64,000 bases of DNA, taken from Nanobdellota archaeon. GTDB taxonomy: Archaea; Nanobdellota; Nanobdellia; Pacearchaeales; GW2011-AR1. The position numbers and the translations under genes were made by a program. The stretch lies in contig DUKY01000015.1 in assembly GCA_013329055.1 (NCBI GenBank), positions 2,339 through 66,338 on the forward strand, written 5' to 3'. How positions within the stretch are numbered: the stretch's first letter is position 1; every line of letters begins with the position of its first letter. Below the pieces are notes generated by a model that saw only the letters and a program-made list of their open reading frames with translations, searched no databases and had not been told where the DNA came from. Of this stretch, positions 1 through 64,000 are shown piece after piece.

Positions 1-1
1 T

Positions 2-391
2 GTTTATTATGAAGGGCAATTAATTGATTTCAAAGAAGGTTTAGACGCTGTTATTGATATAGTTCCGTCTTTTGAAGGTCAGGGAATAAATCCATTAGGT
101 GCAGCAATTTACCTTTCTCCAAAGGTTTCTAAAGGCTTATTTGCACAGTTATATTTATTAGATGATGCATTTAATAATTATCCAACTCTTAAAATTGCAC
201 ATGTTGAATCTGATATGGTAATAAATAGTCTAAGAAGCATGGGTTACCAAGGCGGTGAGTTTATCTTCTATCAGGGGCTTAGAGGACCATTAAAAATCTG
301 GGAAGTAAATTATCCTGAAGATACAAAAGTAATCCCAGAATTCAAAGAAGTTCTTAATGGATATGCAAGATTTGATGAGGTTTTTTATTAA
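2..391 (+). CDS. 3' end of a CDS truncated by the window edge. Function unknown; an oligosaccharyltransferase-like C-terminus is only a guess from context.
   Basis: Open frame from base 2 to TAA at 389-391 (VYYEGQLIDFKEG...GYARFDEVFY*), followed by a T-rich tract. No motif recognised. Confidence 0.4.
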   Translation, partial: VYYEGQLIDFKEGLDAVIDIVPSFEGQGINPLGAAIYLSPKVSKGLFAQLYLLDDAFNNYPTLKIAHVESDMVINSLRSMGYQGGEFIFYQGLRGPLKIWEVNYPEDTKVIPEFKEVLNGYARFDEVFY

Positions 392-457
392 AAAAGATTC
401 GCATCCTTTTTGAAATAAAAAAAGAAAAATAAAAAAATAAATTTTAGTTCTGTGGAA

Positions 458-1372
458 TTATTCTTCAAATGGATAACTTAAACCATTTCCTGAATTATAT
501 AATTCAGAAATTTCATCAGCAGTTAATGCTCTATTCCAGATGCCAAGTTCGTCTATCTTCCCATCAAATTCTCCATAATTGTCTGGTCTGTCTAATACTC
601 CAATTGCTAATTGTGTATAGGCAATATCATTTAACCATCCCCCTCCATTTCCTGTTGTTTCCATCAATGAGCCATCAATATATATTGCAGATCTTGAGAT
701 TCCGTCAGAAGTATAAACTACATGATGCCAGCTATTGGTCGTTATTGCACCATTATTTGTTGAAATTGTTCCGACTGCTTGAACCGTAAAAGCTAATGCT
801 CCACTTTCGCCAATGTGTAACATAATCCATGGTTCGTAGTTGATTCCTGCACATAAAATACCCTCTGTTTCTCCTGAAATGCTGTTCACATTAATCCATG
901 TAGAAATGGTCCCCTCTGAAGATGAGCCAACTATATTTGGGATTGATACATAATTGCTCATTCCATCAAACTCTTTAGCATCTCCAATTATTCCCTCAGT
1001 ATTTGTAGCCCCATAGTTCGTTCCATCATAAATTCCATGAGAATCCAAAACATCTCCGTCAAATTTGTAATAGCTCACTAAACCTTTGGTTAATCCTGGT
1101 TCTTTGATAGTGTAATTTACAAGTAAGCCTCTTTCATAATACCATGTATGAACTTTTCCCTCATCGTCAGTTTCACTCCAGTTTATTGTAATCCCTTTAT
1201 TCCCTAATCCATTATTGTTCTCTGCAGCATAGTTAAAATTCTCTGAAGAATTTTCACCTTTTGCTGTAATTGCAACAATAGTCATAATTGTCGTAAAACA
1301 TATAACAACAAAAATTGCAAAAGACATACAAATAAATTTTTTTCCTTCATTAATTTGATTCATTTTTATCAT
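458..1372 (-). CDS. Membrane-anchored or secreted LamG / concanavalin-A-like lectin domain protein
   Basis: N-terminal hydrophobic anchor (FICMSFAIFVVICFTTIMTIVAI). Laminin_G_3-type signature: GLVSYYKFDGD..D..G..DG, STWINVNS, WHHVVYTSDG, IYIDGSL, IDELGIWNRALTADEISELY. Confidence 0.75.
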   Translation of the reverse strand: MIKMNQINEGKKFICMSFAIFVVICFTTIMTIVAITAKGENSSENFNYAAENNNGLGNKGITINWSETDDEGKVHTWYYERGLLVNYTIKEPGLTKGLVSYYKFDGDVLDSHGIYDGTNYGATNTEGIIGDAKEFDGMSNYVSIPNIVGSSSEGTISTWINVNSISGETEGILCAGINYEPWIMLHIGESGALAFTVQAVGTISTNNGAITTNSWHHVVYTSDGISRSAIYIDGSLMETTGNGGGWLNDIAYTQLAIGVLDRPDNYGEFDGKIDELGIWNRALTADEISELYNSGNGLSYPFEE

Positions 1373-1493
1373 TTATCTCCTTTCATCTTTATAAAATAGG
1401 ATTCTAAGAATCCATGATTCTATGAGAAGAATTATTGCCTTTATGAATCTTATAGAATTTTTGGGATAAATTTTTTTAAAAAATGTCTTAAAT

Positions 1494-2609
1494 TTATTTC
1501 AACGCCTCTTCATAAATCTCTCTTAATTTCTTATTTCGTTTTTCAATTGAAAACATACCATTAATAACTTCCTTTCTTGCTTCTTTTCCCATTTTCTCTC
1601 TTAACTTTTTGTCTTTTATTAAAATTTCAGTTTTTTTAATAAATTCATTTAACATATCTTTATTCATACATTCGTAATAGTATTTTTTCCAATCTTTAGA
1701 CAAATCTACCAATAATCCATACTTTCCATTCTTTAAAAGTTCAGCCTTTGCAAAAGTGTTTGATGTAACAATTGGCAATTCATATGCCATTGCTTCAGGA
1801 ACAGTAAAACCATAAGAATCTCCAAAACCTGGATAAAAAAATATGTCTGCAGAAGGATAAATTTTTTCAAATAATTCTTCTTGTGGGACTAAATCCATAA
1901 TTTTAATTTGTTTATTTTGAGAATATTTTTTTTTGAATTCTTTTGGAGTAGGGCAAATAAAAATAAATTCAATATTTGGATATTTTTTTGATAATTCATT
2001 AAAGACATAAAGAGTTTGTCTTCCTCCTTTGGCATCAAACCATCTAGCAACAAAAAGAATTTTTAAATTTTTATGAAGAATTTTTTTAAAATTTTTAATT
2101 GGTAAACCAAAATGTAAAATCTCAATTTTATCTAAAACTTTTTTATTTTCTAGGAATGCTTTTTCAAAAGATTTTTTACAATCTTCTGACCAGCAAATAA
2201 TCTTTTTGCAATATTCACTTTCTAATCGATTTTTGATTATCCATTTGCCTAATTTAGATTCTGCAATTTTTCCTCCTGCACTAACCCTATCCCAAACTTC
2301 TGTATCCACAACCCATGGTTTTTTATTTAAACTTAAACAATGTGCACAGTGAATTAAATCACAATTGGGGTTTAATGTATATGTTAAATTTGGTAATTGT
2401 AAAATATTCAAAATTTTTCTTAAGAAATTCTTAAACCTTCTCATAGCTTCAAATCTCTTGGATGAACCAATAATCTGCATTTTTTGTTTATTTGATTTTT
2501 TATAATTAACATAAGCCACATTTTTTGGAGGATATTCTAAAATATTTTTATAATAAGAACTATCTGGGAATTTCCAAGGATATTGCAAATGTATTTTGAT
2601 TTGTTTCAT
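1494..2609 (-). CDS. Glycosyltransferase, GT-B fold (GT4/GT1-like)
   Basis: C-terminal GT1 signature: SYGFTVPEAMAYELPIVTSN...LVD. Confidence 0.7.
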   Translation of the reverse strand: MKQIKIHLQYPWKFPDSSYYKNILEYPPKNVAYVNYKKSNKQKMQIIGSSKRFEAMRRFKNFLRKILNILQLPNLTYTLNPNCDLIHCAHCLSLNKKPWVVDTEVWDRVSAGGKIAESKLGKWIIKNRLESEYCKKIICWSEDCKKSFEKAFLENKKVLDKIEILHFGLPIKNFKKILHKNLKILFVARWFDAKGGRQTLYVFNELSKKYPNIEFIFICPTPKEFKKKYSQNKQIKIMDLVPQEELFEKIYPSADIFFYPGFGDSYGFTVPEAMAYELPIVTSNTFAKAELLKNGKYGLLVDLSKDWKKYYYECMNKDMLNEFIKKTEILIKDKKLREKMGKEARKEVINGMFSIEKRNKKLREIYEEALK

Positions 2610-2642
2610 AATATTTATTAATGAAGTTAAGTTATAAATTTT

Positions 2643-3479
2643 ATGAAAAATAAAACAATGAGTCTAAAATTAACAACAGATAAATTAAAATATCAAAATT
2701 TAAATAAGCAGGAAAAAAACCAGCAGTGGTGGGAAGAATTGCCTATGACTTATGAAGATTGGGATTCAAAAAAAAGAATTCCCGAAACAAAAGAAGATTT
2801 TTTAGAAATTGAAAAAAGATTTTTAGAAGAAAGTCCTTTTATTAAAAATCAATTTAATTTTAAAAGATTCAAAAATAAAAAAGTTTTAGAAATCGGTTGT
2901 GGGTCTGGAGCTGTTAGTTGTTTATTCGCAAAAAATGATGCAAAGGTTACAGCAGTAGATATCACCAAACAAGCCATTAATCTCGTAAAAACAAATGCGA
3001 AATTACAATGCTTGAATATTAATGCTTTACAGCAAGATGCCGAAAAATTAACTTTTGCAAAAGAAAATTTTGATTATGTTTTTTCCTGGGGGGTATTGCA
3101 TCATTCTCAAAATACTTTAGATGCATTTAAACAAGTGGAGAGAGTTTTGAAAAAAGGTGGTTCTGGTTTAATAATGGTTTATAATAAAAATAGTGCTAGA
3201 TATTATATTAACGGATTAAATTGGTTAATTTTAAAGGGAAAAATTTTCAAAGGATATAATCTGAGAAATGTTCAAGATTTCTATACTGATGGGTATTATC
3301 ATAGACATTTTATTCCAAATGAATTAAAACAAGAATTGGAAAAACTTGGATTAAAATGTACTAAAGTATTTACAACGCACATGGGTCATAGGATGCTTCC
3401 GTTTGCCCCCCTATGGTTTGAAAAATGGATTAAGAATAATTATGGGTGGTTGTTAGTTATAGAATTTGAAAAAAGGTAA
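2643..3479 (+). CDS. Class I SAM-dependent methyltransferase
   Basis: Motif I VLEIGCGSGAVS, then the acidic loop AVDIT and FDYVFSWGVLHH. Confidence 0.75.
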   Translation: MKNKTMSLKLTTDKLKYQNLNKQEKNQQWWEELPMTYEDWDSKKRIPETKEDFLEIEKRFLEESPFIKNQFNFKRFKNKKVLEIGCGSGAVSCLFAKNDAKVTAVDITKQAINLVKTNAKLQCLNINALQQDAEKLTFAKENFDYVFSWGVLHHSQNTLDAFKQVERVLKKGGSGLIMVYNKNSARYYINGLNWLILKGKIFKGYNLRNVQDFYTDGYYHRHFIPNELKQELEKLGLKCTKVFTTHMGHRMLPFAPLWFEKWIKNNYGWLLVIEFEKR

Positions 3480-3499
3480 ATCTTTCATTTCTATTATTA

Positions 3500-4219
3500 C
3501 TATAATATTCTAACTGTAACTGCTCCACCATTTCTATGTAGATAACCAATATATTCATACTTTATTTTGTTTTTTTTCACAAATTCTTGAAAGGCTTTGA
3601 ACTCCCCTTGTTTCCAATTAGCATGGTTAAAATAATCATCAAATAAAATAATTGTACCTGATTTTATTTTATGACCTAATAAGTCCAGCACTGTTTTAGC
3701 AGAAGAATATAAATCTCCATCCATATGAATAAAAGAAATCTTTTCATTATTTGCTTTTTTTAAATATTCCTTTATACCTTCTTCGAACCATCCTTTTATT
3801 AATCGAACATTGGAGTTAACCTTGGGTAATTTACCTCCTAAATTAAAAACATCCTTTTCATAACCTGTTCTCCAATCTTCTGGAAATCCTACAAATGAAT
3901 CAAAACCTATAACTGTTTTATTTGTGAAACTTGAAATAAGATTAATTGTATCACCTTTATACACTCCAAATTCTAATATATCCCCCTCTTTATCAGCACT
4001 ATTGACCGCATGTTTGAAAAACTCCGGAATGGTTTTAAAACTTCTAACCTTTGGCATATTTTTTAAAATATATTCTGCTGTTTCTTTCGCAGCAATATTA
4101 CTTATTTGGCATTCCAAGTTAATTATATTATTTAGATATACTCTTTCAGTTATTTTGTAAACATATTTATGCAACATTCTGTCTATTCTTTGTTTTATAT
4201 TCATATTACTAATCATCAA
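3500..4219 (-). CDS. TylF / macrocin-O-methyltransferase-like sugar O-methyltransferase
   Basis: GDILEFGVYKGDT, IHMDGDLYSS and ILFDDY are typical of the TylF (Methyltransf_24) family. Confidence 0.7.
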   Translation of the reverse strand: MMISNMNIKQRIDRMLHKYVYKITERVYLNNIINLECQISNIAAKETAEYILKNMPKVRSFKTIPEFFKHAVNSADKEGDILEFGVYKGDTINLISSFTNKTVIGFDSFVGFPEDWRTGYEKDVFNLGGKLPKVNSNVRLIKGWFEEGIKEYLKKANNEKISFIHMDGDLYSSAKTVLDLLGHKIKSGTIILFDDYFNHANWKQGEFKAFQEFVKKNKIKYEYIGYLHRNGGAVTVRIL

Positions 4220-4345
4220 AATTAATTTAAAAATATTTGTGCATTTTAATCTCTTATTTAAATGATTTTTTTCTATTTCCTTATTAAATCTAAAATAAAT
4301 TTAATCTTTAGAAAATTTAATAAATCTTCTTTGTGCTTTAATAGT

Positions 4346-4726
4346 ATGAACAAAATAATTTCTGGGAATATTAACAATGATATAAAAAATAATCCCAAAA
4401 AAAATGGTTGGTTTATGGGTCATTTTATGAATGACAATTCTCCTTTCAAAAATAGTGATTTTGAAATAAAATGGGGAAATCATAAAAAAGGTATTATTAA
4501 ACCCATTTTAGGATTAAATAAAACTGCTAAAACCATGAGCATTTTAATTAGTGGGAAAGTTCTTATTAAATTTACAGAAGAAAAAGAAGTAATACTCTCA
4601 AAGCAAGGAGATTATGTCTTTTGGGGTGCTGGTATATATCATGGATCCGAAGCATTAACAGATGCAGTTACATTAACTATTAGATGGCCTTCTATTCCAA
4701 ATGATCAAGAACTTTTTAAAAAATAA
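4346..4726 (+). CDS. Cupin-fold protein. The start is moved to the internal ATG at 4346.
   Basis: The track ORF 4262-4726 begins in low-complexity sequence. From MNKIISG onward the beta-rich pattern (WGNHKKG...ISGKVLIKF...GDYVFWGAGIYHGSEA) looks like a cupin. Confidence 0.45.
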   Translation: MNKIISGNINNDIKNNPKKNGWFMGHFMNDNSPFKNSDFEIKWGNHKKGIIKPILGLNKTAKTMSILISGKVLIKFTEEKEVILSKQGDYVFWGAGIYHGSEALTDAVTLTIRWPSIPNDQELFKK

Positions 4727-4852
4727 ATTTATTTTGAAATCTTTCCTTAAAAATAACTTATCTCTAAATGTTGCACTTTACTAGTGATTTAAGATATTAT
4801 AATAACACTTCAGAGATTATATACTTATCATCTTATTTTATTTTCTATAAAC

Positions 4853-4922
4853 TATAAATGTGTAAAATTATAAATGTGTAAAATTATAAATGTGTAAAAT
4901 TATAAATGTGTAAAATTATAAT
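4853..4922. repeat. 16-bp tandem repeat (tataaatgtgtaaaat), 4 full copies plus a partial copy
   Basis: Exact copies at 4853, 4869, 4885 and 4901, with a partial copy from 4917. Lies about 35 nt upstream of the ATG at 4956. Each unit carries a TATA-like ttataaat. Confidence 0.95.
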
Positions 4923-4955
4923 AATATTAATAAACTTATATTTATTTATCAAATA

Positions 4956-6125
4956 ATGAGTAAAAAAAATGTTGATATTGTTTATGCTGTTGCATCTAAA
5001 CTAGGAAGTATTGGGATTGGAACAATTGCATATCATGCTATCAAAAAAGTTAATGATTCTCCGAATCTTTCTTATAATATTTTTTGTAGAGGTTATGATA
5101 ATAAATTAGATTTAAAATCAAAAAGCATTAAATCTTATGGATATTTAGAAACAATTTCATTGCCACTTAGATTTTTAGAAAAAAGTTTAGGATTAACATT
5201 AAATCCATTTAAATATATAAATTATTTTTTTGGTAAACTAATTAATAAAAATCTTCCTAATTGTAAGATTTATCATACCTGGGTTGGATTTGCTCCTGAA
5301 GCAATAATGAATGCTAAAAAAAATGGTGCTACATTAATCTTAGAAGGGGCCAATAGTCATCCCTTAAATTATTCAAAAATTTTAAATAAAGAATATAATA
5401 AATTAGGATTAAAAGAATTTTTAATAGATCCGAATTCATGGGAAAAACAATCTGAAATACTAAAAGAATTTGATTACGTGACCTGCACTTCTGATTTTGT
5501 TTATAATTCTTTTTTAGAAAGAGGTTTTAGTAAAAAACAATTAATCAAAATGCCTTATGGTGTTGAATTAAAAAATTTTAAAGTTAAGAATCATGTTAAC
5601 AAAAAATTAAAGTTTGTTTTTATTGGAAGTATACAAGTTAGAAAAGGGATTTACTACTTATTAAAAGCATGGGATGAGTTAAAATTGAAAGATGCTGAGT
5701 TAATTATTGTTGGAAGAGTTTGGGCTGATGCAAAAAAAATAGTTGATAAATATAAAGATAATAATACGATTAAATTTGTTGGCTTTGAGTCAAATCCTCA
5801 AAAATATTTAGAGAGTTCTGATGTTTTTGTTTTTCCTACTCTTGAAGAGGGGTCTGCCCTTGTCACATATGAGGCTATGGCCTCAGGTTTGCCATTAATA
5901 ACAACATTTAATTCTGGTACTATTGCAAGAGATAAAAAAGAAGCATTAATTGTTCCCGCAGGAAATGTTGAAGCGTTAAAAGAAAAAATAAAGTATCTTT
6001 ATGATAATCCCAAAATTATTTCTAAAATGGGAAAAGATGCAAGAAAAAGGGTTGAACAGTTTTCTTGGAAAGATTATGGGGAAAGAATTGCTAAATTTTA
6101 TGAAGAAATTTTAAATAAAAAATGA
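4956..6125 (+). CDS. Glycosyltransferase family 4 (GT-B)
   Basis: VFVFPTLEEGSALVTYEAMASGLPLITT... is the EX7E-type GT4 signature. Confidence 0.8.
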   Translation: MSKKNVDIVYAVASKLGSIGIGTIAYHAIKKVNDSPNLSYNIFCRGYDNKLDLKSKSIKSYGYLETISLPLRFLEKSLGLTLNPFKYINYFFGKLINKNLPNCKIYHTWVGFAPEAIMNAKKNGATLILEGANSHPLNYSKILNKEYNKLGLKEFLIDPNSWEKQSEILKEFDYVTCTSDFVYNSFLERGFSKKQLIKMPYGVELKNFKVKNHVNKKLKFVFIGSIQVRKGIYYLLKAWDELKLKDAELIIVGRVWADAKKIVDKYKDNNTIKFVGFESNPQKYLESSDVFVFPTLEEGSALVTYEAMASGLPLITTFNSGTIARDKKEALIVPAGNVEALKEKIKYLYDNPKIISKMGKDARKRVEQFSWKDYGERIAKFYEEILNKK

Positions 6126-7102
6126 TTAATGGCAAAATTTTAATTACAGGGGGGGCAGGATATATTGGTTCACACGTTGTTAGGCATTTAATAAATGAGG
6201 GGATAAGCCCAAGTGACATTGTTATTTTTGATAATTTAGAAAGAGGAAATATTGAAATGATTCCAAAAGAAGTAATATTTGAAAAAGGAGATTTGCAAAA
6301 TAAAGATGATATTAAAAAAATATTTTTGTTGAACAAAATTTCTTACGTAATTCATTTTGCAGCATATGCTTATGTGGGGGAAAGTATGGTTTTTCCGGAA
6401 AAATATTTTGAAAATAATGTTTGTGGGGGATTGAACTTATTGAATGCTATGATTGAAAATAATGTAAAAAAGATAGTTTTTTCTTCTAGTTGTGCAATTT
6501 ATGGGAATCCTAAGGTTCTTCCGATAATGGAAAACAATGATAAAATTCCTATTAACCCTTATGGTCTATCAAAATTAATGTTCGAAGAAATTTTGAAATG
6601 GTATGATAAAATTCATGGTATGAAAAGTATTTGTTTAAGATATTTTAATGTTGCTGGTGCGGGAGATGGGATTGGTGAGAAACATGAACCTGAAACTCAT
6701 GTAATCCCTCTTCTTATTCAAGCATCAATTTCAGAAAATGAATTTAAAATTTTTGGTGATGATTATAAAACTCCTGATGGGAGTTGCATTAGGGATTATG
6801 TGCATGTTTCAGATTTAGCTGATGCTCATTATAAAGCATTGAATTATTTAATCTCTAAAAATGAATCTAATCAATTTAACATTGGTAATGGTAATGGAGT
6901 AAGTATATTTACTCTTATCAAAAAAGTTGAAGAAATTACTAGGAAAAAAGTAAAATTTGTTCTTCAACAAAGAAGAGAAGGAGATCCCCCTATCTTAACC
7001 TCCAATTCAACAAAAGCAAATGAAATTTTAAACTGGAAAGCAACAAAAGATATTAATGACATTATTAAAGATGCTTATCTTTGGGAATCAAAAAAAATTT
7101 AA
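6122..7102 (+). CDS. galE: UDP-glucose 4-epimerase
   Basis: ILITGGAGYIGSHVV, SSSCAIYG, YGLSKLMFE (YxxxK), DGSCIRDYVHVSDLA. Length 326 aa. Overlaps the upstream GT by 4 nt. Confidence 0.8.
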   Translation: MINGKILITGGAGYIGSHVVRHLINEGISPSDIVIFDNLERGNIEMIPKEVIFEKGDLQNKDDIKKIFLLNKISYVIHFAAYAYVGESMVFPEKYFENNVCGGLNLLNAMIENNVKKIVFSSSCAIYGNPKVLPIMENNDKIPINPYGLSKLMFEEILKWYDKIHGMKSICLRYFNVAGAGDGIGEKHEPETHVIPLLIQASISENEFKIFGDDYKTPDGSCIRDYVHVSDLADAHYKALNYLISKNESNQFNIGNGNGVSIFTLIKKVEEITRKKVKFVLQQRREGDPPILTSNSTKANEILNWKATKDINDIIKDAYLWESKKI

Positions 7103-7162
7103 CCTTGAATCTTTTCTTTAAAGGACACATAAAATTTAAAAGTTGTTTTATTCTAAAATAAT

Positions 7163-8212
7163 ATGAAAAAAGAAATAAAAGTGAAATTAAATGGATTTTC
7201 TGGGCAATATGAAAACCCTTCGGATTACCTTAAAAAATATTTCCCTATAAAAGTTTTTAATGATAATTTTAATGTCAAATTTGTGAATAATCTCGATGAA
7301 GCAGAGATTATCTTTGAGTCTACTGTGCGTAGTAGTGATTATAAATTTTTAAATGAAAAGAAAAAAAAAGTAATTATTATTTCAGGGGAAGATTTATTTA
7401 AAGAAAGAGACGTTTTTAATCTAATTGAATCTGTTGTCCATAAACTAGGGTTTAAAGAAGAGAAATGGAAAATTATGGATAAAATAGACTCTGTTCTTCC
7501 AAAATTTGTATCAAGTATTCCAATAATTTATTTCTTTCCAAAATTTTTAAAATATGTTAAAAAAATTTCACGTGGAGAGATAAAAAATGCATATGCTCTT
7601 GTTCAAAATGATATGAATGGGGAGAATATTTTCATCCTTCCCTGCTTTTTTCATACTCTTTATTATGACCTGCCTAAATTAATTAAAAATAATAATAAAA
7701 AAATACAAGATAGAAAAAAATTTTGTGCTTTTATTGTTTCAAGTAATTCTTCAAGAGAAAGAGTTCATTTCTTCAAAAAATTGTCTAAATACAAAAGAGT
7801 AGACTCTTATGGGAAGGTTCAAAATAATATGGGCAATCAATTATTCAAATCAAATTGGAATACAAATAATGAGGTTTATAAAAATTATAAGTTTGTAATC
7901 GGTTTTGAAAATAATTTTGCAAAGGAGTATATCTCTGAAAAAGCACAAGTTCCTATGCTTTCAGGTGCAATTCCAATTTATCGTGGGGCTCCAAACATTC
8001 ATGAATATTTTAATACAAAATCTTTTATTAATTATGATGATTATGGAAGTGATGATAAGGTGATTAAAAAGATCATAGAATTAGATCAAGATGATGAAAA
8101 ATATCTTAAAATGGCAAATGAGCCTTGGTTTGTAGATAATAAAATCCCTAAGATTTTTAAAGAAAAAGAAATGGAATTAATTAAATTTTATAAAAAAATA
8201 CTAGAGTCATAA
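7163..8212 (+). CDS. GT10-family alpha-1,3/4-fucosyltransferase
   Basis: FCAFIVSSNSS.RERVHFFKKLSKYKRVDSYGK and YKFVIGFENNFAKEYISEK match the two conserved GT10 FucT motifs. Confidence 0.75.
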   Translation: MKKEIKVKLNGFSGQYENPSDYLKKYFPIKVFNDNFNVKFVNNLDEAEIIFESTVRSSDYKFLNEKKKKVIIISGEDLFKERDVFNLIESVVHKLGFKEEKWKIMDKIDSVLPKFVSSIPIIYFFPKFLKYVKKISRGEIKNAYALVQNDMNGENIFILPCFFHTLYYDLPKLIKNNNKKIQDRKKFCAFIVSSNSSRERVHFFKKLSKYKRVDSYGKVQNNMGNQLFKSNWNTNNEVYKNYKFVIGFENNFAKEYISEKAQVPMLSGAIPIYRGAPNIHEYFNTKSFINYDDYGSDDKVIKKIIELDQDDEKYLKMANEPWFVDNKIPKIFKEKEMELIKFYKKILES

Positions 8213-8328
8213 TACCTTTGATATTCTTTTAAAAACAAACTTTTTATTGATAACAATAAATTATAATAAAGTATATAAACCTTATTTTATGTTTTGTGCT
8301 ATGGAAAAAGGATTGGTTAAATTCTAAT

Positions 8329-9630
8329 ATGAAATCTAGTTTTATTGTTACTAGTAGCAAACAAAATTATAAACCTTTTAGAAATCAACCTTTAGGGGAG
8401 TTATATTTATCGACAATCCTAGAGCAACATTTTAAAGATCAATTGGATGTTTCTATGATTGATTTAAGGTCAATAAATCCTGATGATGCAATTTATCACG
8501 TTCCAGAAAGGGATGTTTATATGTATTCAGTTACAACACTTGATTATTTGGATACTAAAAGGATAGTTGGTGAAATTAGACAAATATATCCTAATGCAAA
8601 ACATATTGCTGGTGGACCACATATTGAGGCACTGCCAGAAGAATCTTCAAAGATTTTTGATGCTATCTCTCTTGGTAAAGGCGAAGAATCAATAAAAAGA
8701 ATGATTGAGGATATCTCCAATTCAAGGTTAAAAAATTTGTATAAGCAAGAGGGAAATATTGATTTTTCTTCATATCCTTATGCTTCAAGAAAATTTCTTC
8801 CAAAATCTGCAATAGCACAATCTGGAATTTTAAATGGGGAGAATCGCGATTTAAATGGGACTTCAGTTTTGTTTTCAAGAGGATGTCCTTTTCAATGTTA
8901 TTTTTGTGCAAATCAAAATAAGGGTAAAACAATTTTTACCCCATTTGAAGTTATGGCTGAAGAGATTGCATATTTAAAAAGAGAGTATGGGGTTGAGGCT
9001 TTAGCTATTAAAGATGATAATGGAATACCCGTAAATAAGAAAATTGCTAAACCTTATTTAGAAACCATTGCTAAAGCTGGAGTTAAATGGAGAGGTCAAA
9101 GTAGAGCTAATGGAATTAGTAGGGATTTTGTTAAACTTGCTAAAGAGTCTGGATGTGTCGAAATTGCAGTAGGAATTGAAAGTGTCTCTGAAAAAGTATT
9201 AAAAAATATAAATAAGAAAATAGAATTAGAGCCTGCAAAAAAATATTTAAAAATGCTTAAAGAAGAAGGAATAGATCGAAGATTATTACTTATCACTGGG
9301 CTCCCCGGAGAACCAAAAGATATTGCAGATAGAACAATAGAATTTATTAAAGAGACTGAACCTTCTTCTGTTTTGTTTTCAATACTTTGTCCTTTGCCTG
9401 GAACTGAGATGTATAGAAATCCTAAGAGATTCGGGATGAAAATTGATTATAATGTGCCTTTTGATTGTTATATCCCTTCAGTTGGAAGATTTGACGAGAA
9501 TGAAAAGCCCAGACAAATATTTGAATATGAAGAAGTAACCCCTTTTGGAAAAGGAATGTCTATGGAAGAGATTTTTAAGAACCATGCTAAAGTTCAAGAT
9601 TTTTTAAGGAAAAATAATTTAATTTTTTGA
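8329..9630 (+). CDS. B12-binding-domain radical SAM enzyme (rSAM-A). Start moved to the ATG at 8329.
   Basis: N-terminal cobalamin-binding-like region ending in HIAGGPH. SRGCPFQCYFCAN is the CxxxCxxC cluster motif. The track start at 8296 is GTG. Confidence 0.8.
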   Translation: MKSSFIVTSSKQNYKPFRNQPLGELYLSTILEQHFKDQLDVSMIDLRSINPDDAIYHVPERDVYMYSVTTLDYLDTKRIVGEIRQIYPNAKHIAGGPHIEALPEESSKIFDAISLGKGEESIKRMIEDISNSRLKNLYKQEGNIDFSSYPYASRKFLPKSAIAQSGILNGENRDLNGTSVLFSRGCPFQCYFCANQNKGKTIFTPFEVMAEEIAYLKREYGVEALAIKDDNGIPVNKKIAKPYLETIAKAGVKWRGQSRANGISRDFVKLAKESGCVEIAVGIESVSEKVLKNINKKIELEPAKKYLKMLKEEGIDRRLLLITGLPGEPKDIADRTIEFIKETEPSSVLFSILCPLPGTEMYRNPKRFGMKIDYNVPFDCYIPSVGRFDENEKPRQIFEYEEVTPFGKGMSMEEIFKNHAKVQDFLRKNNLIF

Positions 9631-9778
9631 GAGGTTATTTTTCTGATTTTATTAAAAAACAAATTAATTTTATATGATTAATATTCATTTTTTTAGATTA
9701 TTATTTATCTGTCAAAAATATTTAAAATGCATTTTTAAATATACATAATTTTAAAAATAAAAATTTCATATCCAAATT

Positions 9779-11167
9779 ATGGTTAGTGAAAAATGTAATC
9801 CTTTTGAAGAAGGACAATTAGATTTAATGCTGATTAATCCTAGTCTTGATTTTAAACAAGATAGGAAAATTATTGATTCTCTAAGAGTGAATCAAGAAAT
9901 CCCTAGACAAATGGCTGCACAAATTGGTATAGGGTATTTACTGGCAGCAGCAAAAAAAGAGAATTTGAAAGCAGAATTTATTGATATGGTTGCTTATGAA
10001 ACTTCTGTAAATAGTCTTTTGGATTATATCGATGAAAAAAAACCTTCTGTGGTTGGTTTAAGTGCTTTTACAGTACAAGTCAAATCTGCCGGAAATATTG
10101 CGGATAAAATAAAAGATAGATTCCCCGAGATTAAAATCGGTTTAGGTGGTCCCCATGCTACTGCTATGCCTAAAGAAACTTTAGATGAATTCAAAGGCTT
10201 TGATTTTGTCGTGTGTGGTGAAGGAGAAAAAATTATTCCTCAGTTATTAAATTCTAAATTATCTGAAATTAAGGGGGTTATTACCAGAGGAAAAAAAGAC
10301 CTTTCTTATGACCGAATTCAGAATCTTGATGAACTTGCTTTTCCCGCTTGGGAAAAATTTGACCTCTCAAGATATCCTGGTGCTGATCCTCATGGTACAA
10401 ATCAAGAATTGCTTTTAAGTACAAGCAGGGGTTGTGCAAATAATTGTGTTTTTTGTGCTCGTCCTTATGGAAAAAATAGAATCTATCGTTCAAATGAATC
10501 AATTCTTGGAGAATTAGAGAGAAATATAAAAGATTTTGGATGTGAAGCAGTTAATTTCTGTGACGAAACTTTTACTGCAAATATTGAATATAGTTCTGAA
10601 CTTTTTAATGAATTCATTAAAAGAGGATTAAATAAAAAAATTCGATGGAGTTGTGAAACAAGAGTTGATACCGCAACACCTGAACTTTTTAAATTAATGA
10701 AAACTGCTGGATGTTATTATATCTTTTTTGGTTTTGAAAGTGGAGATGATGACATGTTAAAAAAAGCAGGTAAGGGGTTTAATGTTGAAAGAATAAAAAA
10801 ATCTATTGGGTGGGCTAAAGATGCAGATATTGTTTGTGCCGGAAGTTTCATTTTAGGATTGCCTGGAGAAACAGAAGAAACAGCTAGAAAATCTATTGAA
10901 TTAGCAAAAGAATTAGATATTTATTCAACAACATTTCCAATTGCAGTTCCATTTCCTGGAACTGTTATGAGAAAGATGGCAGAGCGTGGACAATCTGGAC
11001 TTAAAATTTTAACTAACAATTGGGATGATTATGGCAAGCAATATCCTGGAGTAATGGAAAGTAATACATTGAGTATTAATCGTCTTAGAGAATTACAAAA
11101 TATTGCTTATACTTATAATCCTAAAAAAGAATTTCCAACGAGTCTTCTAACAAAATTAGGACAATAG
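9779..11167 (+). CDS. B12-binding-domain radical SAM enzyme (rSAM-B)
   Basis: VGLSAFT...GLGGPHAT (B12-like domain), STSRGCANNCVFCARP (CxxxCxxC), GFESGDD. Confidence 0.8.
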   Translation: MVSEKCNPFEEGQLDLMLINPSLDFKQDRKIIDSLRVNQEIPRQMAAQIGIGYLLAAAKKENLKAEFIDMVAYETSVNSLLDYIDEKKPSVVGLSAFTVQVKSAGNIADKIKDRFPEIKIGLGGPHATAMPKETLDEFKGFDFVVCGEGEKIIPQLLNSKLSEIKGVITRGKKDLSYDRIQNLDELAFPAWEKFDLSRYPGADPHGTNQELLLSTSRGCANNCVFCARPYGKNRIYRSNESILGELERNIKDFGCEAVNFCDETFTANIEYSSELFNEFIKRGLNKKIRWSCETRVDTATPELFKLMKTAGCYYIFFGFESGDDDMLKKAGKGFNVERIKKSIGWAKDADIVCAGSFILGLPGETEETARKSIELAKELDIYSTTFPIAVPFPGTVMRKMAERGQSGLKILTNNWDDYGKQYPGVMESNTLSINRLRELQNIAYTYNPKKEFPTSLLTKLGQ

Positions 11168-11186
11168 ATTAAAAATTTTAATTAAA

Positions 11187-12137
11187 TTAACTTTTTATAT
11201 TCTCCTTATACCAATAAATTGTTTTTTGAATCCCCTCCTCCAAAGAAACTTGTGGTTCCCATCCAAAATTTTCTTTTGCTTTAGAACAATCAAGAGCTAA
11301 TTTTGTTTTAATTGTAGGTTTTGTGGAGTCATATTCTATCCCTAAATTTTTCCCGGAAATATCAATAATTTTTTTAACAAGATCACTTACTGAAATAGAT
11401 TTACCTAAACCAACATTAACCAATTCATACGGTGTTTGTTGTTTATCAATAGCTTTAGAGATAAAATCTACCATATCCAATACATATAATAAATCTCTTT
11501 CTTCTTCTCCGGTTCCCCAGACATTAATTTTATTTCCTTCCTTTGCCTGCATAACTTTTGTAATTGTAGCTCCAAAAACATGAGATTTTTCTAAATCAAA
11601 TCTATCATATGGTCCGTAAAGATTTGAATGTCTCATTGCAGTAAATTTAGTCTCTCCAAAATTTGAAAATAATTTGCACATATCTTCTAAATAAACTTTC
11701 ATTTTTCCGCAAGCAAGATATTTTTCGGGGATTTTTTCATGAGAAAATGAATCTTCTTTTACAGGGATATCACTTGAACCATACATTGTTGTACAGCTAG
11801 GGAAAATAACATGCGAAACTCCTTGTTCAAAAGCTTCTCTAAATATCAATGTATTCATAATAACATTTTCAGTTGTATGCACGTAAGGTCTATCAATTAT
11901 ATCTTTGGAACCAGTACAATAAGCAGCTGCCTGAATAATTATATCTTTTCCTTTAATAATTCTATTAACATCTTCTTTTTTTGTTAAATCTGCTTCAAGA
12001 AAATTTATTTTTGAATTGTTATAAGGCATTGATTTAAAATAAGTTCCAAAAACTTCATAACTCTCTTTATCGGAAAAATATTCTGCAACATTTCTCCCAA
12101 TAAATCCTGTTGCTCCACAAATTAAAATTTTTTTCAT
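11187..12137 (-). CDS. NAD-dependent sugar epimerase/dehydratase (extended SDR), paralog 1
   Basis: ILICGATGFIGRNVA Rossmann motif. 316 aa. Close paralog of 12825-13778. Confidence 0.75.
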   Translation of the reverse strand: MKKILICGATGFIGRNVAEYFSDKESYEVFGTYFKSMPYNNSKINFLEADLTKKEDVNRIIKGKDIIIQAAAYCTGSKDIIDRPYVHTTENVIMNTLIFREAFEQGVSHVIFPSCTTMYGSSDIPVKEDSFSHEKIPEKYLACGKMKVYLEDMCKLFSNFGETKFTAMRHSNLYGPYDRFDLEKSHVFGATITKVMQAKEGNKINVWGTGEEERDLLYVLDMVDFISKAIDKQQTPYELVNVGLGKSISVSDLVKKIIDISGKNLGIEYDSTKPTIKTKLALDCSKAKENFGWEPQVSLEEGIQKTIYWYKENIKS

Positions 12138-12150
12138 TTTTTAAATCTCA

Positions 12151-12828
12151 TTATTTTTTAAATTCTTTTGGTCGACCATCAATAATTATGTCCTCAATAT
12201 TTTTTGTATTATAATGTGTATAAATTTTTTTTGCTAATTCTTTTGGGTCTAAACCATATGTGAATTCTGGTCTTGTTTTTATTCTGGTAGGATATACTCC
12301 AATAACATATATTCCATTCTCTTTTGCTTCTAACTTAAGTGTATCTGTAAAACCTTTTAATCCCCATTTATTAGCACAATGAATTGTTCTAAATTTTTGA
12401 TTAGTAATTCCAGAAAAAGAATTAATATTTATAATCGTCCCTTCATTTTTTTTTAAAAAATGTTCATAAATCCTTTGAGTAATTTGAATGGGTGAAATAA
12501 GATTAATTATAATTGATTCATAAGTTTGTTCAGGAGTTCTTTGATTTAATGGTAAACCAGGGCATGGGGTTCCAGCATTATTAATAAGCACAGAAATATC
12601 TTTTCTTTTGGCTTCGCTATATAATGCCTTTATTGTTTCAGGATATTTTAAATCCCCTCGAACAACAATTCCTTCAACTCCATATTTAGAAACTTCTTCT
12701 TGGACTCTTTGCAAATCTTTTTCATCCCTTCCATGAAGAATAATGTTGTATCCATTTTCCGCAAAGACTAATGCTAGTTCTTTTCCTAATCCTTTACTTG
12801 AGCCAGTTATTAATGCTGTTTCATTCAT
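12151..12828 (-). CDS. Classical short-chain dehydrogenase/reductase, atypical at the active-site Tyr position
   Basis: ALITGSSKGLGKELA (TGxxxGxG), NNAG, NINSFSG. The expected YxxxK position reads HCANK. Confidence 0.7.
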   Translation of the reverse strand: MNETALITGSSKGLGKELALVFAENGYNIILHGRDEKDLQRVQEEVSKYGVEGIVVRGDLKYPETIKALYSEAKRKDISVLINNAGTPCPGLPLNQRTPEQTYESIIINLISPIQITQRIYEHFLKKNEGTIININSFSGITNQKFRTIHCANKWGLKGFTDTLKLEAKENGIYVIGVYPTRIKTRPEFTYGLDPKELAKKIYTHYNTKNIEDIIIDGRPKEFKK

Positions 12829-13778
12829 TTTATATTTTCCTTATACCAATCAATTGTTTTTTGAATCCCCTCATCCAAAGAAACTTTTGATTCCCATCCA
12901 AAAACTTCTTTTGCTTTAGAACAATCAAGGGCCAATTTTGTTTTTATTGTCGGTTTTGTTGTATCGTATTCTATTTCTAAATTTTTTCCTGAAATATCAA
13001 TAATCTTTTTAACAAGATCACTTACTGAAGTAGATTTACCTAAACCAACATTAACTAATTCATACGCTGTTTGTTGTTTTTCAATTGCAGTTTCAATAAA
13101 TTTTACAAGGTCATCGATATAAAGTAAATCCCTTTCTTCTTCTCCTGTTCCCCAAACTTTAATCTTGCTTCCGTCTGGTGCTTGCATAACTTTAGTAATT
13201 GTAGCTCCAAAAACATGTGATTTTTCTAAATCATATTTGTCATATGGACCATAGATATTGGAATGTCTGAATACTGTATGTTTTGTTTTTCCCAATCTTG
13301 AAAAAAATTCACAAGCCTTTTCTAAACTAACTTTCATCCATGCAGCACCAAAATATTTATCTTCAACTTCTCCTGTAAAATCTGTCTCTTTTAATGGTGC
13401 ATCGTTCCATGGAGGATACATAACTGTACAACTTGGAAATATAAAGTTTTCAACAGAATTTTCAAATGCAGACCTCAATAATAAATGATTTGTGATAGCA
13501 TTATCTGTGACATGTATGTAAGGTTTACTAATTATATCTTTTGCTCCTGATGTTGTTGCGGACATTTGAATAACTATGTCTTTTCCTTTAACAACTCTAT
13601 CAACATCTTCTTTTTTTGTTAAATCGGCTTTAAGAAAATTTATCTTTGAATTGTCATAAGGTATTGATTTAAAATAAGTTCCAAAAACTTCATAATTCTT
13701 TTTATCCGAAAAATATTCTGCAACATTTCTTCCGATAAATCCTGTTGCTCCGCAAACTAATATCTTTTTTTTATTCAT
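12825..13778 (-). CDS. NAD-dependent sugar epimerase/dehydratase (extended SDR), paralog 2
   Basis: ILVCGATGFIGRNVA. The N- and C-terminal thirds are nearly identical to 11187-12137, while the middle is diverged. Confidence 0.75.
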   Translation of the reverse strand: MNKKKILVCGATGFIGRNVAEYFSDKKNYEVFGTYFKSIPYDNSKINFLKADLTKKEDVDRVVKGKDIVIQMSATTSGAKDIISKPYIHVTDNAITNHLLLRSAFENSVENFIFPSCTVMYPPWNDAPLKETDFTGEVEDKYFGAAWMKVSLEKACEFFSRLGKTKHTVFRHSNIYGPYDKYDLEKSHVFGATITKVMQAPDGSKIKVWGTGEEERDLLYIDDLVKFIETAIEKQQTAYELVNVGLGKSTSVSDLVKKIIDISGKNLEIEYDTTKPTIKTKLALDCSKAKEVFGWESKVSLDEGIQKTIDWYKENIK

Positions 13779-14770
13779 TTTGTTTTAAATACATCATACC
13801 TTTTATTAATAATCTCTTTGTTCTCTTTATACCACTCCATAGTTTCTTTTATCCCTTCTTCTAAAGAAATTTTGGGTTTCCATCCAATTAATTCTTCTGC
13901 TCTGGAAATATCAAAAATTCTTTTTTTGTCTCCAGACGGTTTATCTATTAACCATTTAATTTCTGGTTTTTGATCAAGATTGCTAACTATTGTTTCTACT
14001 AAATGTTTAATAGTATATCCACTTCCACTTCCAAGATTCATTGGTTTAAATGGTCCTGGGCAATTTTCAACTGCCATAAGCATCCCTCTTGCAACATCTT
14101 TTGCATGAATAAAATCTCTAAGTGGACTTCCATCTCCCCAAACTTCAAAAGGATTGTGCCCTTGCATTGCTCTATGAATCAATGAAGGAACAACCATTGA
14201 ACTTTCTGGATCAAAATTATCATAAGCCCCATAAACATTTGCTGGTCTTACAATTGCAATTTTATCCCATCCATACTCTTTTGCATATGTTTCAGCTTGA
14301 AGTTCACCAACTCTTTTTGCCCATCCGCCATACCAATCATTTTTCGATGGAAATGTATCCCAAACATCATCTTCTTTAAAAACTTCTGCAGGAGAATATA
14401 CACCGATTGTACTTGTATAAAGAAATCTTTCAACACCTTCTTTGTGTGCTGCTTCCATCATATTAGTATTAAATCTTAAAAAATTAACCATTATTGTCGA
14501 CGGTCTTTCTTGAACTGTTTTTGGAGAACATTTTATACCAATTAAACTAAAAACAAAATCCATACCTTTACAAGCTTTTGCACAATTTTCATATTCTCTT
14601 AAATCATATTGCATAAATTCTGTATTTGGGTGAACTCTTGATTTATCACATAAATCTGCAACCCTAACATTTGATCCCCTATTAACTAAATCTTCAACAA
14701 CACATTTTCCAATCATTCCTGCTCCCCCTGTAACTAAGACATTTTTATTTTTGTAAAAATTATTATCCAT
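13775..14770 (-). CDS. NAD-dependent sugar epimerase/dehydratase/reductase. Start moved to MDNNFYK.
   Basis: VLVTGGAGMIGKCVV. The ATG at 14770 lies 1 nt after the stop of the upstream aminotransferase, so the longer track ORF would overlap it by 41 nt. Confidence 0.7.
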   Translation of the reverse strand: MDNNFYKNKNVLVTGGAGMIGKCVVEDLVNRGSNVRVADLCDKSRVHPNTEFMQYDLREYENCAKACKGMDFVFSLIGIKCSPKTVQERPSTIMVNFLRFNTNMMEAAHKEGVERFLYTSTIGVYSPAEVFKEDDVWDTFPSKNDWYGGWAKRVGELQAETYAKEYGWDKIAIVRPANVYGAYDNFDPESSMVVPSLIHRAMQGHNPFEVWGDGSPLRDFIHAKDVARGMLMAVENCPGPFKPMNLGSGSGYTIKHLVETIVSNLDQKPEIKWLIDKPSGDKKRIFDISRAEELIGWKPKISLEEGIKETMEWYKENKEIINKRYDVFKTK

Positions 14771-14771
14771 T

Positions 14772-15917
14772 TTATTCTCCCCCAAAATATTCATGCAACT
14801 TTTTAGAAGCATAATCTAAATCTTTTTTTGTTAAAAATTGATGAATACCAAAATGAAGTCCATTATCTCCGATATATTCTGCTTCGGGAAATTCACCTTT
14901 TTTATACCCTAAATATTCAAAAGCTCCATGTTGTGTTGGCATGCTTCCAAAATTTCTTTTGCATTGTATCCCTTTTGATTCTAAAAACTCATATAATTTT
15001 GCATAGTTGTGTTTTGGATCTTTAAGGGTGATGCTAAAAGCATGAGGAGAAACAACTTCATGAGGTTCTTCTTGAACAAAATATGCAACATCTTCTAAAT
15101 CTTTTGTTGCTTGAGTTAAATAAATTAAATTATCTTTTCTTTTTTCAAAAATTTCCCAAAAGTTTTGAATTTCCGGAATACCTATTGAAGCAGTTAAATC
15201 ATTCATTCTGAAATTAAGACCATACCTTAAATGATCAAAATAAAGTGAACCTGGTTTTCTTCCGTGATGTTTTACTGAATCTGTGATATCTCGAATTTGT
15301 TTTGAATTTGTAGAAAGCATTCCCCCGTCCCCACATGAAACAATATGTGCAACATAATAACTAAATGCAGCAGCATCTCCAAATGTCCCTAAAAATTTAT
15401 CTTTATATTTTCCCCCATGAGATTCACAGCAATCTTCAATAATTCTTAAACCATATTGCTGTGCGATATTAGTAATTTTATCCATCTCACAAGGTTTTCC
15501 CATGGTATGAACTGCCATTATTGCTCTTGTCTTTGGAGTTATTTTTTCTTCGATCAAATCAGTATTAATATTCATAGTATCTCTTTTAACATCTACAAAT
15601 TTTGGTGTAAACCCTGCAGCTCTAATACTATTTCCAACTGCTGCAAATGCAAGTGCCGGAGCAATAACTTCATCTCCTGGAAGTACTTTATCATAATTCC
15701 CCTTTGAAGCAGTGTCATATAATGTCATTAATGCCGCCATATCTGCCGCAGTTCCGGAACTCATTGCAATATTATATTTGTAACCAAATAATTTACCCCA
15801 TGATTCTTCTAATAATTTAACTTTTTCCCCCCCGGAAACTTTACTAGTCTTAACACAATCCTCCAAATATTTTTTTGCTTCTTTACTTACTTTTAAATTT
15901 CCAAATGCAATTCTCAT
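14772..15917 (-). CDS. DegT/DnrJ/EryC1/StrS-family PLP-dependent sugar aminotransferase
   Basis: Fold-type I pattern (SSGTAADMAALM, IEDCCESHG, FSYYVAHIVSCGDGGM). About 380 aa. Confidence 0.75.
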   Translation of the reverse strand: MRIAFGNLKVSKEAKKYLEDCVKTSKVSGGEKVKLLEESWGKLFGYKYNIAMSSGTAADMAALMTLYDTASKGNYDKVLPGDEVIAPALAFAAVGNSIRAAGFTPKFVDVKRDTMNINTDLIEEKITPKTRAIMAVHTMGKPCEMDKITNIAQQYGLRIIEDCCESHGGKYKDKFLGTFGDAAAFSYYVAHIVSCGDGGMLSTNSKQIRDITDSVKHHGRKPGSLYFDHLRYGLNFRMNDLTASIGIPEIQNFWEIFEKRKDNLIYLTQATKDLEDVAYFVQEEPHEVVSPHAFSITLKDPKHNYAKLYEFLESKGIQCKRNFGSMPTQHGAFEYLGYKKGEFPEAEYIGDNGLHFGIHQFLTKKDLDYASKKLHEYFGGE

Positions 15918-16025
15918 GTGAATGAATATTATAAATCATTTATAAATTTAATTATAATTAAATTGTTTATTATTTAGTAACTACAGAATCTAAAATTATT
16001 TAAATAAATATTTCATTTTTTTAAA

Positions 16026-16907
16026 ATGGAAGAATATAATTTATTAAAAAAAGATTTTTTTGGAAAAGAACAAAAAATTAATATTTATAAAAAAATTTAT
16101 GAAATAAGAGAATTTGAAAAACAAGCTAAAAAATCTTTTGATGTAGATTCAATTAAATGCCCCATTTATCTTTCAATAGGTCAGGAATCAATCTCAGCAA
16201 CTATTTCAGAATTCTTTAAACCAGATTATATCTTTACTCAACATAGGGGGCATTCAGTATATATTGCCTTTGGAGGTAACAAAGATAAATTAATTGATGA
16301 ACTTCTTGGAAAGGATATTGGGTGCAATAAAGGTAAAGGAGGTTCCCCCGGAATACAGGATTTAAATATTGGAATGATTGGACATCATGGGCTTATTGGA
16401 GAAAATGTCCCTCTTGCAGTCGGTGCAGCATTAGGGGCACCAGAAAAAAAAATTCTATGTGTATTTGGAGATGGTGCTGTAGAAGAAGATTATATCTTTT
16501 CTTCAATTACTTTTGCATTTACTCATAAATTACCAATATTATTTATCTGTGAAGATAATAATTTATCAATACTAACAAAAAAAGCAGAAAGAAGAAGTTG
16601 GGAAATAACTGATGCATTAAAAGGTATTGGTATGCCTGTAGCAGATATTCTTGATGATCCAAAATTAATCGCTCAAAAGGTAAATGAATTTAAAAATAAT
16701 TTGCCTGCATTTATCAATTGCAGGACTTGCAGACATTTATGGCATGTTGGAACCGGACAAGATGAAATACCTTCAATAGATCGGTTAAAAGAATTTAAAA
16801 ATTCATTATTAAATGAGGGAATTGATTTAAATGAATTAACTAAAATTGAAGAAAAAATTAAATTGGAGAATGAAGAATTATGGAAAAAACACTTGCCGAA
16901 ACAATAA
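16026..16907 (+). CDS. TPP-dependent 2-oxoacid dehydrogenase E1 alpha-like subunit
   Basis: TPP-binding motif VFGDGAVEEDY...ICEDNNLSI (GDG-x24-NN). E1-alpha-like length. Confidence 0.7.
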   Translation: MEEYNLLKKDFFGKEQKINIYKKIYEIREFEKQAKKSFDVDSIKCPIYLSIGQESISATISEFFKPDYIFTQHRGHSVYIAFGGNKDKLIDELLGKDIGCNKGKGGSPGIQDLNIGMIGHHGLIGENVPLAVGAALGAPEKKILCVFGDGAVEEDYIFSSITFAFTHKLPILFICEDNNLSILTKKAERRSWEITDALKGIGMPVADILDDPKLIAQKVNEFKNNLPAFINCRTCRHLWHVGTGQDEIPSIDRLKEFKNSLLNEGIDLNELTKIEEKIKLENEELWKKHLPKQ

Positions 16908-17788
16908 AAGAAATAACTAAGAATCATCTTGAATTGAATAATGGATTGATTTTAGGGCAATGTTTGAGTGCAGTTGGATGGGTAAATAATACTGTGCCGG
17001 ATACAAAAAATCTCGTTGAACTTCCAATGACCGATGTTGCAGGGGGAGGAATTGCTGCAGGAGCTGCAATTGTTGGAAGAAGACCAATTTTCGTAGTTCG
17101 GTTTCAAGATTTTATGTATTTAAATTCAAGCATGCTCATTAATTATGCTGCTAAAGCAAAAGAATTATTTGGTATTTCTGCACCGGTTTTTATTAGAGCT
17201 TTAGCTACAGAAAAAAAGGGTACAGGTCCAACACATTCCGGGATAATTCATAGCATGTTTATGTATGCTCCTGGTTTTAGAGTTTGTGCACCAATGACTC
17301 CGGGGGAATATAGAGAGATTTGGAAGGATTTTATGGAACATGATAGTCCAATGTTTGTAAGTGAACATCGGCATAGTTTTAATCAAATAGATGAAATTAA
17401 AGATATAATTTTACCCGATTCTCAAATAACTATTTATGGTATTGGTTATGCCAGATTTAATGTTTTAAAAGCCTTAGAAATTTTAACTCGACAAGGAATA
17501 AAATGCAATTTTATAAATCTTCTTTGGTTAAAACCATTAAAATTAACTCATGAAAAAATTGAATCTTTAACAAAAACCAAAATTGGTTTAGTAGTAGATT
17601 CTGGTTTTGAAATTGCCGGTGCTTCTCAATCCATTGCTTATGAATTGATGAAAAAAACAAAAATTTATGTGGAAGCATTAGGTGCAGAAGATAAACCTGT
17701 TGGAACTGCAGAAAGATATGAGAATGGTACCCCAAGTGTAGAAAAAATTGTAAATAAAGTAAAAGAATTAATTAAACTTAAAGATTAA
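16880..17788 (+). CDS. TPP-dependent E1 beta-like subunit (transketolase pyrimidine-binding plus C-terminal domains)
   Basis: PMTDVAGGGIAAGAAIVGRRPIFVVRFQDFMY and the C-terminal transketolase_C-like region. Overlaps the alpha gene by 28 nt. Confidence 0.7.
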   Translation: MEKTLAETIKEITKNHLELNNGLILGQCLSAVGWVNNTVPDTKNLVELPMTDVAGGGIAAGAAIVGRRPIFVVRFQDFMYLNSSMLINYAAKAKELFGISAPVFIRALATEKKGTGPTHSGIIHSMFMYAPGFRVCAPMTPGEYREIWKDFMEHDSPMFVSEHRHSFNQIDEIKDIILPDSQITIYGIGYARFNVLKALEILTRQGIKCNFINLLWLKPLKLTHEKIESLTKTKIGLVVDSGFEIAGASQSIAYELMKKTKIYVEALGAEDKPVGTAERYENGTPSVEKIVNKVKELIKLKD

Positions 17789-18276
17789 TTTTCTTTTAAT
17801 TCAAAATAATCTTTAAGTATTTTCCAAGTTTCAATAAAAAATTTTTCTTCGATTAATTCTTCTTTTAGAAATATCTTTCCTCGTTTTCCTTCTTTAATCG
17901 GAAATTTAATTACTTCTTCAAATTCTTTTTCTGAAAGAATAGCTTCAAAAATAAAATGTTTGCATTTTTTCCCAAAAATATTAATAAATTCATTAAGGAA
18001 TACCTCTTTACTCTTCTCTAAGATAATCTTTGCAACAGGGGGTTCTAATTCTTCATCCAATTCTCTTTTTAATGTATCATAAGCATTTTCTTCTTTTTCT
18101 CTTCCCCCTCCAAAAAAACAGTATTTAAGATGATATTCTGGAATCCAGTAAGTTTCATCTTTTTGTTGAAAATAAAACTTACTTCTTTCTTTGTTTGCAA
18201 TGACCAATCCAACTCCTGTAAACATTTTTTCTCCTTTGGTATTGAAAATATAACAATCTTTAAAAAAGTAATTCAA
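17785..18276 (-). CDS. NUDIX hydrolase
   Basis: Nudix box GGGREKEENAYDTLKRELDEELE. The true start may be the internal Met at 18225. Confidence 0.7.
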   Translation of the reverse strand: MNYFFKDCYIFNTKGEKMFTGVGLVIANKERSKFYFQQKDETYWIPEYHLKYCFFGGGREKEENAYDTLKRELDEELEPPVAKIILEKSKEVFLNEFINIFGKKCKHFIFEAILSEKEFEEVIKFPIKEGKRGKIFLKEELIEEKFFIETWKILKDYFELKEN

Positions 18277-18287
18277 TATTTAAATAG

Positions 18288-19265
18288 ATGACAAAATCTT
18301 TAATTACAGGAACAACAGGGATGGTCGGTTCTCATTTAGCAGAATTTTTATTAAAAAAAGGTGAAGAAGTTTATGGTACTCGTAGATGGAGAAGCAGAAT
18401 GGATAACTGCAGGGGTTTTGAAGATAAAATTATTTGGGTCAACATGGAATTAATTGATGCACATTCTGTAAGAAATGCCATTGAAAAAATAAAACCGGAT
18501 GTAATTTATCATTTAGCTGCACAAAGTTATGTTGTTGATTCTTTGGATGAACCTACAGCAACAATTGAAATAAACACTTTAGGAACATTACATATTTTAG
18601 AGACAGTTAAAGAAATGAAAAAGCGAGAAGGATACAACCCAATAATTCATGTTTGCAGTAGCAGTGAAGTTTATGGTCAAGTAAAAGAAAACGAAGTTCC
18701 AATTAATGAAAATAATCAATATCGTCCAGCTTCACCTTATGCTATTGGAAAATTAGGTGCAGATATGCTGGCAAGATGGTATTTTGAAGAGTATGGTCTT
18801 AAAACAATTAGAACACGTATGTTTACGCATACTGGTCCACGAAGAGGAGACGTTTTTGTTGTTTCTGCATTTTCAAAACAAATTGCAAAAATTGAAAAAG
18901 GCTTACAAAAACCAATTTTAAAAGTAGGAAATTTAGAATCAGTTAGAACTTTTGCCGATGTAAGAGATACTGTTCAGGCTTATTATTTATTAACAAAACA
19001 TTGTAAACCCGGTGAAGTTTATAATATTGGCGGAAGTCGTACAATGAAAATTGGTGAAATGTTAAAAATTCTTTTAAGTTTTTCACCTTTAAAAGATAAA
19101 ATAAAAATTGAAGTTGACCCTAAATTATTAAGAAAAACTGATGTAACTTATCAAATTCCAGATACAACAAAATTCAAAAAAGAAACTGGATGGGATAGTC
19201 CAATACCTTTAGAAAAAACTTTAGAAGATACTCTTAATTATTGGAGAGAAGAAATTAAAAGATAA
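18288..19265 (+). CDS. NDP-sugar dehydratase/reductase of the GDP-mannose 4,6-dehydratase / Rmd branch
   Basis: LITGTTGMVGSHLAEFLL, SSSEVYG, YAIGKLGAD (YxxxK), HTGPRRG. Confidence 0.65.
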   Translation: MTKSLITGTTGMVGSHLAEFLLKKGEEVYGTRRWRSRMDNCRGFEDKIIWVNMELIDAHSVRNAIEKIKPDVIYHLAAQSYVVDSLDEPTATIEINTLGTLHILETVKEMKKREGYNPIIHVCSSSEVYGQVKENEVPINENNQYRPASPYAIGKLGADMLARWYFEEYGLKTIRTRMFTHTGPRRGDVFVVSAFSKQIAKIEKGLQKPILKVGNLESVRTFADVRDTVQAYYLLTKHCKPGEVYNIGGSRTMKIGEMLKILLSFSPLKDKIKIEVDPKLLRKTDVTYQIPDTTKFKKETGWDSPIPLEKTLEDTLNYWREEIKR

Positions 19266-19326
19266 TTTTAGAGTTTTAAAATCGAATTATAATTAAATTT
19301 ATAAATCAATTCTTCATAAACCTTTT

Positions 19327-19890
19327 ATGATGAAAAAAGCACTTATTATAACAGGTAATCTTGTTCAGGATCATGAATTTATTTATCCTTATTATCGATT
19401 AAAAGAAGAGGGTTTTCAAGTTGTTACAGCATTAAAAGATGCAAAATTCTGTGTAGGAAGTTTAGGAACAAATATCCCCTCAGACAAAGATGCAAAAGTT
19501 ATATCTTATGAAGAAATGAAAATCGGAGATTTTGATTTAATCGTTATTCCTGGAGGAGCTAAATGCATGGAATATCTAAGACAAAATCAATTAGTTTTAG
19601 ATTTCATAAATAAATGGAATCAAGAAGGAAAAATTATTTCTAGTATTTGTCATGGTGCACAAATGCTTATTTCTTCGAAAATTGTTAAGGGAAGAAAAAT
19701 TTCTGGATATTATAGTATAAAAGATGATATAAATAATGCTGGAGCAATATATGTTGATGCTCCTTTTGTGACTGATAAAAATATTGTTAGTTGCCCACAT
19801 TACAAATATTTAGGGGATTGGATGAAAGAAACTATTAGGCTTTACAAAGAAAAAAATGGTTCAAAAGATTCTTCAAACGGACTTAGATAA
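19327..19890 (+). CDS. DJ-1/PfpI family (class I glutamine-amidotransferase-like) protein
   Basis: LVIPGG...SICHGAQMLI nucleophile-elbow Cys-His. Confidence 0.7.
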   Translation: MMKKALIITGNLVQDHEFIYPYYRLKEEGFQVVTALKDAKFCVGSLGTNIPSDKDAKVISYEEMKIGDFDLIVIPGGAKCMEYLRQNQLVLDFINKWNQEGKIISSICHGAQMLISSKIVKGRKISGYYSIKDDINNAGAIYVDAPFVTDKNIVSCPHYKYLGDWMKETIRLYKEKNGSKDSSNGLR

Positions 19891-20617
19891 AGAAACTCTT
19901 TCGAAAATCCCTAGAATTGTTAACAAGGCTTTAGATAATTTTGATTTTTCGAATGTAATTGTAATTAAACCTTGGGGGAAAGAATATTTATCTTATCGTG
20001 GGATTGATACAGATATTTGGACATTGCACATAAAAAAAGATTGTGGGACATCAATGCACTGTCATCCTAAAAAAAGGACGAGTTTAATAGTACTGGAAGG
20101 AGAAGTTATTTCTTCAACTTTAAAAAATGAATATCATTTAAAAGAAGGAGAAATGGTTCTTTATGAAAAAGGAGTTTTTCACTCGACAAAAGCTATTTCT
20201 AAAAAAGAAGCATTAATTATGGAACTTGAAAGTCCTCCTGAAAAAACAGATTTGGTAAGATTAAAAGATGAATATGGTAGAGAAAAAAAGGGTTATGAGG
20301 CTCAAGAAGAAATGTGTTTTGATTTATCCAAACATGAGAGGATTTTTTTAAATGGAGATGATAAACATAGAAAAGTTGGAAAAATGTGTATCTCTATAAG
20401 GAAATTTGAGAATTATGAAAAGTTTATGGATTATATAAAACATAATAAAAAACTGATAAATATTCTAATTGAAGGAGAAATTGTAAATATTGAAGGCAAA
20501 AAAATTTATTTGCCTGGAGAGCTTGTGGATTTTAATTTAATTGAAAATGAAAAATTAAAAATTTTAAAATTAATTAAAATAATGACTATTCAAAAAAATA
20601 TTTTTGATCATGATTAA
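19856..20617 (+). CDS. Cupin-domain protein, phosphomannose-isomerase type II C-terminal-like
   Basis: KPWGKEYL...HIKKDCGTSMHCHPKKRTSLIVLEGEV is a cupin motif. The only available start overlaps the upstream gene by 35 nt. Confidence 0.5.
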   Translation: MVQKILQTDLDKETLSKIPRIVNKALDNFDFSNVIVIKPWGKEYLSYRGIDTDIWTLHIKKDCGTSMHCHPKKRTSLIVLEGEVISSTLKNEYHLKEGEMVLYEKGVFHSTKAISKKEALIMELESPPEKTDLVRLKDEYGREKKGYEAQEEMCFDLSKHERIFLNGDDKHRKVGKMCISIRKFENYEKFMDYIKHNKKLINILIEGEIVNIEGKKIYLPGELVDFNLIENEKLKILKLIKIMTIQKNIFDHD

Positions 20618-21255
20618 TGGAATTTAAAGGCATATTATTTGATCTTGATGGAACATTAATTGATAGTATGAGGGATAATTTTCTAGCTTGGAAAACTGCA
20701 TTAAAAAATGAAAATATCTCAATAACTGAAGAAGAATATTATCCTTTAGAAGGTCTGCCTGTTCTTGAAATTGCGAAATTCTTCCTTAAAGAAAAAAATT
20801 ATCCCCTGGAAAAAATCCAAAAAATCGTTGAACTTAAACATAAATTTTATAAGGAGAACCATAAAATTAATTTTTATGTAGGAGTTAAAGAATTAATTGA
20901 CTATGTTAAATCTAAAAATATCCTCATTGCTATTGTCACTGCAAGCTCTTATGAAAAATTATACCAAACTGTTCCAAAAGATTTTTTAGATAAATTTGAT
21001 TGTTTAATTTCCGGGGATTGCACAAAAAAGGGAAAACCCTTTCCTGATCCTTATCTTACTGCGACAAAGAAATTAGGTTTAAATCCTAAAGATTGTATTG
21101 TAATTGAAAATGCTCCTATTGGTGTTCAATCTGCGAAAAATGCAAAGATATATTGCATTGCAATAGGTTCAACAGTTTCAAAAGAAAGATTAAATAATGC
21201 AGATTTTTTTGTAAATAAATTCGAAGATTTAATTAATCTAAAACAATTTCAATAA
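20617..21255 (+). CDS. HAD-superfamily hydrolase/phosphatase (beta-phosphoglucomutase-like subfamily)
   Basis: FDLDGTLIDS (motif I), VTASS (motif II), KGKPFPDPY, IENAPIGVQSA. Confidence 0.75.
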   Translation: MEFKGILFDLDGTLIDSMRDNFLAWKTALKNENISITEEEYYPLEGLPVLEIAKFFLKEKNYPLEKIQKIVELKHKFYKENHKINFYVGVKELIDYVKSKNILIAIVTASSYEKLYQTVPKDFLDKFDCLISGDCTKKGKPFPDPYLTATKKLGLNPKDCIVIENAPIGVQSAKNAKIYCIAIGSTVSKERLNNADFFVNKFEDLINLKQFQ

Positions 21256-21322
21256 TTTTAATGCCTAATCTTCCATTATATAAAAATTTATAAAGAAATT
21301 TGTCAATTGAAATTTATTAAAA

Positions 21323-23371
21323 ATGTCAAATTATAAAGCACTAATTTTAGCAGGTGGATTTGGAACAAGACTTCAGGAAGTTGTAAAAAATGTCCCAAAA
21401 CCAATGGCTTCAATTGCAGGAAAACCTTTTTTAGAGCATCAAATAAGATTTTTAAAAAAACATGGAATTGAAGATATAATCCTTGGTGTGCATTATAAAT
21501 CTGGAATTATAAAATCTTATTTTGGAAATGGAATGAGGCAAGATGTGAAATTAACTTATTCTGAAGAAGAGACACCCTTGGATACAGGTGGAGCAGTAAA
21601 ATTAGCACAAAAATATATTGATGGACCTTTCTTAGTTTTAAATGGTGATTCTTATTCCGACGTTAATTTAAATGAATTTATTAAATTTCATGAGATTCAA
21701 AAGACTCCTGGAAGTATGGTTTTACAAAGTTTAGACTCAATAGAACATTATGGGAATGTAGAATTGCAAGGAAACCTCGTTACAGAATTTAAAGAAAAAG
21801 CATCACAAGGCAAAGGCTTAATCAATGCTGGAATTTATTTATTTAAACCTGAAATTTTAGATCAAATTCCAGAATCAACAAAAATCTCTTTGGAAAAAAG
21901 TGTTTTTCCAAATTTAGTAAAAGATAAAAAAATATCCGGATTTGTTCATGATGGTTATTTTATGGATATAGGTAGACCTGAAACTTATTTTCAATTCAAA
22001 AAAGATTTTTTAGAAAGGTTGCAATCTTCAACAGATCTCGAATTAAGAGAAGCCTTAAGAAGAATGTATGATCAAGGTTCTGATATATTATTTATGGTTG
22101 ATTCAGATAAAAAATTTCTGGGTTTATTAACTGACGGAGTAATAAAAAGATATTTGATTAACGGCGGAGATTTTAATGTTAAAGTGACAGATGCAATGAT
22201 TAAAGAACCGGATAATTTAGCAATAATTACTGATAGTGAAGAAAAAATAAAAAAACATCTTCAAGAAGGGGTAAAACAACTTCCTGTGCTTGATGAAAAT
22301 GGAAGGATTCATGACATCCGTTTTAGAACAGAAGAGCTAAAAGAAGAAGAATATCCAACTATCCGTGGAAAAACTCCTTTAAGAATAAGTTTTGCCGGAG
22401 GTGGTACAGATATGCCCTATTTTTTTGAAGAATATGGTGGAGCAGTAATAAGTACTACAATTGATAAATATTGCAGAATTACTGCAAAAAAAAGAGGAGA
22501 TTCAAAGTTAGTTATTGATTCAGATATGGTTGATAAAGAAGCTGTTTTTGATACTGAAAAATTAATTTATGATGGGGGAACATTTGATTTAGTAAAATCA
22601 GTATATAATTTAGTTAATCCTGGTTGTGGAATAGATTTATTTTTAAATAATGATATTCCTCCTGGAAGAGGATTAGGTTCTTCAGCAACCTTCGCAGTTT
22701 TATTAACTAAGATTTTAGGAAAATTAAAAGGAACGGAATTTGGAGATGAAGATCTTGCGGAAATAGCATATAAGGCTGAGACGCAGGAATTAGCAATTAA
22801 GGGAGGAAAACAAGATCAATATGCAGCGATTTTTGGGGGATTCAAATGGATTGAATTTGGAAATGGTGATAAAAAAATCATGCACCCTTTAAGAATAAAA
22901 GAAGATACTTTAAATGAACTTCACAATCATCTTACACTTTGTTATACCGGAAAAGGACATCAATCAACTCATCAACAAAAATCATTAGCAAAAAGTTATA
23001 ATGAAGATCGTTCAAAAACAATTGAAAGATTAAAAAGAATAAAAGAAGGTGCAATATTAACTAGAGATTATTTGCTTTCTCCAACACCAAATTTTAAAGG
23101 GATAGGAGAAATTTTACATCAATCTTGGTTAGCTAAAAAAGAAGTTTCATCAGCTGTAACTAATGAAAGAATTGATAGTCTTTATCAAATTGGAAGAGAC
23201 AATGGTTGTTATGGGGGAAAACTTCTGGGGTCTGGCGGAGGGGGGTATATATTATTCTTTCATTCTCCTGAAAAAAGAAATAAGTTAGAAAAATCTCTTA
23301 TTAATGAAGGTGGGGAAATCCTCGATTTTAATTTTGCAAATGACTGTGCTACAATTTGGAATGGAAAATAA
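21323..23371 (+). CDS. Trifunctional-architecture protein: sugar-1-phosphate nucleotidyltransferase + CBS pair + GHMP sugar kinase (HddC-CBS-HddA-like)
   Basis: N-terminus ALILAGGFGTRLQEVVKNVPKPM. Middle CBS-like segment (FLGLLTDGVIKRYL...LPVLDENGRIHDIRF). C-terminus RISFAGGGTDMPYF and PPGRGLGSSATFAV (GHMP motif). Confidence 0.75.
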   Translation: MSNYKALILAGGFGTRLQEVVKNVPKPMASIAGKPFLEHQIRFLKKHGIEDIILGVHYKSGIIKSYFGNGMRQDVKLTYSEEETPLDTGGAVKLAQKYIDGPFLVLNGDSYSDVNLNEFIKFHEIQKTPGSMVLQSLDSIEHYGNVELQGNLVTEFKEKASQGKGLINAGIYLFKPEILDQIPESTKISLEKSVFPNLVKDKKISGFVHDGYFMDIGRPETYFQFKKDFLERLQSSTDLELREALRRMYDQGSDILFMVDSDKKFLGLLTDGVIKRYLINGGDFNVKVTDAMIKEPDNLAIITDSEEKIKKHLQEGVKQLPVLDENGRIHDIRFRTEELKEEEYPTIRGKTPLRISFAGGGTDMPYFFEEYGGAVISTTIDKYCRITAKKRGDSKLVIDSDMVDKEAVFDTEKLIYDGGTFDLVKSVYNLVNPGCGIDLFLNNDIPPGRGLGSSATFAVLLTKILGKLKGTEFGDEDLAEIAYKAETQELAIKGGKQDQYAAIFGGFKWIEFGNGDKKIMHPLRIKEDTLNELHNHLTLCYTGKGHQSTHQQKSLAKSYNEDRSKTIERLKRIKEGAILTRDYLLSPTPNFKGIGEILHQSWLAKKEVSSAVTNERIDSLYQIGRDNGCYGGKLLGSGGGGYILFFHSPEKRNKLEKSLINEGGEILDFNFANDCATIWNGK

Positions 23372-23397
23372 TATTACTACTTTAATTTATTAAAATT

Positions 23398-24693
23398 TTA
23401 TCTTAATTCTTTATCCATCTCTTCTCGAATTCTAATTAAATCATTAGATGTCAACTCATCTGTTCTGACTTCACAAGAATATTCTCCTGGTTTTCCCTTG
23501 GCAACTGATCTTTGAGAGGAAAAATTGATATTATTGAAATATAACCCATTCCATTCCCTTGTATATCCGTCATATTTTGTGGAAGGTTGAGAATGATTGT
23601 ATATCGTTGATCCTGGATAGGGGGTCATAATTGTAACATCAAAATTATTAGGTTTGTTTTCTTTTAGCCAATCTATTGTTTTTTCAATATCTTTATATGT
23701 TTCAGATGGATGCCCAATTATTGTAAACGCTTTATATGTCAAACCTGCATCCATAATCATCTTAGCCGCTTGAGAATTTATTTCCGGTGTTGTGCCCTTG
23801 TTTGTCATTTTTAATATTCTTTCAGATCCACTTTCAACACCTGAACATAACTCGACAAAACCAGCTTTTACTAATGCCTCAAGAGTTTCTGGATGCTTTA
23901 CTAATAAATCTGAACGAATAAATCCTCTATGCTGATAATTCCTATCTTTCAACAATTCTGAAATTTTCATAAGTCTTTTTGGATTTACATTTACTTCATC
24001 ATCATACCACATAAAAGATTCAAACCCAAAATTTTTATTCAAATAATCTAATTCTTCCAAAATTTTTTCTGGGCTTTTGCTTCTAGGTATTTTATACATC
24101 TCTATATCTCTTCCACAGCAAAAAGTACATTTAAATGGGCAACCTCTTTGAGTAACAATTGTTGTTGTTGACTTGCCTTTTAATGAATATTCGTATGAAA
24201 GTATGTCTATTAATTTTCTATCTGGTATGGGTTTTTCATTTATATCTTTAATTAATTTTTGGACATTCCAACCCTTTTGTAAATTAAAAGGATCAATTTC
24301 ATCACCTTCCCCTACTACTATGTGATCAAATTCCATTAATGGCTTGATGTTCACATCTTCTGTTCTTCCATTTTTCATTAAAGAATAAATTGCTGAAGGA
24401 TGAGCTCCACCAATAATTGTTTTAATTTTTGGTATCTTTTTCTTTAGTTCTTTGTGTAATTTATATGTATCAACAAATTGTGGTGTTGTTGATGAAAAAC
24501 CTATATGTGTTTCATCTTGAATCTCATTGAACATTTTTTTCAAAGGATTTTCATTGCCACATAAGTCTATAATTCTCGCATTATATCCTTTTTCTTTCAA
24601 TGAAGTTGTTAATTGTAGCAAACCTGAATTTGGAAAAACTTTATCATTTATTAAAAAAGGTGAAGGGGGATTAATTAAAGCAATTTTTTTCAT
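23398..24693 (-). CDS. B12-binding-domain radical SAM enzyme (rSAM-C)
   Basis: MKKIALINPP..., IIGGAHPS, TQRGCPFKCTFCCG (CxxxCxxC), GVESGSE. Confidence 0.8.
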   Translation of the reverse strand: MKKIALINPPSPFLINDKVFPNSGLLQLTTSLKEKGYNARIIDLCGNENPLKKMFNEIQDETHIGFSSTTPQFVDTYKLHKELKKKIPKIKTIIGGAHPSAIYSLMKNGRTEDVNIKPLMEFDHIVVGEGDEIDPFNLQKGWNVQKLIKDINEKPIPDRKLIDILSYEYSLKGKSTTTIVTQRGCPFKCTFCCGRDIEMYKIPRSKSPEKILEELDYLNKNFGFESFMWYDDEVNVNPKRLMKISELLKDRNYQHRGFIRSDLLVKHPETLEALVKAGFVELCSGVESGSERILKMTNKGTTPEINSQAAKMIMDAGLTYKAFTIIGHPSETYKDIEKTIDWLKENKPNNFDVTIMTPYPGSTIYNHSQPSTKYDGYTREWNGLYFNNINFSSQRSVAKGKPGEYSCEVRTDELTSNDLIRIREEMDKELR

Positions 24694-24763
24694 AGAAAAA
24701 AGAGATAAATTTTATTTAAAAATATATTGGTAATCTATTATCTTTTAAAATAAAATTATGACT

Positions 24764-25678
24764 CTAGAATTTGTTTCTAATGAAAGGATTAAATTTTTTT
24801 AAAATTCGATTAAAACTTTTTTTAATAAAAAATCTAGAATAAACTTTGCTATACTTTTTGTTTATTTTAATCTTTTGTTTTTGGAAGTTGCCTATTGGTG
24901 AGTATCTTCGTATTGGTATTGAAGGATCAACTTCAGTTGTATGTGTGGCATCTTTGCCAAATCCGATATTTGTAACAAGATTATGCTTTGGTATAATGCA
25001 AACTCCATTGAGAAGTCCACAAATAACTGTCCATTGATAATCTGAGGTTTGTATTTTTCCTTCATAAAATGCTTGAATTATTTGTTGAGATTTTATAGCA
25101 ATTAATAATCCTTCTTTTCTTAATTGTCGAAAAAAGAATTTAATTCTAACTTTGGGCCATATTTTTAAATTTACATCTTGATGTTTCCATGCTCTTTTCC
25201 ATGTTGCCCAACCCCAAAAATTAAATGCTGTATCTGAAAAGAAATAATCTTCTTTAATTTTTGTTATTTCTCCTACATTTGTACCAGAAATATGCATTAC
25301 TCTTTCATCATCTTTATACATCTTTAACATTTGGCTACAAAAATCAAAAAAGGCCTCACTTGTTAGAACATCATCTTCAATAATAATCCCATATTCTTCC
25401 TCTTTAAACATCATTTTCATAGCATTATCAAATGATTCTTCAATACCTTTATTTTTTTTATTAAATACTTTCTGAACTTTGCAATTCCAATCTACTTGTG
25501 AGACAATACTTCTTACTTTTTCTACTTTTTCTCTTTCTTCCTCATTTCGTGGGCCGTCTACAGATATATAAAGTTTCTTTGGTTTTACTTTTCTAATCTC
25601 TGCAAATGTTTTTTCAGCTGCCCAAGGTCTATTAAATGCTACAAATAATATTGGCACATCTAATTGTTTTTTTTTCAT
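24764..25678 (-). CDS. GT-A-fold nucleotide-diphospho-sugar transferase, paralog 1
   Basis: PILFVAFNRP...LYISVDGPRN...IIIEDDV (DxD-like). Paralog of 28836-29768. Confidence 0.55.
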   Translation of the reverse strand: MKKKQLDVPILFVAFNRPWAAEKTFAEIRKVKPKKLYISVDGPRNEEEREKVEKVRSIVSQVDWNCKVQKVFNKKNKGIEESFDNAMKMMFKEEEYGIIIEDDVLTSEAFFDFCSQMLKMYKDDERVMHISGTNVGEITKIKEDYFFSDTAFNFWGWATWKRAWKHQDVNLKIWPKVRIKFFFRQLRKEGLLIAIKSQQIIQAFYEGKIQTSDYQWTVICGLLNGVCIIPKHNLVTNIGFGKDATHTTEVDPSIPIRRYSPIGNFQKQKIKINKKYSKVYSRFFIKKSFNRILKKFNPFIRNKF

Positions 25679-25763
25679 ATTTTCAAATCTAATATTTTTT
25701 AATTATATAAAACATCTAAAAAACTTTATATACTTATCCTTAGTTTTTTTGATTAAGAATAAA

Positions 25764-26399
25764 ATGAAAATTGTTATCTATGGTGCAGGTGGGCATGGCA
25801 AGGTAATTTATGATGCCGTAATTAGTGAAGGAAAGAATGAAGTGATTGGATTTATTGACGATGGAAAAAATAAGGGGGAAAATATTCTAGATTGTGAAAT
25901 TTTAGGTGGAAAAAAAGATTTAGAAAAATTAATTAAAGAAGGTAAAATTGAAGGGATTATTGTTGCTTTTGCAGATGTTACAGGGGCTAATAAGTTAAGA
26001 GAAAAATTTAATCATGAATTTAAAAGTATTGGATTAAAAGTAGTTGGGGTTATTCATCCAATGGCTATTATTTCAAATTATGCTTCCATTCATCCAACAG
26101 CACAAATCTTGGCTGGAGCGATGATTTCTGTTGGAAGCAAAATTGGTGAAGGGACAATTGTCAATCATTATGCTAAAGTAGATCATGATTGTAATATTGG
26201 AAATTATGTGCATTTGGCTCCAAATGCTACTTTGTGTGGAAATGTTTCTGTAAATAATTATTCCTATATTGGGGCATCTTCTTCGATAAAAGAAAAAATA
26301 AAAATTGGAAAAAGTGTTATTGTTGGTATGGGTTCAGCAGTAATAAATGATGTTTTGGATTTTAGAAGAGTAATTGGTGTCCCAGCTAAAGAAAAATAA
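25764..26399 (+). CDS. NeuD/PglD-type sugar N-acetyltransferase (left-handed beta-helix). Start moved to the ATG at 25764.
   Basis: KIVIYGAGGHGKVIYDAV N-terminal domain followed by hexapeptide repeats (IHPTAQI..GAMISVGSKIGEGTIVNH...). Confidence 0.75.
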   Translation: MKIVIYGAGGHGKVIYDAVISEGKNEVIGFIDDGKNKGENILDCEILGGKKDLEKLIKEGKIEGIIVAFADVTGANKLREKFNHEFKSIGLKVVGVIHPMAIISNYASIHPTAQILAGAMISVGSKIGEGTIVNHYAKVDHDCNIGNYVHLAPNATLCGNVSVNNYSYIGASSSIKEKIKIGKSVIVGMGSAVINDVLDFRRVIGVPAKEK

Positions 26400-26402
26400 T
26401 AA

Positions 26403-27530
26403 TTAATTTTGATTTAAAATTGTAAGCCCTTCTTTTAAATTTTCTACTATATAATCTATCTCTTCTTCTTTTAAATTACTGTAAAACGGAAGAGCAATAG
26501 TTCTTTTTGAAAATTTTTCTGCATTTGGGAATTCCCCCCCGGTAAATCCAAATTTTTCTTTAAAAACTGGTTGTGTATGAATGCATGGAAAATATGCTCT
26601 GGATGAAATACCTTTTCCTTCGAGATATTTTATCAAATTATCTCTAATTTTTTGATCTACTTGAATAAAAAAGATATACCAACTGATTTTTATATCTGGA
26701 AATTTTGGTGGAAGTCTAATTCCTTTTATCCCTTTTAATTTTTGAATATATTCATTAGCAATTTTTTCTCTTTTTGAAAGGATTTCATCAATTCTTTGCA
26801 TTTGAGCACAACCAAGTGCACAACTCAGTTCATTGATCCAATAATTATATCCTATCCTTTCATGTATTGCCCATCCATAATCTGCACTTCCATGATGTCT
26901 TAAACTCTTGCATAGTTTTGCAATTTTTTCGTCTGATGTTACAATCATTCCCCCTTCACCTGTTGTTATTTGTTTATTTGGAAAAAATGCAAATGTAGCA
27001 ATATTTGCTTTTTTACCCACTCTTTCACCTTTGTATTCTGAACCAATTGCTTCACAAGAATCTTCTATAACATAAAGATTATGTTTTTTTGCAATCTCCA
27101 TGATTTTATCCATGTCACATGGATATCCAAAATAATCAACAGTAAGAATTGCTTTAGTTTTTGGGGTAATCTTTGCTTCTATTTTTGTAGGATCAAGATT
27201 TCCTGTTTCTGAATCAACATCTGAAAAAACAGGGGTTACTCTTTCCATCATTAAACAACTTGTAGATGCAATAAAGCTAAGTGGTGTAGTTATAACTTCA
27301 TCCCCTTCTGTTAATCCCAATGCCTTAACTGCTAAATGAAGTGCACTAGTCCCACTATTTACTGCTATTGCATAAGGAACATTAATATAATTAGCTATTC
27401 TTTCTTCAAATTCTTTTAATTCTGGTCCCCTACTAATTATTGGGCTTTTTAATACTCCCACGACTCTTTCAATTTCTAAATCAGTTATATCTTGAGATGA
27501 AAGGGGTATGTTCCTCTTAATTTTTTCCAT
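26403..27530 (-). CDS. DegT/PglE/PseC-type PLP-dependent sugar aminotransferase
   Basis: NSGTSALHLAVKALG, IEDSCEAIGSEY, FAFFPNKQITTGEGGM (PLP-Lys region). Confidence 0.8.
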   Translation of the reverse strand: MEKIKRNIPLSSQDITDLEIERVVGVLKSPIISRGPELKEFEERIANYINVPYAIAVNSGTSALHLAVKALGLTEGDEVITTPLSFIASTSCLMMERVTPVFSDVDSETGNLDPTKIEAKITPKTKAILTVDYFGYPCDMDKIMEIAKKHNLYVIEDSCEAIGSEYKGERVGKKANIATFAFFPNKQITTGEGGMIVTSDEKIAKLCKSLRHHGSADYGWAIHERIGYNYWINELSCALGCAQMQRIDEILSKREKIANEYIQKLKGIKGIRLPPKFPDIKISWYIFFIQVDQKIRDNLIKYLEGKGISSRAYFPCIHTQPVFKEKFGFTGGEFPNAEKFSKRTIALPFYSNLKEEEIDYIVENLKEGLTILNQN

Positions 27531-27619
27531 ATCTTATTAAATAGGATTATCTTTTTTAAAACTTTATATTGATATTTTTACAGCAAAATCTTTAAAAATG
27601 AATTTCTTCTCGTTTTCTT

Positions 27620-28717
27620 ATGAGAAATAATCATGTTATTCAAGAAGATTTAAAGAATATTTCTGAGGAACTTCATGACCTCTCATATAATCTTCAAGGA
27701 AAAACAGTATTAATTACTGGGGGTGCAGGATTTTTAGGAAAATATATTGTTTACTCTTTACAATATCTTAACGAAAACAAATTTACGAATCCATGTAAAA
27801 TTATTGTTTTAGATAACTATATTGTTGGAACAAAGGGAATTTTTGATAAAGACCCAAATTTGCAAATTATTGAGCAAGATATTATAAAACCATTTGATAT
27901 AGAAGGGAATGTTGATTATATTTTTCATGCTGCAAGTATTGCTTCTCCTGTTTTTTATCATAAATATCCTATTGAAACTATTGATGTTGGTTTTTTTGGG
28001 ACAAAAAATATGCTTGAATTAGCAAGAGAAAAAAAAGTAAAAAGTTTTATGTTTTTTAGTTCAAGTGAAGTATATGGAAATCCTCCTGCTGATATGATTC
28101 CAACCCTTGAATCTTATAATGGAAATGTTTCCTTTACCGGTCCTAGGGCTCATTATGATGAACCAAAAAGACTTGGAGAAACTCTTTGTATGACTTATGA
28201 AAAAGTACATAAGGTCCCAGTAAAGGTCGTAAGGCCATTTAATATTTATGGTCCTGGAATGAGGTTAGATGATGGAAGAGGAATTACTAATTTTGTAGTT
28301 CAAGGATATAAAAAATCTAAAATTTTTGTATATGGCAACGGAAGAAATACTCGTACATGGTGCTATATAAGTGATGCAATAATTGGGCTTTTTAAAATAC
28401 TTCTTTCAGAGAATCAGGGACAAGCTTACAATCTTGGAACAGATAGGGGGGAAATTGAGATGGTCGACCTTGCTGAATTGACTTCAAGTTTGATGGAAAA
28501 TAATCCTGAAGTAATCTTTGTTGATGGACCGATTAATGTTTATAAAGACGCAGATGTAAATCGAAGATGTGCAAATATCAATAAAATTAGGTCAGAACTA
28601 AAATTCGAACCCAAGGTTAGTTTAGTTCGTGGATTAAGGAGGTTTATTCTTTGGACTGGGGAAGAATTAAAAAGACAATCTTTAATTGAAAAAACTTCTT
28701 ATTTTAAAAAAGAATAA
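27620..28717 (+). CDS. UDP-glucuronate decarboxylase (UXS)/ArnA-C-like extended SDR
   Basis: VLITGGAGFLGKYIV, ASPVFYHKYPIETIDVGFFGTKNMLELA, SSSEVYGNP, YDEPKRLGE. Confidence 0.6.
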   Translation: MRNNHVIQEDLKNISEELHDLSYNLQGKTVLITGGAGFLGKYIVYSLQYLNENKFTNPCKIIVLDNYIVGTKGIFDKDPNLQIIEQDIIKPFDIEGNVDYIFHAASIASPVFYHKYPIETIDVGFFGTKNMLELAREKKVKSFMFFSSSEVYGNPPADMIPTLESYNGNVSFTGPRAHYDEPKRLGETLCMTYEKVHKVPVKVVRPFNIYGPGMRLDDGRGITNFVVQGYKKSKIFVYGNGRNTRTWCYISDAIIGLFKILLSENQGQAYNLGTDRGEIEMVDLAELTSSLMENNPEVIFVDGPINVYKDADVNRRCANINKIRSELKFEPKVSLVRGLRRFILWTGEELKRQSLIEKTSYFKKE

Positions 28718-28835
28718 ATTTTTAGTGCTAGCAAGGTTATATTTACTCAAAAAAAGATGAGAGTAGATTAATTAAGATTGTTTTTCATAAAATCTATTAA
28801 TGATATTTTTAAAAATATTGTTATGATATAACTTT

Positions 28836-29768
28836 ATGCAAAAATTCAAATTAACAACTCCAGTATTATTTATGGTTTTTAATAGGTTAGATACTACTAA
28901 ACAGGTTTTTGGAGAAATCAAAAAAGCAAAACCCCAAAAACTTTTTATTGCTTGTGATGGTCCAAGAAATACAGAAGAGAAGAAAAAAACAGATGCTGTT
29001 CGAAGTTATATCCTTAAAAATATTAGTTGGAAATGTGAAGTAAAAACCTTATTTAGAGAAAAAAATTTAGGATGCAAATATGCTGTTGCTGGAGCAATTG
29101 ATTGGTTTTTTGAAAATGTTGAACAAGGGATAATTTTAGAAGATGATTGTTTACCATCACAATCTTTTTTTAGATTTTGCCAAGAGATGCTTGAAAAATA
29201 TAGTGATAATCCAGAAATTATGCACATTTCTGGAACAAATATTGAAATTAAATCCAAAATAAAAGAAGATTATTTTTTTTCAAATGTCTTTAATGTTTGG
29301 GGTTGGGCAACATGGAAAAGGGTATGGAAAAAATATGATGTTGGCATGAAAGGTTGGCCACAGTATAGATGGACTTTTTTTAAATTTTTAAGAAAATATC
29401 CTCTTTTTAATAAAATTAATACTTTAAGGATTTATGAATTAACTTATAGTAATAAAATTAATACATGGGATTATCAATGGGGATTTGCGTGTAAAATTAA
29501 TAATGGGTTAGCAATTATCCCAAAAGTAAATTTAATAACTAATTTAGGGTTTGACGAAGGAACTCATACAACTAATTACAAAAAAAATGAAAAAACTTTA
29601 GAAAGATTTAAACTGGACTTTCCTTTGAATGAAAATAAAATCGTTGAGCCTCGAGTAAATTATCTTAAAAGTTATTTAAGTTTTTTTTCAAATTTTAGTC
29701 TATTTTCATTTTATGATTTTTTCAGTTATTTGTTGAAAAAAATATTTAAAAAATTAGGTAAATTTTAA
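28836..29768 (+). CDS. GT-A-fold nucleotide-diphospho-sugar transferase, paralog 2
   Basis: PVLFMVFNRL...LFIACDGPRN...IILEDDC...MHISGTNI...WGWATWKR. Colinear with 24764-25678. Confidence 0.55.
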   Translation: MQKFKLTTPVLFMVFNRLDTTKQVFGEIKKAKPQKLFIACDGPRNTEEKKKTDAVRSYILKNISWKCEVKTLFREKNLGCKYAVAGAIDWFFENVEQGIILEDDCLPSQSFFRFCQEMLEKYSDNPEIMHISGTNIEIKSKIKEDYFFSNVFNVWGWATWKRVWKKYDVGMKGWPQYRWTFFKFLRKYPLFNKINTLRIYELTYSNKINTWDYQWGFACKINNGLAIIPKVNLITNLGFDEGTHTTNYKKNEKTLERFKLDFPLNENKIVEPRVNYLKSYLSFFSNFSLFSFYDFFSYLLKKIFKKLGKF

Positions 29769-29830
29769 TCAAAGTTATATATATAAATAGTTATGGAAAA
29801 GGTTTTAAACATCTAACTTAAATAAGTTTT

Positions 29831-31129
29831 ATGAAAAAAAGAATTTTATTAATTGATCCCCCTTTTCAAAAGTTTATGAATTTTTCTAAAAATGGCATTC
29901 CAATAGGATTACTTTCTTTAGCAGGAGAGTTAAAATCTAAAGGTAATATTGTGAATGTATTTGATGCCGATTATAATCCAAAAGGCAATCCTTATCCTTT
30001 TATTGCAAAATTAAATCATTATGATGAATATTTAAGTGGGATTAATAATTTAGATCACGTTATTTGGAAAGATATAGAATCACAAATAAAATCCTATAAT
30101 CCGGAGGTAGTTGGAATTTCTCTTATTTCAACAAAATTAAAAAGTGGATTAATTGTTGCTAAAATTGCTAAAGATTTAGGTGTACAAAGAATAATCGCTG
30201 GCGGTCCGCATGTAACAATTTATCCCGAAGATGCCTTTGGAGAAGATAGTTGTATTGACAGTGTTATTCAAGGTGAAGGAGAAAATGTTTTTGAAAAAGC
30301 TTTAACTGAAAAAATTGTTAAGGCAGAAAGAATAAAAGATATTAAAAAATTGGCTTGGCCTGCCAGAGAATCTCTTATTAATTTAAAAGATTATTTACCC
30401 AATGATTTGGGGTTTGTAATGAGCTCCCGTGGTTGCCCTGGTTCTTGCAATTTTTGTTGTTCAGAAAGTTTATGGGGCAGGTCTATACGTTTTAGAGAGA
30501 TTGATGATGTTTTAAATGAAATGGATTCTATTCATAAAAATTATGGGACTCAAAAGTTTTATTTGGTTGATGATACTTTCACACTAAATCGTAAAAGAGT
30601 AGAAAATTTTTGTGAAGGCATACAAAAAAGAAATTATAAATGGAGTTGTTTGACAAGGGTTGATAGGTTGAACGAGAATATGCTTGAAAAGATGTCTCAA
30701 TCTGGTTGTTCTATGGTAAAAGTTGGTATTGAAAGTGGAAGTCAAAAAGTTTTGGATTTAATGAATAAAGAAATTAATCTTACCCAAATAAAAAGAGCAG
30801 CAAATTTATTAAATAAGTTTTCTATGCCTTGGTTGGCTTATATCATGGTTGGTGTTCCTGATGAAACTTCTGAGGATGTGGATAAAACGATTCAATTAAT
30901 TGATGAGATTCGACCTTCATATGTTAGTGCCGCAATCTATACCCCTTATCCTGGGACTAAATTTTCCAAAAAGAACAAAGTAATTGATTTTGCAAGAGAA
31001 GAGGCAAATCACCATAGTTTAAAAGTTTTAGCTGGAAATGTCCCAAGAGAAAAAATAATTGAATTTATGGAGTTTGCGGATAAATATAATTCAAATTCTA
31101 AACCTGCTAAAATAATCTATAAATGTTAA
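29831..31129 (+). CDS. B12-binding-domain radical SAM enzyme (rSAM-D)
   Basis: MKKRILLIDPP..., IAGGPHVT, SSRGCPGSCNFCCSE (CxxxCxxC), GIESGSQ. Confidence 0.8.
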   Translation: MKKRILLIDPPFQKFMNFSKNGIPIGLLSLAGELKSKGNIVNVFDADYNPKGNPYPFIAKLNHYDEYLSGINNLDHVIWKDIESQIKSYNPEVVGISLISTKLKSGLIVAKIAKDLGVQRIIAGGPHVTIYPEDAFGEDSCIDSVIQGEGENVFEKALTEKIVKAERIKDIKKLAWPARESLINLKDYLPNDLGFVMSSRGCPGSCNFCCSESLWGRSIRFREIDDVLNEMDSIHKNYGTQKFYLVDDTFTLNRKRVENFCEGIQKRNYKWSCLTRVDRLNENMLEKMSQSGCSMVKVGIESGSQKVLDLMNKEINLTQIKRAANLLNKFSMPWLAYIMVGVPDETSEDVDKTIQLIDEIRPSYVSAAIYTPYPGTKFSKKNKVIDFAREEANHHSLKVLAGNVPREKIIEFMEFADKYNSNSKPAKIIYKC

Positions 31130-31210
31130 TTTATTTATTCAATAAATTTAAAAATTTTAAAAATAATTATAATCTATTATAAAAAAGAATGAAGGAAATT
31201 TTCAATTAAA

Positions 31211-32095
31211 ATGATCCTTAAAAATTTTGAGATACATATTGTGCACTATGAATTATTAAAAGAAAGAAGAAGTTATTTAGAAAAACGGTTAAAATATTTT
31301 GGTTTAGAAAAATTTTGTTTTTGGCATATCCAAAAAATAAATCAGGATTTTTCAAATCTTAAAAAAAAATATTATAAATTTGATAAAGATATTTGGACGG
31401 AAAGAATTAAATTTTCTCATGATAAAATTACTCCTTCTATTATGCCTCGTGAATTATCGCATGGTGATATGAAACTCGGAATTAATGAACTAAAGCTTTT
31501 TGATTTTCTTGCAGAAAGAAAAGGGAATAATATCTATCTTATTTTAGAAGATGATGTAATTTTGGAAGAAAATTTTTTAGACAAACTAAAAAAAATATTA
31601 AGAATTTTACCCAAAGATTTTGATATTGCTTATACTGATTTTGGTGTAAATGATGCAAAAAAATATTTATCTGTAGATAATCTTCAATTTAAAAAATTAG
31701 ATAAAAATCATAAAAAAACAAGAACTACTGCATCATTTTTTATAAATTCGAAATCTGCGAAAAAATTTTCCAGGGATATAAAACCTTTTACACTCCCTTT
31801 AGACCATGAATTAAGATACTGGGAAGTAAAAAAGAATTACAATACTTATTGGTTAAATGGTTATTTAACTTATCAAGGGACTATTTATGGAGATATTTAT
31901 CCCAGTTCATTATTTCCAACAAGAGTTAAAGAATATTATCAGAGAATTCCTTTTTATAAAAAAATTATTTTAGATTTTATTAAAAATACTGAAGCAAAAA
32001 GGTTTAATAAATCAATTTTCAGTAAAATTCAAGTTAATTTGTTAGATTTATTGATATTTTTAAAGAATTCTATCCATGTATTGGATAAGAGATAA
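31211..32095 (+). CDS. Putative glycosyltransferase, GT25-like
   Basis: The N-terminal IHIVHYELLKERRSYLEKRL, the ELSHGDMKLGINE segment and LILEDDVILEENF resemble GT25 (LPS glycosyltransferase) motifs. Confidence 0.45.
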   Translation: MILKNFEIHIVHYELLKERRSYLEKRLKYFGLEKFCFWHIQKINQDFSNLKKKYYKFDKDIWTERIKFSHDKITPSIMPRELSHGDMKLGINELKLFDFLAERKGNNIYLILEDDVILEENFLDKLKKILRILPKDFDIAYTDFGVNDAKKYLSVDNLQFKKLDKNHKKTRTTASFFINSKSAKKFSRDIKPFTLPLDHELRYWEVKKNYNTYWLNGYLTYQGTIYGDIYPSSLFPTRVKEYYQRIPFYKKIILDFIKNTEAKRFNKSIFSKIQVNLLDLLIFLKNSIHVLDKR

Positions 32096-32126
32096 AATTA
32101 AAAAGTAATTTTTATAAAGTTTATTT

Positions 32127-33068
32127 ATGGAATTTAAAGTGAAAAAGATTATCTTAAAAACAGATAAGGATTTTTTTATTGTTTTATCTAAAAAAAAATT
32201 AGAAAAATTTCTCTTTTTGACTTCTATTGATTTTAAAAAGAAGGCTTTTTCATCAATTTTTTTAAATCCTTTTTATTTTTTTGATATTTTAATTATTTTT
32301 ACTAAGAGCGTTATTAGAAAAGTATTTGGGGTAAAACCGGCTCTTTCTGAATATTCTTTAATGAAAAGAATAAGCAGTACACCTTATTTTGATAAAATTA
32401 TTGAATTAAATTTAATTTTTAATGATAGTCAAAAAGTTAACTTCAATATGAATAATTTTCATTTATTTAATCTCACGGGGGATATAATTGGAATTTTTGT
32501 AAAAAATCAGTATAACATTAATTCTGAGAAGATTAAAGGAAAGATTATCTTAGATTGTGGTGCACATCATGGGGCATTTTCATTTTTATGCATTTTACTT
32601 GGAGCTAAGAAAGTTTATTCTTTTGAACCCCTCTCTAAAACTTTTGAAATTTTAAATGAGAATATTAAATTGAATAAATTTGAAAAAAATATTTTATCTT
32701 TCAAAAATGCTATTGGAAATGAAAGCTCTTCTGAAAAAATTTTTTTTGACAATATTGCCGATGGTTCTGCTTCCTTAAATAAAGTTCATGGTAAATTTGA
32801 ATTAGTTAAAGTTATTGGACTGGATGATTTTATTAAAAAAAATAATCTAAAGGATGTTGGTTTGATTAAGATGGATATAGAAGGAAATGAAGAAAAAGCT
32901 CTTTTAGGGGCAAAAAATTTAATTCATAAAGATAAACCGATATTAACATTGTCTGCATATCATAAAGCTGATGATAAAATTGTTTTACCTCGTGTTATCA
33001 AATCTCTCAATAAAAATTATAAAATTAAACTCCTTAATCGTTTTGAAGAAGATTTTTATTGTGAATAA
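32127..33068 (+). CDS. FkbM-family methyltransferase
   Basis: ILDCGAHHGAFS ... IKMDIEGNEEKAL. An N-terminal hydrophobic stretch suggests membrane association. Confidence 0.7.
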   Translation: MEFKVKKIILKTDKDFFIVLSKKKLEKFLFLTSIDFKKKAFSSIFLNPFYFFDILIIFTKSVIRKVFGVKPALSEYSLMKRISSTPYFDKIIELNLIFNDSQKVNFNMNNFHLFNLTGDIIGIFVKNQYNINSEKIKGKIILDCGAHHGAFSFLCILLGAKKVYSFEPLSKTFEILNENIKLNKFEKNILSFKNAIGNESSSEKIFFDNIADGSASLNKVHGKFELVKVIGLDDFIKKNNLKDVGLIKMDIEGNEEKALLGAKNLIHKDKPILTLSAYHKADDKIVLPRVIKSLNKNYKIKLLNRFEEDFYCE

Positions 33069-33123
33069 ATTCTCCGAAATTTATTCTAAAAACCCTTAAA
33101 AATCCCTTTCTCTTCTCTTATTC

Positions 33124-34911
33124 ATGTGCGGAATAAATGGTTTTAATTTTATCAATAAGCCTCTCTTAAAGCAAATGAATTATTCAATCGCTCATAGGGG
33201 TCCTGATGCAGAAGGTTCTTTTTTTGATAAAAATATTTCTTTAGGGCATAGGCGTTTAGCAATTATTGATTTATCTCAAAATGGGGCACAACCAATGACT
33301 TATATTCATAAAAAAAATAAAGTCACAATAACATTTAATGGAGAGATTTATAATTTTCAAGAGATAAAGGAAGAATTGGTAAAATTAGGATATAAATTTA
33401 AATCTAATTCTGATACTGAAATAATATTGGCTTCATATCTTGAATGGGGAAAAGATTGTGTTAAAAAATTCAATGGAATGTGGGCATTTTGTATTTATGA
33501 TCCTCAAAAACAAATTTTATTCTTATCTCGTGATAGAGTAGGAAAAAAACCCCTATATTATTATTTTGATAAAAATAAATTTATTTTTTCTTCAGAAATA
33601 AAAGGAATATTAAAACACAAAATAAAATTTGAATTAAATAAAGATGCAATTGATTTATATTTTTCATTAGGATTTATTCCAGCACCTTATTCGATTTATA
33701 AAAATATAAATAAATTAGAACAACGACAATCTTTAATCTATAATCTTAAAACAAATAATTTAGAAAAAGAATATTATTATGAATGGCCAAATTATAACCC
33801 CCAAAAAAAGAATTTTAAACAAGAATTTTATAACTTAATTAAAGACTCAACTAAATTGAGAATGATCTCTGATGTTCCTTTAGGGGCATTTCTTTCAGGA
33901 GGACTCGATTCTTCAACAATAGTAAATTTTGCACAAATGTTTAATAAAAATATTAATACTTATTCAATTGGTTTTGAAGGAAAATATGATGAAACTCCTT
34001 ATATAAATATCACAAAAAATCATTTTAAAACAAATCATCATCATAAATATTATACTGAAAAAGATTTTAAAAATCAATTAAAAGAAATCTTTTATTATTT
34101 TGATGAGCCTTTTTCGGATTCTTCAATGTTTCCGACGGAATTTCTAACAAAATTCGCAAGGGAAGAATTAACTGTATCTTTAAGTGGAGATGGTGGTGAT
34201 GAAGTTTTTGGTGGTTATCCGAGATATAAATATGCACTACAATTAACAATTTTAAGAAAAATGCCTAAATCAATTAGAAAATTATTAATGTTTATACCCT
34301 ATTCAAAATTAAAAGAAGGTTTAAAATTAAGTTTACTCTCAAAAGAATCATTTTATTCCGAAGCTAGAACAGATTTTTTTAAGCCTCAAATTACAAGGGA
34401 AATTTTAGAAAAAAGATTAAAAAAATGTTTAGAAAAGACAAATAATGATTTAATTCAAGCAGTAAGATTAATGGATATTGAATTTTATACCCTGCCAGAT
34501 AATTTTTTAACAAAAGTTGACAGAGCTTCAATGGCAAATGCTATGGAAATAAGATGCCCTTTCCTAGATTATCGATTAATTGAACTTTCAATGCAATCCC
34601 CCTCAAAAAATATTGTCTCAATGTTTAATGAAAAAAATTTATTTCGTGAAATAATAAAAGATTTTTTACCGTCAAGAATAATAAATAAGAAAAAACAAGG
34701 ATTCACTCCACCGATAAATGATTGGATAACAAAACCAGAATATAAAAAAGAACTTGAAAAAAGCTTAGAAGAATTAAAAGAAATATTGCCAAAAGAATGG
34801 ATTCAATTTTATCCCGCTAAAATTTTTCCGACAAACTCTTTAGTGCATAATAATTATAAAATTAGATTATATCTGTTTTATAGATGGTATAAATACTGGA
34901 ATAAAAATTAA
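33124..34911 (+). CDS. asnB: Asparagine synthase (glutamine-hydrolysing)-family amidotransferase
   Basis: MCGI N-terminal nucleophile Cys2, HRGPD, and FLSGGLDSS (PP-loop). Confidence 0.8.
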   Translation: MCGINGFNFINKPLLKQMNYSIAHRGPDAEGSFFDKNISLGHRRLAIIDLSQNGAQPMTYIHKKNKVTITFNGEIYNFQEIKEELVKLGYKFKSNSDTEIILASYLEWGKDCVKKFNGMWAFCIYDPQKQILFLSRDRVGKKPLYYYFDKNKFIFSSEIKGILKHKIKFELNKDAIDLYFSLGFIPAPYSIYKNINKLEQRQSLIYNLKTNNLEKEYYYEWPNYNPQKKNFKQEFYNLIKDSTKLRMISDVPLGAFLSGGLDSSTIVNFAQMFNKNINTYSIGFEGKYDETPYINITKNHFKTNHHHKYYTEKDFKNQLKEIFYYFDEPFSDSSMFPTEFLTKFAREELTVSLSGDGGDEVFGGYPRYKYALQLTILRKMPKSIRKLLMFIPYSKLKEGLKLSLLSKESFYSEARTDFFKPQITREILEKRLKKCLEKTNNDLIQAVRLMDIEFYTLPDNFLTKVDRASMANAMEIRCPFLDYRLIELSMQSPSKNIVSMFNEKNLFREIIKDFLPSRIINKKKQGFTPPINDWITKPEYKKELEKSLEELKEILPKEWIQFYPAKIFPTNSLVHNNYKIRLYLFYRWYKYWNKN

Positions 34912-35039
34912 AATAATTATTAGTATTGCATAATCAAAGAAATCTTAGTTAATTAAAATCCCCCTAAGAGCGAAATAAACTAATTAAGATAAACTTTTCT
35001 TTACATATATAAACAAAAGTTTACAAACTTTAATTATTA

Positions 35040-36146
35040 TTAAACTTTCTCAATAATCTTCAAAAATTCTGTTTTATATTTTTGAATTTCATATTCTTGT
35101 AAAAATCTTTCTCGTCCTTCATAACCCATTTTTTCTCTTAGTTTTGTATCCTGTAACTTTTCTAAATAATCTGCAATCTCTTGAACAGTATTTTTTTTAA
35201 GTATAAAACCCGTTTTATTATGTTGAATTATTGTTGGTATTGCTGCAATTCCATTAGCAATAACAGGTAAACCAAACATCATTGCTTCAATGATTACTCT
35301 CCCGAAAGTTTCTAATTTATATTCTGTAGGAAAAACTAAAACATTTGAATTTTCAAGGAATTTTTCTTTTTCTTTTCCAACTTTTTTACCTAAATATTTA
35401 ACTTCTTTTTTTAAATCATGTTCTTTTATAATAGAATTAAATTTTTTTTCGTCTTCTTTTCTTGTCCAAGCCCCAATAAAATTCCCTTTAAATTTAATCT
35501 TTTTATTTTTTAGAATTCTACAAGCTAAAAGTAATTTTAACCAACCCTTACTTTCATCCATGTTTGATAAGAACAAAATCTCTAAAGATTCTTTTTCTTT
35601 TCTTTTCTTTAATATCTTATCAATTTCTTTTTGAGTCAATTCGTTTTTAATTGCATTCGGTAAAACATAAATGTTTTTTTTATCAATTAAATTATGTAAA
35701 TCTTCAACTAATGATTTATCTAAAACAATTGCTTTTTTTCCTTTAAGCATTTCAATAAGTATCTTTTTATTTTTATCCCAAGATTCTTCAGTAATTCTGC
35801 TTCGAATATGAAATATAACTTTTTTACCTGAGAATTTTTTTATTTGTTTTACAAAATAAGAATCTCTAATTAATCCTAAACCAGATGTGGCAGGAACAAA
35901 ATAAATAATATCTGGTTGAAATTCTCCAATTAACTTTTTAATCTGTTTTTTAACGATAAAGAATCCTTTAATTTTATCTAAATTAAAATGTCCAACATCT
36001 TTGACATTTTTAGAATAATTTAATTTAATATTTTTAACTTCAAATTTATTTGATTTTTGCAATATTTCTAAACACATTTGACTTGACATTGCACTTCCAT
36101 AATGTGGGGGTGGAAGCGGACTTAAAAATAATATTTTTTCATTCAT
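35040..36146 (-). CDS. Glycosyltransferase family 4 (GT-B)
   Basis: VLVFPTEYKLETFGRVIIEAMMFGLPVIAN. Confidence 0.75.
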   Translation of the reverse strand: MNEKILFLSPLPPPHYGSAMSSQMCLEILQKSNKFEVKNIKLNYSKNVKDVGHFNLDKIKGFFIVKKQIKKLIGEFQPDIIYFVPATSGLGLIRDSYFVKQIKKFSGKKVIFHIRSRITEESWDKNKKILIEMLKGKKAIVLDKSLVEDLHNLIDKKNIYVLPNAIKNELTQKEIDKILKKRKEKESLEILFLSNMDESKGWLKLLLACRILKNKKIKFKGNFIGAWTRKEDEKKFNSIIKEHDLKKEVKYLGKKVGKEKEKFLENSNVLVFPTEYKLETFGRVIIEAMMFGLPVIANGIAAIPTIIQHNKTGFILKKNTVQEIADYLEKLQDTKLREKMGYEGRERFLQEYEIQKYKTEFLKIIEKV

Positions 36147-36832
36147 TCTAATTTTATCCCTTTAAGGTATTTTAATCCAATAAAACTTTTTTTAATTTTC
36201 TTAAAAGCTCTTTTTGGATTAGTAATCCCTAAATAAACTGATTCTACTCCCATATTTTGCAAAATATTAGGGCATTCTTTTTTTCTTTTAAGTAAAAAAT
36301 CCAATGCTGCACCAACATTAAAAATTTTATTAACTTTAATAGAATTAAAAATTTGATTTGCAAGAATTTCCTGTTTAGGGTTCCCAACACAAATCCATAA
36401 ATAATCTGTTTTAAAATTATTTATCTTTTGAATCATTTTTATTTTTTCTTTATTTGAAAATTCCATTTCTTTAATGAAAGGGGGATTATATGCCCAAATC
36501 TTTTTCTTTGGAATTTTTGTTACTTTTGATAATCGTTCAATTTCTGAAATTTCAAGTCCAATAAAAAAATGTTTTTTATCTCTTGCGAAATCATCTTGTA
36601 AAAAATTTCTTGTAAAACTTGGACCCCTTTCTTGTAAAATTTTAAGTTTTTTAGCAACAGGTTTGCCATCTGGAAAATTTAAATTATTTTTAGAATTTAT
36701 GCTTTTTTGAAAAAGTTTATTATTATTAAAAAGCCAAAGACTATACAGATTTAAAAAATTAAAAATTTTCTTTTTTCCAAATTTTGCTTCTATTAAAGGA
36801 TTTTTTTTTGTAAAAACTAATTTATTTAACAT
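36143..36832 (-). CDS. WecB/TagA/CpsF-family glycosyltransferase (GT26)
   Basis: NFPDGKPV..., YLWICVGNPKQEILANQI. 4-nt overlap with the downstream GT4. Confidence 0.7.
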   Translation of the reverse strand: MLNKLVFTKKNPLIEAKFGKKKIFNFLNLYSLWLFNNNKLFQKSINSKNNLNFPDGKPVAKKLKILQERGPSFTRNFLQDDFARDKKHFFIGLEISEIERLSKVTKIPKKKIWAYNPPFIKEMEFSNKEKIKMIQKINNFKTDYLWICVGNPKQEILANQIFNSIKVNKIFNVGAALDFLLKRKKECPNILQNMGVESVYLGITNPKRAFKKIKKSFIGLKYLKGIKLE

Positions 36833-36882
36833 CTCTTTTTTAATGTAAATAATTATAAAAATCTATTTGTTTTAATATTTAA

Positions 36883-37938
36883 ATGAAAAAAGCATTAATT
36901 ACCGGTATTACCGGGCAAGATGGCTCTTACCTCGCAGAATTGCTTTTAGAAAAGGGATATGAAGTTCATGGACTTATTAGAAGATCTGCATCTATTAACA
37001 CATGGAGAATTGAGCATTTATATAATGATAAAAATATATTAGATAAAAAACTTTTTTTACATTACGGAGATTTAACTGATGCAATCTCTTTAACAAATTT
37101 ATTGCAAAAAATTCAACCTGATGAAATTTATAATTTAGCCGCTCAAAGCCATGTAAAAATTTCTTTTGAAATCCCTGAAATTACTGCTAACATTGATGCT
37201 TTAGGAACATTAAAATTATTAGAAGCAATAAAAATTTTAGGCTTAGAAAAAAAGACTAAATTATATCAAGCTTCTACTTCAGAATTATATGGAAAAGTTT
37301 TAGAAATCCCTCAATCTGAAAAAACTCCTTTTTATCCTCGAAGTCCTTATGGTGTAGCAAAATTATATGGATTTTGGATAATAAAAAATTATAGAGAAGC
37401 ATACAATTTATTTGCTTGTAATGGAATCTTATTTAATCATGAAAGTGAAAGAAGAGGATTTAATTTTGTAACAAGAAAAATAACTTTAGGGTTGTCAAAA
37501 ATTAAATTAGGTAAGCAGGATTTTTTAGAATTAGGTAATTTAGATTCAAAAAGAGATTGGGGGCATGCAAAAGAATATGTAAAAGCAATGTGGCTAATGT
37601 TACAGCAAGAAAAACCACAAGATTTTGTGATTGCGACAGGAGAAACTCATAGTGTTAGAGAATTTATTGAAGTTTGCTGCAAAGAGCTTAAAATCGATTT
37701 AGAATGGTCTGGAAAAGAGATAAATGAGGTTGGTATAGACAAGAATACTAAAAAAATAATTATAAAAATAAATCCTAAATATTTTAGACCTACAGAAGTA
37801 GACATATTAATCGGGAATCCAACAAAAGCAAAAGAAGAATTAGGTTGGGTTGCTAAAACCAAATTTGAAGAATTAGCAAGATTAATGATAAAGCATGATT
37901 ATAATTTAATTAAAGAAAATAAGGGGATTTTATATTAA
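36883..37938 (+). CDS. gmd: GDP-mannose 4,6-dehydratase
   Basis: [54 protein letters not shown]. Confidence 0.9.
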
Positions 37939-37939
37939 A

Positions 37940-38881
37940 ATGGAAAAAGATTCAAAAATTTTAATCTTAGGAGGAAATGGTCTTTTAGGAAGTGCAATTA
38001 ATCGGGAATTAAAAAAACACAATTATCAAAATATTTTATCTCCCAGAAGCAAAGAAGTTAATCTTTTGAATAAAAATTCTATTGATAATTTATTGAAATC
38101 TGAAAAACCTGATAATCTTTTTATGGTTGCAGGATTAGTTGGTGGGATAATGGGCAATAAAAAAAGACAAGCAGATTTTTTATATCAAAATTCAATTATG
38201 ATACTTAATTTGCTTGAATCAGCAAAAGAAAATTCTTTAGGGTCTAAAATCCTTTATACCGGTTCATCATGCATTTATCCTAAAATTAATCCTCAGCCAA
38301 TAAAAGAAGAACGATTTATGAAAGGAGAACTTGAAGAAACTAATAAAGGCTATGCTGTCGCAAAAGGCATGGGAATTGTTGCATGCCAATTATATCGTGA
38401 GCAATATGGTATTGATGCAAATTGTGCAATGCCAACAAATCTTTATGGTTTAAAAGACACTTATGATTTAGAAAATGGGCATATGATTCCAGGATTAATT
38501 AAAAAATTTTTACTTGCAAAAAGAGATGGAACTGATATAACCCTCTGGGGTACAGGAAATCCTCGAAGAGAAGCACTTTACTCAGAAGATTGTGCAGATG
38601 CATTAATTTATTTAATGAAAAATTATTCCTCTCCGGAAATTGTGAATATTGGAACAGGATTTGACTATTCTATTAAAGAATTTGCTGAAATATTAAAAAA
38701 AGAATTGAAGATTAATATTAATCTTAAATGGGATTTATCAAAACCAGATGGCACTTTTGAAAAAAGAACAGATATTTCAAGATTAAAAAATATTTATCCG
38801 GAATTTTCCCCCAGAAGTTTTGAAAAGGGTTTAAGTGAAATAATAAATAACAAAGATGAATTAAAAAGAATTTTAGGTTAA
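37940..38881 (+). CDS. fcl: GDP-L-fucose synthase (GDP-4-keto-6-deoxymannose 3,5-epimerase/4-reductase)
   Basis: ILILGGNGLLGSAI, GSSCIYPK, YAVAKGMG. Lies immediately downstream of gmd. 313 aa. Confidence 0.8.
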   Translation: MEKDSKILILGGNGLLGSAINRELKKHNYQNILSPRSKEVNLLNKNSIDNLLKSEKPDNLFMVAGLVGGIMGNKKRQADFLYQNSIMILNLLESAKENSLGSKILYTGSSCIYPKINPQPIKEERFMKGELEETNKGYAVAKGMGIVACQLYREQYGIDANCAMPTNLYGLKDTYDLENGHMIPGLIKKFLLAKRDGTDITLWGTGNPRREALYSEDCADALIYLMKNYSSPEIVNIGTGFDYSIKEFAEILKKELKININLKWDLSKPDGTFEKRTDISRLKNIYPEFSPRSFEKGLSEIINNKDELKRILG

Positions 38882-39459
38882 TTTTTAATCCTTTTTTCAA
38901 ATAATTCTTTTTCGAATAATTCGCAGATTACATGAATTACAAAAATATGCATCTCCTGTATTCTTGGGGTATTTTTTGAGGGGATGATAATGTTATAATC
39001 ACATAATTTTCCCATTTTACCCCCATTATTGCCTAATAATCCAATTGTGATTATTTTGTTTTTTTTAGCTTCTTCTAATGCGGTAATCAAATTTTCAGAA
39101 TTTCCGGATGTTGAAATAGCAATAAATATATCCCCTGGTTCTCCCTGAGCTTCAATTTGTCTCCTAAAAACATGTTCATATCCATAATCATTTCCAATAG
39201 CAGTAAGAATAGATGTATTCGTTGTTAATGCAATTCCCGGCAATCCTTTTCTTTCCATTTTGTATTTACCTACAATTTCTGCGATAAAGTGTTGAGCATC
39301 TGCCGCAGAACCCCCGTTTCCAGCAACTAAAAGTTTATTTCCTCTTTTATATGCATTAATGAGTAACTGACTAACTTGGTGTATTGAATCTATCTCCTGA
39401 AATAATTCTTTTTTAACCTTTAAAGACTCTTGAATCGACTTATTAATTATGTCATCCAT
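38878..39459 (-). CDS. gmhA: D-sedoheptulose-7-phosphate isomerase (SIS domain)
   Basis: GNGGSAADAQHFIAEIVGKY, ISTSGNSENL. 193 aa. Confidence 0.85.
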   Translation of the reverse strand: MDDIINKSIQESLKVKKELFQEIDSIHQVSQLLINAYKRGNKLLVAGNGGSAADAQHFIAEIVGKYKMERKGLPGIALTTNTSILTAIGNDYGYEHVFRRQIEAQGEPGDIFIAISTSGNSENLITALEEAKKNKIITIGLLGNNGGKMGKLCDYNIIIPSKNTPRIQEMHIFVIHVICELFEKELFEKRIKN

Positions 39460-39569
39460 AAAAAATAATATATTTTTTCAATTAATAAAGTTTGTCCAAA
39501 AATTTTTACTCCTCGACATCAATGAAAATTATTAGAAAATCTTTTAAAATTGATATTTCTTATCACTTT

Positions 39570-40103
39570 ATGAAAAAAGCAATTTTTTTGGATAGAGATG
39601 GAGTAATAAATAAAAAAGCAATTGAAGGAGAATATATCTCTTCATTTAATGAATTTGAATTTTTACCCGGGGTTTTGGAAAGTTTGAAAAAAGTTCCTAA
39701 AACAGATTATTTATTAATTATTGTTACAAATCAAAGAGGTATTGCAAGAAAAAAGATTTCTATAAATGATTTAGAATTAATTCATAATAAAATGTTAAAT
39801 GAAATGGATAAATATGGAATAAATATTGATAAGATTTATTTTTGTCCACATAATTATGGTGAATGTAAATGTAGAAAACCTGATGTTGGAATGATTGAGA
39901 TGGCAGAAAAAGATTTTAAGATTGATATGGAAAATAGTTGGATGATAGGGGATTCTTTATCTGATATTGAATTAGGAATAAAAAAAAGATTACAAACTGT
40001 TTATCTGGGAAATAATTTGGAAACAAAGATGATATCTAATTATAGTTTTGATAATTTATCTAACGCAATTGATTTAATATTATCTCTTTCTAAAAAATAT
40101 TAA
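39570..40103 (+). CDS. gmhB: D,D-heptose 1,7-bisphosphate phosphatase (HAD IIIA). Start moved to MKKAIFLDRDG.
   Basis: FLDRDGVIN, VTNQ.GI, the Zn-finger-like CPHNYGECKCRKP, and GDSLSD. Confidence 0.8.
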   Translation: MKKAIFLDRDGVINKKAIEGEYISSFNEFEFLPGVLESLKKVPKTDYLLIIVTNQRGIARKKISINDLELIHNKMLNEMDKYGINIDKIYFCPHNYGECKCRKPDVGMIEMAEKDFKIDMENSWMIGDSLSDIELGIKKRLQTVYLGNNLETKMISNYSFDNLSNAIDLILSLSKKY

Positions 40104-41432
40104 TCCAAATAAAAACATATATCTGCTTATAATTGTAGCAACACATGAGCCAATTACTGCCTGCATCATTCCTTGAGGAAGTAATGCTATTATAAATAAA
40201 TAATTTAATATAATATTAATTAATGTTGAAATTATCAAAAGAACTGAATACATTTTTGTCTTTTTTTGAATAAAGTAATATGACCCATAAAGACCACAAA
40301 GTGGTATATTAATTAATAAAAGAGAAAGTAATTGCAATAATAAAACTGCATTTATATATTCTTTCCCGTAAATAATTAATATAATCCATTTAGCAAAAGT
40401 AAATGTAAAAATTGTTGCAGAAATTGCTATTAAACCTGTAATTATCATTCCTTTATTAAATCCTTTTTCAAATTGCTCTCCTTTTAATTTACTTAAAATC
40501 GGAAATAATGCTGTGCCCGAAAATGCAACAATTGCTGTGGCTGAACCAATTAAATTAAATGCCGCTTGAAAATAACCCAAAAATATAGACTCAACAAAAT
40601 GTCCTAATATAAGTAAATCAATGCTTCCAAAAAATAATCCTGACAGAGCAGTAATTGATAAAGGCAAAATAAATTTATTTAATTCTTTTTTTTCGTCTTT
40701 CGTTAATTGTTCTTCTTTTATCTCAATAAATTTTTGTTTGTGAATTGAAAAATATAAAAATAACATTCCGACAAAATATGCAAAAGTTATAACTAAAAAG
40801 ATTATTAATAATAAAATTTCATTATTTACTTTTCCTAAAAATAATATAATTGCCAAAGGAACAAAAATTAACCTAAGAAATTGAACAATTGTTTCATTAA
40901 TTAGCCCGATTTTTAAATTATTTTGTGCAACAAAAAAGTAAATAAAATAAGTCATTAGTTGATAAGTTGGAATATATAATGCTCCTGCAAGAAGTGCATA
41001 AAAAATTGGTTTATTGTAATAAATATTTGAGATATAATAACTTGTTACAATCAAAATAAAGGAAATTATAACTATTAAAATTAATTTATATTTAAAAAGA
41101 AAATTATAATATCCCTTTGCCTTTTTCTTATCTATATCAATGTTTTTTGCAATAAATGTTAATAATGCTGTCCCAATTCCAAAGTCTGAAAAAGCCATGA
41201 ATAAGACTATTGTTGAAAGTGCTAAACCATAAAGTCCGTAAAGTTCTGGCATTAATAATCTTGCAACAACTATTGTAAAAATTATTGAACTAATTTTATA
41301 AACTAAACTTGTAGCGATTTGGTAAGTTGAATTTTTAATCGCCTGCCCGGTATTTCCTGAAAAATCTCTTTTTTTTAATCTTTGAAAAATATTCAAAAAA
41401 TCTTTTTCTTCTTCTTTAATAAAATTTTCCAT
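40080..41432 (-). CDS. Wzx-like oligosaccharide/polysaccharide flippase (MOP superfamily)
   Basis: 450 aa with about 12 hydrophobic segments. The N-terminus has the GNTGQAIKNSTYQ pattern typical of polysaccharide biosynthesis (Polysacc_synt) proteins. Confidence 0.7.
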   Translation of the reverse strand: MENFIKEEEKDFLNIFQRLKKRDFSGNTGQAIKNSTYQIATSLVYKISSIIFTIVVARLLMPELYGLYGLALSTIVLFMAFSDFGIGTALLTFIAKNIDIDKKKAKGYYNFLFKYKLILIVIISFILIVTSYYISNIYYNKPIFYALLAGALYIPTYQLMTYFIYFFVAQNNLKIGLINETIVQFLRLIFVPLAIILFLGKVNNEILLLIIFLVITFAYFVGMLFLYFSIHKQKFIEIKEEQLTKDEKKELNKFILPLSITALSGLFFGSIDLLILGHFVESIFLGYFQAAFNLIGSATAIVAFSGTALFPILSKLKGEQFEKGFNKGMIITGLIAISATIFTFTFAKWIILIIYGKEYINAVLLLQLLSLLLINIPLCGLYGSYYFIQKKTKMYSVLLIISTLINIILNYLFIIALLPQGMMQAVIGSCVATIISRYMFLFGLIFFRKR

Positions 41433-41520
41433 ATTATAATTAAATTATCTTTCCTTTTAATTATTATCTTTAAATGGCATAATTTATCAAATTATTGATT
41501 CAAGATTTTGCACTAAAAAG

Positions 41521-41574
41521 GTTTCCATTTGTAATGGAAACTTTTATCGATTTGTTTCCATTACAAATGGAAAG
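41521..41574. promoter_or_regulatory. Twin 21-bp palindromes in a divergent promoter region
   Basis: gtttccatt-tgt-aatggaaac (41521-41541) and its near-exact reverse complement gtttccatt-aca-aatggaaag (41554-41574), 12 nt apart, between the flippase (-) and an epimerase (+). Confidence 0.6.
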
Positions 41575-41690
41575 GCAAATTCACAATAAGAATAATCCCT
41601 GCATGGAAATGGTTTCTCAATTAGTTTTAGATTTTAATTTAGCTTTTTAATTGGCATAATCTTTTTAAGTCCATAATTCTCTTGAAATTT

Positions 41691-42527
41691 ATGAAAATTG
41701 GAATAACAGGAGAAAAAGGTTTAATTGGATCTTTCTTAAAACAAAGATTAGAAAAAGAAGGAAATGAAATTGTTTTAACTTGTGATTTAAGAGATGGAAA
41801 AAATATCCTTGATCTAAAGAATTATACTTCTACTGAAAAAATTGATGCAATGTATCATTTGGCAGCACATTGTAAAATCAATCAATCAATTTCAAATCCT
41901 GAGTACACTCATTTAGTAAATTCAGAGGGAACTTTTGCAGTAATTGAATTTTGCAGAAAAAATAATATTCCCAAAGTAGTAAATTTTTCGTCTTCAAGAG
42001 TTTTATCTTCTGAAAGAAATCCTTATACTGCTTCAAAACTTTACGGAGAAGAACTTTGTAAAGGTTATAGAGATTCATATGGCTTAGAATATTTAATAAT
42101 CAGACCTTCAACAGTTTATGGTCCAATGTGGGATGAAACAAAAAGATTAATGCATCTTTTCTGTGTAAATGCATTAGAAGATAAACCTTTGGAAATTTAT
42201 GGAAATCCTAAAACTAAAACATTAGACTTTACTTATGTTGATGATTTTGTTGATGCAATAATCTTAGCAACAAATAATGAATGGAATAAGGAATATAATA
42301 TTAGTGGAGGAAAAGAATATAATATTTATTCTCTTGCAGAACAAATTATAAGAAAAACTGAAAGTAAAAGTAAAATAATTGTAAAACAACCTGAAATTGC
42401 ACAACCTCAGGAAGTTTCTGTAGATATTTCTGCAATTGAAAAATTAGGTTTTATTCCAAAAATATCTTTAGAGGAAGGTGTAGACAGAACTTTAGATTTT
42501 TATAAAAAGTATTTGGGGAAAAATTAA
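41691..42527 (+). CDS. NAD-dependent epimerase/dehydratase (extended SDR). Start moved to the ATG at 41691.
   Basis: MKIGITGEKGLIGS, SSSRVL, YTASKLYGE (YxxxK). Confidence 0.7.
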   Translation: MKIGITGEKGLIGSFLKQRLEKEGNEIVLTCDLRDGKNILDLKNYTSTEKIDAMYHLAAHCKINQSISNPEYTHLVNSEGTFAVIEFCRKNNIPKVVNFSSSRVLSSERNPYTASKLYGEELCKGYRDSYGLEYLIIRPSTVYGPMWDETKRLMHLFCVNALEDKPLEIYGNPKTKTLDFTYVDDFVDAIILATNNEWNKEYNISGGKEYNIYSLAEQIIRKTESKSKIIVKQPEIAQPQEVSVDISAIEKLGFIPKISLEEGVDRTLDFYKKYLGKN

Positions 42528-42536
42528 CTCCTCGTA

Positions 42537-43010
42537 TTAAATCCCATCCGCCTCTTCAATAAACTTCAATTTTTTATATTTGAAATAATCATAAATTATT
42601 GAAAATTTATCTAATCTCGTATGACCATAAAAAAAGTTATGAAAAATATCAAGCATTAAATGAAATGCAAAACCAAATAAGACAAACAAAAAATAAGGTG
42701 AAACAAAATCTCCCAGTAAAAATAAAACAAACAGTACTTCAATACCATGCAAAAAACAAAATCCCATATAAATCTTTTTTCTTTCTTTTTGGTCTAATTG
42801 TTTTAATTTTTTGCCGTGTTCTATAAACCAACTATAAGAATTTTTTAAACTCCAATTATTTTTTTTGTGAACATAATAAAAATAATGATCAATATCAATT
42901 AATACACTCGACAAAAGAACAATTGCCCCGGCAATTAATGAAAAATCAAAAAAATAAACTAACCCTCCTGAAAGTATTAAACCTAAAATAAAATGAGTTA
43001 TGGGTAGCAT
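42537..43010 (-). CDS. YdjM-like membrane-bound metal-dependent hydrolase
   Basis: MLPITHFILG...DIDH... with 4 hydrophobic segments. Confidence 0.5.
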   Translation of the reverse strand: MLPITHFILGLILSGGLVYFFDFSLIAGAIVLLSSVLIDIDHYFYYVHKKNNWSLKNSYSWFIEHGKKLKQLDQKERKKIYMGFCFLHGIEVLFVLFLLGDFVSPYFLFVLFGFAFHLMLDIFHNFFYGHTRLDKFSIIYDYFKYKKLKFIEEADGI

Positions 43011-43011
43011 T

Positions 43012-43461
43012 TTAATCTAGAATTTTTGAATCTTTAATAACTTTTTGAACCGCAATAGCAATATTTTTTTCAATTTTGTTAAACCATTTATATTCTGAAC
43101 TTGTAGAATCAACTTTGATTTCCTCTTTTGGATTTTTTAATCGAGCCAAATAAGTCATATTTATCGTATGAATTCCAGTCTTTAAATCCTCAAATGACCC
43201 TTTATCAAAAACCGTTTCATAAACCCCTAAAAATTTTTCAATTTCAATTTCACAACCAATTTCTTCAAATGCCTTTCTTTTAACAGCATTAATAAGTGAT
43301 TCTTTTTTATGAATCCTCCCCCCAATTAAAGCCCATTTATTCTTTTCCGGTTCTTCATTTCTTTTTATAAGAAGAATTTTTTTCCCCTCGTGAATCAATA
43401 AATCAACACAACAAATCGGAATTTCTTCAAGAATATCTTTATATTTTTCACTAGAAATCAT
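43012..43461 (-). CDS. NUDIX hydrolase, possibly GDP-mannose mannosyl hydrolase-like
   Basis: Nudix box GGRIHKKESLINAVKRKAFEEIGCE. The N-terminal PICCVDLLI...LLIKR pattern resembles NudD/WcaH. Confidence 0.6.
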   Translation of the reverse strand: MISSEKYKDILEEIPICCVDLLIHEGKKILLIKRNEEPEKNKWALIGGRIHKKESLINAVKRKAFEEIGCEIEIEKFLGVYETVFDKGSFEDLKTGIHTINMTYLARLKNPKEEIKVDSTSSEYKWFNKIEKNIAIAVQKVIKDSKILD

Positions 43462-44309
43462 TTTTTAAAATCGCAATTTTCTGAAATTGCTCCTTTAATT
43501 TCAAGCCAATCTTTATTTTTCCTCAATCGTTCATTAAGTCTCCATGCTTCTTCTAAAAAATAAGGACGATAATTGTTTTCTCTTGCCAGATAAATTAAAG
43601 CATTCAAATCTTTTGGGAAACATTTTCCTCCAAAACCTAAATCCCCATCATGTCCAGGAACATTTAGATTTCTCCCAATTCTCTCATCCAAAAGAACAGC
43701 ATTTTTTATTGTATTGTAATCAATATTCATTGATTTGCAAATCTGATAAAACTCATTAGCAGCTGCTATTTGTAATGTCAACATAACATTTGCCATATAT
43801 TTTACCATTTCAGCTTCTTTTGTAGTCAAATGAATATAATTAGCGTTTGGAAAAATTGGTTTGTAAATATCTTCAACTTTTTTTCCACACTCCTCTTTAT
43901 TTGCTCCAATTATTATTCGGTTAGTATTCTTCATATCCTCTAATGCAAATTTTTCTCTTAAAAACTCAGGATTAAATGCAAAATCAAAAGGATATTTTTG
44001 TTCTAAACTGTCAGTGGTTCCTGAAACAGCTGTCGAACGAATTATTACTAGGGGTTTGTTATTCATCTCTTGTGTAACCTCGGTTAATGTTTCCAATGAA
44101 TTTTTTATTGGAGAATAATCTATTTTTCCACTAGGCATCATTGGAGTTGGAACTGACAAAAAAATTGCTTCTGCGTCTTTTAATTTCAATAAATTTTCCA
44201 AATAACCTTTTTTTGGATCAATGTCATAAGGTATAATTTCATGTACTGATTCTAATACCTTTGCTGTTGTTCCCCCCACAAAACCCATGCCCATAAATCC
44301 GATTTTCAT
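43458..44309 (-). CDS. Short UDP-glucose/GDP-mannose dehydrogenase-family protein
   Basis: MKIGFMGMGFVGG NAD-binding motif and the catalytic-Cys motif GGKCFPKD. At 283 aa the C-terminal nucleotide-sugar domain appears to be absent. Confidence 0.6.
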   Translation of the reverse strand: MKIGFMGMGFVGGTTAKVLESVHEIIPYDIDPKKGYLENLLKLKDAEAIFLSVPTPMMPSGKIDYSPIKNSLETLTEVTQEMNNKPLVIIRSTAVSGTTDSLEQKYPFDFAFNPEFLREKFALEDMKNTNRIIIGANKEECGKKVEDIYKPIFPNANYIHLTTKEAEMVKYMANVMLTLQIAAANEFYQICKSMNIDYNTIKNAVLLDERIGRNLNVPGHDGDLGFGGKCFPKDLNALIYLARENNYRPYFLEEAWRLNERLRKNKDWLEIKGAISENCDFKK

Positions 44310-44311
44310 TT

Positions 44312-45838
44312 TTACTCATTAATCCCTTTAATCATATCTGAAAATGCAGGTCTGGTAATTAAAACTCCAACAGTAACACCAATCATAGTAGTAATTGCAA
44401 AACCTTTCAATAATCCTGCTCCAGCCCATAATAAAGGTAGCAATGCCACAACTGCAGTAAAATATGCTCCTAAAATAATCGAAAATGCCCTCTTAAGCTT
44501 TTGTTTAAGACTCAATGATTCCTTCTGTTTAGACTCATCCAAAATAATTATTTGACTATCAATACCCGTACCAATTGTAGCTAAAATACCTGCAATACTA
44601 AGTAGATCAAGATTCCATTCAATAAAAGAAGCAATACCCAAAATAATTATAATCTCCGAAAAAACTGTCATTAATAATGCCATTGAAGATTTAAAATTTT
44701 TATATCTAATGAAAATAACTAATGCAACAGCAAGTATTGCAGCTAAACCGGCAAATAAAATAGACCGAATAAATTCTTTTCCTAGTAATGGTGAAATTGT
44801 ATCTAATTTAATAATTTCTAATTCATAAGGTAAACTACCTGTAATTAAAATTGTCTGAAGCTTATGCATATTTACATTTGCAGCATCATATGCTTCTGAT
44901 TGGTCTGCCCCTGTTCCTGAACCGGAAATTGAAATCTGAGTAGTAACAGTTCCTTTCAACCCCTCGCTAATTAATAATGTATCAACTAAGTTATTATCTA
45001 AATATAAATCTAAAGGTTTTTCTAAATAATTCCCTTGAGTAGAACTATTAACTTTTAATTTATCAGTAATTTCGGCATGTTTTGTTGCAGCATTTTCACT
45101 CAAATAAATTGTAAATCTAAAATTACAAAAATATCCCTCGTTAGATTGCTGGCATGTTTCAATTCCTGCACATCTTGCATCATTTCTGCAAACAGAAGAA
45201 ATATCTTTATCCCCTCCGACAAATACAGTCTCATTTCCAATCTTTGCTTCAAATTTACCCTGCTTTGAAATCAACTCCTCTAAATCTTTTGGAGTCGCCC
45301 CGGCAATTTCAATAAGCATATAATTCTTTCCGCTTAAATCTGTAATTGCCTTAATATTCATATCAGCGATACCATAAACATTTAATCTATTTCTAATAAC
45401 ATCAACTAAATCCCTCAATTCTTCAGTTGAAAGGTCTTTATCTTTTGCTTGAATAAGTGCTCGTGAACCCCCTGCTAAATCTAAACCTGTTTTAATATTT
45501 GTTTTAGGAATATCCGTAACAATAATCTCCGGAGCAGAATTTGTAAATAAAATAATCTCTGAATCTTTAGTATTAATTATCGTTTTAACATTTTCATCTG
45601 TTAAATATTTCCCTTGAATGATTCTTGTATAATCTTCTAAATTATTGATATCTTCCCCATCAACCCCTGTAATAACTTGTCCTTGTTTTAATCCTTGAAT
45701 AAATGCAGTAGAATTTGAATCAATGCTTGTAATAATCACTCCTTTTTGCATAAATGTTGGAGGAATGCCAAATATTGAAATTAATGACATAACTAAAATA
45801 ATTATTAATATCCAAATTCTCCATGTTAATTTCATCAT
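44312..45838 (-). CDS. secD: Protein-export membrane protein SecD
   Basis: TGLDLAGGSRALIQ and the C-terminal 6-TM block (IAGILATIGTGIDSQIIILDE). Confidence 0.85.
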   Translation of the reverse strand: MMKLTWRIWILIIILVMSLISIFGIPPTFMQKGVIITSIDSNSTAFIQGLKQGQVITGVDGEDINNLEDYTRIIQGKYLTDENVKTIINTKDSEIILFTNSAPEIIVTDIPKTNIKTGLDLAGGSRALIQAKDKDLSTEELRDLVDVIRNRLNVYGIADMNIKAITDLSGKNYMLIEIAGATPKDLEELISKQGKFEAKIGNETVFVGGDKDISSVCRNDARCAGIETCQQSNEGYFCNFRFTIYLSENAATKHAEITDKLKVNSSTQGNYLEKPLDLYLDNNLVDTLLISEGLKGTVTTQISISGSGTGADQSEAYDAANVNMHKLQTILITGSLPYELEIIKLDTISPLLGKEFIRSILFAGLAAILAVALVIFIRYKNFKSSMALLMTVFSEIIIILGIASFIEWNLDLLSIAGILATIGTGIDSQIIILDESKQKESLSLKQKLKRAFSIILGAYFTAVVALLPLLWAGAGLLKGFAITTMIGVTVGVLITRPAFSDMIKGINE

Positions 45839-46707
45839 TTTTTAGTCTCCATATACCATTTTAGAATTGAAACATTAGTAATCCACGTATTAAACATATC
45901 AAAAATTAAACCAATTGAAAGAATAGTAAAAATTTGTGTCAAAACAATTGAAAAAGATTGAACAATTAATAATGCAACAAGTACTGCCATTAGTGAAGTC
46001 AATGTCATAGTCATTCCTGTTTTAAATGCACCATGAATCCTTTGATTTAATGACCCCTCACTTCTTTTCAGAAGTCTGGTTGTAAGTAAAATATCTGTAT
46101 CAACAGAATAACCAATAAGCATTAAGAAAGCAACAATACCCGCACTTGACATCTTTATTCCAAATAAATCTACAACAACTAAAGTCATAATAATATCCGC
46201 AAATGCTGAAATAATAACTGCTACTGAAGGAACAAAAGTTCTGAATAAAATAAAAACAATTATCCCCATAAAAACAAACGCAAATAAAATTGCAATTAAT
46301 AATTGTTTATAAAAATTTTCACTTAAAGTTGAACCGGTAAATTCAAAACTTGAGTTTTCACTTGTTAATTCATATCCAAGATATTCTTCTAAAATTAATT
46401 TAGCTGTCTCTCCATCTGTTTTTGTTTCAATAATTAATGCCTTTTGTTCTTTAGTAATTAAATCATAAATTTCTCTTGTGTTCATCTCTTCAAGCTTATT
46501 ATTAAGATCTTCTTTTAACTTCACTGCATCAATATTATCCGTAATTGTAACTGTTGTACCACCGGTTAAAGAAATATCTTTGTAAATAAAATCATTATTT
46601 TGTGAATAAAAAAATCCAAGATATACAAATGATGACACTAAAAGTAAAACTGAAAACAATAATAAATGCTTATAATATTTATTATGTAATTTTGATAAGC
46701 TTTCCAT
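45835..46707 (-). CDS. secF: Protein-export membrane protein SecF
   Basis: 290 aa with a C-terminal TM block (AFLMLIGYSVDTDILLTTR). 4-nt overlap with secD. Confidence 0.85.
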   Translation of the reverse strand: MESLSKLHNKYYKHLLLFSVLLLVSSFVYLGFFYSQNNDFIYKDISLTGGTTVTITDNIDAVKLKEDLNNKLEEMNTREIYDLITKEQKALIIETKTDGETAKLILEEYLGYELTSENSSFEFTGSTLSENFYKQLLIAILFAFVFMGIIVFILFRTFVPSVAVIISAFADIIMTLVVVDLFGIKMSSAGIVAFLMLIGYSVDTDILLTTRLLKRSEGSLNQRIHGAFKTGMTMTLTSLMAVLVALLIVQSFSIVLTQIFTILSIGLIFDMFNTWITNVSILKWYMETKK

Positions 46708-46776
46708 GTTATATTGTTTAATTGAAAGTTTAAAAAGATTCTGATAAAGGAAACATTGATTTTAAATTAAAAAAAT

Positions 46777-47211
46777 TTATTCTTCTGGGTATATTTGTAT
46801 TTCTTCAAATTTAAAATCTCCTTTATTTTTGAAGATTGTCAAATAATTTTTCCCTTTAACAACAAGGTCATTGAAACCATCTAAATCCATGTCCATAATC
46901 TCATATTCATAAAAACTTCCCATAGGGTGGTAAGGGATATTTAAGTTTAATAATTTTTTTTCAAATGTATTATTTTTTAGATTTTTTAATAGCATTAATC
47001 TATGTGTATTTTCTTCTCCATCTTGATTTTTTTTCATAACCCCTGTATCATATATAATTTCTGGAAAATTGTCTCCATTTAAATCTCCGACTACCATTTG
47101 GTATCCTTCTCTTGGTTTATATATTGACAAATCGTTTGCTTTAACGTTATGTGCATAATTTCCAATGATTGAAGCTCCTAACAAAAATATTCCTAATATT
47201 GGCTTTTTCAT
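46777..47211 (-). CDS. Small secreted FG-GAP/VCBS-repeat-like protein
   Basis: Signal peptide MKKPILGIFLLGASIIG. Ca-binding-like GDLNGDNFPEIIYD and DMDLDGFNDLVV. Confidence 0.5.
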   Translation of the reverse strand: MKKPILGIFLLGASIIGNYAHNVKANDLSIYKPREGYQMVVGDLNGDNFPEIIYDTGVMKKNQDGEENTHRLMLLKNLKNNTFEKKLLNLNIPYHPMGSFYEYEIMDMDLDGFNDLVVKGKNYLTIFKNKGDFKFEEIQIYPEE

Positions 47212-47303
47212 TCTTCCAACAAATTTTTATTGTTTAAAAGAATTATTGTTTTATAATATTCTTTAACCAAAATTAATAAAAGTCTTCTATTCTATCTTTT
47301 TAA

Positions 47304-49715
47304 ATGATTCAACTCACTCCTGGAATGCAACAATATATGAAAATTAAAAATGCAAATCCGGATTGCATAATTCTTTTTAGAATGGGCGATTTTTATGAAA
47401 CTTTCTTTGAAGATGCAAAAACTGTTGCCAGAGAATTAGAAATCACACTAACTTCAAGAGGAAAAGGTGAATTTAAAGCCCCTTTAGCAGGTCTTCCGTA
47501 TCATGCACTTGACCCTTATTTAGCAAAATTAGTGAAAAAAGGGTACAAGGTAGGAATAGTTGAACAAATCGAAGACCCAAAAAAAGCAAAAGGGTTAGTA
47601 AAAAGAGATTTAGTAAGAATCATCACCCCCGGAACAGTCGTCGAATCTTTAATCCTTGAACAAGGGTCAAATAATTATATTTTAAGTTTTGTAAAAGACA
47701 ACGATGAATTTAGCATAAGTTTTTGTGACCTCTCTACCGGAGAATTTTTAACAACAAGACTAAACTTGGACCAATTTTTAAATGAGTTAAAAAGAATCAA
47801 CCCCGCAGAAATTATTTTTCCAATGTCTTTAGAAGAATCAGAATTTATTTTAAATTTAAAAAAAGATCATTTAATTAATTCTTACGATGATAGATTTTTT
47901 TATCATGAAAAAGCAATGGAAGTTTTAAATAATCATTTTAAAACATTAAATTTAGATGGTTTTGGAATACAAGATAAATTAATGCAAAGTTCTTCAGGAG
48001 CATTATTATCCTATTTAAAAAATACACAGCAAAATGCTCTAACTCATATAAATAAAATTCAAAAATACGAATTAAATAATTACATGTATTTAGATAATGC
48101 AACCATTAGAAATTTAGAATTATTAAATAACATAATCTTGCAAAGTGAAAATTCTACATTGTTAGGAGTGCTTGATAAAACAAAAACTCCGATGGGAAAA
48201 CGTTTAATTAAAAGATGGATTATTTCGCCTTTAATAGACAAAGATGCAATTCAAAATCGTTTAGATTCTGTTGAAGAATTAAAAGAAAATATTTTTTTGC
48301 GTTCTGATTTAAATAATTCTTTGCAAAATGTTTACGACATTGAAAGATTAATTGCAAGAGTAGCATATGGTAACGCAAATCCTAAAGATTTGGTTGCATT
48401 AAAACAATCATTAACATTCTTGCCTAAAATTAAAGAACTTTTAGAAAAAACTAAAAGTTTTGAATTGCAAAAAATTTCTAAAATTCCTGACTTGGAAATG
48501 GCAAGAAAAAAAATTCAGGATGCAATAAAAGATGAGCCAAATACAATTATCCGTGAAGGAAATATTATTCGTAATGGCTATAACTCTGAATTAGATGAAT
48601 TGCGGGAATTAACCCATAACACAAAAAAATATTTAACAGAATTAGAAGAAAGAGAAAGACAACGTTCAGGAATAAAATCCTTAAAAATTAATTATAATCG
48701 TGTTTTTGGATATTACATTGAAATTACAAAATCAAATCTTCACTTAGTCCCAGAGGATTATATCCGTAAGCAAACTCAGGTTAATTCAGAACGTTTTATC
48801 ACCGAAGAATTAAAAGAAAAAGAATCTAAAATATTGGGTGCAGAAGAAAGAATCTTTGAACTTGAACAGGAATTATTCTTTAAATTATTAGAAGATTTAA
48901 AACAATATGTCCCTCAAATTCAATTAGCTTCAAAAATAATTGCAAAACTTGATTGTTTTATTTCTTTTGCAATTGTCTCAGAAGTCAATAATTATTGTAA
49001 ACCCTCTTTTAATTCATACGGAATTTTAGAAATAAATTCTTCAAGGCATCCTGTAATAGAAGCATTTTCAAATATTGATTTTATAACAAACTCTTGCAAT
49101 CTTAATAATGACAAAAGGACAATGATTATTACCGGACCAAATTTAGCAGGAAAATCTACATATCTAAGGCAAATAGCATTAATTTGTTTAATGGCACAAA
49201 TAGGTTGTTTTGTCCCTGCAAAAAGTGTAAATCTTCCAACCATTGATAGAATTTTTAGTAGGATCGGAGCATACGATGATCTTGTTCACGGGCAATCAAC
49301 TTTTATGGTAGAGATGAGCGAAACAGCAAATATTTTAAATAATGCCACAAAAAATTCTTTAGTAATTTTAGATGAAATTGGGCGTGGAACTTCAACTTAT
49401 GACGGTGTATCGCTGGCATGGGCAATTGCCGAATATTTGAATAACAAAATACAGGCAAAAACTTTGTTTGCAACACATTATCATCACTTAAATAAAATGG
49501 AACAAATGTTTAAAGGAATAAAAAATTATAACATTGCAATAGAAGAAACAAATGACAGGATAATCTTTTTAAGAAAAATTATCGAAGGCGGAACAGACAA
49601 AAGTTATGGAATTCAGGTTGCAAAACTTGCAGGAGTGCCGGAAGCTGTTGTAAATTCTGCAAAAAGAATTATGAACTTAATTGAAGAAGGAAAGTGGGAT
49701 AAATTTGAGAATTAA
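47304..49715 (+). CDS. mutS: DNA mismatch repair protein MutS (bacterial MutS1 type)
   Basis: TPGMQQYMKIK...FRMGDFYETFFEDA (mismatch-binding FxE), Walker A GPNLAGKST, STFMVEM, DEIGRGTSTYDG. Confidence 0.9.
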   Translation: MIQLTPGMQQYMKIKNANPDCIILFRMGDFYETFFEDAKTVARELEITLTSRGKGEFKAPLAGLPYHALDPYLAKLVKKGYKVGIVEQIEDPKKAKGLVKRDLVRIITPGTVVESLILEQGSNNYILSFVKDNDEFSISFCDLSTGEFLTTRLNLDQFLNELKRINPAEIIFPMSLEESEFILNLKKDHLINSYDDRFFYHEKAMEVLNNHFKTLNLDGFGIQDKLMQSSSGALLSYLKNTQQNALTHINKIQKYELNNYMYLDNATIRNLELLNNIILQSENSTLLGVLDKTKTPMGKRLIKRWIISPLIDKDAIQNRLDSVEELKENIFLRSDLNNSLQNVYDIERLIARVAYGNANPKDLVALKQSLTFLPKIKELLEKTKSFELQKISKIPDLEMARKKIQDAIKDEPNTIIREGNIIRNGYNSELDELRELTHNTKKYLTELEERERQRSGIKSLKINYNRVFGYYIEITKSNLHLVPEDYIRKQTQVNSERFITEELKEKESKILGAEERIFELEQELFFKLLEDLKQYVPQIQLASKIIAKLDCFISFAIVSEVNNYCKPSFNSYGILEINSSRHPVIEAFSNIDFITNSCNLNNDKRTMIITGPNLAGKSTYLRQIALICLMAQIGCFVPAKSVNLPTIDRIFSRIGAYDDLVHGQSTFMVEMSETANILNNATKNSLVILDEIGRGTSTYDGVSLAWAIAEYLNNKIQAKTLFATHYHHLNKMEQMFKGIKNYNIAIEETNDRIIFLRKIIEGGTDKSYGIQVAKLAGVPEAVVNSAKRIMNLIEEGKWDKFEN

Positions 49716-50152
49716 GAAATCCTTATATTCTCTTCTTTAATTGTATTTAAAATTAAACTTGTCTCAGTTTTTTTAATAAAATCATATTCCTGAATTTTTT
49801 TCAAAAAAGTATTTAATGATTTTCTGTTTTTGAATTTTGCAATCATCATTGCATCAAAATCTCCGGTTATATCATAAATCGCAAAAACATTTGGTTCTTT
49901 ACTTAATTTTTTTTCAGCTTCTTTGAACATTCCGTGTGTTATTCGCATGTTTATTATTGCACTAACATCATAGCCTAACTTTTCATAATCTAAATTGATT
50001 GTATGATTCTTAATCACTTTTTCTTTTTCCAGCTCCTTCATCCTCTTTAGCACAGTAACGCCTGACACACCGACAAAACTTGCAATTTTTCTATATGAAC
50101 GATTAGAGTTTTCCAGTAAAACATTTAATATCTTTGTGTCAATTTGGTCCAT
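49712..50152 (-). CDS. Lrp/AsnC-family transcriptional regulator
   Basis: DQIDTKILNVLLENSNRSYRKIASFVGVSGVTVLKRMKELE HTH plus a C-terminal RAM/AsnC_trans_reg domain. Confidence 0.85.
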   Translation of the reverse strand: MDQIDTKILNVLLENSNRSYRKIASFVGVSGVTVLKRMKELEKEKVIKNHTINLDYEKLGYDVSAIINMRITHGMFKEAEKKLSKEPNVFAIYDITGDFDAMMIAKFKNRKSLNTFLKKIQEYDFIKKTETSLILNTIKEENIRIS

Positions 50153-50289
50153 TTTTACTTAGCAAATGATTAATTTATTTGTCAATATTTTTAATACACT
50201 TAACAAATATATAAACTTTTTCAATAAAATTAACAAATGTTAATTAATTTTGCCAAACTGTTAATAAACATTTAATTCTTAACTTAAAA

Positions 50290-50472
50290 ATGGAATATAA
50301 AATAAAATCAGCAAAAGAACAAAGAACCTGCAAATATCAAGGAAGTTGTAAAGTTGGTGAGTGCAATGGAAGAAGCCAGCAAAGTGGTGTTTATCATAAT
50401 TGTTACCAGCCACTTCCGAAAATTATTCGTGGAGACTTATTCTTGAAAAAAGGTCTATTAAAAAAACTGTAA
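50290..50472 (+). CDS. Small Cys-rich hypothetical protein (weak call)
   Basis: 60-aa ORF upstream of mutL with 5 Cys (CKYQGSCKVGECNG...NCYQ). No recognised motif. Confidence 0.25.
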   Translation: MEYKIKSAKEQRTCKYQGSCKVGECNGRSQQSGVYHNCYQPLPKIIRGDLFLKKGLLKKL

Positions 50473-50518
50473 TTTTTTAAACATAAATTAATAAAAATAG
50501 TTTGTTTTTATTTCTTTA

Positions 50519-52249
50519 ATGGTAATTAAACTTCTTGATAATTCGATAATAAACAAAATCGCCGCAGGAGAAGTCATTGAAAGGCCTGCTTCAGTCGTTA
50601 AAGAATTATTAGAAAATTCTTTTGATTCAGGAGCAGACGAAATAAAAATAGAAATCTATGACGCAGGAATAAAAAAAATTAAAATTTCAGATAATGGTTC
50701 AGGGATGACTAAAGAAGATGCCTTGATTTCATATAAGCGTCATACAACTTCAAAAATAGCTAATGAAGAAGATTTATTTTCAATTAATTCTTTAGGTTTT
50801 CGTGGTGAAGCTTTAGCCTCAATTGCCGAAATTTCAAATTTAAAAATAATCACCAAAACTTTTGATTCTTCTTTAGGAACATTTATTGAAGTTGAAGGAG
50901 GTAAATTAATAAAAGAAGAACAGATTGGATGTTCAAACGGAACAATAATCGAAGTAAATGATTTATTTTTTAACGTTCCCGCAAGAAAAAATTTTCTTAA
51001 AAGTAATGAAATTGAACTTTCAAAAATAATTAATATCATTACAAAATATGCTTTAATAAAAAATGATGTTTCAATTAAATTAATTCATAATAATAAAGAA
51101 ATTTTAAACTCCCATAAAACTAATTTCTTAATTAATAATATTATCTTTGTTTATGGTCCTGAAATTGCAAAAGATTTAATCAATGTAAATTATGAAGAAA
51201 ATGGAGTTATCGTTAAAGGTTATATCTCAAAACCTGTATTAACACGGGCAGATAAATCTGACCAGTCTTTATATGTAAATAAAAGATATGTAAAAAATAA
51301 TATTATTTCGCAAGCAATTTATGAAGCGTATAAAACTTTACTTTTTATAAATCGTCATCCTGTTTTTATCTTGGAAATATTAATCGATCCAAAAGAAATT
51401 GATGTAAATGTTCATCCCGCAAAAACTGAAATTCGTATTAAAAAAGAAGAATTAATTTCAGGAATTATTTTTAATTCAATAAAAAATGCTTTTCAAAATA
51501 GCAATTTAATTGTTTCTGCTTCGCTGGAAAATGAAACAAATCATAAATCGATAAAAAAATATGAATTTGCAAAAGATAAGCAATCTGTCTTAATGGTTAA
51601 AGATGATTCAAATTATCTTTCAACAAATCTTTATTCGGAAAAATCCAATTTTACTAAGAAAAAAAATATTTTTGAAAATTTTTATCTGCTTGGGCAAATT
51701 AATAAGACTTATATTATTGGAGAAAATCCTGAAGGATTAATTGTTCTTGATCAGCATGCTGCAGAAGAAAGAGTTAATTATGAAAAATTTATGAATGAAA
51801 AAAAATCCGGAGCGATCAAAAAACAAAATCTATTAACCCCAAGAATAATCGAATTAACACCTGTTCAATATCGTGCGGCATTAAATAATAAAACTTTCTT
51901 TGAATCTTTAGGTTTTAATTTTGATGATTTTGGAAATAATTCAATAAAATTAACAACTATCCCAGAAATTTTTGGAAGGTTAAAATCAACTTTATTATTA
52001 GATGTTATTAATGAGCTTGTAAATTTAAAAGGAAAAATTGTCGACAAAGAAATTGAAGAAAGAATAATTCGTTTTGCATGCCGTGCATCAGTAAAAGCAG
52101 GAGAAGAATTAACAAGTGTAGAAATGCGACAGTTAATAGAAAATTTAGGAAAAACTGATAATCCTTATTCATGTCCACACGGAAGACCAACTTTGATAAG
52201 TTTCAGTATTGCAGATTTAGAAAAAAAATTTAAGAGGACTGGTTGGTAA
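50519..52249 (+). CDS. mutL: DNA mismatch repair protein MutL (endonuclease-type)
   Basis: GHKL ATPase motifs (AAGEVIERPASVVKELLENSFDSGA, DNGSGM, GFRGEAL). C-terminal DQHAAEERVNYE and CPHGRPT endonuclease motifs. Confidence 0.9.
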   Translation: MVIKLLDNSIINKIAAGEVIERPASVVKELLENSFDSGADEIKIEIYDAGIKKIKISDNGSGMTKEDALISYKRHTTSKIANEEDLFSINSLGFRGEALASIAEISNLKIITKTFDSSLGTFIEVEGGKLIKEEQIGCSNGTIIEVNDLFFNVPARKNFLKSNEIELSKIINIITKYALIKNDVSIKLIHNNKEILNSHKTNFLINNIIFVYGPEIAKDLINVNYEENGVIVKGYISKPVLTRADKSDQSLYVNKRYVKNNIISQAIYEAYKTLLFINRHPVFILEILIDPKEIDVNVHPAKTEIRIKKEELISGIIFNSIKNAFQNSNLIVSASLENETNHKSIKKYEFAKDKQSVLMVKDDSNYLSTNLYSEKSNFTKKKNIFENFYLLGQINKTYIIGENPEGLIVLDQHAAEERVNYEKFMNEKKSGAIKKQNLLTPRIIELTPVQYRAALNNKTFFESLGFNFDDFGNNSIKLTTIPEIFGRLKSTLLLDVINELVNLKGKIVDKEIEERIIRFACRASVKAGEELTSVEMRQLIENLGKTDNPYSCPHGRPTLISFSIADLEKKFKRTGW

Positions 52250-53203
52250 TTATCCCAAACTCAAAATTAATTTAGCAATTATCTCTTCATTATGTCGAAC
52301 TAATGAAGTTTCTGAAATTAAATTCTCTCCAATAAATTTCGCCTTAAATTTTTTAAAATTTTCAGAATCAATTTTTACCGTCTGAGATTCTTCGCCCTTA
52401 TATTTATCCAATCTTTCTTGCGAAGGCATTTTTGAGTTATAAATTACATAATCAAGACAATCTTTTCCTAAGTACTTAATTAATTCATTCAAATGTTGAG
52501 TAATAGTAAAATTATTTGTTTCACCCTTTTTTGTCATAAGATTGCAAACGTAAACTTTTTTTGCTTTTGATTCATTTATTGCATTTGAAATATTTTCAAC
52601 AACCAAATTCGCAATTGTACTTGTATAAAGATCCCCCGGACCCAAAACAATTATATCTGCTTCTTTAATTGCTTTAATTGCCTTTTCATGTGCAAAAGCA
52701 TATGGCTCTAAAAATAATCTTTTAATTTTTAAATTTGAATTATGTTTGGGTATATCAATATTGGTTTCCCCCTTAACAATTTCACCGTTTTCTAACTCTG
52801 CACAAAGATTGCTTTTCTCAAGTGTTACAGGTAAAACATTTCCTTTAACATTTAGAATTTTGCATGCCGAATTAATCCCTTCTTCTTCTGTTCCTGTTAT
52901 TTTTGTTAAAGCAGTTAAAATTAAATTACCCATTGAATGATTCTTTAAACCTGCTCCTTCTTTAAATCTATATTCAAAAAGTGTTCTCATAATCTCTCGA
53001 TTTTCTGAAAGAGCAATAATGCTTCTTCTTATATCCCCTACAGGAAGAGTTCCAAATTCATCAATAAGCCGACCAGTTGAACCCCCTGAATCCATCATGG
53101 AAACAATTGAAGTTAAAATACAGTCATGTTTTTTCAATCCACTAAGAAGCGTATAAATTCCTGTTCCTCCGCCAATTAAAACTATTCTTTTCGGGTTTTT
53201 CAT
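52250..53203 (-). CDS. YvcK / CofD-like (UPF0052, gluconeogenesis-factor family) protein
   Basis: IVLIGGGTGIYTLLSGLK...SMMDSGGSTGRL...GDIRR. Confidence 0.75.
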   Translation of the reverse strand: MKNPKRIVLIGGGTGIYTLLSGLKKHDCILTSIVSMMDSGGSTGRLIDEFGTLPVGDIRRSIIALSENREIMRTLFEYRFKEGAGLKNHSMGNLILTALTKITGTEEEGINSACKILNVKGNVLPVTLEKSNLCAELENGEIVKGETNIDIPKHNSNLKIKRLFLEPYAFAHEKAIKAIKEADIIVLGPGDLYTSTIANLVVENISNAINESKAKKVYVCNLMTKKGETNNFTITQHLNELIKYLGKDCLDYVIYNSKMPSQERLDKYKGEESQTVKIDSENFKKFKAKFIGENLISETSLVRHNEEIIAKLILSLG

Positions 53204-53223
53204 AAATTTTCAAAGAATTAATG

Positions 53224-53763
53224 TTATTTATAATTTATGAATTTATCACGAATTAATCCATTTTCTTCGCAATATTTCCAAAAATCATCTGAAGTATCAA
53301 AATTGGGGCAAACGGTTATAATCTCTTTTCTTTTTTGATGAAGTTTTGCTTCACGACCTAATTTTGAAAGGTAAGTTCCAACAAGATAATCTTCTGGTGT
53401 AAGTATTTTATTCAATTCTTGATATAGCCCTGTAGCGATTTTTTGTTTCTGTTTATCTTCCCTGACCTCAATAAAATTTATTGCCCAATAATTTGGAAGT
53501 TCACCCAAGTCATTATAGACTCCTGTTTTTAAAACACCAACAATTGATCTTGGATCTTCTTTTATTTCTTTAGCCAAAATAAATCTTGTAATATCCGGAG
53601 AAATCATTTTTGCCGGAGAAAAAAAATTAAATCCTTTAAAAACTTCTTGGCCTTCCTGATTTATTCTTAATGGGATTTTCCAATTTGTTCCTTCCAGTAG
53701 TTCTTCTTTCAATTTTTCTTTGCTCTTGCATTCAAAATATAAATTTTTCATAAAATTATCCAA
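53224..53763 (-). CDS. Hypothetical protein (possible acetyltransferase-like fold; weak)
   Basis: 179-aa ORF. KQKQKIATGLYQELNK faintly resembles GNAT motif A. Confidence 0.45.
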   Translation of the reverse strand: MDNFMKNLYFECKSKEKLKEELLEGTNWKIPLRINQEGQEVFKGFNFFSPAKMISPDITRFILAKEIKEDPRSIVGVLKTGVYNDLGELPNYWAINFIEVREDKQKQKIATGLYQELNKILTPEDYLVGTYLSKLGREAKLHQKRKEIITVCPNFDTSDDFWKYCEENGLIRDKFINYK

Positions 53764-53793
53764 CTTATATGGTTTATAAATTTTTTTAAAATA

Positions 53794-53988
53794 TGCCCGG
53801 ACCTGTTCTCCTGCCTTCGCACGAAACTTTATGGATTATTATTTCTACCACGAAGTTACTCGTCGAACCCTTGGGTTCTTCATCCCAGAAATGCGCGGAC
53901 CTGTTCTCCTAACTTCGCTCGAAATCATTTGGATTATTATTTCTACCACGAAGTTACTCGTCGAACCCTCGGGTTCTTCATCCCGAAA
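53794..53988 (-). repeat. Two tandem units of about 97 bp directly 3' of tRNA-Gly, each a T-arm/acceptor copy split by an insert
   Basis: Units at 53794-53891 and 53892-53988. On the minus strand each reads ..CCGAGGGTTCGA-[about 66 nt]-GGTCCG(C/G)GCA, versus tRNA CCGGGTTCGAATCCCGGTCCGCGCA. Confidence 0.9.
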
Positions 53989-54060
53989 TGCGCGGACCGG
54001 GATTCGAACCCGGATATTCTGCTTGGAGGGCAGAAAGTCTAGCCATTGACCTATCCACGC
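53989..54060 (-). tRNA. tRNA-Gly (anticodon UCC by manual fold)
   Basis: GCGTGGA-TA-GGTC-AATGGCTA-GACT-T-TCTGC-CCTCCAA-GCAGA-ATAT-CCGGG-TTCGAAT-CCCGG-TCCGCGC-A. G1:C72, C2:G71, G3:C70 and A73 fit archaeal Gly. Loop position 33 reads C. Confidence 0.8.
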
Positions 54061-54143
54061 ATAATATTATTTATTAAACTTTTAGTTTTAAATTTTATTG
54101 TTTTTTATAATTGGTTTTTTAATTAATTTAAAACCTAAAAAAA

Positions 54144-54269
54144 CGCCCGAGACAGGATTTTGCTTTCAATCACTCTCTAAATTTTTGGATTATTTTTCTC
54201 GTGTAATTGTTCGACCTGCGATTTCAAACTTATTTGAATTTAAGCAGGATTCAAATCCTTTTTAAAAAC
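54144..54269 (-). repeat. Partial copy of the tRNA-Arg 3' portion with a T-loop insertion
   Basis: Minus strand: ATCGCAGGTCGAA-[about 52 nt]-AAATCCTGTCTCGGGCG, versus tRNA GTCGCAGGTTCAAATCCTGTCTCGGGCG. A 17-nt exact copy of the tRNA 3' end lies at 54144-54160. Confidence 0.85.
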
Positions 54270-54344
54270 CGCCCGAGACAGGATTTGAACCTGCGACCTA
54301 AGCATTAGGAGTGCTTCGCTCTATCCAGGCTGAGCTACTCGAGC
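54270..54344 (-). tRNA. tRNA-Arg (anticodon CCU)
   Basis: GCTCGAG-TA-GCTC-AGCCTGGATA-GAGC-G-AAGCA-CTCCTAA-TGCTT-AGGTC-GCAGG-TTCAAAT-CCTGT-CTCGGGC-G. A clean 75-nt cloverleaf. Confidence 0.9.
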
Positions 54345-54351
54345 AAATGGA

Positions 54352-54632
54352 TTTGGAAGAAAACTCAGAAAATTGAAAAAATTCTCTGGGACTTCAACAG
54401 ACAGTGCAGTTGAAGTGATTCGAACTCTTCCCATTCGAATCTTAATGCGGAAGAAAACTCAGAGAATTCTTTTCATTCTCTGGGACTTCAACAGACAGTG
54501 CAGTTGAAGTGATTCGAACTCTTCCCATTCGAATCTTTATGTGGAAGAAAACTCAAAGAATTTTTTCAATTCTTTGGGACTTCAACAGACAGTACAGTTG
54601 AAGTGATTCGAACTCTTCCTATTCAATCTTTA
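54352..54632 (-). repeat. Three tandem units of about 93-94 bp directly 3' of tRNA-Leu (acceptor/T-arm minihelix-like copies with a two-hairpin insert)
   Basis: Units at 54352-54445, 54446-54539 and 54540-54632. Each reads (minus strand) ..TGGGAAG-AG-TTCGAATC-[insert]-TTTCTTCC(A/G/A)(C/C/A)A. Confidence 0.9.
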
Positions 54633-54716
54633 TGTGGAAGAAAGGATTCGAACCCTCGCAGGCACTAAGCCACTGGAGCCTTAATCCAGCCCGTTTGACC
54701 GCTCCGGCACTTCCAC
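54633..54716 (-). tRNA. tRNA-Leu (class II, long variable arm; the anticodon loop UUAAGGC gives a formal anticodon of AAG)
   Basis: GTGGAAG-TG-CCGG-AGCGGTCAA-ACGG-G-CTGGA-TTAAGGC-TCCAG-TGGCTTAGTGCCTGC-GAGGG-TTCGAAT-CCTTT-CTTCCAC-A. 84 nt. Confidence 0.8.
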
Positions 54717-54750
54717 ATATAGTTTTTTAGAAGATTTAGTTTTTAATAAT

Positions 54751-55078
54751 TGTGGAGCGGGAAAACGTTTGACCCGAGCGATTTCATATGCTCTAAATCT
54801 GTTTACGTAACTTACGCATATGGGATTGCGAGTTGAGCAATTACGATTGCAATAAATTCTGAAAAGTAAATTTGAAAAATCGCAAGCGTGGTTGTGAGTA
54901 ACGTAGGCACTTCCACATTTTTGAGGAGTGGGAAAACTCGTTTGACCCGAACGATTTCATAAGCAATAAATTGCTTGCGTATCTTTAACGCGAGTGAGAT
55001 CGTGAGTTGAAAGTTTTTGTCCAACTTCCGATAACCCCTGATTTTGGACAAGGGCTTGAGTTTCTCCGGCACTTCCGC
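54751..55078 (-). ncRNA. Two head-to-tail tRNA-Leu 5'-fragment units (acceptor 5' strand plus D-arm split by structured inserts of 105-135 nt). Function unknown.
   Basis: U2 (55078->54919): GCGGAAGTGCCGGAG-[insert]-CGGGTCAAACGAGTTTTCCCACTCCTCA. U3 (54916->54751): GTGGAAGTGCC-[insert]-GGGTCAAACGTTTTCCCGCTCCACA. Neither has an anticodon arm or a T-arm. Confidence 0.6.
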
Positions 55079-55112
55079 ATTATTCTATTTAAAGCAATAA
55101 AAGAAATCTTTT
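55079..55112 (-). promoter_or_regulatory. Putative archaeal promoter of unit U2 (copy 1 of a duplicated 34-nt segment)
   Basis: Minus strand AAAAGATTTCTTTTATTGCTTTAAATAGAATAAT abuts GCGGAAG. About 30 of 34 nt match 55264-55297. AT-rich TATA-like elements are present. Confidence 0.5.
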
Positions 55113-55137
55113 AATCCTTTTGGATTTGAATTTTATT

Positions 55138-55263
55138 TTCGAACCCTCGCAGGCACTAAGCCACTGGAGCATTAATCCAGCCTAGTTTGATCCGAAGGTT
55201 TTCGCGAACTTTCCCAATTGCCCTTGATGTGAGCAAGGTTGTGAGTAGCGTAAGCACTTCCGC
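55138..55263 (-). pseudogene. tRNA-Leu-like gene body, either incomplete or requiring non-standard processing
   Basis: GCGGAAGTGC-[59-nt insert, 55195-55253]-CGGATCAAACTAGG-CTGGA-TTAATGC-TCCAG-...GAGGGTTCGAA, then unrelated sequence. No T-stem 3' strand or acceptor 3' strand follows. 45 nt match tRNA-Leu with 1 mismatch, at anticodon position 36. Confidence 0.6.
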
Positions 55264-55297
55264 ATTATTATGATTAAAGCAATAAAAGAAATCTTTC
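55264..55297 (-). promoter_or_regulatory. Putative promoter of unit U1 (copy 2 of the duplicated 34-nt segment)
   Basis: Minus strand GAAAGATTTCTTTTATTGCTTTAATCATAATAAT abuts GCGGAAG. Confidence 0.5.
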
Positions 55298-55301
55298 TGA
55301 T

Positions 55302-57440
55302 TTAATTAGGGAATCTTAAAAAGTTCATATTTCGAGTCGAAAGGGCTAATAATTCATTTTGACTATAAAGTTTGTTGTATATTGCTGCTTCTGTTGCAGG
55401 ATCACTACCCGAAAAAATTTCATAATAAGTAGCCCCTTTAATCTTTTTAATACTTTTAATACCTACTAAATGACCATATCCTGTTTTAGGATCCAACTTC
55501 TGAACAATCATATCCCCTGGTCTAAGATCATTAACATTATTGATTGGAATTAAAGTTTTAACTAATGAGCCTGTATTTGTATTAGCTTGTACACTTTCGA
55601 CATATTCTTTAAATTGTTGATTTTTAAGATTTTCATCGTATGTTTTAACAATAACTTTTCCAGAACTAAAAATGGAATATTCATCCTTAGAAAATCTTAA
55701 AGTTTCTCCATTAGCTATTTTATATCCGAAATCTTCAATGTTCCCTTTTTCAAGTTCATTATAGTGATATAAAGCATCAAGTTCAATTTGTGTATCTGAA
55801 CATTTTTGTTCTTTAGAATCAACAATTAAATTTAAAACATCTTTGTTTTGTTTTTTAAGTACTGGAGTTTTAAATCTATTCCCAAATGCATCATAATAAT
55901 AATACGTGTTAGTATTTTTTATTACCGGAAATCCTTCTATAAATTCAGAATAGCCAACTTGGGCATTTCCATTCTTTATACCTAATGTTTCTGCAAAATA
56001 TCCTCTTTGCTTTTCTGAATCAATTTTATAAGCAGAAGATGTATCCAAATTCAAATCATACACTTGGATTTTTTCAGGAGTATCATAATGAATTACCATA
56101 TCTGATTGTGTAGTAAAAACACTATCATCTTTAATATTTGTATAAACTTTTCCATTGTCTGCTTTTAAATTCCATGCTCCATTTTGAATTTCAAATTTTC
56201 CATCTGCATTTATATCTAATGAAATAGGTTTGTTATCCGGAGAAATTTTAGAAATCTCTAAATTTCCTCCATTTACCGTAAATTCTAATTTTCCTTTTCG
56301 TGGTGTAAAAGAATCTGAATATTTTTCTTCAATAAATTCCGGAAATATTTTGTTATCTTTTGTTAAACTCGAAGTAAAACCTTCTCCTCCTAACCAGATT
56401 TTTTTATTTCCATAATTAAAATAATTCTCGCCTTTATGTGACAAAGCATTAAACTCCTCGTCATAGTAAACATTTAAATCTGCATTCTGAGTTTTATGAT
56501 TTATTCCGTCAATTGTCGCATCAGTTCCTTCCAAAACCTTTACAATTTTTCCATTTTCAACTGTAACTCTTCCCATCTTTCCATCTAAACCTTTAATTTC
56601 ATTCCCATCAAATTTAAAATCACTTTTACTTTGATATATTGCTTCTCCTTTAGGAATATCTTCGCCCTTTAGAATTGTTCCAAAATCTTCTGAACCTTCA
56701 GGAATTTCAATTTTTGGCGGTTCATTATTATTAACATTATAAATAACCCTTGAATTAGGTGGTGCTTTAAAATCTCCTTTTCCAAAATCATAAACTCCTC
56801 CACTTTCATTTGTTGTAAAACTTGCATTAATGATCTTTCCTGTCGAATCAATCTCTATAAATGATGGAAGCTTAGCTTCACTTTGCGATTTAATATTTTC
56901 AAATTTTTTACCTGAGATTTCCAAACTTGCATTCTCTCCGAATGTTAACCTGCTAATTCCTTCTTTTTTTTCAAATGTAACCCCTTTTACACTAATCTCT
57001 TCTTTGTTCAAATTTTCACCAATTAAATCTCCGATTTGTACGTTTTCTCCACCTCCAAATTTCATTGCCCCTTCAATAATTTGTCCTTCTCCATCTATTT
57101 TTAAGGGTTCAATAATCTCTGCTCCATTTTGTTCCAAATTGTCCACCTTTTCGAGGGTATTAATAATTGGTCCTGCTTCAGGTGCAACTTCACTTGCAAC
57201 ACCCCTTGTTTCTTCATAAACCTTTGGCATAAGCCCTTGTGCATTTACATAAGTCATACATGTATTTACTTCTGAATTTGGGTCACAGTGTGTTAAAGCT
57301 TGGCTCTGTATTATTTGAACTACTAAAACTATAAGTGCTGCAACTACTGCCGTTGCTCCAATAATTCCTTCGCCGGAACTTGCTGGAATAGTCCCAATCA
57401 TTAACATCATTGCAAAAATAATAACCAATAGTTTTTTCAT
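55302..57440 (-). CDS. Large (712 aa) secreted or membrane-anchored surface protein, function unknown
   Basis: N-terminal signal plus a second hydrophobic segment (MKKLLVIIFAMMLMIGTIPA...IIGATAVVAALIVLVVQII). Gly/Asn/Lys-rich and beta-rich body. 4-nt overlap with the upstream gene. Confidence 0.6.
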   Translation of the reverse strand: MKKLLVIIFAMMLMIGTIPASSGEGIIGATAVVAALIVLVVQIIQSQALTHCDPNSEVNTCMTYVNAQGLMPKVYEETRGVASEVAPEAGPIINTLEKVDNLEQNGAEIIEPLKIDGEGQIIEGAMKFGGGENVQIGDLIGENLNKEEISVKGVTFEKKEGISRLTFGENASLEISGKKFENIKSQSEAKLPSFIEIDSTGKIINASFTTNESGGVYDFGKGDFKAPPNSRVIYNVNNNEPPKIEIPEGSEDFGTILKGEDIPKGEAIYQSKSDFKFDGNEIKGLDGKMGRVTVENGKIVKVLEGTDATIDGINHKTQNADLNVYYDEEFNALSHKGENYFNYGNKKIWLGGEGFTSSLTKDNKIFPEFIEEKYSDSFTPRKGKLEFTVNGGNLEISKISPDNKPISLDINADGKFEIQNGAWNLKADNGKVYTNIKDDSVFTTQSDMVIHYDTPEKIQVYDLNLDTSSAYKIDSEKQRGYFAETLGIKNGNAQVGYSEFIEGFPVIKNTNTYYYYDAFGNRFKTPVLKKQNKDVLNLIVDSKEQKCSDTQIELDALYHYNELEKGNIEDFGYKIANGETLRFSKDEYSIFSSGKVIVKTYDENLKNQQFKEYVESVQANTNTGSLVKTLIPINNVNDLRPGDMIVQKLDPKTGYGHLVGIKSIKKIKGATYYEIFSGSDPATEAAIYNKLYSQNELLALSTRNMNFLRFPN

Positions 57441-58186
57441 TGTTCAACAATAAATATCCAATTTAATTTCTTTTCGGAAGTATCTTCTTTGTCATTTATT
57501 AAAAACCAAATAATATCATCTTCATATATTGATGGGTCTTCATGAGGGACTGCCAAAATATTAACATTGTTCTTTTCAGAGATTTCTTCTAAACATGTTA
57601 AACAAATAGTTCCCGGATTTTCAATGTACGATTTGATGATTTCTACTGATGCTTCATGGAACTTTTTAAGGTCATAATCTAAATTTGTTTCTGTATTAAA
57701 TCGTGATTTATCTTCTCCTTTAATAACTGTTATTTTATTAAGCATTTTAATCTCAATGTTCTCTTCATTTATCTTTGCTAAAATTGAATAATTTTCATTC
57801 TCTATCTCAAACCCCCGTGTTTTATAACTCTCTAAATCAAAACAGGAATTTAGATTCTCTGAAATATATTTTGCTAATTCTTCTTTAATAATTTCTATTG
57901 TAGGCGTATAATTTTTTGATTCTAAAAAATAATAAGGAATATCTTCAGTAAAATAGACTATTGAAGTTTCAAAAGGGACATCATAATAACCCCCATGTGA
58001 TGCAATGTAATGAACTCCTTCTTCGCTAGTTGTTTCAAAACAAGATTGAAATTCATTATAAACTGGGTCTATACTTTCAGGGATTCCTCCAATTTTAAAA
58101 GAATCTCTTGAAAGAAATATAATCGCTGTAAGAGCAATAACTACAACTGCTATTATTATGAATATTGTAACCTGTCCTCTTTTCAT
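57437..58186 (-). CDS. Protein with an archaeal class III (type IV pilin-like) signal peptide. Start moved to MKRGQ.
   Basis: MKRGQVTIFIIIAVVVIALTAIIFL is a KRG/Q cleavage-type motif followed by a hydrophobic helix. The track ORF extends to 58231. Confidence 0.6.
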   Translation of the reverse strand: MKRGQVTIFIIIAVVVIALTAIIFLSRDSFKIGGIPESIDPVYNEFQSCFETTSEEGVHYIASHGGYYDVPFETSIVYFTEDIPYYFLESKNYTPTIEIIKEELAKYISENLNSCFDLESYKTRGFEIENENYSILAKINEENIEIKMLNKITVIKGEDKSRFNTETNLDYDLKKFHEASVEIIKSYIENPGTICLTCLEEISEKNNVNILAVPHEDPSIYEDDIIWFLINDKEDTSEKKLNWIFIVEQ

Positions 58187-58271
58187 AAATATCTTAAATA
58201 AACACGCGTTATAAAATTTGTGATTTTTCAAGATAAAAAGCTTTATAAAGTAGGAAAATTAGATAATTTTG

Positions 58272-58384
58272 AAGACGGCCATAATAGGTTGGAAATACCT
58301 GTTCCCATCCCGAACACAGAAGTTAAGCTTCCTATGTTAATGACTGTAGTGCCCGACAAGGTGCAAACTCATTAAGCTGTCTTT
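58272..58384 (+). rRNA. 5S ribosomal RNA (stand-alone)
   Basis: CCCATCCCGAACACAGAAGTTAAGC hallmark. The terminal helix AAGACGGC/GCTGTCTT closes the molecule. Confidence 0.85.
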
Positions 58385-58444
58385 CATTTTCTTTTAAAAT
58401 GCATTTAATGTAAGTTCTGCATCAATAACTTCTCTAGGCATTAT

Positions 58445-58651
58445 TTAAGAATATCCATAATATTTTTTTTCCATTAAAGTATATTTTCTTAATATCTTTT
58501 GAGCATCTACTTTCTCAAATGGATTTAATCCTTCAAATGGATTTTTCATAAATCTTGTTCTCAATTCTAACGGGCTGATATCTTTCATCTCTTCTAGTGT
58601 CATTCCAATTTTCTTTTCTATATTCTCAAAATATTTTTGTAGATTATTCAT
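58445..58651 (-). CDS. Small hypothetical protein (68 aa)
   Basis: ORF only; no motif recognised. Confidence 0.35.
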   Translation of the reverse strand: MNNLQKYFENIEKKIGMTLEEMKDISPLELRTRFMKNPFEGLNPFEKVDAQKILRKYTLMEKKYYGYS

Positions 58652-58699
58652 CCTCTCAATAACCCAAAGGTCTTTTAAATATTTAATCTATATAAAAAT

Positions 58700-58957
58700 A
58701 TGAAAAAAATCTCTAAGTCTCAAATTCAAAAAGATATTCATGAATTCTTTATAAATATTAAAGAAAAAACTCCAAAAGAAATTAAAAAAATAAAACGTCT
58801 GGCAATGAAAGATAATATAGCATTAAAAGAATTAAGAAAAACTTTTTGTAAAAAATGTTTAAACCCTTATAATAATCCTAAAATAAGAATTAAAAATAAA
58901 ATTAAAATTATAGTTTGTAATAATTGTAATTATATTTCAAGATATAAATTAAAATAA
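58700..58957 (+). CDS. rnp4: RNase P protein component 4 (Rpp21/Rpr2-like zinc ribbon)
   Basis: LRKTFCKKCLNPY...IRIKN...VCNNCNYISRY matches the Rpr2 CxxC...CxxC pattern, with a basic N-terminal helix. Confidence 0.6.
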   Translation: MKKISKSQIQKDIHEFFINIKEKTPKEIKKIKRLAMKDNIALKELRKTFCKKCLNPYNNPKIRIKNKIKIIVCNNCNYISRYKLK

Positions 58958-58960
58958 AAT

Positions 58961-59161
58961 TTATGATTTCTTAAACTTACTAATAAGTTTAATCAAATCT
59001 TGTTGCCCTAAGAAAACTGATCTGCAACACATTCTATTTAATCCCATTTCATCTAGAACTTTCTTTGAATCTTCGCCGTCTTCCTTAACTCTTCTCTTGT
59101 ATTCTTCCCAAAGTTGAGCAATCGGTTTTCCACATGCAAAACATCTAATTGGAATTATCAT
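58961..59161 (-). CDS. rpoN: DNA-directed RNA polymerase subunit N (Rpo10)
   Basis: MIIPIRCFACGKPIAQLWEEY...GLNRMCCRSVFLG. 66 aa. Confidence 0.9.
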   Translation of the reverse strand: MIIPIRCFACGKPIAQLWEEYKRRVKEDGEDSKKVLDEMGLNRMCCRSVFLGQQDLIKLISKFKKS

Positions 59162-59241
59162 AATATTATTCTTCTATCTTAGTTTTTAAAGCTTACGATA
59201 TTGGATTTTTAGAATCGCCCCTCAAAATTTTTCTGGGTTAA

Positions 59242-59285
59242 AAAAATTTATAAATAAACAGATCTTCAATTATTTATAAATTTTT
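59242..59285. promoter_or_regulatory. Perfect 15-bp inverted repeat of TATA-box-like sequence with a 14-nt spacer
   Basis: aaaaatttataaata (59242-59256) / tatttataaattttt (59271-59285), between rpoN (-) and a small + ORF. Confidence 0.55.
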
Positions 59286-59340
59286 GAATTTTATTTTGAT
59301 AATATTTAAAAATAAATTATAATACATAAAATTAAGAAAA

Positions 59341-59499
59341 ATGGCAAAACCAATCAAATCTGTTCAAACATTAACTGGAAGTGAAGCTGATTTATTTTTA
59401 AAAAAAATGATCTTTGTAGAAAGAAGTAAAGTTACTTTAGAACAAAAAAAGATGGCAGAAGATATTAAAAAAAATATTGGTTTATTATCTGTCTGCTAA
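59341..59499 (+). CDS. Small ORF (52 aa) absent from the supplied track; hypothetical
   Basis: ATG at 59341 to TAA at 59497-59499: MAKPIKSVQTLTGSEADLFLKKMIFVERSKVTLEQKKMAEDIKKNIGLLSVC. Its 3' end overlaps the convergent GNAT gene by 15 nt. Confidence 0.35.
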   Translation: MAKPIKSVQTLTGSEADLFLKKMIFVERSKVTLEQKKMAEDIKKNIGLLSVC

Positions 59500-60075
59500 A
59501 GTTTTAATAAATGGAAGTATATCCATATACATCGGGGTTTCTCTATCATTTCTATTTTTATAAATCTCAAATCCCATTTTTTTATAAAAATGTAATGCAT
59601 CTTTTTTTGGGTCTGAATTTCTTTTTGCATCAAGATAAATAAAACGGCATCCAACATCTAAACTTAATATAAACGCTTTATTTATTGAAAACTGTATTAA
59701 TAAAGTTCCTAAACCTTTTTTTAGATATTTATTCTTTACACATAATCTGCATATTTTTAACGCAGGTAAAGATTTGAAATTTATCCCTTTGTCTTTAAAT
59801 TTTTGTGATAATTCAGAATTTATATTATTTAATTTAACGCAATCTGGTGTTAAAGTTATATATGCAATTAATTCGTTTGTTTGTCTTAAAAACCAAAGAT
59901 AAGTTGCGGAGATTCTCCTATCTTGCTGGTTGAATGCATCTTCAATTAAGAAGTCTACCAAATCTTGTTCATCAGAATTAAAATCTTTTAAAATTTCTGC
60001 ATGGACTTTTGATAATTTTTCAATTCTCAATTCTTCAGGTTTTATCTTATCCTCCCCTTTTCTGAATAAATTCAT
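59485..60075 (-). CDS. GNAT-family N-acetyltransferase, resembling the TacT/AtaT/KacT toxin-type branch
   Basis: DFNSDEQDLVDFLIEDA... and LPALKICRLCVKNKYLKKGLGTLLI...RFIYLDA...ALHFYKKMGF match the F-x-[SC]-x4-L-[DV]-x-[FW]-L and P-A-x-L-[LI]-G-R-L-A-V...KGLG pattern. Confidence 0.6.
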   Translation of the reverse strand: MNLFRKGEDKIKPEELRIEKLSKVHAEILKDFNSDEQDLVDFLIEDAFNQQDRRISATYLWFLRQTNELIAYITLTPDCVKLNNINSELSQKFKDKGINFKSLPALKICRLCVKNKYLKKGLGTLLIQFSINKAFILSLDVGCRFIYLDAKRNSDPKKDALHFYKKMGFEIYKNRNDRETPMYMDILPFIKTLADR

Positions 60076-60446
60076 TAAAAAATAAAAGATTAAATAATTT
60101 TAAACTTTTAGTTTACATTGGCTTTGTAGAAAGTTTATTTTTTGTTTTTTAAATTTTATAAATCCCCTCTATAAATTTTTGCTAAAGCAAAAAGACCCGC
60201 CCTTAAAAATATTTGAATTTCCAAGAAATTAGTATAAAATTCAAAAATTATTTTTTGCTTTCTACAGAGCAGTTTACATTATTTGGTCTTCAATTAAAAA
60301 ATCCAAAAATAAAAAATATTTTTAATTTTTTACAATTTTTATTCGTCCAAAACTTAAAATATAGAAACCCTTATAAACCCACATTTTCTACTTTATTCAT
60401 TCCAGGGTAAGAAACTAAAAAATGTTTTCCGCTAATATATTAAGAA

Positions 60447-61394
60447 ATGGTAACAAGAAAATCACCGAGAAAAGGAAGCTTGCAATTTTGGCCGAGAAAA
60501 AGAGCCAATAAATTCTTACCTAGAGTAAACTGGGATGTAGTCAATTCTGTCGGAAAAAGTTTAAAGGGTTTTATTGGATATAAAGTTGGAATGGTTTCTC
60601 TTTATGTAAAAGATAATACTAATGATTCAATGACAAAAGGAAAAAATATTGCTGTACCCTCAACAATTTTGGAATGCCCTGGCATGAAAATTTATTCTGT
60701 TCGATTCTATAAAGATAATAAATTAGTTACAGAGGTTTTATCTGAAAATTTTGATAAAGAATTAAAAAGAGCAGTAAAATTACCTGGGAAGAAAGATGGT
60801 AAAAAAATTGATGATGTTAAATCGCAAGAATATAATGACGTAAAAGTTATTTGTTATTCACTTGTAAAAAAGATTGGTTTAAAGAAAAAACCTGACTTAA
60901 GTGAAATTGGTCTTAAAGGAAGTCTTGAAGAAAAAATGCACTTTATTAAAGAAAAAATTGGAAAAGAAATATCAATTATCGATGTTTTTGGAAAAGGAGA
61001 ATTAGTTGATTTACGAGGACTAACAAAAGGTAAAGGTTTATCTGGTCCGGTAAGAAGATTTGGAATTCAATTAAAAAATCAAAAATCTGAAAAAGGTAGA
61101 AGAAGGCCGGGAAGTTTAGGTCCATGGCATCCGGCAAGAGTTATTTTCAGAGTTCCAATGGCAGGACAATTAGGAATGTTCACAAGAGTTGTTTATAATA
61201 ATAAAATTCTTGATTTAGGAAAATCAGAAGGCAAGTTTAAAAATATAAAAAATTATGGTGACGTAAAGACTGATTATATTATTGTTAAAGGATCTGTTCA
61301 AGGACCTGCAAAAAGACAATTATTAATTACAACTCCCTTAAGAGAGACAAAAAAAACTAAAAAGAAAAATTATGAATTAATAGAAATAAGATGA
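60447..61394 (+). CDS. rpl3: 50S ribosomal protein uL3 (archaeal type)
   Basis: PRKGSLQFWPRKRA..., GYKVGM, and RGLTKGKGLSGPVRRFG; synteny. Confidence 0.9.
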   Translation: MVTRKSPRKGSLQFWPRKRANKFLPRVNWDVVNSVGKSLKGFIGYKVGMVSLYVKDNTNDSMTKGKNIAVPSTILECPGMKIYSVRFYKDNKLVTEVLSENFDKELKRAVKLPGKKDGKKIDDVKSQEYNDVKVICYSLVKKIGLKKKPDLSEIGLKGSLEEKMHFIKEKIGKEISIIDVFGKGELVDLRGLTKGKGLSGPVRRFGIQLKNQKSEKGRRRPGSLGPWHPARVIFRVPMAGQLGMFTRVVYNNKILDLGKSEGKFKNIKNYGDVKTDYIIVKGSVQGPAKRQLLITTPLRETKKTKKKNYELIEIR

Positions 61395-62185
61395 AATCAA
61401 ATATTTTAGACATAGAAGGAAAGAAAAAAGGAACAATCGATTTACCAGTATGTTTTAATCAAACTGTTAGAGAAGATTTAATCGCTAAAGTTCTTGAATC
61501 AAAAAAAATCAAGCAACCTTATTCTCCAAGTCCTGTTGCAGGTCAGCAAGCTTCAGCAAGTGGTATTATCCAGCATCGAAGAAAAGTTTGGAAAACTGCA
61601 TACGGAAAAGGTATTTCAAGAATCCCAAGAAAAATTATGTCAAGAAGAGGTTCTCAATTTAATTGGGTTGGAGCAACTGTTCCAAATACACGAGGCGGTC
61701 GAAGAGCTCATCCTCCAAAAGTTGTTTCAATGATAAACACTTTAAAAATAAATAAAAAAGAAATGAAAGTGGCATTAATGTCTGCATTAAGTGCAACAAT
61801 CAATGCAAAAAATGTCATCAAAAGATATTTAAGTTTAAAAGATAAAAAAGTTGAAGGATTACCTTTCATCGTAGAATCAAGATTTGTCTCATTAAAAACA
61901 AAAGAATCATTATCTTCTTTAAAGAAAATTTTAGGAGAGTTATATCCTTTAGCAATACAGAAAAAAACAATTAGAAGCGGAAAAGGAACAAGAAGAGGAA
62001 GAAAATACAAGAACAACGCCGGATTATTATTGGTCCTTGGAAATGACGAAAAATACAAAACAACTGCTTTTGATGTAATTAATGTAAAAACATTAAGTGT
62101 TAATAATTTAGCAGAAGGTGTTCCGGGAAGATTAACTCTTTACACTGAAAATGCAATTAAAGATTTAGGAGAAAAATTCAAATGA
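61391..62185 (+). CDS. rpl4: 50S ribosomal protein uL4
   Basis: Position after uL3. RRGSQFNWVGATVPNTRGGRRAHPPK. Confidence 0.85.
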   Translation: MKSNILDIEGKKKGTIDLPVCFNQTVREDLIAKVLESKKIKQPYSPSPVAGQQASASGIIQHRRKVWKTAYGKGISRIPRKIMSRRGSQFNWVGATVPNTRGGRRAHPPKVVSMINTLKINKKEMKVALMSALSATINAKNVIKRYLSLKDKKVEGLPFIVESRFVSLKTKESLSSLKKILGELYPLAIQKKTIRSGKGTRRGRKYKNNAGLLLVLGNDEKYKTTAFDVINVKTLSVNNLAEGVPGRLTLYTENAIKDLGEKFK

Positions 62186-62418
62186 AACCAATTGTAACTG
62201 AAAAAGCTGTAATGATGATTGAAACTCAAAATATTTTAACATTTGTATTCGACCAGCGAAAAGGCAAAGAAGAAATAAAAAAAGAAATGGAAGATTTATT
62301 TGATATTAAAATAGAAAAAATAAGAACATTGATTCGTGGCAATAAAAAATATGCATATATTAAATTAAAAAAGGATTTCCTTGCAATTGACGTTGCAACA
62401 AAATTAGGACTAATGTAA
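62182..62418 (+). CDS. rpl23: 50S ribosomal protein uL23
   Basis: 78 aa. KPIVTEKAVMMIE..NILTFVFD. Synteny between uL4 and uL2. Confidence 0.85.
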   Translation: MKPIVTEKAVMMIETQNILTFVFDQRKGKEEIKKEMEDLFDIKIEKIRTLIRGNKKYAYIKLKKDFLAIDVATKLGLM

Positions 62419-62419
62419 A

Positions 62420-63121
62420 ATGGGTAAAAGAATTATTTCACGAGCAAGAGGAAAGGGAAGTCATACTTACAGAGTAAAAAGAAGAGCATTCAAATATAAA
62501 TTGCAATACCCGGCAAATTTAGAAGGAGAAGGAACTGTTGTAAAATTATTTGGTTCCCCTGCTCATACAACACCACTTGCAAAAATTATTGACGATAAAA
62601 AAGTAAATTTTTATATCCCTGCATTTAAAGGAATGATTGAAGGGCAAAAAATTAATTTTAGCGGATCAGAAATTAAAGACGGTAATATCTTCAAATTAAA
62701 TGATATCCCTGTAAAAACCAAGGTTTATAATATCGAATCTCGTCCCGGTGATGGTGGGAAATTCGTTAAAACTGCCGGAACTTGTGCGATAGTAAATCGT
62801 GTTATCGGGGATTTCGTGTATATTGTTATGCCCTCAAAGAAAGAAAAAAAATTCAATAAAAATTGTCGGGCAATAATTGGAACTGCTGCAGGTGCAGGAA
62901 GATTAGATAAGCCAATTATTAAAGCTGGTAAAAATTATCATATTAAAAAAGCAAGAAATAAATTATATCCAAGAACATCCGCTCTTAAGATGAACGCAAT
63001 TGATCATCCGTTTGGTTCTGGTAGAGGAAAGAACATCAAATCAAAGGTTGCAAAAAGAAATGCACCGAAAGGAAGAAGAGTTGGATTATTAAGGCCAAGA
63101 AGAACAGGTAAACAAAAATAA
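62420..63121 (+). CDS. rpl2: 50S ribosomal protein uL2
   Basis: MGKRIISRARGKGS...IESRPGDGGKFVKTAGT...MNAIDHPFGSGRG. Confidence 0.9.
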   Translation: MGKRIISRARGKGSHTYRVKRRAFKYKLQYPANLEGEGTVVKLFGSPAHTTPLAKIIDDKKVNFYIPAFKGMIEGQKINFSGSEIKDGNIFKLNDIPVKTKVYNIESRPGDGGKFVKTAGTCAIVNRVIGDFVYIVMPSKKEKKFNKNCRAIIGTAAGAGRLDKPIIKAGKNYHIKKARNKLYPRTSALKMNAIDHPFGSGRGKNIKSKVAKRNAPKGRRVGLLRPRRTGKQK

Positions 63122-63122
63122 A

Positions 63123-63434
63123 ATGACAGAAAGAATGATATATAATACTGAAACTAAAAAAGAACTATTAAACTTAATAGGTATTTTAAGAGAAGGAGAC
63201 ATTATTCAAACAGGTAAATATTTGTCAAATAATTCTGGTTTTATGGTAGATCATAAAGCATTATTGGCAGAGATTGATAATGGTAAAATTTTCATCTTAA
63301 GACATCAAACTGCTTATAATGATATAAGAGAAACAATCTTTAGTGAGGATGGAAATTTTTTATATTTACCTGTAAATTCAGTGGATTCAAATGAATATAA
63401 ACAACAATTAAAACAAGCAGGTATTTGGAAATAA
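63123..63434 (+). CDS. Unknown 103-aa protein inserted between uL2 and uS19
   Basis: ORF packed 1 nt after the uL2 stop, with its own stop 1 nt before the uS19 ATG. No recognisable motif. Confidence 0.5.
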   Translation: MTERMIYNTETKKELLNLIGILREGDIIQTGKYLSNNSGFMVDHKALLAEIDNGKIFILRHQTAYNDIRETIFSEDGNFLYLPVNSVDSNEYKQQLKQAGIWK

Positions 63435-63435
63435 A

Positions 63436-63843
63436 ATGGAAGAAAAAATAGAAATGAAGAAGAAGGAATTTAAATTCCAAGGAAAAGAATTAGCAGAATT
63501 AAAGTCTCTGGATGTTAGAGAGTTTGCTAAACTTTTAAGAGCAAGACCAAGAAGAACTATACTTAGAAATTTCCAAAAACTTGAATCTTTCATTAATCGG
63601 TCTAAGATAAAAATTCAGAAAAATAAAAACATTAAAACTCATAGCAGAGATTTAATTGTTGTACCGGAAATGATTGGTTGGAAAATTTCAATTCATAGTG
63701 GAAATAAATTTAATCCTGTTGAAATAACCGGAGAAATGTTAGGTCATGTATTCGGTGAATTTGCCCCAACAAGAGCAAAGATACAGCATTCTAAATCAGG
63801 TGTTGGAGCAACAAAAGGAACTAAACATAAGAGTAAAAAATAA
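63436..63843 (+). CDS. rps19: 30S ribosomal protein uS19
   Basis: SRDLIVVPEMIGWKISIHSGNKFNPVEITGEMLGHVFGEFAPTR. Confidence 0.9.
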   Translation: MEEKIEMKKKEFKFQGKELAELKSLDVREFAKLLRARPRRTILRNFQKLESFINRSKIKIQKNKNIKTHSRDLIVVPEMIGWKISIHSGNKFNPVEITGEMLGHVFGEFAPTRAKIQHSKSGVGATKGTKHKSKK

Positions 63844-63844
63844 A

Positions 63845-64000
63845 ATGACAGAAAAACAATATGCACCAACAAAAACTGAGAAAAAAACTCAGGCAGATGG
63901 AATGAATAAAAAACAAAAAACAAATGCTCCAATCGTTGATAAGTCAATTGCTGAAAAGAAAACAGACGAAAAAACTAGCAAAGCTGTTGAAGAAGTAAAA
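63845..64000 (+). CDS. 5' part of the next ribosomal operon gene, probably uL22 with a Lys-rich N-terminal extension. Truncated by the window edge.
   Basis: ATG at 63845 directly after the uS19 stop, with the frame open to the window end (MTEKQYAPTKTEKKTQADG...). Assigned by synteny only. Confidence 0.45.
   Translation, partial: MTEKQYAPTKTEKKTQADGMNKKQKTNAPIVDKSIAEKKTDEKTSKAVEEVK

Follow-up and report, generated by a model that had tools for sequence, protein, structure and literature searches.

The radical SAM genes and their island

The window (the whole 64-kb stretch of DNA that we analysed) comes from an archaeon of the DPANN group, in line with the archaeal host of the preliminary description. 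Two genes, A and B, lie side by side in a co-directional block with the order GT4-epimerase-GT10-A-B, and two paralogues, C and D, lie further along:

4956-6125, + strand: GT4 glycosyltransferase (PF00534, 99.8 bits)
6122-7102, + strand: UDP-sugar epimerase-like SDR (PF01370, 197.9 bits)
7163-8212, + strand: GT10 (fucosyltransferase-like) glycosyltransferase directly 5' of A (PF00852, Glyco_transf_10)
8329 (ATG)-9630, + strand: ORF A, class B radical SAM, 433 aa (PF02310 and PF04055; alternative GTG start at 8296)
9779-11167, + strand: ORF B, class B radical SAM, 462 aa (PF02310 and PF04055)
23398-24693, − strand: ORF C, class B radical SAM paralogue, 431 aa (both Pfam domains above cut-off; GGAH, CPFKCTFC)
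29831-31129, + strand: ORF D, class B radical SAM paralogue, 432 aa (both Pfam domains above cut-off; GGPH, CPGSCNFC)

The PF00852 match of the GT10 gene scores 79.2 bits (cut-off 23.9) and covers profile positions 2-136 of 182. Between the end of this gene and the ATG of A lie 116 nt, and 148 nt separate A from B. AT-rich, TATA-like stretches lie 5' of both A and B. We retrieved 320 homologues of A. The best 120 of them are at least 50% identical to A, most are 433 aa long and nearly all span 97–100% of the 433-aa form; translation is therefore likely to start at the ATG at 8329. B has 2553 homologues at E≤1e-10, and again the best 120 are at least 50% identical.

All four proteins carry a B12-binding domain (PF02310, 39.8–70.1 bits; A 39.8, B 70.1; Pfam gathering cut-off 32.1), a Radical_SAM domain (PF04055, 69.9–98.7 bits; A 69.9, B 90.0; gathering cut-off 29.5) and a CxxxCxxC motif, with domain E-values (1e-10 to 1e-28) that exclude chance. 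The motifs read AGGPH and CPFQCYFC in the translation of A and LGGPH and CANNCVFC in that of B, and the three cluster-motif cysteines are invariant in the alignments of families A and B. The preliminary description had placed a fucosyltransferase (here a GT10, fucosyltransferase-like gene) upstream of two such adjacent genes and counted four copies in the island, the others at 23398 and 29831; it was right on each point.

A, B, C and D are pairwise only 27–29% identical and are therefore old paralogues. A recent tandem duplication of A and B was considered and rejected: the two are 28% identical and are found apart in the other genomes examined. The tandem A-B order was absent from the loci retrieved from other organisms. 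C has 659 representatives at E≤1e-30, the best 53% identical. The named matches of D at 53% identity or more are all from DPANN or CPR/Patescibacteria; below them, identities fall gradually to 43% and then step to 41% or less. The gene beside D (28836-29768) was tested as a second GT10 and ruled out.

The island holds a set of further sugar genes:

11187-12137, 12825-13778 and 13775-14812, − strand: three NDP-sugar epimerase/reductase SDRs (PF01370/PF16363)
12151-12828, − strand: short-chain dehydrogenase, adh_short (PF00106)
14772-15917, − strand: DegT/DnrJ/EryC1 PLP enzyme, aminotransferase or 3-dehydrase (PF01041, 273.9 bits)
16026-16907 and 16880-17788, + strand: ThDP enzyme, E1 alpha-like and E1 beta-like (PF00676/PF02775, PF02779/PF02780)
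18288-19265, + strand: NDP-sugar 4,6-dehydratase-like SDR (PF16363, 256.5 bits)
21323-23371, + strand: sugar-1-phosphate nucleotidyltransferase/GHMP kinase fusion, HddC/HddA-like (PF00483 and PF00288/PF08544)
38878-39459, − strand: GmhA (TIGR00441, 215.4 bits, above the cut-off of 209.45)
39492-40103, + strand: GmhB-like phosphatase (GmhB models, 131–159 bits, below cut-off)
40080-41432, − strand: Wzx-type polysaccharide flippase (PF01943, PF13440)

The best NCBIfam models of several of these genes score below cut-off: RfbH for the DegT gene (220.9 bits, cut-off 423), PDH E1 alpha and beta for the ThDP pair, GMD and RmlB for the SDR at 18288-19265, and HddA (246 bits) and HddC (191 bits) for the fusion. 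GmhA and the GmhB-like phosphatase are the entry steps of a heptose nucleotide pathway. The Wzx-type flippase identifies the island as a system that assembles a lipid-linked glycan. We found no precursor peptide, lipid or tetrapyrrole genes near the radical SAM genes in the window.

Curated families, fold and cobalamin

All matches of A-D to NCBIfam models lie below the curated cut-offs, and therefore no function can be transferred by homology. The HMM placement that had been proposed for the four proteins thus succeeded for the radical SAM and B12-binding Pfam domains and reached no curated NCBIfam family. The HpnJ model (TIGR03471, cut-off 577.6) is the best NCBIfam match of B (160.2 bits) and is near the top for A (96.1), C (111.4) and D (126.0). 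The AprD4 model (NF033070, cut-off 500) gives 59.2, 83.6, 69.6 and 92.3 bits for A, B, C and D. Models for PhpK, BchE, ApyD, HpnR, KedN5, BzaD and TsrM-type enzymes, TIGR04013 (MJ_1487), TIGR04014 (QCMT) and TIGR04072 (ladderane) all score well below their cut-offs with A-D; the closest relative to its cut-off, AprD4 and HpnJ apart, is TIGR04013 with B (117 of 251 bits).

AF2 models of A and B (pLDDT 92 and 89.4) were compared with solved structures. The top Foldseek matches are TsrM, AprD4, CysS, MgmA and TokK for A, and AprD4 (6fd2; TM 0.79/0.80) followed by TsrM, MgmA, OxsB and TokK for B. Against the solved class-I B12-radical-SAM enzymes TsrM, MgmA/QCMT, OxsB, TokK and CysS, the query-normalised TM scores are 0.63–0.72. 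A and B are thus predicted to have the class-I B12-radical-SAM architecture, and Pfam and Foldseek agree on the class B assignment made earlier. MiaB and RimO also occur among the fold matches of A and B.

We searched the N-terminal domains alone. That of B matched TokK (E=1.2e-5), that of A matched 4Q37 (E=5e-5) and that of D matched both at E of about 3e-3; that of C had no TokK or 4Q37 match by phmmer. For A, B and D the matches are to the cobalamin domains of TokK, 4Q37 and OxsB, and the signature GGPH..P...D....GEGE is common to A, B, D, TokK and 4Q37. The AprD4 N-terminal domain was not matched by those of A, B and D even at E≤1, whereas AprD4 is the best or second-best PDB sequence match for all four radical SAM cores.

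Since cobalamin is bound base-off in the solved B12-radical-SAM enzymes and receives no ligand from the protein, a diagnostic DxHxxG-type residue does not exist, and the earlier criterion of missing cobalamin-binding residues has to be recast. TokK Trp76, on the lower axial side, aligns at 13–20% identity with V99 of B and L71 of A, positions that are variable or Pro in the families; as a marker of cobalamin binding or methylation it was dropped because it is conserved within neither family. In radical methylases a hydrophobic residue is stacked between cobalamin and cluster; in TokK this is Trp215, which aligns with R228 of B and N195 of A (nearly invariant), although the mapping is uncertain at 13–20% identity. 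Both aligned residues of B and A are polar and resemble those of TsrM and OxsB, which are non-radical or non-methylating members.

The preliminary description had also implied cobalamin dependence. This claim is weakened by the best whole-chain match of B, the 1,2-diol dehydratase AprD4, which does not need cobalamin; like ArsL, AprD4 is an example of a related Rossmann domain free of the cofactor (PMC12931638). Resemblance of the N-terminal domains of A, B and D to TokK and 4Q37 makes cobalamin use plausible. The check for cobalamin uptake or salvage genes, suggested earlier, found none within the 64-kb window. DPANN relatives rarely encode cobalamin synthesis (PMC8421398, PMC8407392), and on this literature the host is likely unable to make B12.

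Neighbourhoods of the orthologues

The orthologues of A, of B and of D form three tight families, each with at least 50% identity across phyla. Orthologues of B (50–66% identical) come from Pacearchaeota, Elusimicrobiota, Omnitrophota and further MAGs; their neighbours are NDP-sugar SDRs, DegT, NTP-transferase/GHMP kinase, ThDP pairs, glycosyltransferases and Wzx. Homologues of the 4,6-dehydratase-like SDR (39–49% identical) lie less than 10 kb from the B orthologue in loci L002, L083, L093/94, L095 and L096. In L083 and L093/94 they immediately precede it, and L083 also carries homologues of the DegT gene (64% identical) and of the nucleotidyltransferase/kinase fusion (52%). Orthologues of A in Thermoplasmatales and Omnitrophota lie directly 3' of an E1ab-SDR-SDR-(adh_short)-SDR-GHMP kinase-DegT run that mirrors window positions 11187-17788. 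In L088 a GT2 gene stands between this run and the A orthologue, and the SDR set adjoins the A orthologues of L088 and L089. The A orthologue of L090 lies outside a sugar cassette, with a PF13524 glycosyltransferase-like gene as its sole sugar-type neighbour. Orthologues of D come from a CPR bacterium and from a relative within DPANN, where they accompany a ThDP pair, GT10 and Wzt/Wzm or adjoin STT3/AglB; the GT10 genes are in L091 and L092, and L092 holds a syntenic block.

Nine of 13 distinct loci have an E1-like or transketolase-like ThDP pair close to the A, B or D orthologue. The module includes adh_short genes in the window, L002 and L089, and a single cassette can hold up to five different class B paralogues. 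As a control we took 80 loci, among the matches listed, with paralogues 27–46% identical: few had these sugar genes. The control loci came from a genome-collection scan with the B family, whose listed matches are mostly 27–36% identical paralogues, not orthologues. A scan of viral contigs with D gave no matches. Profile scans with B and A yielded a small number of loci at orthologue level, all on long IMG/VR contigs; we take these loci as further examples of context, not as evidence of viral carriage.

The sugar link is stronger than adjacency in one genome because A, B and D orthologues in unrelated phyla occupy NDP-sugar cassettes, and distant paralogues are mostly outside them. The tie to sugars made in the preliminary description is thereby strengthened. 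Our literature search found no description of such a radical SAM sugar cassette. Leptospira rfb loci may contain BchE-like genes, a point that carries no weight in the argument here.

A proposed sugar-tailoring role and its alternatives

Context thus gives good support to a sugar-tailoring role for A-D, and from association we infer that sugars are the substrate class. With moderate confidence, we propose that A-D are class B radical SAM tailoring enzymes for unusual nucleotide-activated sugars of a DPANN cell-surface (probably N-linked) glycan, most likely acting by C-methylation. Each would have an N-terminal cobalamin-type Rossmann domain packed on a [4Fe-4S]/SAM TIM-barrel core. GmhA, the HddA/HddC-like fusion and GmhB would make GDP-heptose, possibly with a parallel NDP-hexose route; the 4,6-dehydratase, the DegT/RfbH-like PLP enzyme, the SDRs and the two-subunit ThDP enzyme could then yield a deoxy, amino or branched intermediate. 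A 5'-deoxyadenosyl radical would take a hydrogen from an unactivated sugar carbon, and the substrate radical would most likely be quenched by the methyl group of methylcobalamin, giving C-methylation as in GenK, GenD1, MoeK5 and Fom3. GT4, GT10, GT25 and WecG transferases and the Wzx flippase would assemble and export the glycan.

Methyl transfer by A-D is plausible by precedent, as every functionally characterised B12-radical-SAM group includes C-methyltransferases; the same 2026 review states that methylases and non-methylating members are indistinguishable by sequence or structure (PMC12931638). The C-methylation named in the preliminary description thus goes further than the data: none of A-D reaches a curated cut-off.

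Two other reactions on sugars were weighed. The enzymes may use cobalamin in a non-methylating rearrangement of the carbon skeleton: ring contraction (proposed for HpnJ, shown for OxsB), carbocycle formation, or C-C coupling with the ThDP enzyme to give branched or higher-carbon sugars. This is unlikely, albeit with several points in its favour. HpnJ leads the matches of B, polar residues occupy the Trp215-equivalent positions, the pairing with two-carbon-transferring ThDP enzymes is persistent, and up to five different paralogues in a cassette suggest a multi-step skeletal pathway. However, every HpnJ score is far below cut-off, we recognised no cyclitol-type or oxetane-type partner genes, and non-methylating enzymes are a minority of those characterised and cannot be recognised from sequence (PMC12931638).

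We also consider it improbable that A, B or both are AprD4-like dehydratases that work independently of cobalamin. In that scheme the 5'-dA radical would take a carbinol hydrogen, the vicinal hydroxyl would leave, and a partner SDR (e.g., 12151-12828, acting like AprD3) would reduce the ketone, with net deoxygenation of the sugar. AprD4 acts on a sugar ring, is about as long as B, has no C-terminal domain either and is its top Foldseek match; it also leads or nearly leads the PDB matches of all four cores, adh_short genes recur in the module, and AprD4 itself shows that a B12-like Rossmann domain can be free of cobalamin (PMC12931638). However, NF033070 scores reach only 59–92 bits, the likeness in sequence is limited to the radical SAM core, the N-terminal domains of A, B and D match TokK, 4Q37 and OxsB instead, the aligned stretch of AprD4 is spaced CxxxCxxxC (CPYPCRFYC) against CxxxCxxC in A-D, and the cluster already holds a DegT/RfbH-like candidate for 3-deoxygenation.

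Finally, it is very improbable that A-D are non-sugar enzymes (for lipids, RiPP peptides, tRNA or tetrapyrroles) that lie in the island by chance: sub-threshold matches to BchE, ApyD (RiPP), ladderane-lipid and MiaB-type models, the MiaB and RimO folds and the lone A orthologue of L090 would fit, but NDP-sugar synteny is kept in three independent orthologue families of bacteria and archaea, as opposed to the paralogue loci, no peptide-precursor, lipid or tetrapyrrole gene is found nearby in the window, and lipid and cofactor biosynthesis are largely missing in DPANN archaea according to the literature.

A broader reading is more tentative. The genes may form a horizontally shared, cross-domain cassette (several B12-type radical SAM enzymes, a two-subunit ThDP enzyme and GDP-heptose/NDP-deoxysugar machinery) in DPANN, CPR/Patescibacteria, Elusimicrobiota, Omnitrophota, Thermoplasmatales and others. 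It would make undescribed C-methylated and/or C-branched higher-carbon sugars for surface glycans, and the envelope of B12-auxotrophic ultra-small symbionts would then depend on host or community corrinoids.

To our knowledge, all characterised class B radical SAM sugar enzymes take part in making antibiotics. In our data, at least three separate orthologue families, none with a named or studied member, occur in surface-glycan cassettes, pointing to unexplored radical chemistry on cell-surface sugars. The carrier organisms dominate anoxic groundwater and sediment metagenomes. The recurrent ThDP pairing defines a gene set (GDP-heptose enzymes, dehydratase, PLP enzyme, ThDP pair, radical SAM) through which biochemists could discover new sugar structures and new radical reactions. 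If A-D depend on cobalamin, a genome-reduced DPANN archaeon, from a group that seldom encodes cobalamin synthesis (PMC8421398, PMC8407392), spends four corrinoid-requiring enzymes on its glycan; this would be a concrete metabolic dependency on its host or community.

Compared with known systems, A and B share fold and domain order with TokK, TsrM, MgmA/QCMT, CysS and OxsB at identities of only 13–20%, and the profile of the B family finds its best match in the MgmA/QCMT core. The substrates of these enzymes are a carbapenem (TokK), tryptophan (TsrM), protein glutamine (MgmA/QCMT) and, for CysS and OxsB, polyketide and nucleotide; TokK, TsrM, CysS and OxsB have extra C-terminal or N-terminal domains that A-D do not. 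HpnJ takes part in forming the cyclitol ether of hopanoids, presumably by contracting a sugar ring. Its model is the best NCBIfam match of B and it acts on a sugar-derived head group, but A-D score 96–160 bits against its 577.6, and the window has no hopanoid genes and an archaeal host. AprD4 (PDB 6FD2, apramycin biosynthesis, about 455 aa) resembles B in length, in the N-terminal Rossmann domain plus core and in its sugar substrate; it differs in an N-terminal domain with no detectable sequence similarity to those of A, B and D and in the motif spacing of the aligned stretch, and it does not bind cobalamin.

The targets of GenK-type enzymes are unactivated sp3 carbons in sugars or nucleotide-linked substrates; the substrate of Fom3 is CMP-activated. 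GenK, GenD1/GntE, Fms7 and MoeK5 have the two-domain architecture of A-D and likewise cluster with sugar-modifying SDRs and aminotransferases; GenK, GenD1, Fms7, MoeK5 and Fom3 are characterised methylases (PMC12931638). A-D are set apart from GenK, GenD1 and MoeK5 by description, not by sequence: the GenK-type enzymes belong to actinomycete secondary metabolism, whereas the A-D families belong to surface-glycan cassettes of uncultured anaerobes, CPR and DPANN.

Four radical SAM genes in one glycan island

Domain and family profile searches revealed a single glycan island at about 450-42,500 of the window. The island holds four genes, A-D, whose products combine a B12-binding domain (PF02310) with a radical SAM domain (PF04055), both above the Pfam gathering scores in each protein. 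Alignment showed CxxxCxxC in all four and GGPH in A, B and D (GGAH in C). A preliminary description had placed a tandem pair of such enzymes downstream of a fucosyltransferase and counted four in the island; both ORFs of the pair are in place behind a GT10 gene, and C and D complete the set. A and B end a co-directional block (4956-11167: GT4, epimerase, GT10, A, B). A probably starts at the ATG at 8329: most of its best 120 homologues are 433 aa long, and almost every one covers 97-100% of this 433-aa version. Pairwise identities among A-D are only 27-29%, showing that the paralogues are old rather than products of recent duplication.

Features of the glycan island (window positions; strand where relevant)
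7163-8212, plus: GT10 fucosyltransferase-like gene, directly upstream of A
8329 (ATG)-9630, plus: A; alternative start 8296 (GTG)
9779-11167, plus: B
23398-24693, minus: C
29831-31129, plus: D
16026-17788: thiamine-diphosphate (ThDP) enzyme, E1 alpha/beta-like pair
21323-23371: HddC/HddA-like nucleotidyltransferase-kinase fusion (best match, sub-threshold)
38878-39459: GmhA (above equivalog cut-off)
39492-40103: GmhB-like phosphatase (best match, sub-threshold)
Transferases and export: GT4, GT10, GT25, WecG, Wzx flippase
Methylation: three SAM methyltransferases
SDRs: nine, of epimerase/dehydratase type
PLP enzymes: two DegT proteins, one best matched by the 3-dehydrase RfbH
Other enzymes: PglD-like acetyltransferase, AsnB
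Further proteins: NUDIX, DJ-1/PfpI, cupin, HAD

The GmhA gene, together with the HddC/HddA-like fusion and the GmhB-like phosphatase, indicates that this organism appears to have a GDP-D-glycero-alpha-D-manno-heptose-type pathway. For the DegT-family enzyme at 14772-15917, RfbH (CDP-6-deoxy-4-keto-hexose 3-dehydrase) outscored the aminotransferase models at a score below its cut-off, which hints at a 3-deoxygenation in the pathway. The longest-ORF start of the neighbouring gene (13775-14812) overlaps this gene by 41 nt; the public call on the identical contig starts later and gives 331 instead of 345 aa.

The organism is a DPANN archaeon: the ribosomal proteins L3 and L4 encoded in the window are archaeal in type, as the preliminary description had it, and window proteins have identical counterparts in MAGs labelled 'archaeon GW2011_AR13' and 'Nanoarchaeota archaeon'. 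G+C is about 28%. The stretches 53988-54717, 58271-58385 and 60447-62185 carry three tRNA genes (Gly-TCC, Arg-CCT, Leu-AAG) and a lone 5S rRNA gene, with the beginning of the L3-L4 ribosomal protein operon downstream of them; the window holds no 16S or 23S rRNA gene. A full-length MutS of bacterial type, with all five domains, and MutL flank an AsnC/Lrp regulator (47304-49715 and 50519-52249).

Orthologue families and their neighbourhoods

Each of the four proteins matched many class B NCBIfam models (HpnJ, PhpK, ApyD, BchE, ladderane lipid, MJ_1487, QCMT, BzaD, AprD4), all with scores far below the curated cut-offs, none of which was reached. By these profiles, A-D fall outside every named family; NCBI's own name for C and D is simply 'B12-binding domain-containing radical SAM protein'. 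Each is nevertheless a member of a separate, tight family. For B, 2553 homologues were found at E<=1e-10; identity is 50-80% and length about 460 aa among the best 120, with named members from Pacearchaeota, Elusimicrobiota, Chloroflexi, Moranbacteria and Omnitrophota. A has 320 homologues, the best 120 at least 50% identical (named members: Elusimicrobiota, Deltaproteobacteria, Thermoplasmatales, Omnitrophota, Planctomycetota). The matches of D at 53% identity or more mostly lack a name, and those with one belong to DPANN or CPR/Patescibacteria; identities fall gradually to 43% and then step to 41% or less. For C, 659 representatives were found at E<=1e-30, with a top identity of 53%.

We compared the gene neighbourhoods of these families. 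In four unrelated lineages, B orthologues adjoin a ThDP pair (E1_dh or Transketolase_N plus Transket_pyr), NDP-sugar SDRs, DegT, NTP-transferase plus GHMP kinase, glycosyltransferases and Wzx, and are accompanied by one to five more, differing B12-radical-SAM genes. Four further B loci, on IMG/VR contigs, repeat this combination of dehydratase, SDR and DegT genes. The remaining radical SAM genes of the B loci are not orthologous to A, C or D; among the loci compared, only this lineage has A and B in tandem.

A orthologues in Thermoplasmatales and Omnitrophota MAGs close the run E1 alpha, E1 beta, SDR, SDR, (adh_short), SDR, GHMP kinase, DegT. The genes of this run are those of window 11187-17788. 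Beyond the A orthologue come NUDIX or NTP-transferase genes, and in the Thermoplasmatales locus a GT2 gene separates DegT from the A orthologue. A D orthologue on a Pacebacteria contig occurs with a transketolase-like pair, two SDRs, GT10 and a Wzt/Wzm exporter. In a DPANN relative (L092, GCA_030620045.1), positions 1029-17296 are syntenic with window 28836-36832 (GT-A, D, FkbM methyltransferase, GT25, AsnB, methyltransferase, GT4, WecG), and this block terminates at an STT3/AglB oligosaccharyltransferase of 982 aa, a hint that the island supplies N-glycosylation. The window itself holds no STT3 gene.

Overall, 9 of 13 distinct loci from bacterial and archaeal phyla have a ThDP pair, either PDH-E1-like or split-transketolase-like, no more than 10 kb from a relative of A, B or D (L002, L083, L084, L086, L088, L089, L091, L093 and L172; the window's own pair is at 16026-17788). 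As a control, we inspected 80 loci of 27-46% identical paralogues. These rarely hold such sugar genes; thus, the association is specific to the orthologue groups. The sugar context proposed in the preliminary description is therefore borne out for A, B and D, and a role outside sugars is unlikely.

Several other features recur at these loci. The DJ-1/PfpI and cupin genes (window 19327-21255, followed by a HAD phosphatase) are conserved beside the B orthologue of a Pacearchaeota locus (L002 11608-13012; 56% and 46% identity). GT10 genes recur near class B radical SAM genes, at most a few kb away: one adjoins A (window 7163-8212), and others accompany the D orthologues of a CPR bacterium (L091 741-1751) and the DPANN relative (L092 1029-2162). 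D's 90%-identity cluster lists GT10 proteins of 335-336 aa, which probably reflects a fused gene call that misled the clustering. PF13524 (Glyco_trans_1_2) proteins of 315-403 aa are repeatedly found a few kb from class B radical SAM genes (L090, L083, L084, L092; one of 558 aa is cut at the end of L083), and in Elusimicrobiota (L090 10001-12527) such a protein and an A orthologue form an isolated two-gene unit. In L083, L084, L013, L020, L037 and L070, between four and nine different B12-binding radical SAM genes stand side by side; such arrays seem common in uncultured anaerobes, most of them outside recognisable sugar contexts. B relatives (50-57% identity) and an A relative also lie on 44-350 kb contigs catalogued as viral (L093-L096, L172). 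On L172, A-like (40%) and B-like (38%) genes share one module with both kinds of ThDP pair. These loci may be cellular or proviral rather than virus-encoded, because at least one equals in length the JGI metagenome contig of a homologue (P0100).

The N-terminal domain and the predicted chemistry

Our model starts from what is observed: the architecture, the fold, the orthologue families and the conserved NDP-sugar and ThDP context. AF2 models of A and B (pLDDT 92.0 and 89.4) match all solved class-I B12-radical-SAM enzymes, namely TsrM, MgmA/QCMT, OxsB, TokK and CysS (9CCB being the methyl-coenzyme M reductase glutamine C-methyltransferase), in agreement with the class B architecture first proposed. 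In these enzymes, a 5'-deoxyadenosyl radical would activate an unactivated carbon of a nucleotide-linked deoxy, amino or branched heptose or hexose, or else of the lipid-linked glycan as it grows. The most probable next step would be transfer of a methyl group from methylcobalamin to the activated carbon.

One rival is an AprD4-like dehydration followed by SDR reduction. AprD4 is the best structural match of the B model (TM 0.79/0.80) and the best or second-best sequence match of all four radical SAM cores, yet this sugar 1,2-diol dehydratase works independently of cobalamin, and its Rossmann domain is only remotely related to B12 domains (PMC12931638). Searches with the N-terminal domains alone speak against this rival. 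That of B retrieved the TokK cobalamin domain (E=1.2e-5), that of A the isolated cobalamin domain 4Q37 (E=5e-5) and that of D both (E about 3e-3), whereas AprD4 was not matched by any of them even at E<=1. The signature GGPH..P...D....GEGE is common to these N-terminal domains, TokK and 4Q37. C is the weakest case of the four. In solved B12-radical-SAM enzymes, cobalamin is base-off and receives no ligand from the protein, so no single residue can confirm or refute binding. The position aligned to TokK Trp76 is not conserved within the A and B families, and that aligned to Trp215 is polar (N195 in A, R228 in B), unlike in radical methylases; by alignment, these positions, both treated in a review of the enzymes, give mixed signals. 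We consider it likely that A, B and D bind cobalamin; methyl transfer specifically is a more tentative proposal. Thus, the first interpretation holds for class, context and host but over-committed on C-methylation and cobalamin dependence.

A second rival is a cobalamin-assisted skeletal rearrangement or C-C coupling together with the ThDP enzyme. E1-like enzymes add a two-carbon branch to keto-sugars in some antibiotic sugar pathways, and by analogy the ThDP pair may do so here; transketolase-like versions may instead supply sedoheptulose-7-phosphate to the heptose route. Returning to cobalamin, no transport or salvage genes were found within the 64-kb window, and DPANN genomes rarely encode its synthesis (PMC8421398, PMC8407392). 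If the enzymes use B12, the glycan would rely on external corrinoids.

Our search of the literature accessible to us found no paper on such radical SAM glycan cassettes. A-D constitute new, unnamed families within a known superfamily, in a setting without precedent: cell-surface glycan cassettes common to DPANN, CPR and other uncultured anaerobes.

What the first reader, a model, noticed from the sequence alone, without database searches (positions are those of the whole stretch)
23398..31129. Mirror-image duplication of a [GT-A transferase + B12-radical SAM] two-gene module around an amino-sugar cassette
The gene order is rSAM-C(-), GT-A(-), then PglD-like acetyltransferase(+), PglE-like aminotransferase(-), UXS-like SDR(+), then GT-A(+), rSAM-D(+). 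The two GT-A proteins are colinear paralogs (P[IV]LF..FNR...L[YF]I..DGPRN...II[IL]EDD...MHISGTN...WGWATWKR). The two rSAMs have similar size and N-termini (MKKIALINPP / MKKRILLIDPP). Repeated adjacency in inverted orientation suggests the transferase and the radical SAM enzyme act as a functional pair, for example add-then-modify or modify-then-transfer.
Basis: partly seen in the sequence, partly recalled or inferred. Interest (0 to 1): 0.65.

Follow-up and report, generated by a model that had tools for sequence, protein, structure and literature searches.

The report
Two glycan cassettes, not a duplication
The mirror-image pair of "sugar transferase + radical SAM enzyme" genes is real, but it comes from two unrelated gene cassettes sitting side by side in the variable surface-sugar island of a tiny DPANN archaeon, not from a duplication, and the two enzyme types are only loose, occasional partners elsewhere.

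Summary
The gene order and coordinates are as described. The two GT-A proteins are paralogs (49% identity). Both radical SAM proteins carry B12-binding and Radical_SAM domains.

The "mirror duplication" reading fails on four counts.
- rSAM-C and rSAM-D are 29% identical. That is no closer than rSAM-D is to rSAM-B, and each belongs to its own large subfamily.
- Each GT-A has many closer relatives elsewhere.
- The only DNA-level inverted match is 53 nt.
- Related archaea carry one cassette or the other. Window 21335-28678 occurs alone in L001/L004, and 28850-34912 occurs alone in L085/L006.

The window comes from a DPANN ("Nanoarchaeota") archaeon and holds a roughly 40-kb mosaic surface-glycan island.

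Family-wide co-occurrence is weak. A B12-rSAM lies within 10 kb in 2 of 80 genome loci and in 6 of 39 metagenome loci of at least 8 kb. The GT-A was within 7 kb of 1 of 7 rSAM-C/D homologs sampled without regard to GT-A. When both genes are present they usually sit 0-2 genes apart, in shuffled subfamily combinations.

The commonest neighbours of the GT-A family are ordinary SAM methyltransferases.

Best reading: a GnT-I-like transferase adds a sugar, and a neighbouring tailoring enzyme modifies that sugar. Here the tailoring enzyme is an AprD4/QCMT-like radical SAM. This is moderately interesting and not categorically new.

The parts
21323..23371 (+). Fused sugar-1-phosphate nucleotidylyltransferase / CBS / GHMP kinase. 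It forms the left edge of cassette 1.
   Evidence: Pfam NTP_transferase plus GHMP_kinases_N/C. It is collinear with L001/L004 at 76% DNA identity as part of the block 21335-28678.
23398..24693 (-). rSAM-C: a radical SAM protein with a B12-binding-type N-terminal domain, from the rSAM-C subfamily.
   Evidence: Pfam B12-binding (43.5 bits) and Radical_SAM (98.7 bits). The CxxxCxxC cysteines C185/C189/C192 are invariant across 38 family members. 529 homologs score E<1e-30, and more than 100 of them are 46-65% identical. The AF2 model has pLDDT 93; its closest structure is AprD4 with TM 0.72-0.74. No NCBIfam model reaches its cut-off.
24764..25678 (-). GTA-1: a GnT-I-like (GT13-like) GT-A glycosyltransferase and a divergent member of a large unnamed family.
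   Evidence: 49% identical to GTA-2. 1537 homologs were found. The EDD (DXD), DGPR and WGWAxWxR motifs are invariant. The AF2 model has pLDDT 88, with top Foldseek matches POMGnT1 and GnT-I. Pfam GNT-I scores only 19.3 bits against a 25.4-bit cut-off.
25749..26399 (+). NeuD/PglD-type sugar N-acetyltransferase.
   Evidence: PglD_N plus Hexapep. TIGR03570 scores 193.7 bits, above its cut-off of 160.8.
26403..27530 (-). DegT-type nucleotide-sugar aminotransferase.
   Evidence: Pfam DegT_DnrJ_EryC1, E 1e-120. The best PDB relatives are perosamine synthase, QdtB and ArnB.
27620..28717 (+). UXS-like SDR, a probable UDP-glucuronate decarboxylase type. It forms the right edge of cassette 1.
   Evidence: The best PDB relatives are human UXS1 entries, E 1.6e-53. 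Collinearity with L001/L004 ends at 28678.
28836..29768 (+). GTA-2: a GnT-I-like GT-A glycosyltransferase and a mainstream member of the same family. It forms the left edge of cassette 2.
   Evidence: 100% identical to P0031, named 'Nanoarchaeota archaeon'. It is 62-72% identical to many relatives. GTA-1 ranks only 225th of 291 among its relatives. Its 5' half is 86.6% identical in DNA to L085.
29831..31129 (+). rSAM-D: a radical SAM protein with a B12-binding-type domain, from the rSAM-D subfamily.
   Evidence: Pfam B12-binding (51.1 bits) and Radical_SAM (89 bits). It is 98% identical to the L085/L006 protein. 921 homologs score E<1e-30. It is only 29% identical to rSAM-C.
31211..34911 (+). 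GT25-like transferase, FkbM methyltransferase and asparagine-synthase-like amidotransferase. These are the conserved downstream partners of rSAM-D.
   Evidence: Pfam. They are 90.7% identical in DNA to L085/L006. The same three families follow the rSAM-D homolog in L170.
8296..11167 (+). rSAM-A (8296-9630) and rSAM-B (9779-11167): two further radical SAM genes with B12-binding-type domains in the same island, used here as the comparison set.
Evidence: Pfam.
25173..25225 (.). One arm of the only notable DNA-level inverted match between the two modules. The other arm is at 29289-29341. Both arms encode the conserved WGWATWKR motif.
   Evidence: the repeat finder reports 53 nt at 87% complementarity and no longer inverted repeat.

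Best explanation
The region is the junction of two independent gene cassettes inside a roughly 40-kb mosaic surface-glycan island of a DPANN (Nanoarchaeota-type) archaeon.

Cassette 1 spans about 21335-28678. It encodes a nucleotide-sugar activation enzyme, rSAM-C, GTA-1 and a three-gene amino-sugar set. That set is a UXS-like decarboxylase/dehydratase, a DegT aminotransferase and a PglD-like N-acetyltransferase, and it probably makes a UDP-4-acetamido-4-deoxy sugar.

Cassette 2 spans about 28850-34912. It encodes GTA-2, rSAM-D, a GT25-like transferase, an FkbM methyltransferase and an amidotransferase.

The mirror symmetry arises because the two cassettes abut in opposite orientations. It does not come from an inverted duplication.

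Inferred mechanism: each GnT-I-like GT-A uses its EDD (DXD) motif to transfer a sugar from a nucleotide sugar onto the growing lipid-linked glycan. A neighbouring tailoring enzyme then modifies that sugar or its precursor. In most organisms this neighbour is an ordinary SAM methyltransferase. In this lineage the slot is filled by a radical SAM enzyme with a B12-type domain. That enzyme most likely C-methylates an unactivated sugar carbon, or deoxygenates or rearranges it in the manner of AprD4.

Shown: the gene identities, the folds, the non-sister relationship, the cassette mosaic and the neighbourhood statistics. Inferred: the substrates, the order of the steps and the radical chemistry.
For: Archaeal DPANN origin:
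- GTA-2 and rSAM-C are identical to proteins that NCBI names 'Nanoarchaeota archaeon'.
- L006 is 'Candidatus Nanoarchaeia archaeon' and shares 90-97% DNA identity with the window.
- The ribosomal protein L3 gene is the 315-aa archaeal type.

Cassettes occur separately:
- L001/L004 match window 21335-28678 at 76% DNA identity. They then continue with a methyltransferase and a GT2 in place of GTA-2/rSAM-D.
- L085/L006 match 28850-34912. They lack the whole 7163-28717 block.

The modules are not sisters:
- rSAM-C versus rSAM-D scores 130 bits, and rSAM-D versus rSAM-B scores 134 bits.
- C and D sit in separate clades of the NJ tree.
- The C family has more than 100 members at 46-65% identity.
- GTA-2 ranks 40th among GTA-1's relatives. 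GTA-1 ranks 225th of 291 among GTA-2's relatives.
- The only inverted DNA match is 53 nt.

Pairings are shuffled. The GT-As beside rSAM-C-type genes in L168/L169 are 62% identical to GTA-2 and 45% identical to GTA-1.

The GT-A is GnT-I-like, with an invariant EDD motif.

Tailoring-neighbour pattern:
- Of 122 immediate neighbours of the GT-A in 80 genomes, about 35 are SAM methyltransferases. Of 101 control genes four positions away, 8-14 are (Fisher p 7e-5 to 9e-3).
- In L085 a Methyltransf_23 gene sits between the GT-A and rSAM-D.

Proximity: when a GT-A and an rSAM share a locus, they are 0-2 genes apart in 9 of 10 cases examined.

Closest solved relatives of the rSAMs are AprD4, a sugar 1,2-diol dehydratase, and QCMT, a B12 C-methyltransferase.

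rSAM-C/D homologs always lie in glycan loci, often beside AglB/STT3.
Against: - No biochemical evidence exists for any member of the GT-A family or of the rSAM-C/D subfamilies.
- No NCBIfam model reaches its cut-off.
- The choice between methylation and dehydration is open. The best fold match, AprD4, does not bind cobalamin (PMC12931638). HMM-level best hits are to ApyD, BchE and HpnJ, all far below threshold.
- The methyltransferase-slot analogy is an inference from neighbourhood statistics.
- The window holds no AglB, so the glycan's destination (N-glycan or polysaccharide) is unknown.
- The tree is NJ without bootstrap support.
- Gene calls in the loci are simple longest-ORF calls.
Confidence: 0.62

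Rival explanations
1. One reading: an ancestral two-gene unit (GT-A plus B12-rSAM) was duplicated in inverted orientation around the amino-sugar cassette, and the copies then diverged.
For: The two GT-As are clear paralogs, 49% identical and colinear. Both rSAMs share the same domain architecture and length. Both pairs are co-directional, with the GT first and gaps of 62-70 bp.
Against: rSAM-C and rSAM-D are 29% identical, no closer than D is to B, and they lie in different clades. Orthologs show that the rSAM evolves no faster than the GT-A, at 81% versus 74% identity. The 49%/29% asymmetry therefore does not fit a joint duplication. Hundreds of database proteins are closer to each copy than the copies are to each other. 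Each module occurs alone in related genomes. No DNA-level inverted repeat exceeds 53 nt.
Confidence: 0.04
2. The GT-A and the B12-rSAM form an obligate, co-evolving two-enzyme unit or physical complex that defines a specific add-then-modify step wherever it occurs.
For: Adjacency recurs in the window (twice), in L001-L004 and in L168/L169. L109, whose two ORFs overlap, was also counted as adjacent. The genes are near-adjacent in L085/L006, L150, L063 and L107. These juxtapositions involve different rSAM subfamilies and orientations, which suggests repeated selection for proximity. Association with an rSAM is enriched in DPANN/CPR, at 2 of 8 loci against 0 of 72 (p 0.009).
Against: 78 of 80 GTDB loci with the GT-A have no B12-rSAM within 10 kb, and neither do 33 of 39 metagenome loci of at least 8 kb. 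Of the rSAM-C/D homologs chosen without regard to GT-A, none of 3 C-type loci and 1 of 4 D-type loci held a GT-A within 7 kb, and that one lay 4 genes away. The partners are not co-phyletic. A methyltransferase gene can sit between them. No multimer prediction could be run.
Confidence: 0.1
3. The adjacency is incidental. Both families are simply common components of crowded, recombining DPANN/CPR glycan islands, and there is no direct functional link between the transferase and the radical SAM.
For: The islands are mosaic and cassette-shuffled. rSAM-C/D homologs sit beside many different transferase families, including GT4, GT2, GT17, GT10 and AglH-like. The within-window chance of both adjacencies is about 3.6%, which is not extreme. 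Family-wide co-occurrence is near the background level.
Against: When both genes are in a locus, they are 0-2 genes apart in 9 of 10 cases, in loci of 9-22 genes. That is tighter than random placement would give. Adjacency has arisen in at least three different subfamily combinations.
Confidence: 0.24

Closest known systems
GT13 N-acetylglucosaminyltransferases (rabbit GnT-I, PDB 1FO8; human POMGnT1, PDB 5GGI)
   Same: GT-A Rossmann-type fold. These are the top Foldseek matches (E 2e-11 to 1e-9, TMq about 0.5-0.57). The EDD motif lies where GnT-I has its DXD motif and is invariant across the family. There is a weak Pfam GNT-I hit.
   Different: Only 11-16% identity. The Pfam score is below the gathering threshold. 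There is no PDB hit by sequence. The proteins are prokaryotic and about 300 aa long, with no stem or transmembrane region. The C-terminal half is family-specific and variable. Donor and acceptor are unknown.
AprD4, the radical SAM 1,2-diol dehydratase of apramycin biosynthesis (PDB 6FD2)
   Same: It is the best solved-structure match for rSAM-C, with TM 0.72-0.74 over the full length. It is also the best PDB sequence hit for both rSAM-C and rSAM-D. It acts on an amino-sugar substrate. It has the same two-domain layout, a Rossmann-type N-domain followed by a radical SAM barrel.
   Different: 19% identity. The NCBIfam AprD4 model scores 70-92 bits against a cut-off of 500. AprD4 does not bind cobalamin (PMC12931638). 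Whether rSAM-C/D bind cobalamin is unknown. The context here is a surface-glycan locus, not an aminoglycoside cluster.
Cobalamin-dependent (class B) radical SAM methyltransferases (QCMT/MgmA 9CCB, TsrM, TokK, CysS)
   Same: Pfam B12-binding plus Radical_SAM architecture and a CxxxCxxC cluster motif. QCMT is the second-best PDB hit by sequence and by fold.
   Different: TM is only 0.55-0.63. All named NCBIfam class B equivalogs score far below their cut-offs. No cobalamin-binding evidence is available here, and the substrate is unknown.
Mosaic O-antigen / capsule / archaeal N-glycosylation (agl) gene islands
   Same: A long run of nucleotide-sugar enzymes, transferases, a Wzx-type flippase and methyltransferases. 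Relatives differ by whole-cassette swaps. Homologous islands in relatives abut AglB/STT3.
   Different: The island holds four radical SAM genes with B12-type domains, from four different lineages, and it sits in a small DPANN archaeon. No AglB lies in the window.

Membership tests
Inverted segmental duplication of a two-gene module | The two copies of each gene are each other's closest relatives. | tested here: not met
   rSAM C-D scores 130 bits and D-B scores 134 bits. C and D fall in separate clades. GTA-1 ranks 225th of 291 among GTA-2's relatives.
Inverted segmental duplication of a two-gene module | Both genes of the unit show comparable divergence, given their relative rates. | tested here: not met
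   The GT-A pair is 49% identical and the rSAM pair 29%. Between orthologs the rSAM is the more conserved gene, at 81% versus 74%.
Inverted segmental duplication of a two-gene module | A residual DNA-level inverted repeat spans the unit. | tested here: not met
   There is only one notable inverted match (53 nt, 87% complementary), in the WGWATWKR-coding stretch; the nine other pairs reported are 25-37 nt.
GT13 / GnT-I-like GT-A glycosyltransferases | GT-A fold with closest structural similarity to GnT-I-type enzymes. | tested here: met
   The AF2 model has pLDDT 88. Top Foldseek hits are POMGnT1 and GnT-I, followed by GnT-II.
GT13 / GnT-I-like GT-A glycosyltransferases | Conserved DXD metal / nucleotide-sugar binding motif. 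| tested here: met
   E101-D102-D103 is invariant in 22 diverse members.
GT13 / GnT-I-like GT-A glycosyltransferases | Sequence membership, meaning the Pfam GNT-I gathering score is reached. | tested here: not met
   GTA-1 scores 19.3 bits against a cut-off of 25.4. GTA-2 has no hit. There is no NCBIfam hit and no PDB sequence hit.
GT13 / GnT-I-like GT-A glycosyltransferases | UDP-GlcNAc-dependent beta-1,2 transfer to mannose. | not testable with these tools
   This needs an enzyme assay.
Cobalamin-dependent (class B) radical SAM enzymes | Radical SAM core with a CxxxCxxC [4Fe-4S] motif. | tested here: met
   Pfam Radical_SAM scores 98.7 and 89 bits. C185, C189 and C192 are invariant in the rSAM-C family. 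GCPGSCNFC is present in rSAM-D.
Cobalamin-dependent (class B) radical SAM enzymes | N-terminal B12-binding-type Rossmann domain. | tested here: met
   Pfam B12-binding scores 43.5 and 51.1 bits against a cut-off of 32.1.
Cobalamin-dependent (class B) radical SAM enzymes | Actual cobalamin binding and use. | not testable with these tools
   The closest fold, AprD4, has the same domain but binds no cobalamin (PMC12931638).
Named B12-rSAM equivalogs (ApyD, BchE, HpnJ, PhpK, AprD4, QCMT, HpnR, BzaD) | The NCBIfam curated cut-off is reached. | tested here: not met
   The best scores are 124 bits (C) and 165 bits (D) to ApyD, against a cut-off of 750. All other models are also far below their cut-offs.
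Conserved GT-A + B12-rSAM gene pair | The two families co-occur across genomes. | tested here: not met
   A B12-rSAM lies within 10 kb in 2 of 80 GTDB loci and 6 of 39 longer metagenome loci. A GT-A lies within 7 kb in 1 of 7 rSAM-C/D loci sampled without bias. Adjacency does recur in a DPANN/CPR subset.

The most novel reading that the evidence does not exclude
The rSAM-C and rSAM-D subfamilies each have hundreds of members. They are found almost only in DPANN archaea and CPR bacteria, always inside surface-glycan or N-glycosylation islands. They may be dedicated radical enzymes that C-methylate or deoxygenate a sugar of the cell-surface glycan, working on the residue installed by the neighbouring GnT-I-like transferase. 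That would be a type of surface-glycan chemistry not yet described for any organism. It would also mean that genome-reduced symbionts, which presumably must scavenge B12, invest in up to four such enzymes per island.
Probability: 0.25. Interest if true: 0.7.

Novelty: new member of a known kind. Interest (0 to 1): 0.38.

Why it matters
Surface glycans are probably central to how DPANN archaea and CPR bacteria attach to their hosts, and almost nothing is known about their chemistry. This analysis removes a tempting but wrong evolutionary story, the module duplication. It replaces it with a cassette-mosaic picture like that of O-antigen loci.

It also flags three uncharacterised families as concrete targets for biochemistry:
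- a GnT-I-like GT-A family with more than 1,500 members that is preferentially neighboured by methyltransferases;
- the rSAM-C radical SAM subfamily, confined to glycan islands and AprD4/QCMT-like;
- the rSAM-D radical SAM subfamily, with the same confinement and the same closest relatives.

If the radical SAMs do tailor glycan sugars, that would extend radical sugar chemistry from antibiotic pathways to cell-surface glycans.

Tried and rejected
- **In-situ inverted duplication.** Rejected on pairwise scores, the tree, the rate argument, the lack of a DNA repeat and the separate occurrence of the cassettes.
- **Bacterial LPS/O-antigen locus.** This was my first guess from the low GC and the gene content. 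I dropped it once identical proteins turned out to be named Nanoarchaeota and the L3 gene proved to be the archaeal type.
- **Family-wide GT-A/rSAM co-occurrence.** Tested on 160 loci and found rare.
- **A recombination breakpoint inside GTA-2 at the WGWATWKR motif.** The drop in identity in the C-terminal half is a general feature of the family, not specific to L085, so it is not claimed.
- **PDB profile search for the GT-A family.** It gave no hits.
- **Literature searches** for B12-rSAMs in O-antigen, DPANN or Patescibacteria glycan loci. They found nothing directly relevant.
- **P0131 locus.** It could not be checked for a GT-A because no DNA was returned.
It is not available here.

Full report
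**1. Observation**

- rSAM-C 23398-24693(-)
- GTA-1 24764-25678(-)
- acetyltransferase 25749-26399(+)
- aminotransferase 26403-27530(-)
- SDR 27620-28717(+)
- GTA-2 28836-29768(+)
- rSAM-D 29831-31129(+)

The domain calls hold.
- Both rSAMs pass the Pfam cut-offs for B12-binding and Radical_SAM.
- The acetyltransferase passes the NeuD/PglB/VioB model.
- The aminotransferase is DegT-type, closest to perosamine synthase and ArnB.
- The SDR's best solved relatives are human UDP-glucuronate decarboxylase entries (E 1.6e-53), so 'UXS-like' is fair.

GTA-1 and GTA-2 are colinear paralogs (49% identity over 249 aa, E 4e-84), and the quoted motifs are present.

With 4 rSAMs and 2 GT-As among about 40 island genes, both GT-As fall beside an rSAM in about 3.6% of random orders.

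**2. Source organism and locus**

GTA-2 and rSAM-C are 100% identical to database proteins on a 316-kb contig that NCBI names 'Nanoarchaeota archaeon'. A 'Candidatus Nanoarchaeia archaeon' MAG (L006) shares 90-97% DNA identity over several kb. The window's ribosomal protein L3 is the 315-aa archaeal type. GC content is about 28%.

Genes from about 1.5 to 42.5 kb form one large glycan island. It contains:
- GT4, GT10, GT25 and WecG-type transferases;
- many SDRs and two DegT aminotransferases;
- a split TPP enzyme;
- heptose-type activation genes (SIS, HAD, and a fused nucleotidyltransferase/GHMP kinase);
- several SAM methyltransferases;
- a Wzx-type flippase;
- four radical SAM genes with B12-type domains.

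**3. Was it a duplication? No.**

(a) All-against-all BLAST inside the window gave these scores:

| Pair | Bits |
|---|---|
| D-B | 134 |
| C-D | 130 |
| D-A | 116 |
| A-B | 112 |
| C-A | 107 |
| C-B | 91 |

(b) rSAM-C has 529 homologs with E<1e-30, more than 100 of them 46-65% identical over the full length. rSAM-D has 921 such homologs, with about 68 listed representatives at 43% identity or more. An NJ tree puts C and D in separate populated clades, with A nearer C and B on the D side.

(c) In a pooled set of 291 GT-A sequences, GTA-2 ranks 40th among GTA-1's relatives. GTA-1 ranks 225th among GTA-2's relatives.

(d) Rate argument. Between the window and L001, rSAM-C is 81% identical and GTA-1 is 74% identical. 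The rSAM is therefore not the faster-evolving partner, yet the supposed duplicates are 29% (rSAM) and 49% (GT-A) identical.

(e) The only inverted DNA match between the modules is 53 nt and encodes WGWATWKR.

(f) Comparative loci show the two halves as separate cassettes. L001/L004 are collinear with window 21335-28678 at 76% DNA identity. That block runs from the nucleotidyltransferase/kinase through rSAM-C, GTA-1, the acetyltransferase and the aminotransferase to the SDR. After it, L001/L004 continue with a methyltransferase and a GT2 rather than GTA-2/rSAM-D.

L085/L006 match window 28850-34912:

| Segment | DNA identity |
|---|---|
| 5' half of the GT-A | 86.6% |
| rSAM-D | 97% |
| GT25 / FkbM / amidotransferase | 90.7% |

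L085/L006 lack the entire 7163-28717 block. They have a Methyltransf_23 gene between the GT-A and rSAM-D, and a GT10 gene after rSAM-D.

The mirror is the junction (intergenic 28718-28835) of two cassettes in opposite orientation.

**4. Are the GT-A and the B12-rSAM a pair?**

From the GT-A side:
- In 80 GTDB species genomes carrying the family, only 2 have a B12-rSAM-like gene within 10 kb. These are L006 (Nanoarchaeia) and L063 (Saccharibacteria).
- In 80 metagenome loci ranked by similarity to GTA-2, 6 of the 39 loci of at least 8 kb have one. Two of those six are the L001 and L006 contigs seen again.
- The two genome hits are both DPANN/CPR, 2 of 8 against 0 of 72 (p 0.009).

From the rSAM side, homologs chosen only for contig length gave this result:
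- rSAM-C type: no GT-A within 7 kb in L165, L166 and L167. A fourth locus returned no DNA.
- rSAM-D type: L170 has a GT-A four genes upstream. L171, L172 and L173 have none.
- L168 and L169 do show a GT-A divergently adjacent to an rSAM-C-type gene, with a GT25 behind it.

When both genes are in a locus, they are 0-2 genes apart in 9 of 10 cases.

The combinations are shuffled. The GT-As beside rSAM-C-type genes in L168/L169 are GTA-2-like (62% identical) and not GTA-1-like (45% identical).

In summary, the two are not an obligate or co-evolving pair. They show a recurrent, lineage-restricted tendency to be neighbours.

**5. What the GT-A family usually sits next to**

I scanned the immediate neighbours of the GT-A in the 80 genome loci, and control genes four positions away in the same loci, against Pfam:

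| Pfam family | Immediate neighbours (of 122) | Controls at ±4 genes (of 101) |
|---|---|---|
| Methyltransf_23 | 21 | 6 |
| Methyltransf_11 | 10 | 7 |
| FkbM (Methyltransf_21) | 11 | not in the top 25 |
| TylF | 3 | not in the top 25 |
| Radical_SAM | not in the top 25 | not in the top 25 |

- I counted the Methyltransf_23, FkbM and TylF neighbours as about 35 of 122 methyltransferases next to the GT-A.
- The control set holds about 8 of 101, or at most 14 if the families do not overlap.
- The methyltransferase excess is about 3.6-fold, or about 2-fold in that worst case (Fisher p 7e-5, worst case 9e-3).
- The family's typical partner is therefore a sugar-tailoring methyltransferase.

**6. 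What the proteins are**

GT-A family:
- It has 1537 hits, mostly unnamed.
- It has no NCBIfam model.
- Pfam GNT-I is below threshold, and there is no PDB hit by sequence.
- The AF2 model (pLDDT 88) matches POMGnT1, GnT-I and GnT-II best.
- EDD, DGPR and WGWAxWxR are invariant.
- The N-terminal 165 residues are much more conserved than the C-terminal half. That fits a conserved donor site and a variable acceptor site.

rSAM-C:
- The AF2 model has pLDDT 93.
- AprD4, a sugar 1,2-diol dehydratase, is the best fold match at TM 0.72-0.74. True B12 enzymes (QCMT, TsrM, OxsB, CysS, TokK) score 0.55-0.63.
- By sequence, AprD4 and QCMT (PDB 9CCB, identified through PMC12931638) are the top PDB hits for both C and D.
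- That review notes that AprD4 does not bind cobalamin. Cobalamin use by rSAM-C/D therefore cannot be assumed.
- All named NCBIfam equivalogs are far below their cut-offs.

**7. Mechanism I commit to**

Cassette 1 probably converts UDP-GlcA to a UDP-4-acetamido-4-deoxy sugar. It would use the UXS-like SDR, the DegT aminotransferase and the PglD-like acetyltransferase, by analogy with the established ArnA/ArnB and PglE/PglD logic. This step is inferred.

GTA-1 and GTA-2 each transfer a sugar to the lipid-linked glycan. The adjacent radical SAM tailors that residue or its precursor, by C-methylation or by AprD4-type deoxygenation. In doing so it fills the 'tailoring neighbour' slot that ordinary methyltransferases fill in most other organisms. 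My confidence in the overall explanation, evolutionary and structural picture included, is about 0.6. The specific chemistry is much less certain.

**8. Novelty and verdict**

The arrangement is ordinary cassette mosaicism of a surface-glycan island, which is a known kind of locus. The component families are uncharacterised. Four radical SAM genes from four different lineages in one DPANN island is notable.

- Interest: 0.38.
- Most novel reading still open: these are dedicated glycan-tailoring radical enzymes of DPANN/CPR. I put its probability at about 0.25 and its interest, if true, at about 0.7.

Noticed in passing
window 11187-12137(-) and 12825-13778(-): Two SDR genes are 72.7% identical to each other and flank an adh_short gene (12151-12828). 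This is a genuinely recent duplication inside the same island, far closer than the GT-A or rSAM 'mirror' pairs.
   Followed up: partly
window 8296-9630(+) and 9779-11167(+): Two further radical SAM genes with B12-type domains (rSAM-A and rSAM-B) lie in tandem after a GT10 fucosyltransferase-like gene and before a run of four SDR/adh_short genes. They are as distant from each other (26% identity) as from rSAM-C and rSAM-D.
   Followed up: partly
L005-L084 (80 GTDB genome loci), genes flanking the GT-A: The immediate neighbours of this GT-A family are enriched for SAM-dependent methyltransferases (Methyltransf_23, FkbM, TylF). About 35 of 122 neighbours are methyltransferases, against 8-14 of 101 control genes four positions away.
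   Followed up: yes
window 42537-44309(-): The UDP-glucose/GDP-mannose dehydrogenase looks split or truncated. The 283-aa ORF 43458-44309 begins at position 74 of the Pfam N-domain and lacks the C-domain. Two small ORFs (43012-43461, 42537-43010) follow on the same strand.
   Followed up: no
window 47304-49715(+) and 50519-52249(+): Full-length bacterial-type MutS (all five domains) and MutL genes are present in what is otherwise a DPANN archaeal contig.
   Followed up: no
window 21323-23371(+), 38878-39459(-), 39492-40103(+): There is a 682-aa fusion of a sugar-phosphate nucleotidyltransferase, a CBS domain and a GHMP kinase, plus separate SIS isomerase and HAD phosphatase genes. Together they resemble an NDP-heptose activation pathway. 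The fusion is conserved in L001/L004.
   Followed up: partly
window 16026-17788(+): A split TPP-dependent enzyme (an E1/transketolase-like N part and a pyrimidine-binding/C part) lies inside the glycan island. The same split pair occurs in the related glycan loci L001, L004 and L172.
   Followed up: no
window 53988-54717(-) and 58271-58385(+): A cluster of three tRNA genes (Gly-TCC, Arg-CCT, Leu-AAG) and a stand-alone 5S rRNA gene lie in the ORF-poor stretches.
   Followed up: no
L155 7793-11578 and L159 463-4248: In two metagenome loci the GT-A domain lies inside an ORF of about 1260 aa, which suggests multidomain fusions of this family.
   Followed up: no
window 52250-53203(-): A CofD-family (2-phospho-L-lactate transferase-like) gene scores E 4e-95 in a genome-reduced DPANN archaeon.
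   Followed up: no
L063 10001-11586: The Saccharibacteria locus has two consecutive ORFs that both hit the GT-A profile (a tandem or split GT-A). An rSAM-C-like gene (32% identity, 239 bits) lies two genes downstream on the opposite strand.
   Followed up: partly

Follow-up and report, generated by a model that had tools for sequence, protein, structure and literature searches.

Conserved hairpin modules embedded in tandem partial tRNA gene copies at a tRNA island of a Nanobdellota archaeon

The window, a stretch of 64,000 nucleotides from contig DUKY01000015.1 of a Nanobdellota archaeon, contains a tRNA island at positions 53794-55297. ARAGORN and Rfam analyses revealed exactly three tRNAs on the minus strand of this region, Leu(AAG), Arg(CCT) and Gly(UCC), with Rfam scores of 50-64 bits, and the longest ORF does not exceed 86 amino acids, in agreement with the non-coding three-tRNA island described in a first-pass annotation of the sequence. 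The tandem units of partial tRNA copies reported there were also recovered, with three units after tRNA-Leu, one after tRNA-Arg, two after tRNA-Gly and three units before tRNA-Leu. TRF detected a 98-nt unit repeated 2.1 times at 53793-53998 and a 94-nt unit repeated 3.1 times at 54354-54643, each with 91% matches. Patterns diagnostic of the units were observed 2, 3 and 4 times when 0.09, 0.07 and 0.18 occurrences, respectively, were expected, and none was encountered elsewhere in the 64 kb.

All three units upstream of tRNA-Leu begin with GYGGAAGTGC and are interrupted by inserts of 59, 113 and 128 nt in units A, B and C, respectively, in line with the split 5' parts annotated at first pass, although units B and C turned out to lack anticodon, variable and T arms. 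Unit A (55138..55263; minus strand, as for all features that follow) is a 5' partial copy of tRNA-Leu in which the 5' strand of the acceptor stem (55254-55263) is followed by a D-arm insert of 59 nt ('5E-type'; 55195-55253) and a segment (55138-55194) comprising the D-loop, the anticodon arm with loop TTAATGC (anticodon AAT), the variable arm, the 5' strand of the T-stem and the T-loop end GTTCGAA. Homologues of its insert are present in unit U1 of the related locus L155 and in the leader of the tRNA-Ala located in the rRNA spacer of L176. Unit A was rejected as a tRNA by ARAGORN, even when the insert was removed and a 3' end was added. Unit B (54922..55078) consists of tRNA-Leu nucleotides 1-15 (GCGGAAGTGCCGGAG), the 113-nt insert, a D-loop remnant TCGGGTCAAAC and then GAGTTTTCCCACTCCTCA; a unit of this type (GCAGAAGATGCCGGAGAACTCAAGCCC...TTCGGGTCAAACTAGTTTTCCCAC) corresponds to U4 in L155, and another occurs upstream of tRNA-Leu(TAG) in contig L114, which is unrelated. 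Unit C (54751..54916) contains tRNA-Leu nucleotides 1-11, its hairpin-rich 128-nt insert, TCGGGTCAAACG and then TTTTCCCGCTCCACA. Its ends are able to pair in an acceptor-stem-like manner and read GTGG.../...CCACA in the window versus GCGG.../...CCGCA in the homologous U3 of L155. An A/T-rich motif, AAGATTTCTTTTATTGCTTTAA, that might function as a promoter is situated upstream of unit A (55274..55295) and, as an exact 22-nt duplicate, upstream of unit B (55089..55110); in L155 it likewise precedes units as well as tRNA-Leu.

The intact tRNA-Leu(AAG) (54632..54717; ARAGORN; Rfam 50.4 bits) shows U2:A71 versus C2:G71 in the tRNA-Leu of L155, which is a compensatory change, and is followed by the block 54352..54631 that contains units E1 (54540-54631), E2 (54446-54539) and E3 (54352-54445). 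In each E unit a T-loop-like hairpin (GATTCGAAT...GTTCGAATC) precedes the insert, and the layout leads from a T-loop copy RAAGAGTTCGAATC through a 53-nt double-hairpin insert (54552-54604, 54458-54510 and 54364-54416, respectively) to TTTTCTTCCNNA. The 3' part is a copy of the 3' strands of T-stem and acceptor stem, TTTTCTTCC, followed by ACA, GCA or AAA. The intact tRNA-Arg(CCT) (54269..54345; ARAGORN; Rfam 64.4 bits) starts 6 nt past the last repeated base of E3 (54352). It is followed by unit R1 (54144..54268) with the layout TCGCAGGT, 52-nt insert, AAAATCCTGTCTCGGGCG, in which a hairpin with an inverted T-arm copy precedes TCGCAGGT (54214-54221), the insert is a degenerate hairpin of the K-type defined below (54162-54213), and a copy of tRNA-Arg nucleotides 57-73 (54144-54161) is followed by a run of seven T. 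The intact tRNA-Gly(TCC) (53988..54061; ARAGORN; Rfam 62.8 bits) is followed by units G1 (53892-53987) and G2 (53794-53891), each of which comprises GAUGAAGAACCC..GGGUUCGA, a K-type hairpin and a duplicate of the final 10 nt of tRNA-Gly. Their layout is RAGGGTTCGA, 59-nt insert, GGTCCGSGCA, whereby the GGTTCGA piece doubles as part of the basal helix of the hairpin element; in G2 the tRNA-Gly 3' copy is mutated to GGTCCGGGCA. The earlier statement that the inserts are placed right after the TTCGA of the T-loop had to be corrected for Arg, where the insert follows T54 of a TTCAAAT loop.

As the same architecture was found in the independent assemblies L155, L081, L001 and L200-L209, the island is not an assembly artefact. 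Copy number spans 1 to 5 among near-identical strains, a range drawn from assemblies of short reads, in which tandem repeats may be collapsed. At least three Arg units are present in L081 and L155 versus one in the window, five units versus three precede tRNA-Leu in L155, where their order is different, and L001 carries the hairpin alone four times in tandem. Assemblies sharing an identical 712-aa flanking protein possess three or two Arg units and two or one Gly units. Copies adjacent to a tRNA tend to match the tRNA sequence and distal copies decay, as is seen in the mutated distal 3' repeats (GGTCCGGGCA, GGTTCGGCA and CTTCCAAA). With covariance model R1, unit R1 of the window scored 55.8 bits versus 82-85 bits for the intact Arg-linked copies of L155 and L081, and in the Gly copies of these two loci the outer stem is broken. 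The anticodon of the 5' copies is AAT in the window versus AAG, AAA and CAA in L155. In more distant relatives, which encode homologues of the flanking gene at 44% and 37% identity, no tRNA island was encountered at this place.

The inserts of the Gly and Arg units represent a conserved hairpin of about 57 nt, here named K-type, and the Leu insert represents a 53-nt double hairpin, here named E-type. In an alignment of 15 K-type copies, 98.1% of the cells were paired and 6 of the 14 pairs showed compensatory changes; none of 500 shuffles reached the observed score and slid controls were at most 51% paired. The K-type hairpin contains conserved U-G wobbles, indicating that its structure is strand-specific. 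Similarly, compensatory changes were detected in 4 of the 15 pairs of the E-type. K-type model matches in G1 and G2 extend over 53897-53968 (85.0 bits) and 53799-53870 (71.3 bits). The loops of the K-type hairpin are near-invariant and its stem is flanked by invariant G11 A12 ... A63 G64, with G62 present in at least 90% of the copies. A kink-turn consists of a C-stem, a 3-nt bulge, tandem G.A/A.G pairs and an NC-stem, and L7Ae is the archaeal protein that binds it. The window, L001 and L114 share the pattern GTTC-GAC-GA-stem ... stem-N-GA-GAAC, of which variants with GCAC (one mismatch) and GAC/GTC occur in L184 and L106, respectively, and the C-stem is ambiguous in L096, L138, L151 and the Arg type. 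The K-type hairpin thus appears to match the layout of a kink-turn (L7Ae-binding) RNA, at the level of the sequence signature only.

When the window and ten related loci were compared with Rfam 15, only tRNA, 5S and rRNA models matched and no family was found for the modules, the best snoRNA match being sR45 (E=3). Readings of GAUGAGAACC...GGUUCGAC as C/D box RNA, H/ACA RNA or hammerhead were ruled out by inspection, with Rfam agreeing. C/D box sRNAs are characterised by boxes C (RUGAUGA), D (CUGA) and C'/D' and by single-stranded guides of 10-12 nt; here, only a GAUGA-like word occurs upstream, CUGA is missing and the stems are fully paired without guide regions. H/ACA sRNAs have two stems with a pseudouridylation pocket between them and, 14-15 nt away from it, an ACA box; here, the internal loop amounts to just 5 x 3 nt (UGGUA/GNG), and the 3' ends are tRNA ends that show ACA for Leu only. 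In view of a possible rRNA guide, the L176 unit was compared with the 16S/23S rRNA of its locus, to which it was no more complementary than shuffled sequence, and words reminiscent of RNase P in the islands of L162 and L182 were without Rfam support.

Covariance model R1 detected 28 K-type copies, which are distributed over about 12 unrelated contigs, with two sites per contig in L155 and L182 and none elsewhere in the window. Outside the window lineage, tRNA-linked sites are found in L114 (tRNA-Leu), L151 (tRNA-Ile), L176 (tRNA-Ala, located between archaeal 16S and 23S rRNA) and L184 (an intron-containing tRNA), and further independent sites in L106 and in the tRNA-free islands L096/L185/L162, L138/L174 and L182/L186. 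At all six tRNA-linked sites, including the window, the K-type hairpin resides on the tRNA strand, 20-66 nt downstream of the tRNA, and is nested in a cognate T-loop copy (for example TTCGATTC for Ala, TTCAAATCT for Ile and TCGCAGGT for Arg), followed by the last 9-18 nt of the tRNA. A paralogous partial copy without hairpin in L176 represents an empty site. The E-type was also found at tRNA-Leu(TAG) in L114 and in the tRNA-free L162 island, and the order of the modules is shuffled among loci. The inserts are conserved structured modules at no fewer than six different tRNAs in several archaeal lineages, which bears out the earlier argument for a recurrent process rather than random decay. At tRNA genes they are always located between positions ~54 and 65 of the T-arm copy, and this fits the earlier suggestion of scars or insertions of a T-loop-directed element. 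In L182, the gene between the two module clusters, for which TnpB or another transposase had been considered, encodes an MFS transporter, and what had been taken for a 67-nt insertion flanked by a 9-nt target duplication is now interpreted as a second K-turn hairpin, arranged in tandem and differing in its apical part.

The modules constitute conserved elements in their own right, and our main reading, to which we assign a probability of roughly 0.55, is that small structured insertion modules colonised partial tRNA copies and that recombination amplified the arrays. Initially, partial copies of each tRNA gene would have arisen beside the intact gene, the 3' copies reaching from the T-stem to the 3' end and the Leu 5' copies including the duplicated promoter region and breaking off in the T-loop, which suggests a recombination centred on the T-loop. 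Modules would then have arrived by insertion on the tRNA-sense strand of these copies, in or beside the T-loop of 3' copies and in the D-loop of 5' copies, with the K-type placed at Gly and Arg, the E-type at Leu and other hairpin modules in the 5' units. At module junctions no fixed target duplications were found and often 1-5 nt are lost; the direct repeats flanking the modules are of variable length (9 to 53 nt). Finally, direct repeats might drive unequal recombination or slippage and lead to rapid changes in unit number. Against insertion it has to be noted that neither an orthologous filled-versus-empty site between strains nor terminal inverted repeats were found, and that a transposase or integrase was not seen; of a MITE or transposon-derived repeat, terminal inverted repeats and a target-site duplication of fixed length would be expected. 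In their behaviour the modules resemble interspersed mosaic hairpin repeats that form a family specific to the lineage, and they possibly are mobile small-RNA genes that bind L7Ae. However, a cellular RNA function could explain the near-invariant loops and the kink-turn-like core just as well, and the combination of B-type 5' units with both 3' module types at tRNA-Leu in the window and L114 could be due to retention by selection.

In the case of a cellular function, tRNA precursors would give rise to the units as functional small RNAs. The K-type (and E-type) modules would then be kink-turn RNPs of the L7Ae type, or else insulators, terminators or processing elements, that are transcribed together with the tRNA and set free by RNase Z, and the tRNA-derived flanks would serve as processing sites or for target pairing. 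We regard this as possible, if somewhat unlikely. It would account for units on the tRNA strand 20-66 nt downstream of at least six tRNAs, for invariant K-turn-like nucleotides, highly conserved loops and a strand-specific structure, and for B-type and E-type units being tied to tRNA-Leu in two lineages. No strong terminator separates Leu, E1-E3 and Arg, the run of seven T occurs after R1, hairpin 2 of the E-type followed by TTTT is terminator-like, and the tRNA-sRNA dicistrons and 'mobile' K-turn sRNAs of N. equitans provide a precedent (PMC3491384). Such a function is harder to reconcile with the missing C/D boxes, H/ACA pocket and Rfam match, with an L176 complementarity to rRNA at the level of shuffled sequence, with the degenerate state of the only Arg-linked copy of the window and the broken Gly stems of L155 and L081, with copy numbers that vary from 1 to 5 between near-identical strains, and with modules that also occur, in shuffled order, in tRNA-free mosaics. 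Pure att-site scars, left by repeated integration of integrase-bearing, T-loop-targeting viruses or plasmids and subsequent decay, with the hairpins as element remnants, seem very unlikely to us. For T-loop-targeting integrases, attP and attB typically share the block from T-stem to 3' end, and the 3' copies do run from the variable-loop/T-stem border to the 3' end; a recombinase-bearing element leaving tRNA fragments has been documented in Caldiarchaeum (PMC3293823). However, no integrase Pfam domain was detected within about 10 kb of the island and no IMG/VR contig contains the three tRNA 3' ends, the K-type hairpin or the B-unit motif, so that the integrase-bearing element envisaged at first pass, sharing the units as att sites, did not come to light. 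Furthermore, the hairpin is contained in a partial copy instead of being bracketed by attL and attR, it recurs with covariation at six different tRNAs and at tRNA-free sites, and the units comprise just 94-129 nt.

An interpretation of the units as split-tRNA or multi-intron-tRNA halves, in which 5' units (A, U1, U2, U5) and 3' units would be separately transcribed and joined or spliced by archaeal splicing endonuclease and ligase to yield extra isoacceptors such as Leu(CAA), is highly improbable, even though split tRNAs exist in the Nanoarchaeia, the group of the host. ARAGORN did accept in-silico joins without inserts of L155 units U5, U1 or U2 with an E-unit tail (U5+E as Leu(CAA), U1+E as Leu(AAG)), with anticodon-stem mismatches, as well as joins of distal 3' copies with the 5' parts of Leu and Arg. 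Also, the T-stem of the E units still pairs (AAGAG with C...TTTT) with one compensatory change relative to the tRNA, and anticodon-loop differences fall on anticodon positions 34 and 36. In contrast, the joins with unit A and for Gly were rejected, and removal of the insert restores the T-arm only in the Leu E units, yields in Arg a T-loop of 6 nt that is non-canonical, and is unsuccessful in Gly and Ala, whose units cannot re-form a T-stem. An archaeal BHB tRNA intron was discarded, as neither hBHBh' nor relaxed HBh' spans the splice sites and all inserts reside in truncated copies. A BHB scan of the island gave 116 matches versus about 64 in shuffles, an excess explained by AT-richness and repeats, and none was at an insert boundary except a single AT-rich candidate, which is incompatible with hairpin 2. 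The base of the K-type (4-bp helix and 3-nt bulge) resembles half a BHB, and the predicted splice product would be without T-stem. Complementary leaders or trailers were not found, with only the palindromic TTCGAA (7 bp) pairing, the anticodon stems of U1, U2 and U5 are mismatched, the anticodon set varies between close strains, Arg and Gly are without 5' partners, and unit numbers are polymorphic. A nested pairing of the Leu units (B-E2 and C-E1 via C2:G71 versus U2:A71) was dropped, because L155 shows that the two states are just alleles of the tRNA acceptor stem, and the nesting breaks down in that locus. With the decay of the copies in addition, the split or alternative halves and spliced T-loop introns proposed at first pass could not be upheld. 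In our main reading, only the intact genes yield functional tRNAs and none of the partial copies is a split-tRNA half, and the locus looks like ongoing tRNA gene fragmentation rather than working split tRNAs.

Modules that colonised partial tRNA copies, as we favour, share features with several known systems. Split tRNAs, as in N. equitans and Caldivirga, and permuted tRNAs resemble the island in having separate 5' and 3' pieces, some with promoter-like upstream sequence, in a DPANN host, and differ from it in that here leader/trailer helices and BHB are missing, pieces vary between strains and each tRNA has an intact copy. Split tRNAs were first discovered in the group to which the host belongs. 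In N. equitans, a member of the same host group (Nanoarchaeota/Nanobdellota), K-turn-type RNAs directly downstream of tRNAs make up dicistronic tRNA-sRNA precursors and include 'mobile' K-turn small RNAs (Randau 2012, PMC3491384), and sRNA genes at split-gene borders are suspected drivers of gene fragmentation (PMC3491384). However, those RNAs are canonical C/D box (or H/ACA) guides, whereas the K-type is without C/D boxes, guides or pseudouridylation pocket, and is embedded in a partial tRNA copy and tandemly amplified. In Caldiarchaeum subterraneum, tRNA gene fragments and intron gain were attributed to integration of a mobile element (Sugahara 2012, PMC3293823), and tRNA intron transposition is known from Thermoproteales (Fujishima 2010, as cited in PMC4390854). 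The likeness consists of heterogeneity of tRNA loci in a population, stray fragments beside an intact gene and related short inserts at several tRNAs; there, a recombinase-bearing element of 1.8 kb is the agent, or the inserts are true BHB introns of full-length genes, whereas here neither recombinase nor BHB was seen and the inserts reside in truncated copies of tandem arrays. Bacterial REP/BIME and MITE sequences are likewise short, ORF-free hairpin modules with compensatory changes that form intergenic mosaics of variable order and number. Unlike these, the modules occur in an archaeal host, lack terminal inverted repeats and fixed target duplications, are strongly tied to tRNA T-loop copies, possess a K-turn-like core and are seen without RAYT or other transposase.

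These observations bear on how archaeal tRNA genes become interrupted and split, since the locus and its relatives contain fresh, polymorphic 5' and 3' tRNA fragments that break in the T-loop or D-loop and are tied to an uncatalogued structured element. If the modules are mobile, they offer a concrete and testable candidate mechanism, and if they are functional K-turn RNAs, they would constitute a new archaeal RNA family. A bolder proposal, which we consider unlikely, is that the K-type, and perhaps the E-type and 5' modules, make up a hitherto unrecognised class of kink-turn RNA elements in Nanoarchaeia, mobile and of the L7Ae type, which would home strand-specifically into tRNA T-loops, where the 3' GAAC would pair with the T-loop GTTC and complete the kink-turn. 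By breaking tRNA genes at the T- or D-loop, they might be the long-sought fragmenting agent that seeds non-canonical introns and split tRNAs, caught at population level.

On the practical side, the arrays break assemblies and give the neighbouring gene false N-terminal extensions in public annotation. As a separate observation, MutS/MutL and CofD had hinted at a bacterial (CPR) origin, which was dismissed on the sizes of the ribosomal proteins and the label of a 99%-identical MAG; the archaeal rRNA in L176 is likewise in accord with an archaeal genome.

The island at 53794-55297 contains no ORF longer than 86 aa. Three tRNA genes on its minus strand, tRNA-Leu(AAG) (54632-54717), tRNA-Arg(CCT) (54269-54345) and tRNA-Gly(UCC) (53988-54061), were recognized by ARAGORN and by Rfam (50-64 bits). 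Tandem Repeats Finder reported a 94-nt unit repeated 3.1 times 3' of tRNA-Leu and a 98-nt unit repeated 2.1 times 3' of tRNA-Gly, both with 91% matches. The anatomy of the units was established by reading the sequence and locating their pieces by pattern. Each of the Leu units E1-E3 consists of RAAGAGTTCGAATC, a 53-nt insert and TTTTCTTCCNNA, the Gly units G1 and G2 of RAGGGTTCGA, a 59-nt insert and GGTCCGSGCA, and the Arg unit R1 of TCGCAGGT, a 52-nt insert and AAAATCCTGTCTCGGGCG. The partial units A, B and C upstream of tRNA-Leu start with GYGGAAGTGC and harbor inserts of 59, 113 and 128 nt, respectively, and an identical 22-nt A/T-rich motif precedes units A and B. The first-pass annotation had described three tRNAs embedded in arrays of interrupted copies of their own halves. 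Since this layout was recovered and the diagnostic words of the units occur far above chance and, within the 64 kb, only in the island, that description is correct, with three small corrections. The Arg insert comes after T54 of a TTCAAAT loop. Of the 5' units of tRNA-Leu, B and C have no anticodon arm, variable arm or T arm. The GGTTCGA piece of the Gly-type units additionally pairs inside the element itself. The finding is real, and it is not an ordinary one.

Close relatives of the island were found on contigs L001, L081 and L155 (186 kb). The Arg insert of L081 and L155 is plainly the element that also makes up the Gly insert, CGTGGTAGAAnnAATAATCCAnAAnGnTTCGTGCG, a hairpin of about 57 nt (K-type), and L001 has a tandem array of four copies of this 57-nt hairpin alone. 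Scanning metagenomes for the hairpin core and then applying BLAST and a covariance model yielded 28 K-type copies. Outside the island lineage, copies are located 42 nt 3' of tRNA-Leu(TAG) in L114, 45 nt 3' of tRNA-Ile in L151, 66 nt 3' of the tRNA-Ala in the rRNA operon spacer of L176 and 51 nt 3' of an intron-containing tRNA in L184, as well as in L106 and in tRNA-free intergenic islands (L096/L185/L162, L138/L174 and L182/L186). In a 15-copy alignment, the element forms a hairpin of 9 bp plus 5 bp, with 98.1% of cells paired and compensatory changes in 6 of the 14 pairs; the observed score was reached by none of 500 shuffles, and slid controls paired to at most 51%. On the opposite strand, two conserved U-G wobbles would turn into C-A mismatches; selection on the structure therefore acts on the tRNA-sense strand. 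The stem is flanked by G11 A12 on the 5' side and by G62 A63 G64 on the 3' side, all invariant except G62 (at least 90% of copies), and in the Gly-type, L114, L184 and L106 copies these flanks come after a 3-nt bulge and a helix of 3-4 bp (GTTC/GAAC, GAC/GTC). Such an arrangement is the sequence signature of a kink-turn, which the base of the hairpin would form. No Rfam family matches the K-type element.

All tRNA-linked sites follow one context rule: the K-type hairpin lies on the tRNA strand, inside a copy of the cognate T-arm between positions ~54 and 65, with a copy of the cognate tRNA's final 9-18 nt behind it. The T-arm copy reads TCGCAGGT for Arg, TTCAAATCT for Ile, TTCGATTC for Ala and GGTTCGA for Gly, Leu and L184. 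The hairpin junctions vary in position, often with 1-5 nt missing, and the flanking direct repeats measure 9-53 nt, a pattern of neither fixed target-site duplication nor precise integrase crossover. A second partial tRNA-Ala copy in L176, with the same upstream sequence, lacks the hairpin and was read as an empty paralogous site. In that contig (1200-1700), the spacer tRNA-Ala(UGC) of an archaeal rRNA operon contains a ~58-nt intron (its Rfam tRNA match is 129 nt long), with a 5E-type leader upstream (the insert kind of unit A) and the K-type unit and 'empty' partial copy downstream; the modules are therefore transcribed within the pre-rRNA there.

The L162 tRNA-free island also has the Leu insert (E-type, two hairpins), as does the region 3' of the L114 tRNA-Leu(TAG), where it comes immediately behind the K-type unit; covariation was observed in 4 of its 15 pairs. 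The L114 tRNA-Leu is also preceded by a B-type 5' unit, which keeps its long-range closing helix. Homology links the insert of unit A to the tRNA-Ala leader in L176, and the tRNA-free islands have modules of 30-130 nt in common, in shuffled order. The modules are independent, conserved, structured elements. Intergenic islands of the tRNA-free kind are 0.4-0.7 kb long (L162, 2770-3480; L182, 4430-4960 and 6540-7120; L096; L185) and contain K-type, E-type and a repeated motif CCATG..ACAGAAGGCTC..CAATGTTTYGRGGAGRTTCAAAA; inverted GTTTTTAA..AAGATTT words form their boundaries, and no Rfam match was obtained within them. In the E-type unit adjoining tRNA-Arg, the loop of hairpin 2 is inverted (TTTTTTCAA vs. 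TTGAAAAAA; 54364-54416 vs. 54552-54604; L155 E2'), which looks like a hairpin-loop flip and puts a run rich in T some 25-37 nt 5' of tRNA-Arg.

Unit numbers differ between assemblies, a difference to which short-read repeat collapse could contribute in part. The window has three upstream Leu units, three E units, one Arg unit and two Gly units, and L155 has five (in other order), two, three and two, respectively. A 712-aa flanking protein (P0004), 79% identical to that of the window, has an identical sequence in ten assemblies; the complete island is present in eight of these, with three or two Arg units and two or one Gly units, and in the truncated contig L209 the 5' and E counts differ. Decay of copies is also seen: R1 of the window reaches 55.8 bits vs. 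82-85 bits for intact Arg-linked copies, the Gly copies of L155 and L081 show three outer-stem mismatches, and the distal tRNA-end repeats carry mutations. In the intact tRNA-Leu, the window shows U2:A71 where L155 shows C2:G71, and adjacent units carry either state, so that upstream and downstream Leu units appear to covary with no need for mutual pairing. The AAG anticodon (A34) of tRNA-Leu is kept in the related lineage (window 54632-54717, minus strand; L155 7067-7152). For an archaeon, this A34 is unusual, and G34 would be expected. Because the gene is conserved in the relative, with a compensatory acceptor-stem change, it looks functional, and its A34 may imply A34-to-inosine activity or CUU-only reading.

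With a probability of about 0.55, we favor an explanation in which T-loop-centred recombination would generate partial tRNA copies, small strand-specific hairpin modules of a lineage-specific family (K-type, E-type and 5' modules) would colonise them, the resulting direct repeats would grow and shrink through slippage or unequal recombination, with old copies decaying. We infer this mechanism for the island; the modules would have arrived by insertion, and the first partial copies may stem from T-loop-centred recombination. The main rival, rather unlikely in our judgment, takes the modules for functional K-turn small RNAs linked to tRNAs, with the tRNA-sRNA dicistrons of N. equitans (PMC3491384) as a precedent. 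The two are compatible, since the modules may be sRNA genes that are themselves mobile. The 3' copies span T-stem to 3' end, which fits T-loop-directed integration, but an integrase or transposase domain was not found within ~10 kb, no IMG/VR contig carried the tRNA 3' ends or the hairpin, and the hairpin lies within the copy and not between two att sites, all of which argues against the units being pure att scars.

The functional interpretations offered by the first-pass annotation, such as split or alternative tRNA halves and T-loop introns, are mostly unsupported. A BHB scan detected no motif at any insert junction, and complementary leaders and trailers are absent, the TTCGAA palindrome aside. 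When inserts were removed and halves joined in silico, ARAGORN accepted some Leu constructs (U5, an upstream Leu unit of L155, joined to E gave Leu-CAA), but these have mismatches in the anticodon stem, and the constructs of window unit A and of Gly were rejected. Close strains have unlike anticodon sets (AAT in the window vs. AAG, AAA and CAA in L155), and Arg and Gly have no 5' partners. For these reasons, we regard split or alternative halves as highly improbable. The closest known cases are the N. equitans dicistrons and "mobile" K-turn sRNAs (PMC3491384), tRNA disruption by a mobile element in the Caldiarchaeum model (PMC3293823), transposition of introns in Thermoproteales (cited in PMC4390854) and bacterial REP/BIME mosaics. 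Tandem partial tRNA copies with one conserved non-C/D, non-BHB hairpin in the T-loop are found here and in none of those four. The island bears on how archaeal tRNA genes fragment.

The host is a DPANN archaeon: a CofD-like gene 0.6 kb from the island is 99% identical to that of a MAG labelled Candidatus Nanoarchaeia (L001), the ribosomal proteins L3 (315 aa), L4, L2 and S19 (135 aa) have archaeal sizes, and L176, which carries a related element, has archaeal 16S and 23S rRNA. Bacterial-looking MutS/MutL and SecD genes leave this assignment unchanged. This DPANN archaeon carries MutS and MutL of the bacterial type together with a CofD/YvcK-like gene (47304-52249, 52250-53203). Beyond the species, the best relatives of CofD belong to Woesearchaeota and CPR (Patescibacteria) MAGs (50-56% identity), a split that suggests gene exchange between two small-celled groups or mislabelled MAGs. 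The window also encodes a lone 5S rRNA (58271-58385, plus strand), 3 kb from the tRNA island, with a hypothetical gene on one side and several small ORFs on the other; no 16S or 23S rRNA gene accompanies it in the window, and the solitary arrangement is repeated in L155. Downstream of the island, a 175-aa protein (53224-53763) has public gene calls of 240-272 aa (P0001, P0002; L200-L207); these are an annotation artefact, the ORF being stretched upstream into repeats because of the Gly-unit array. The contigs L001 and L081 stop within arrays. At 4849-4921, an intergenic, near-perfect 16-nt tandem repeat, AAATTATAAATGTGTA (4.6 copies, 98% matches), lies upstream of the ORF at 4956.
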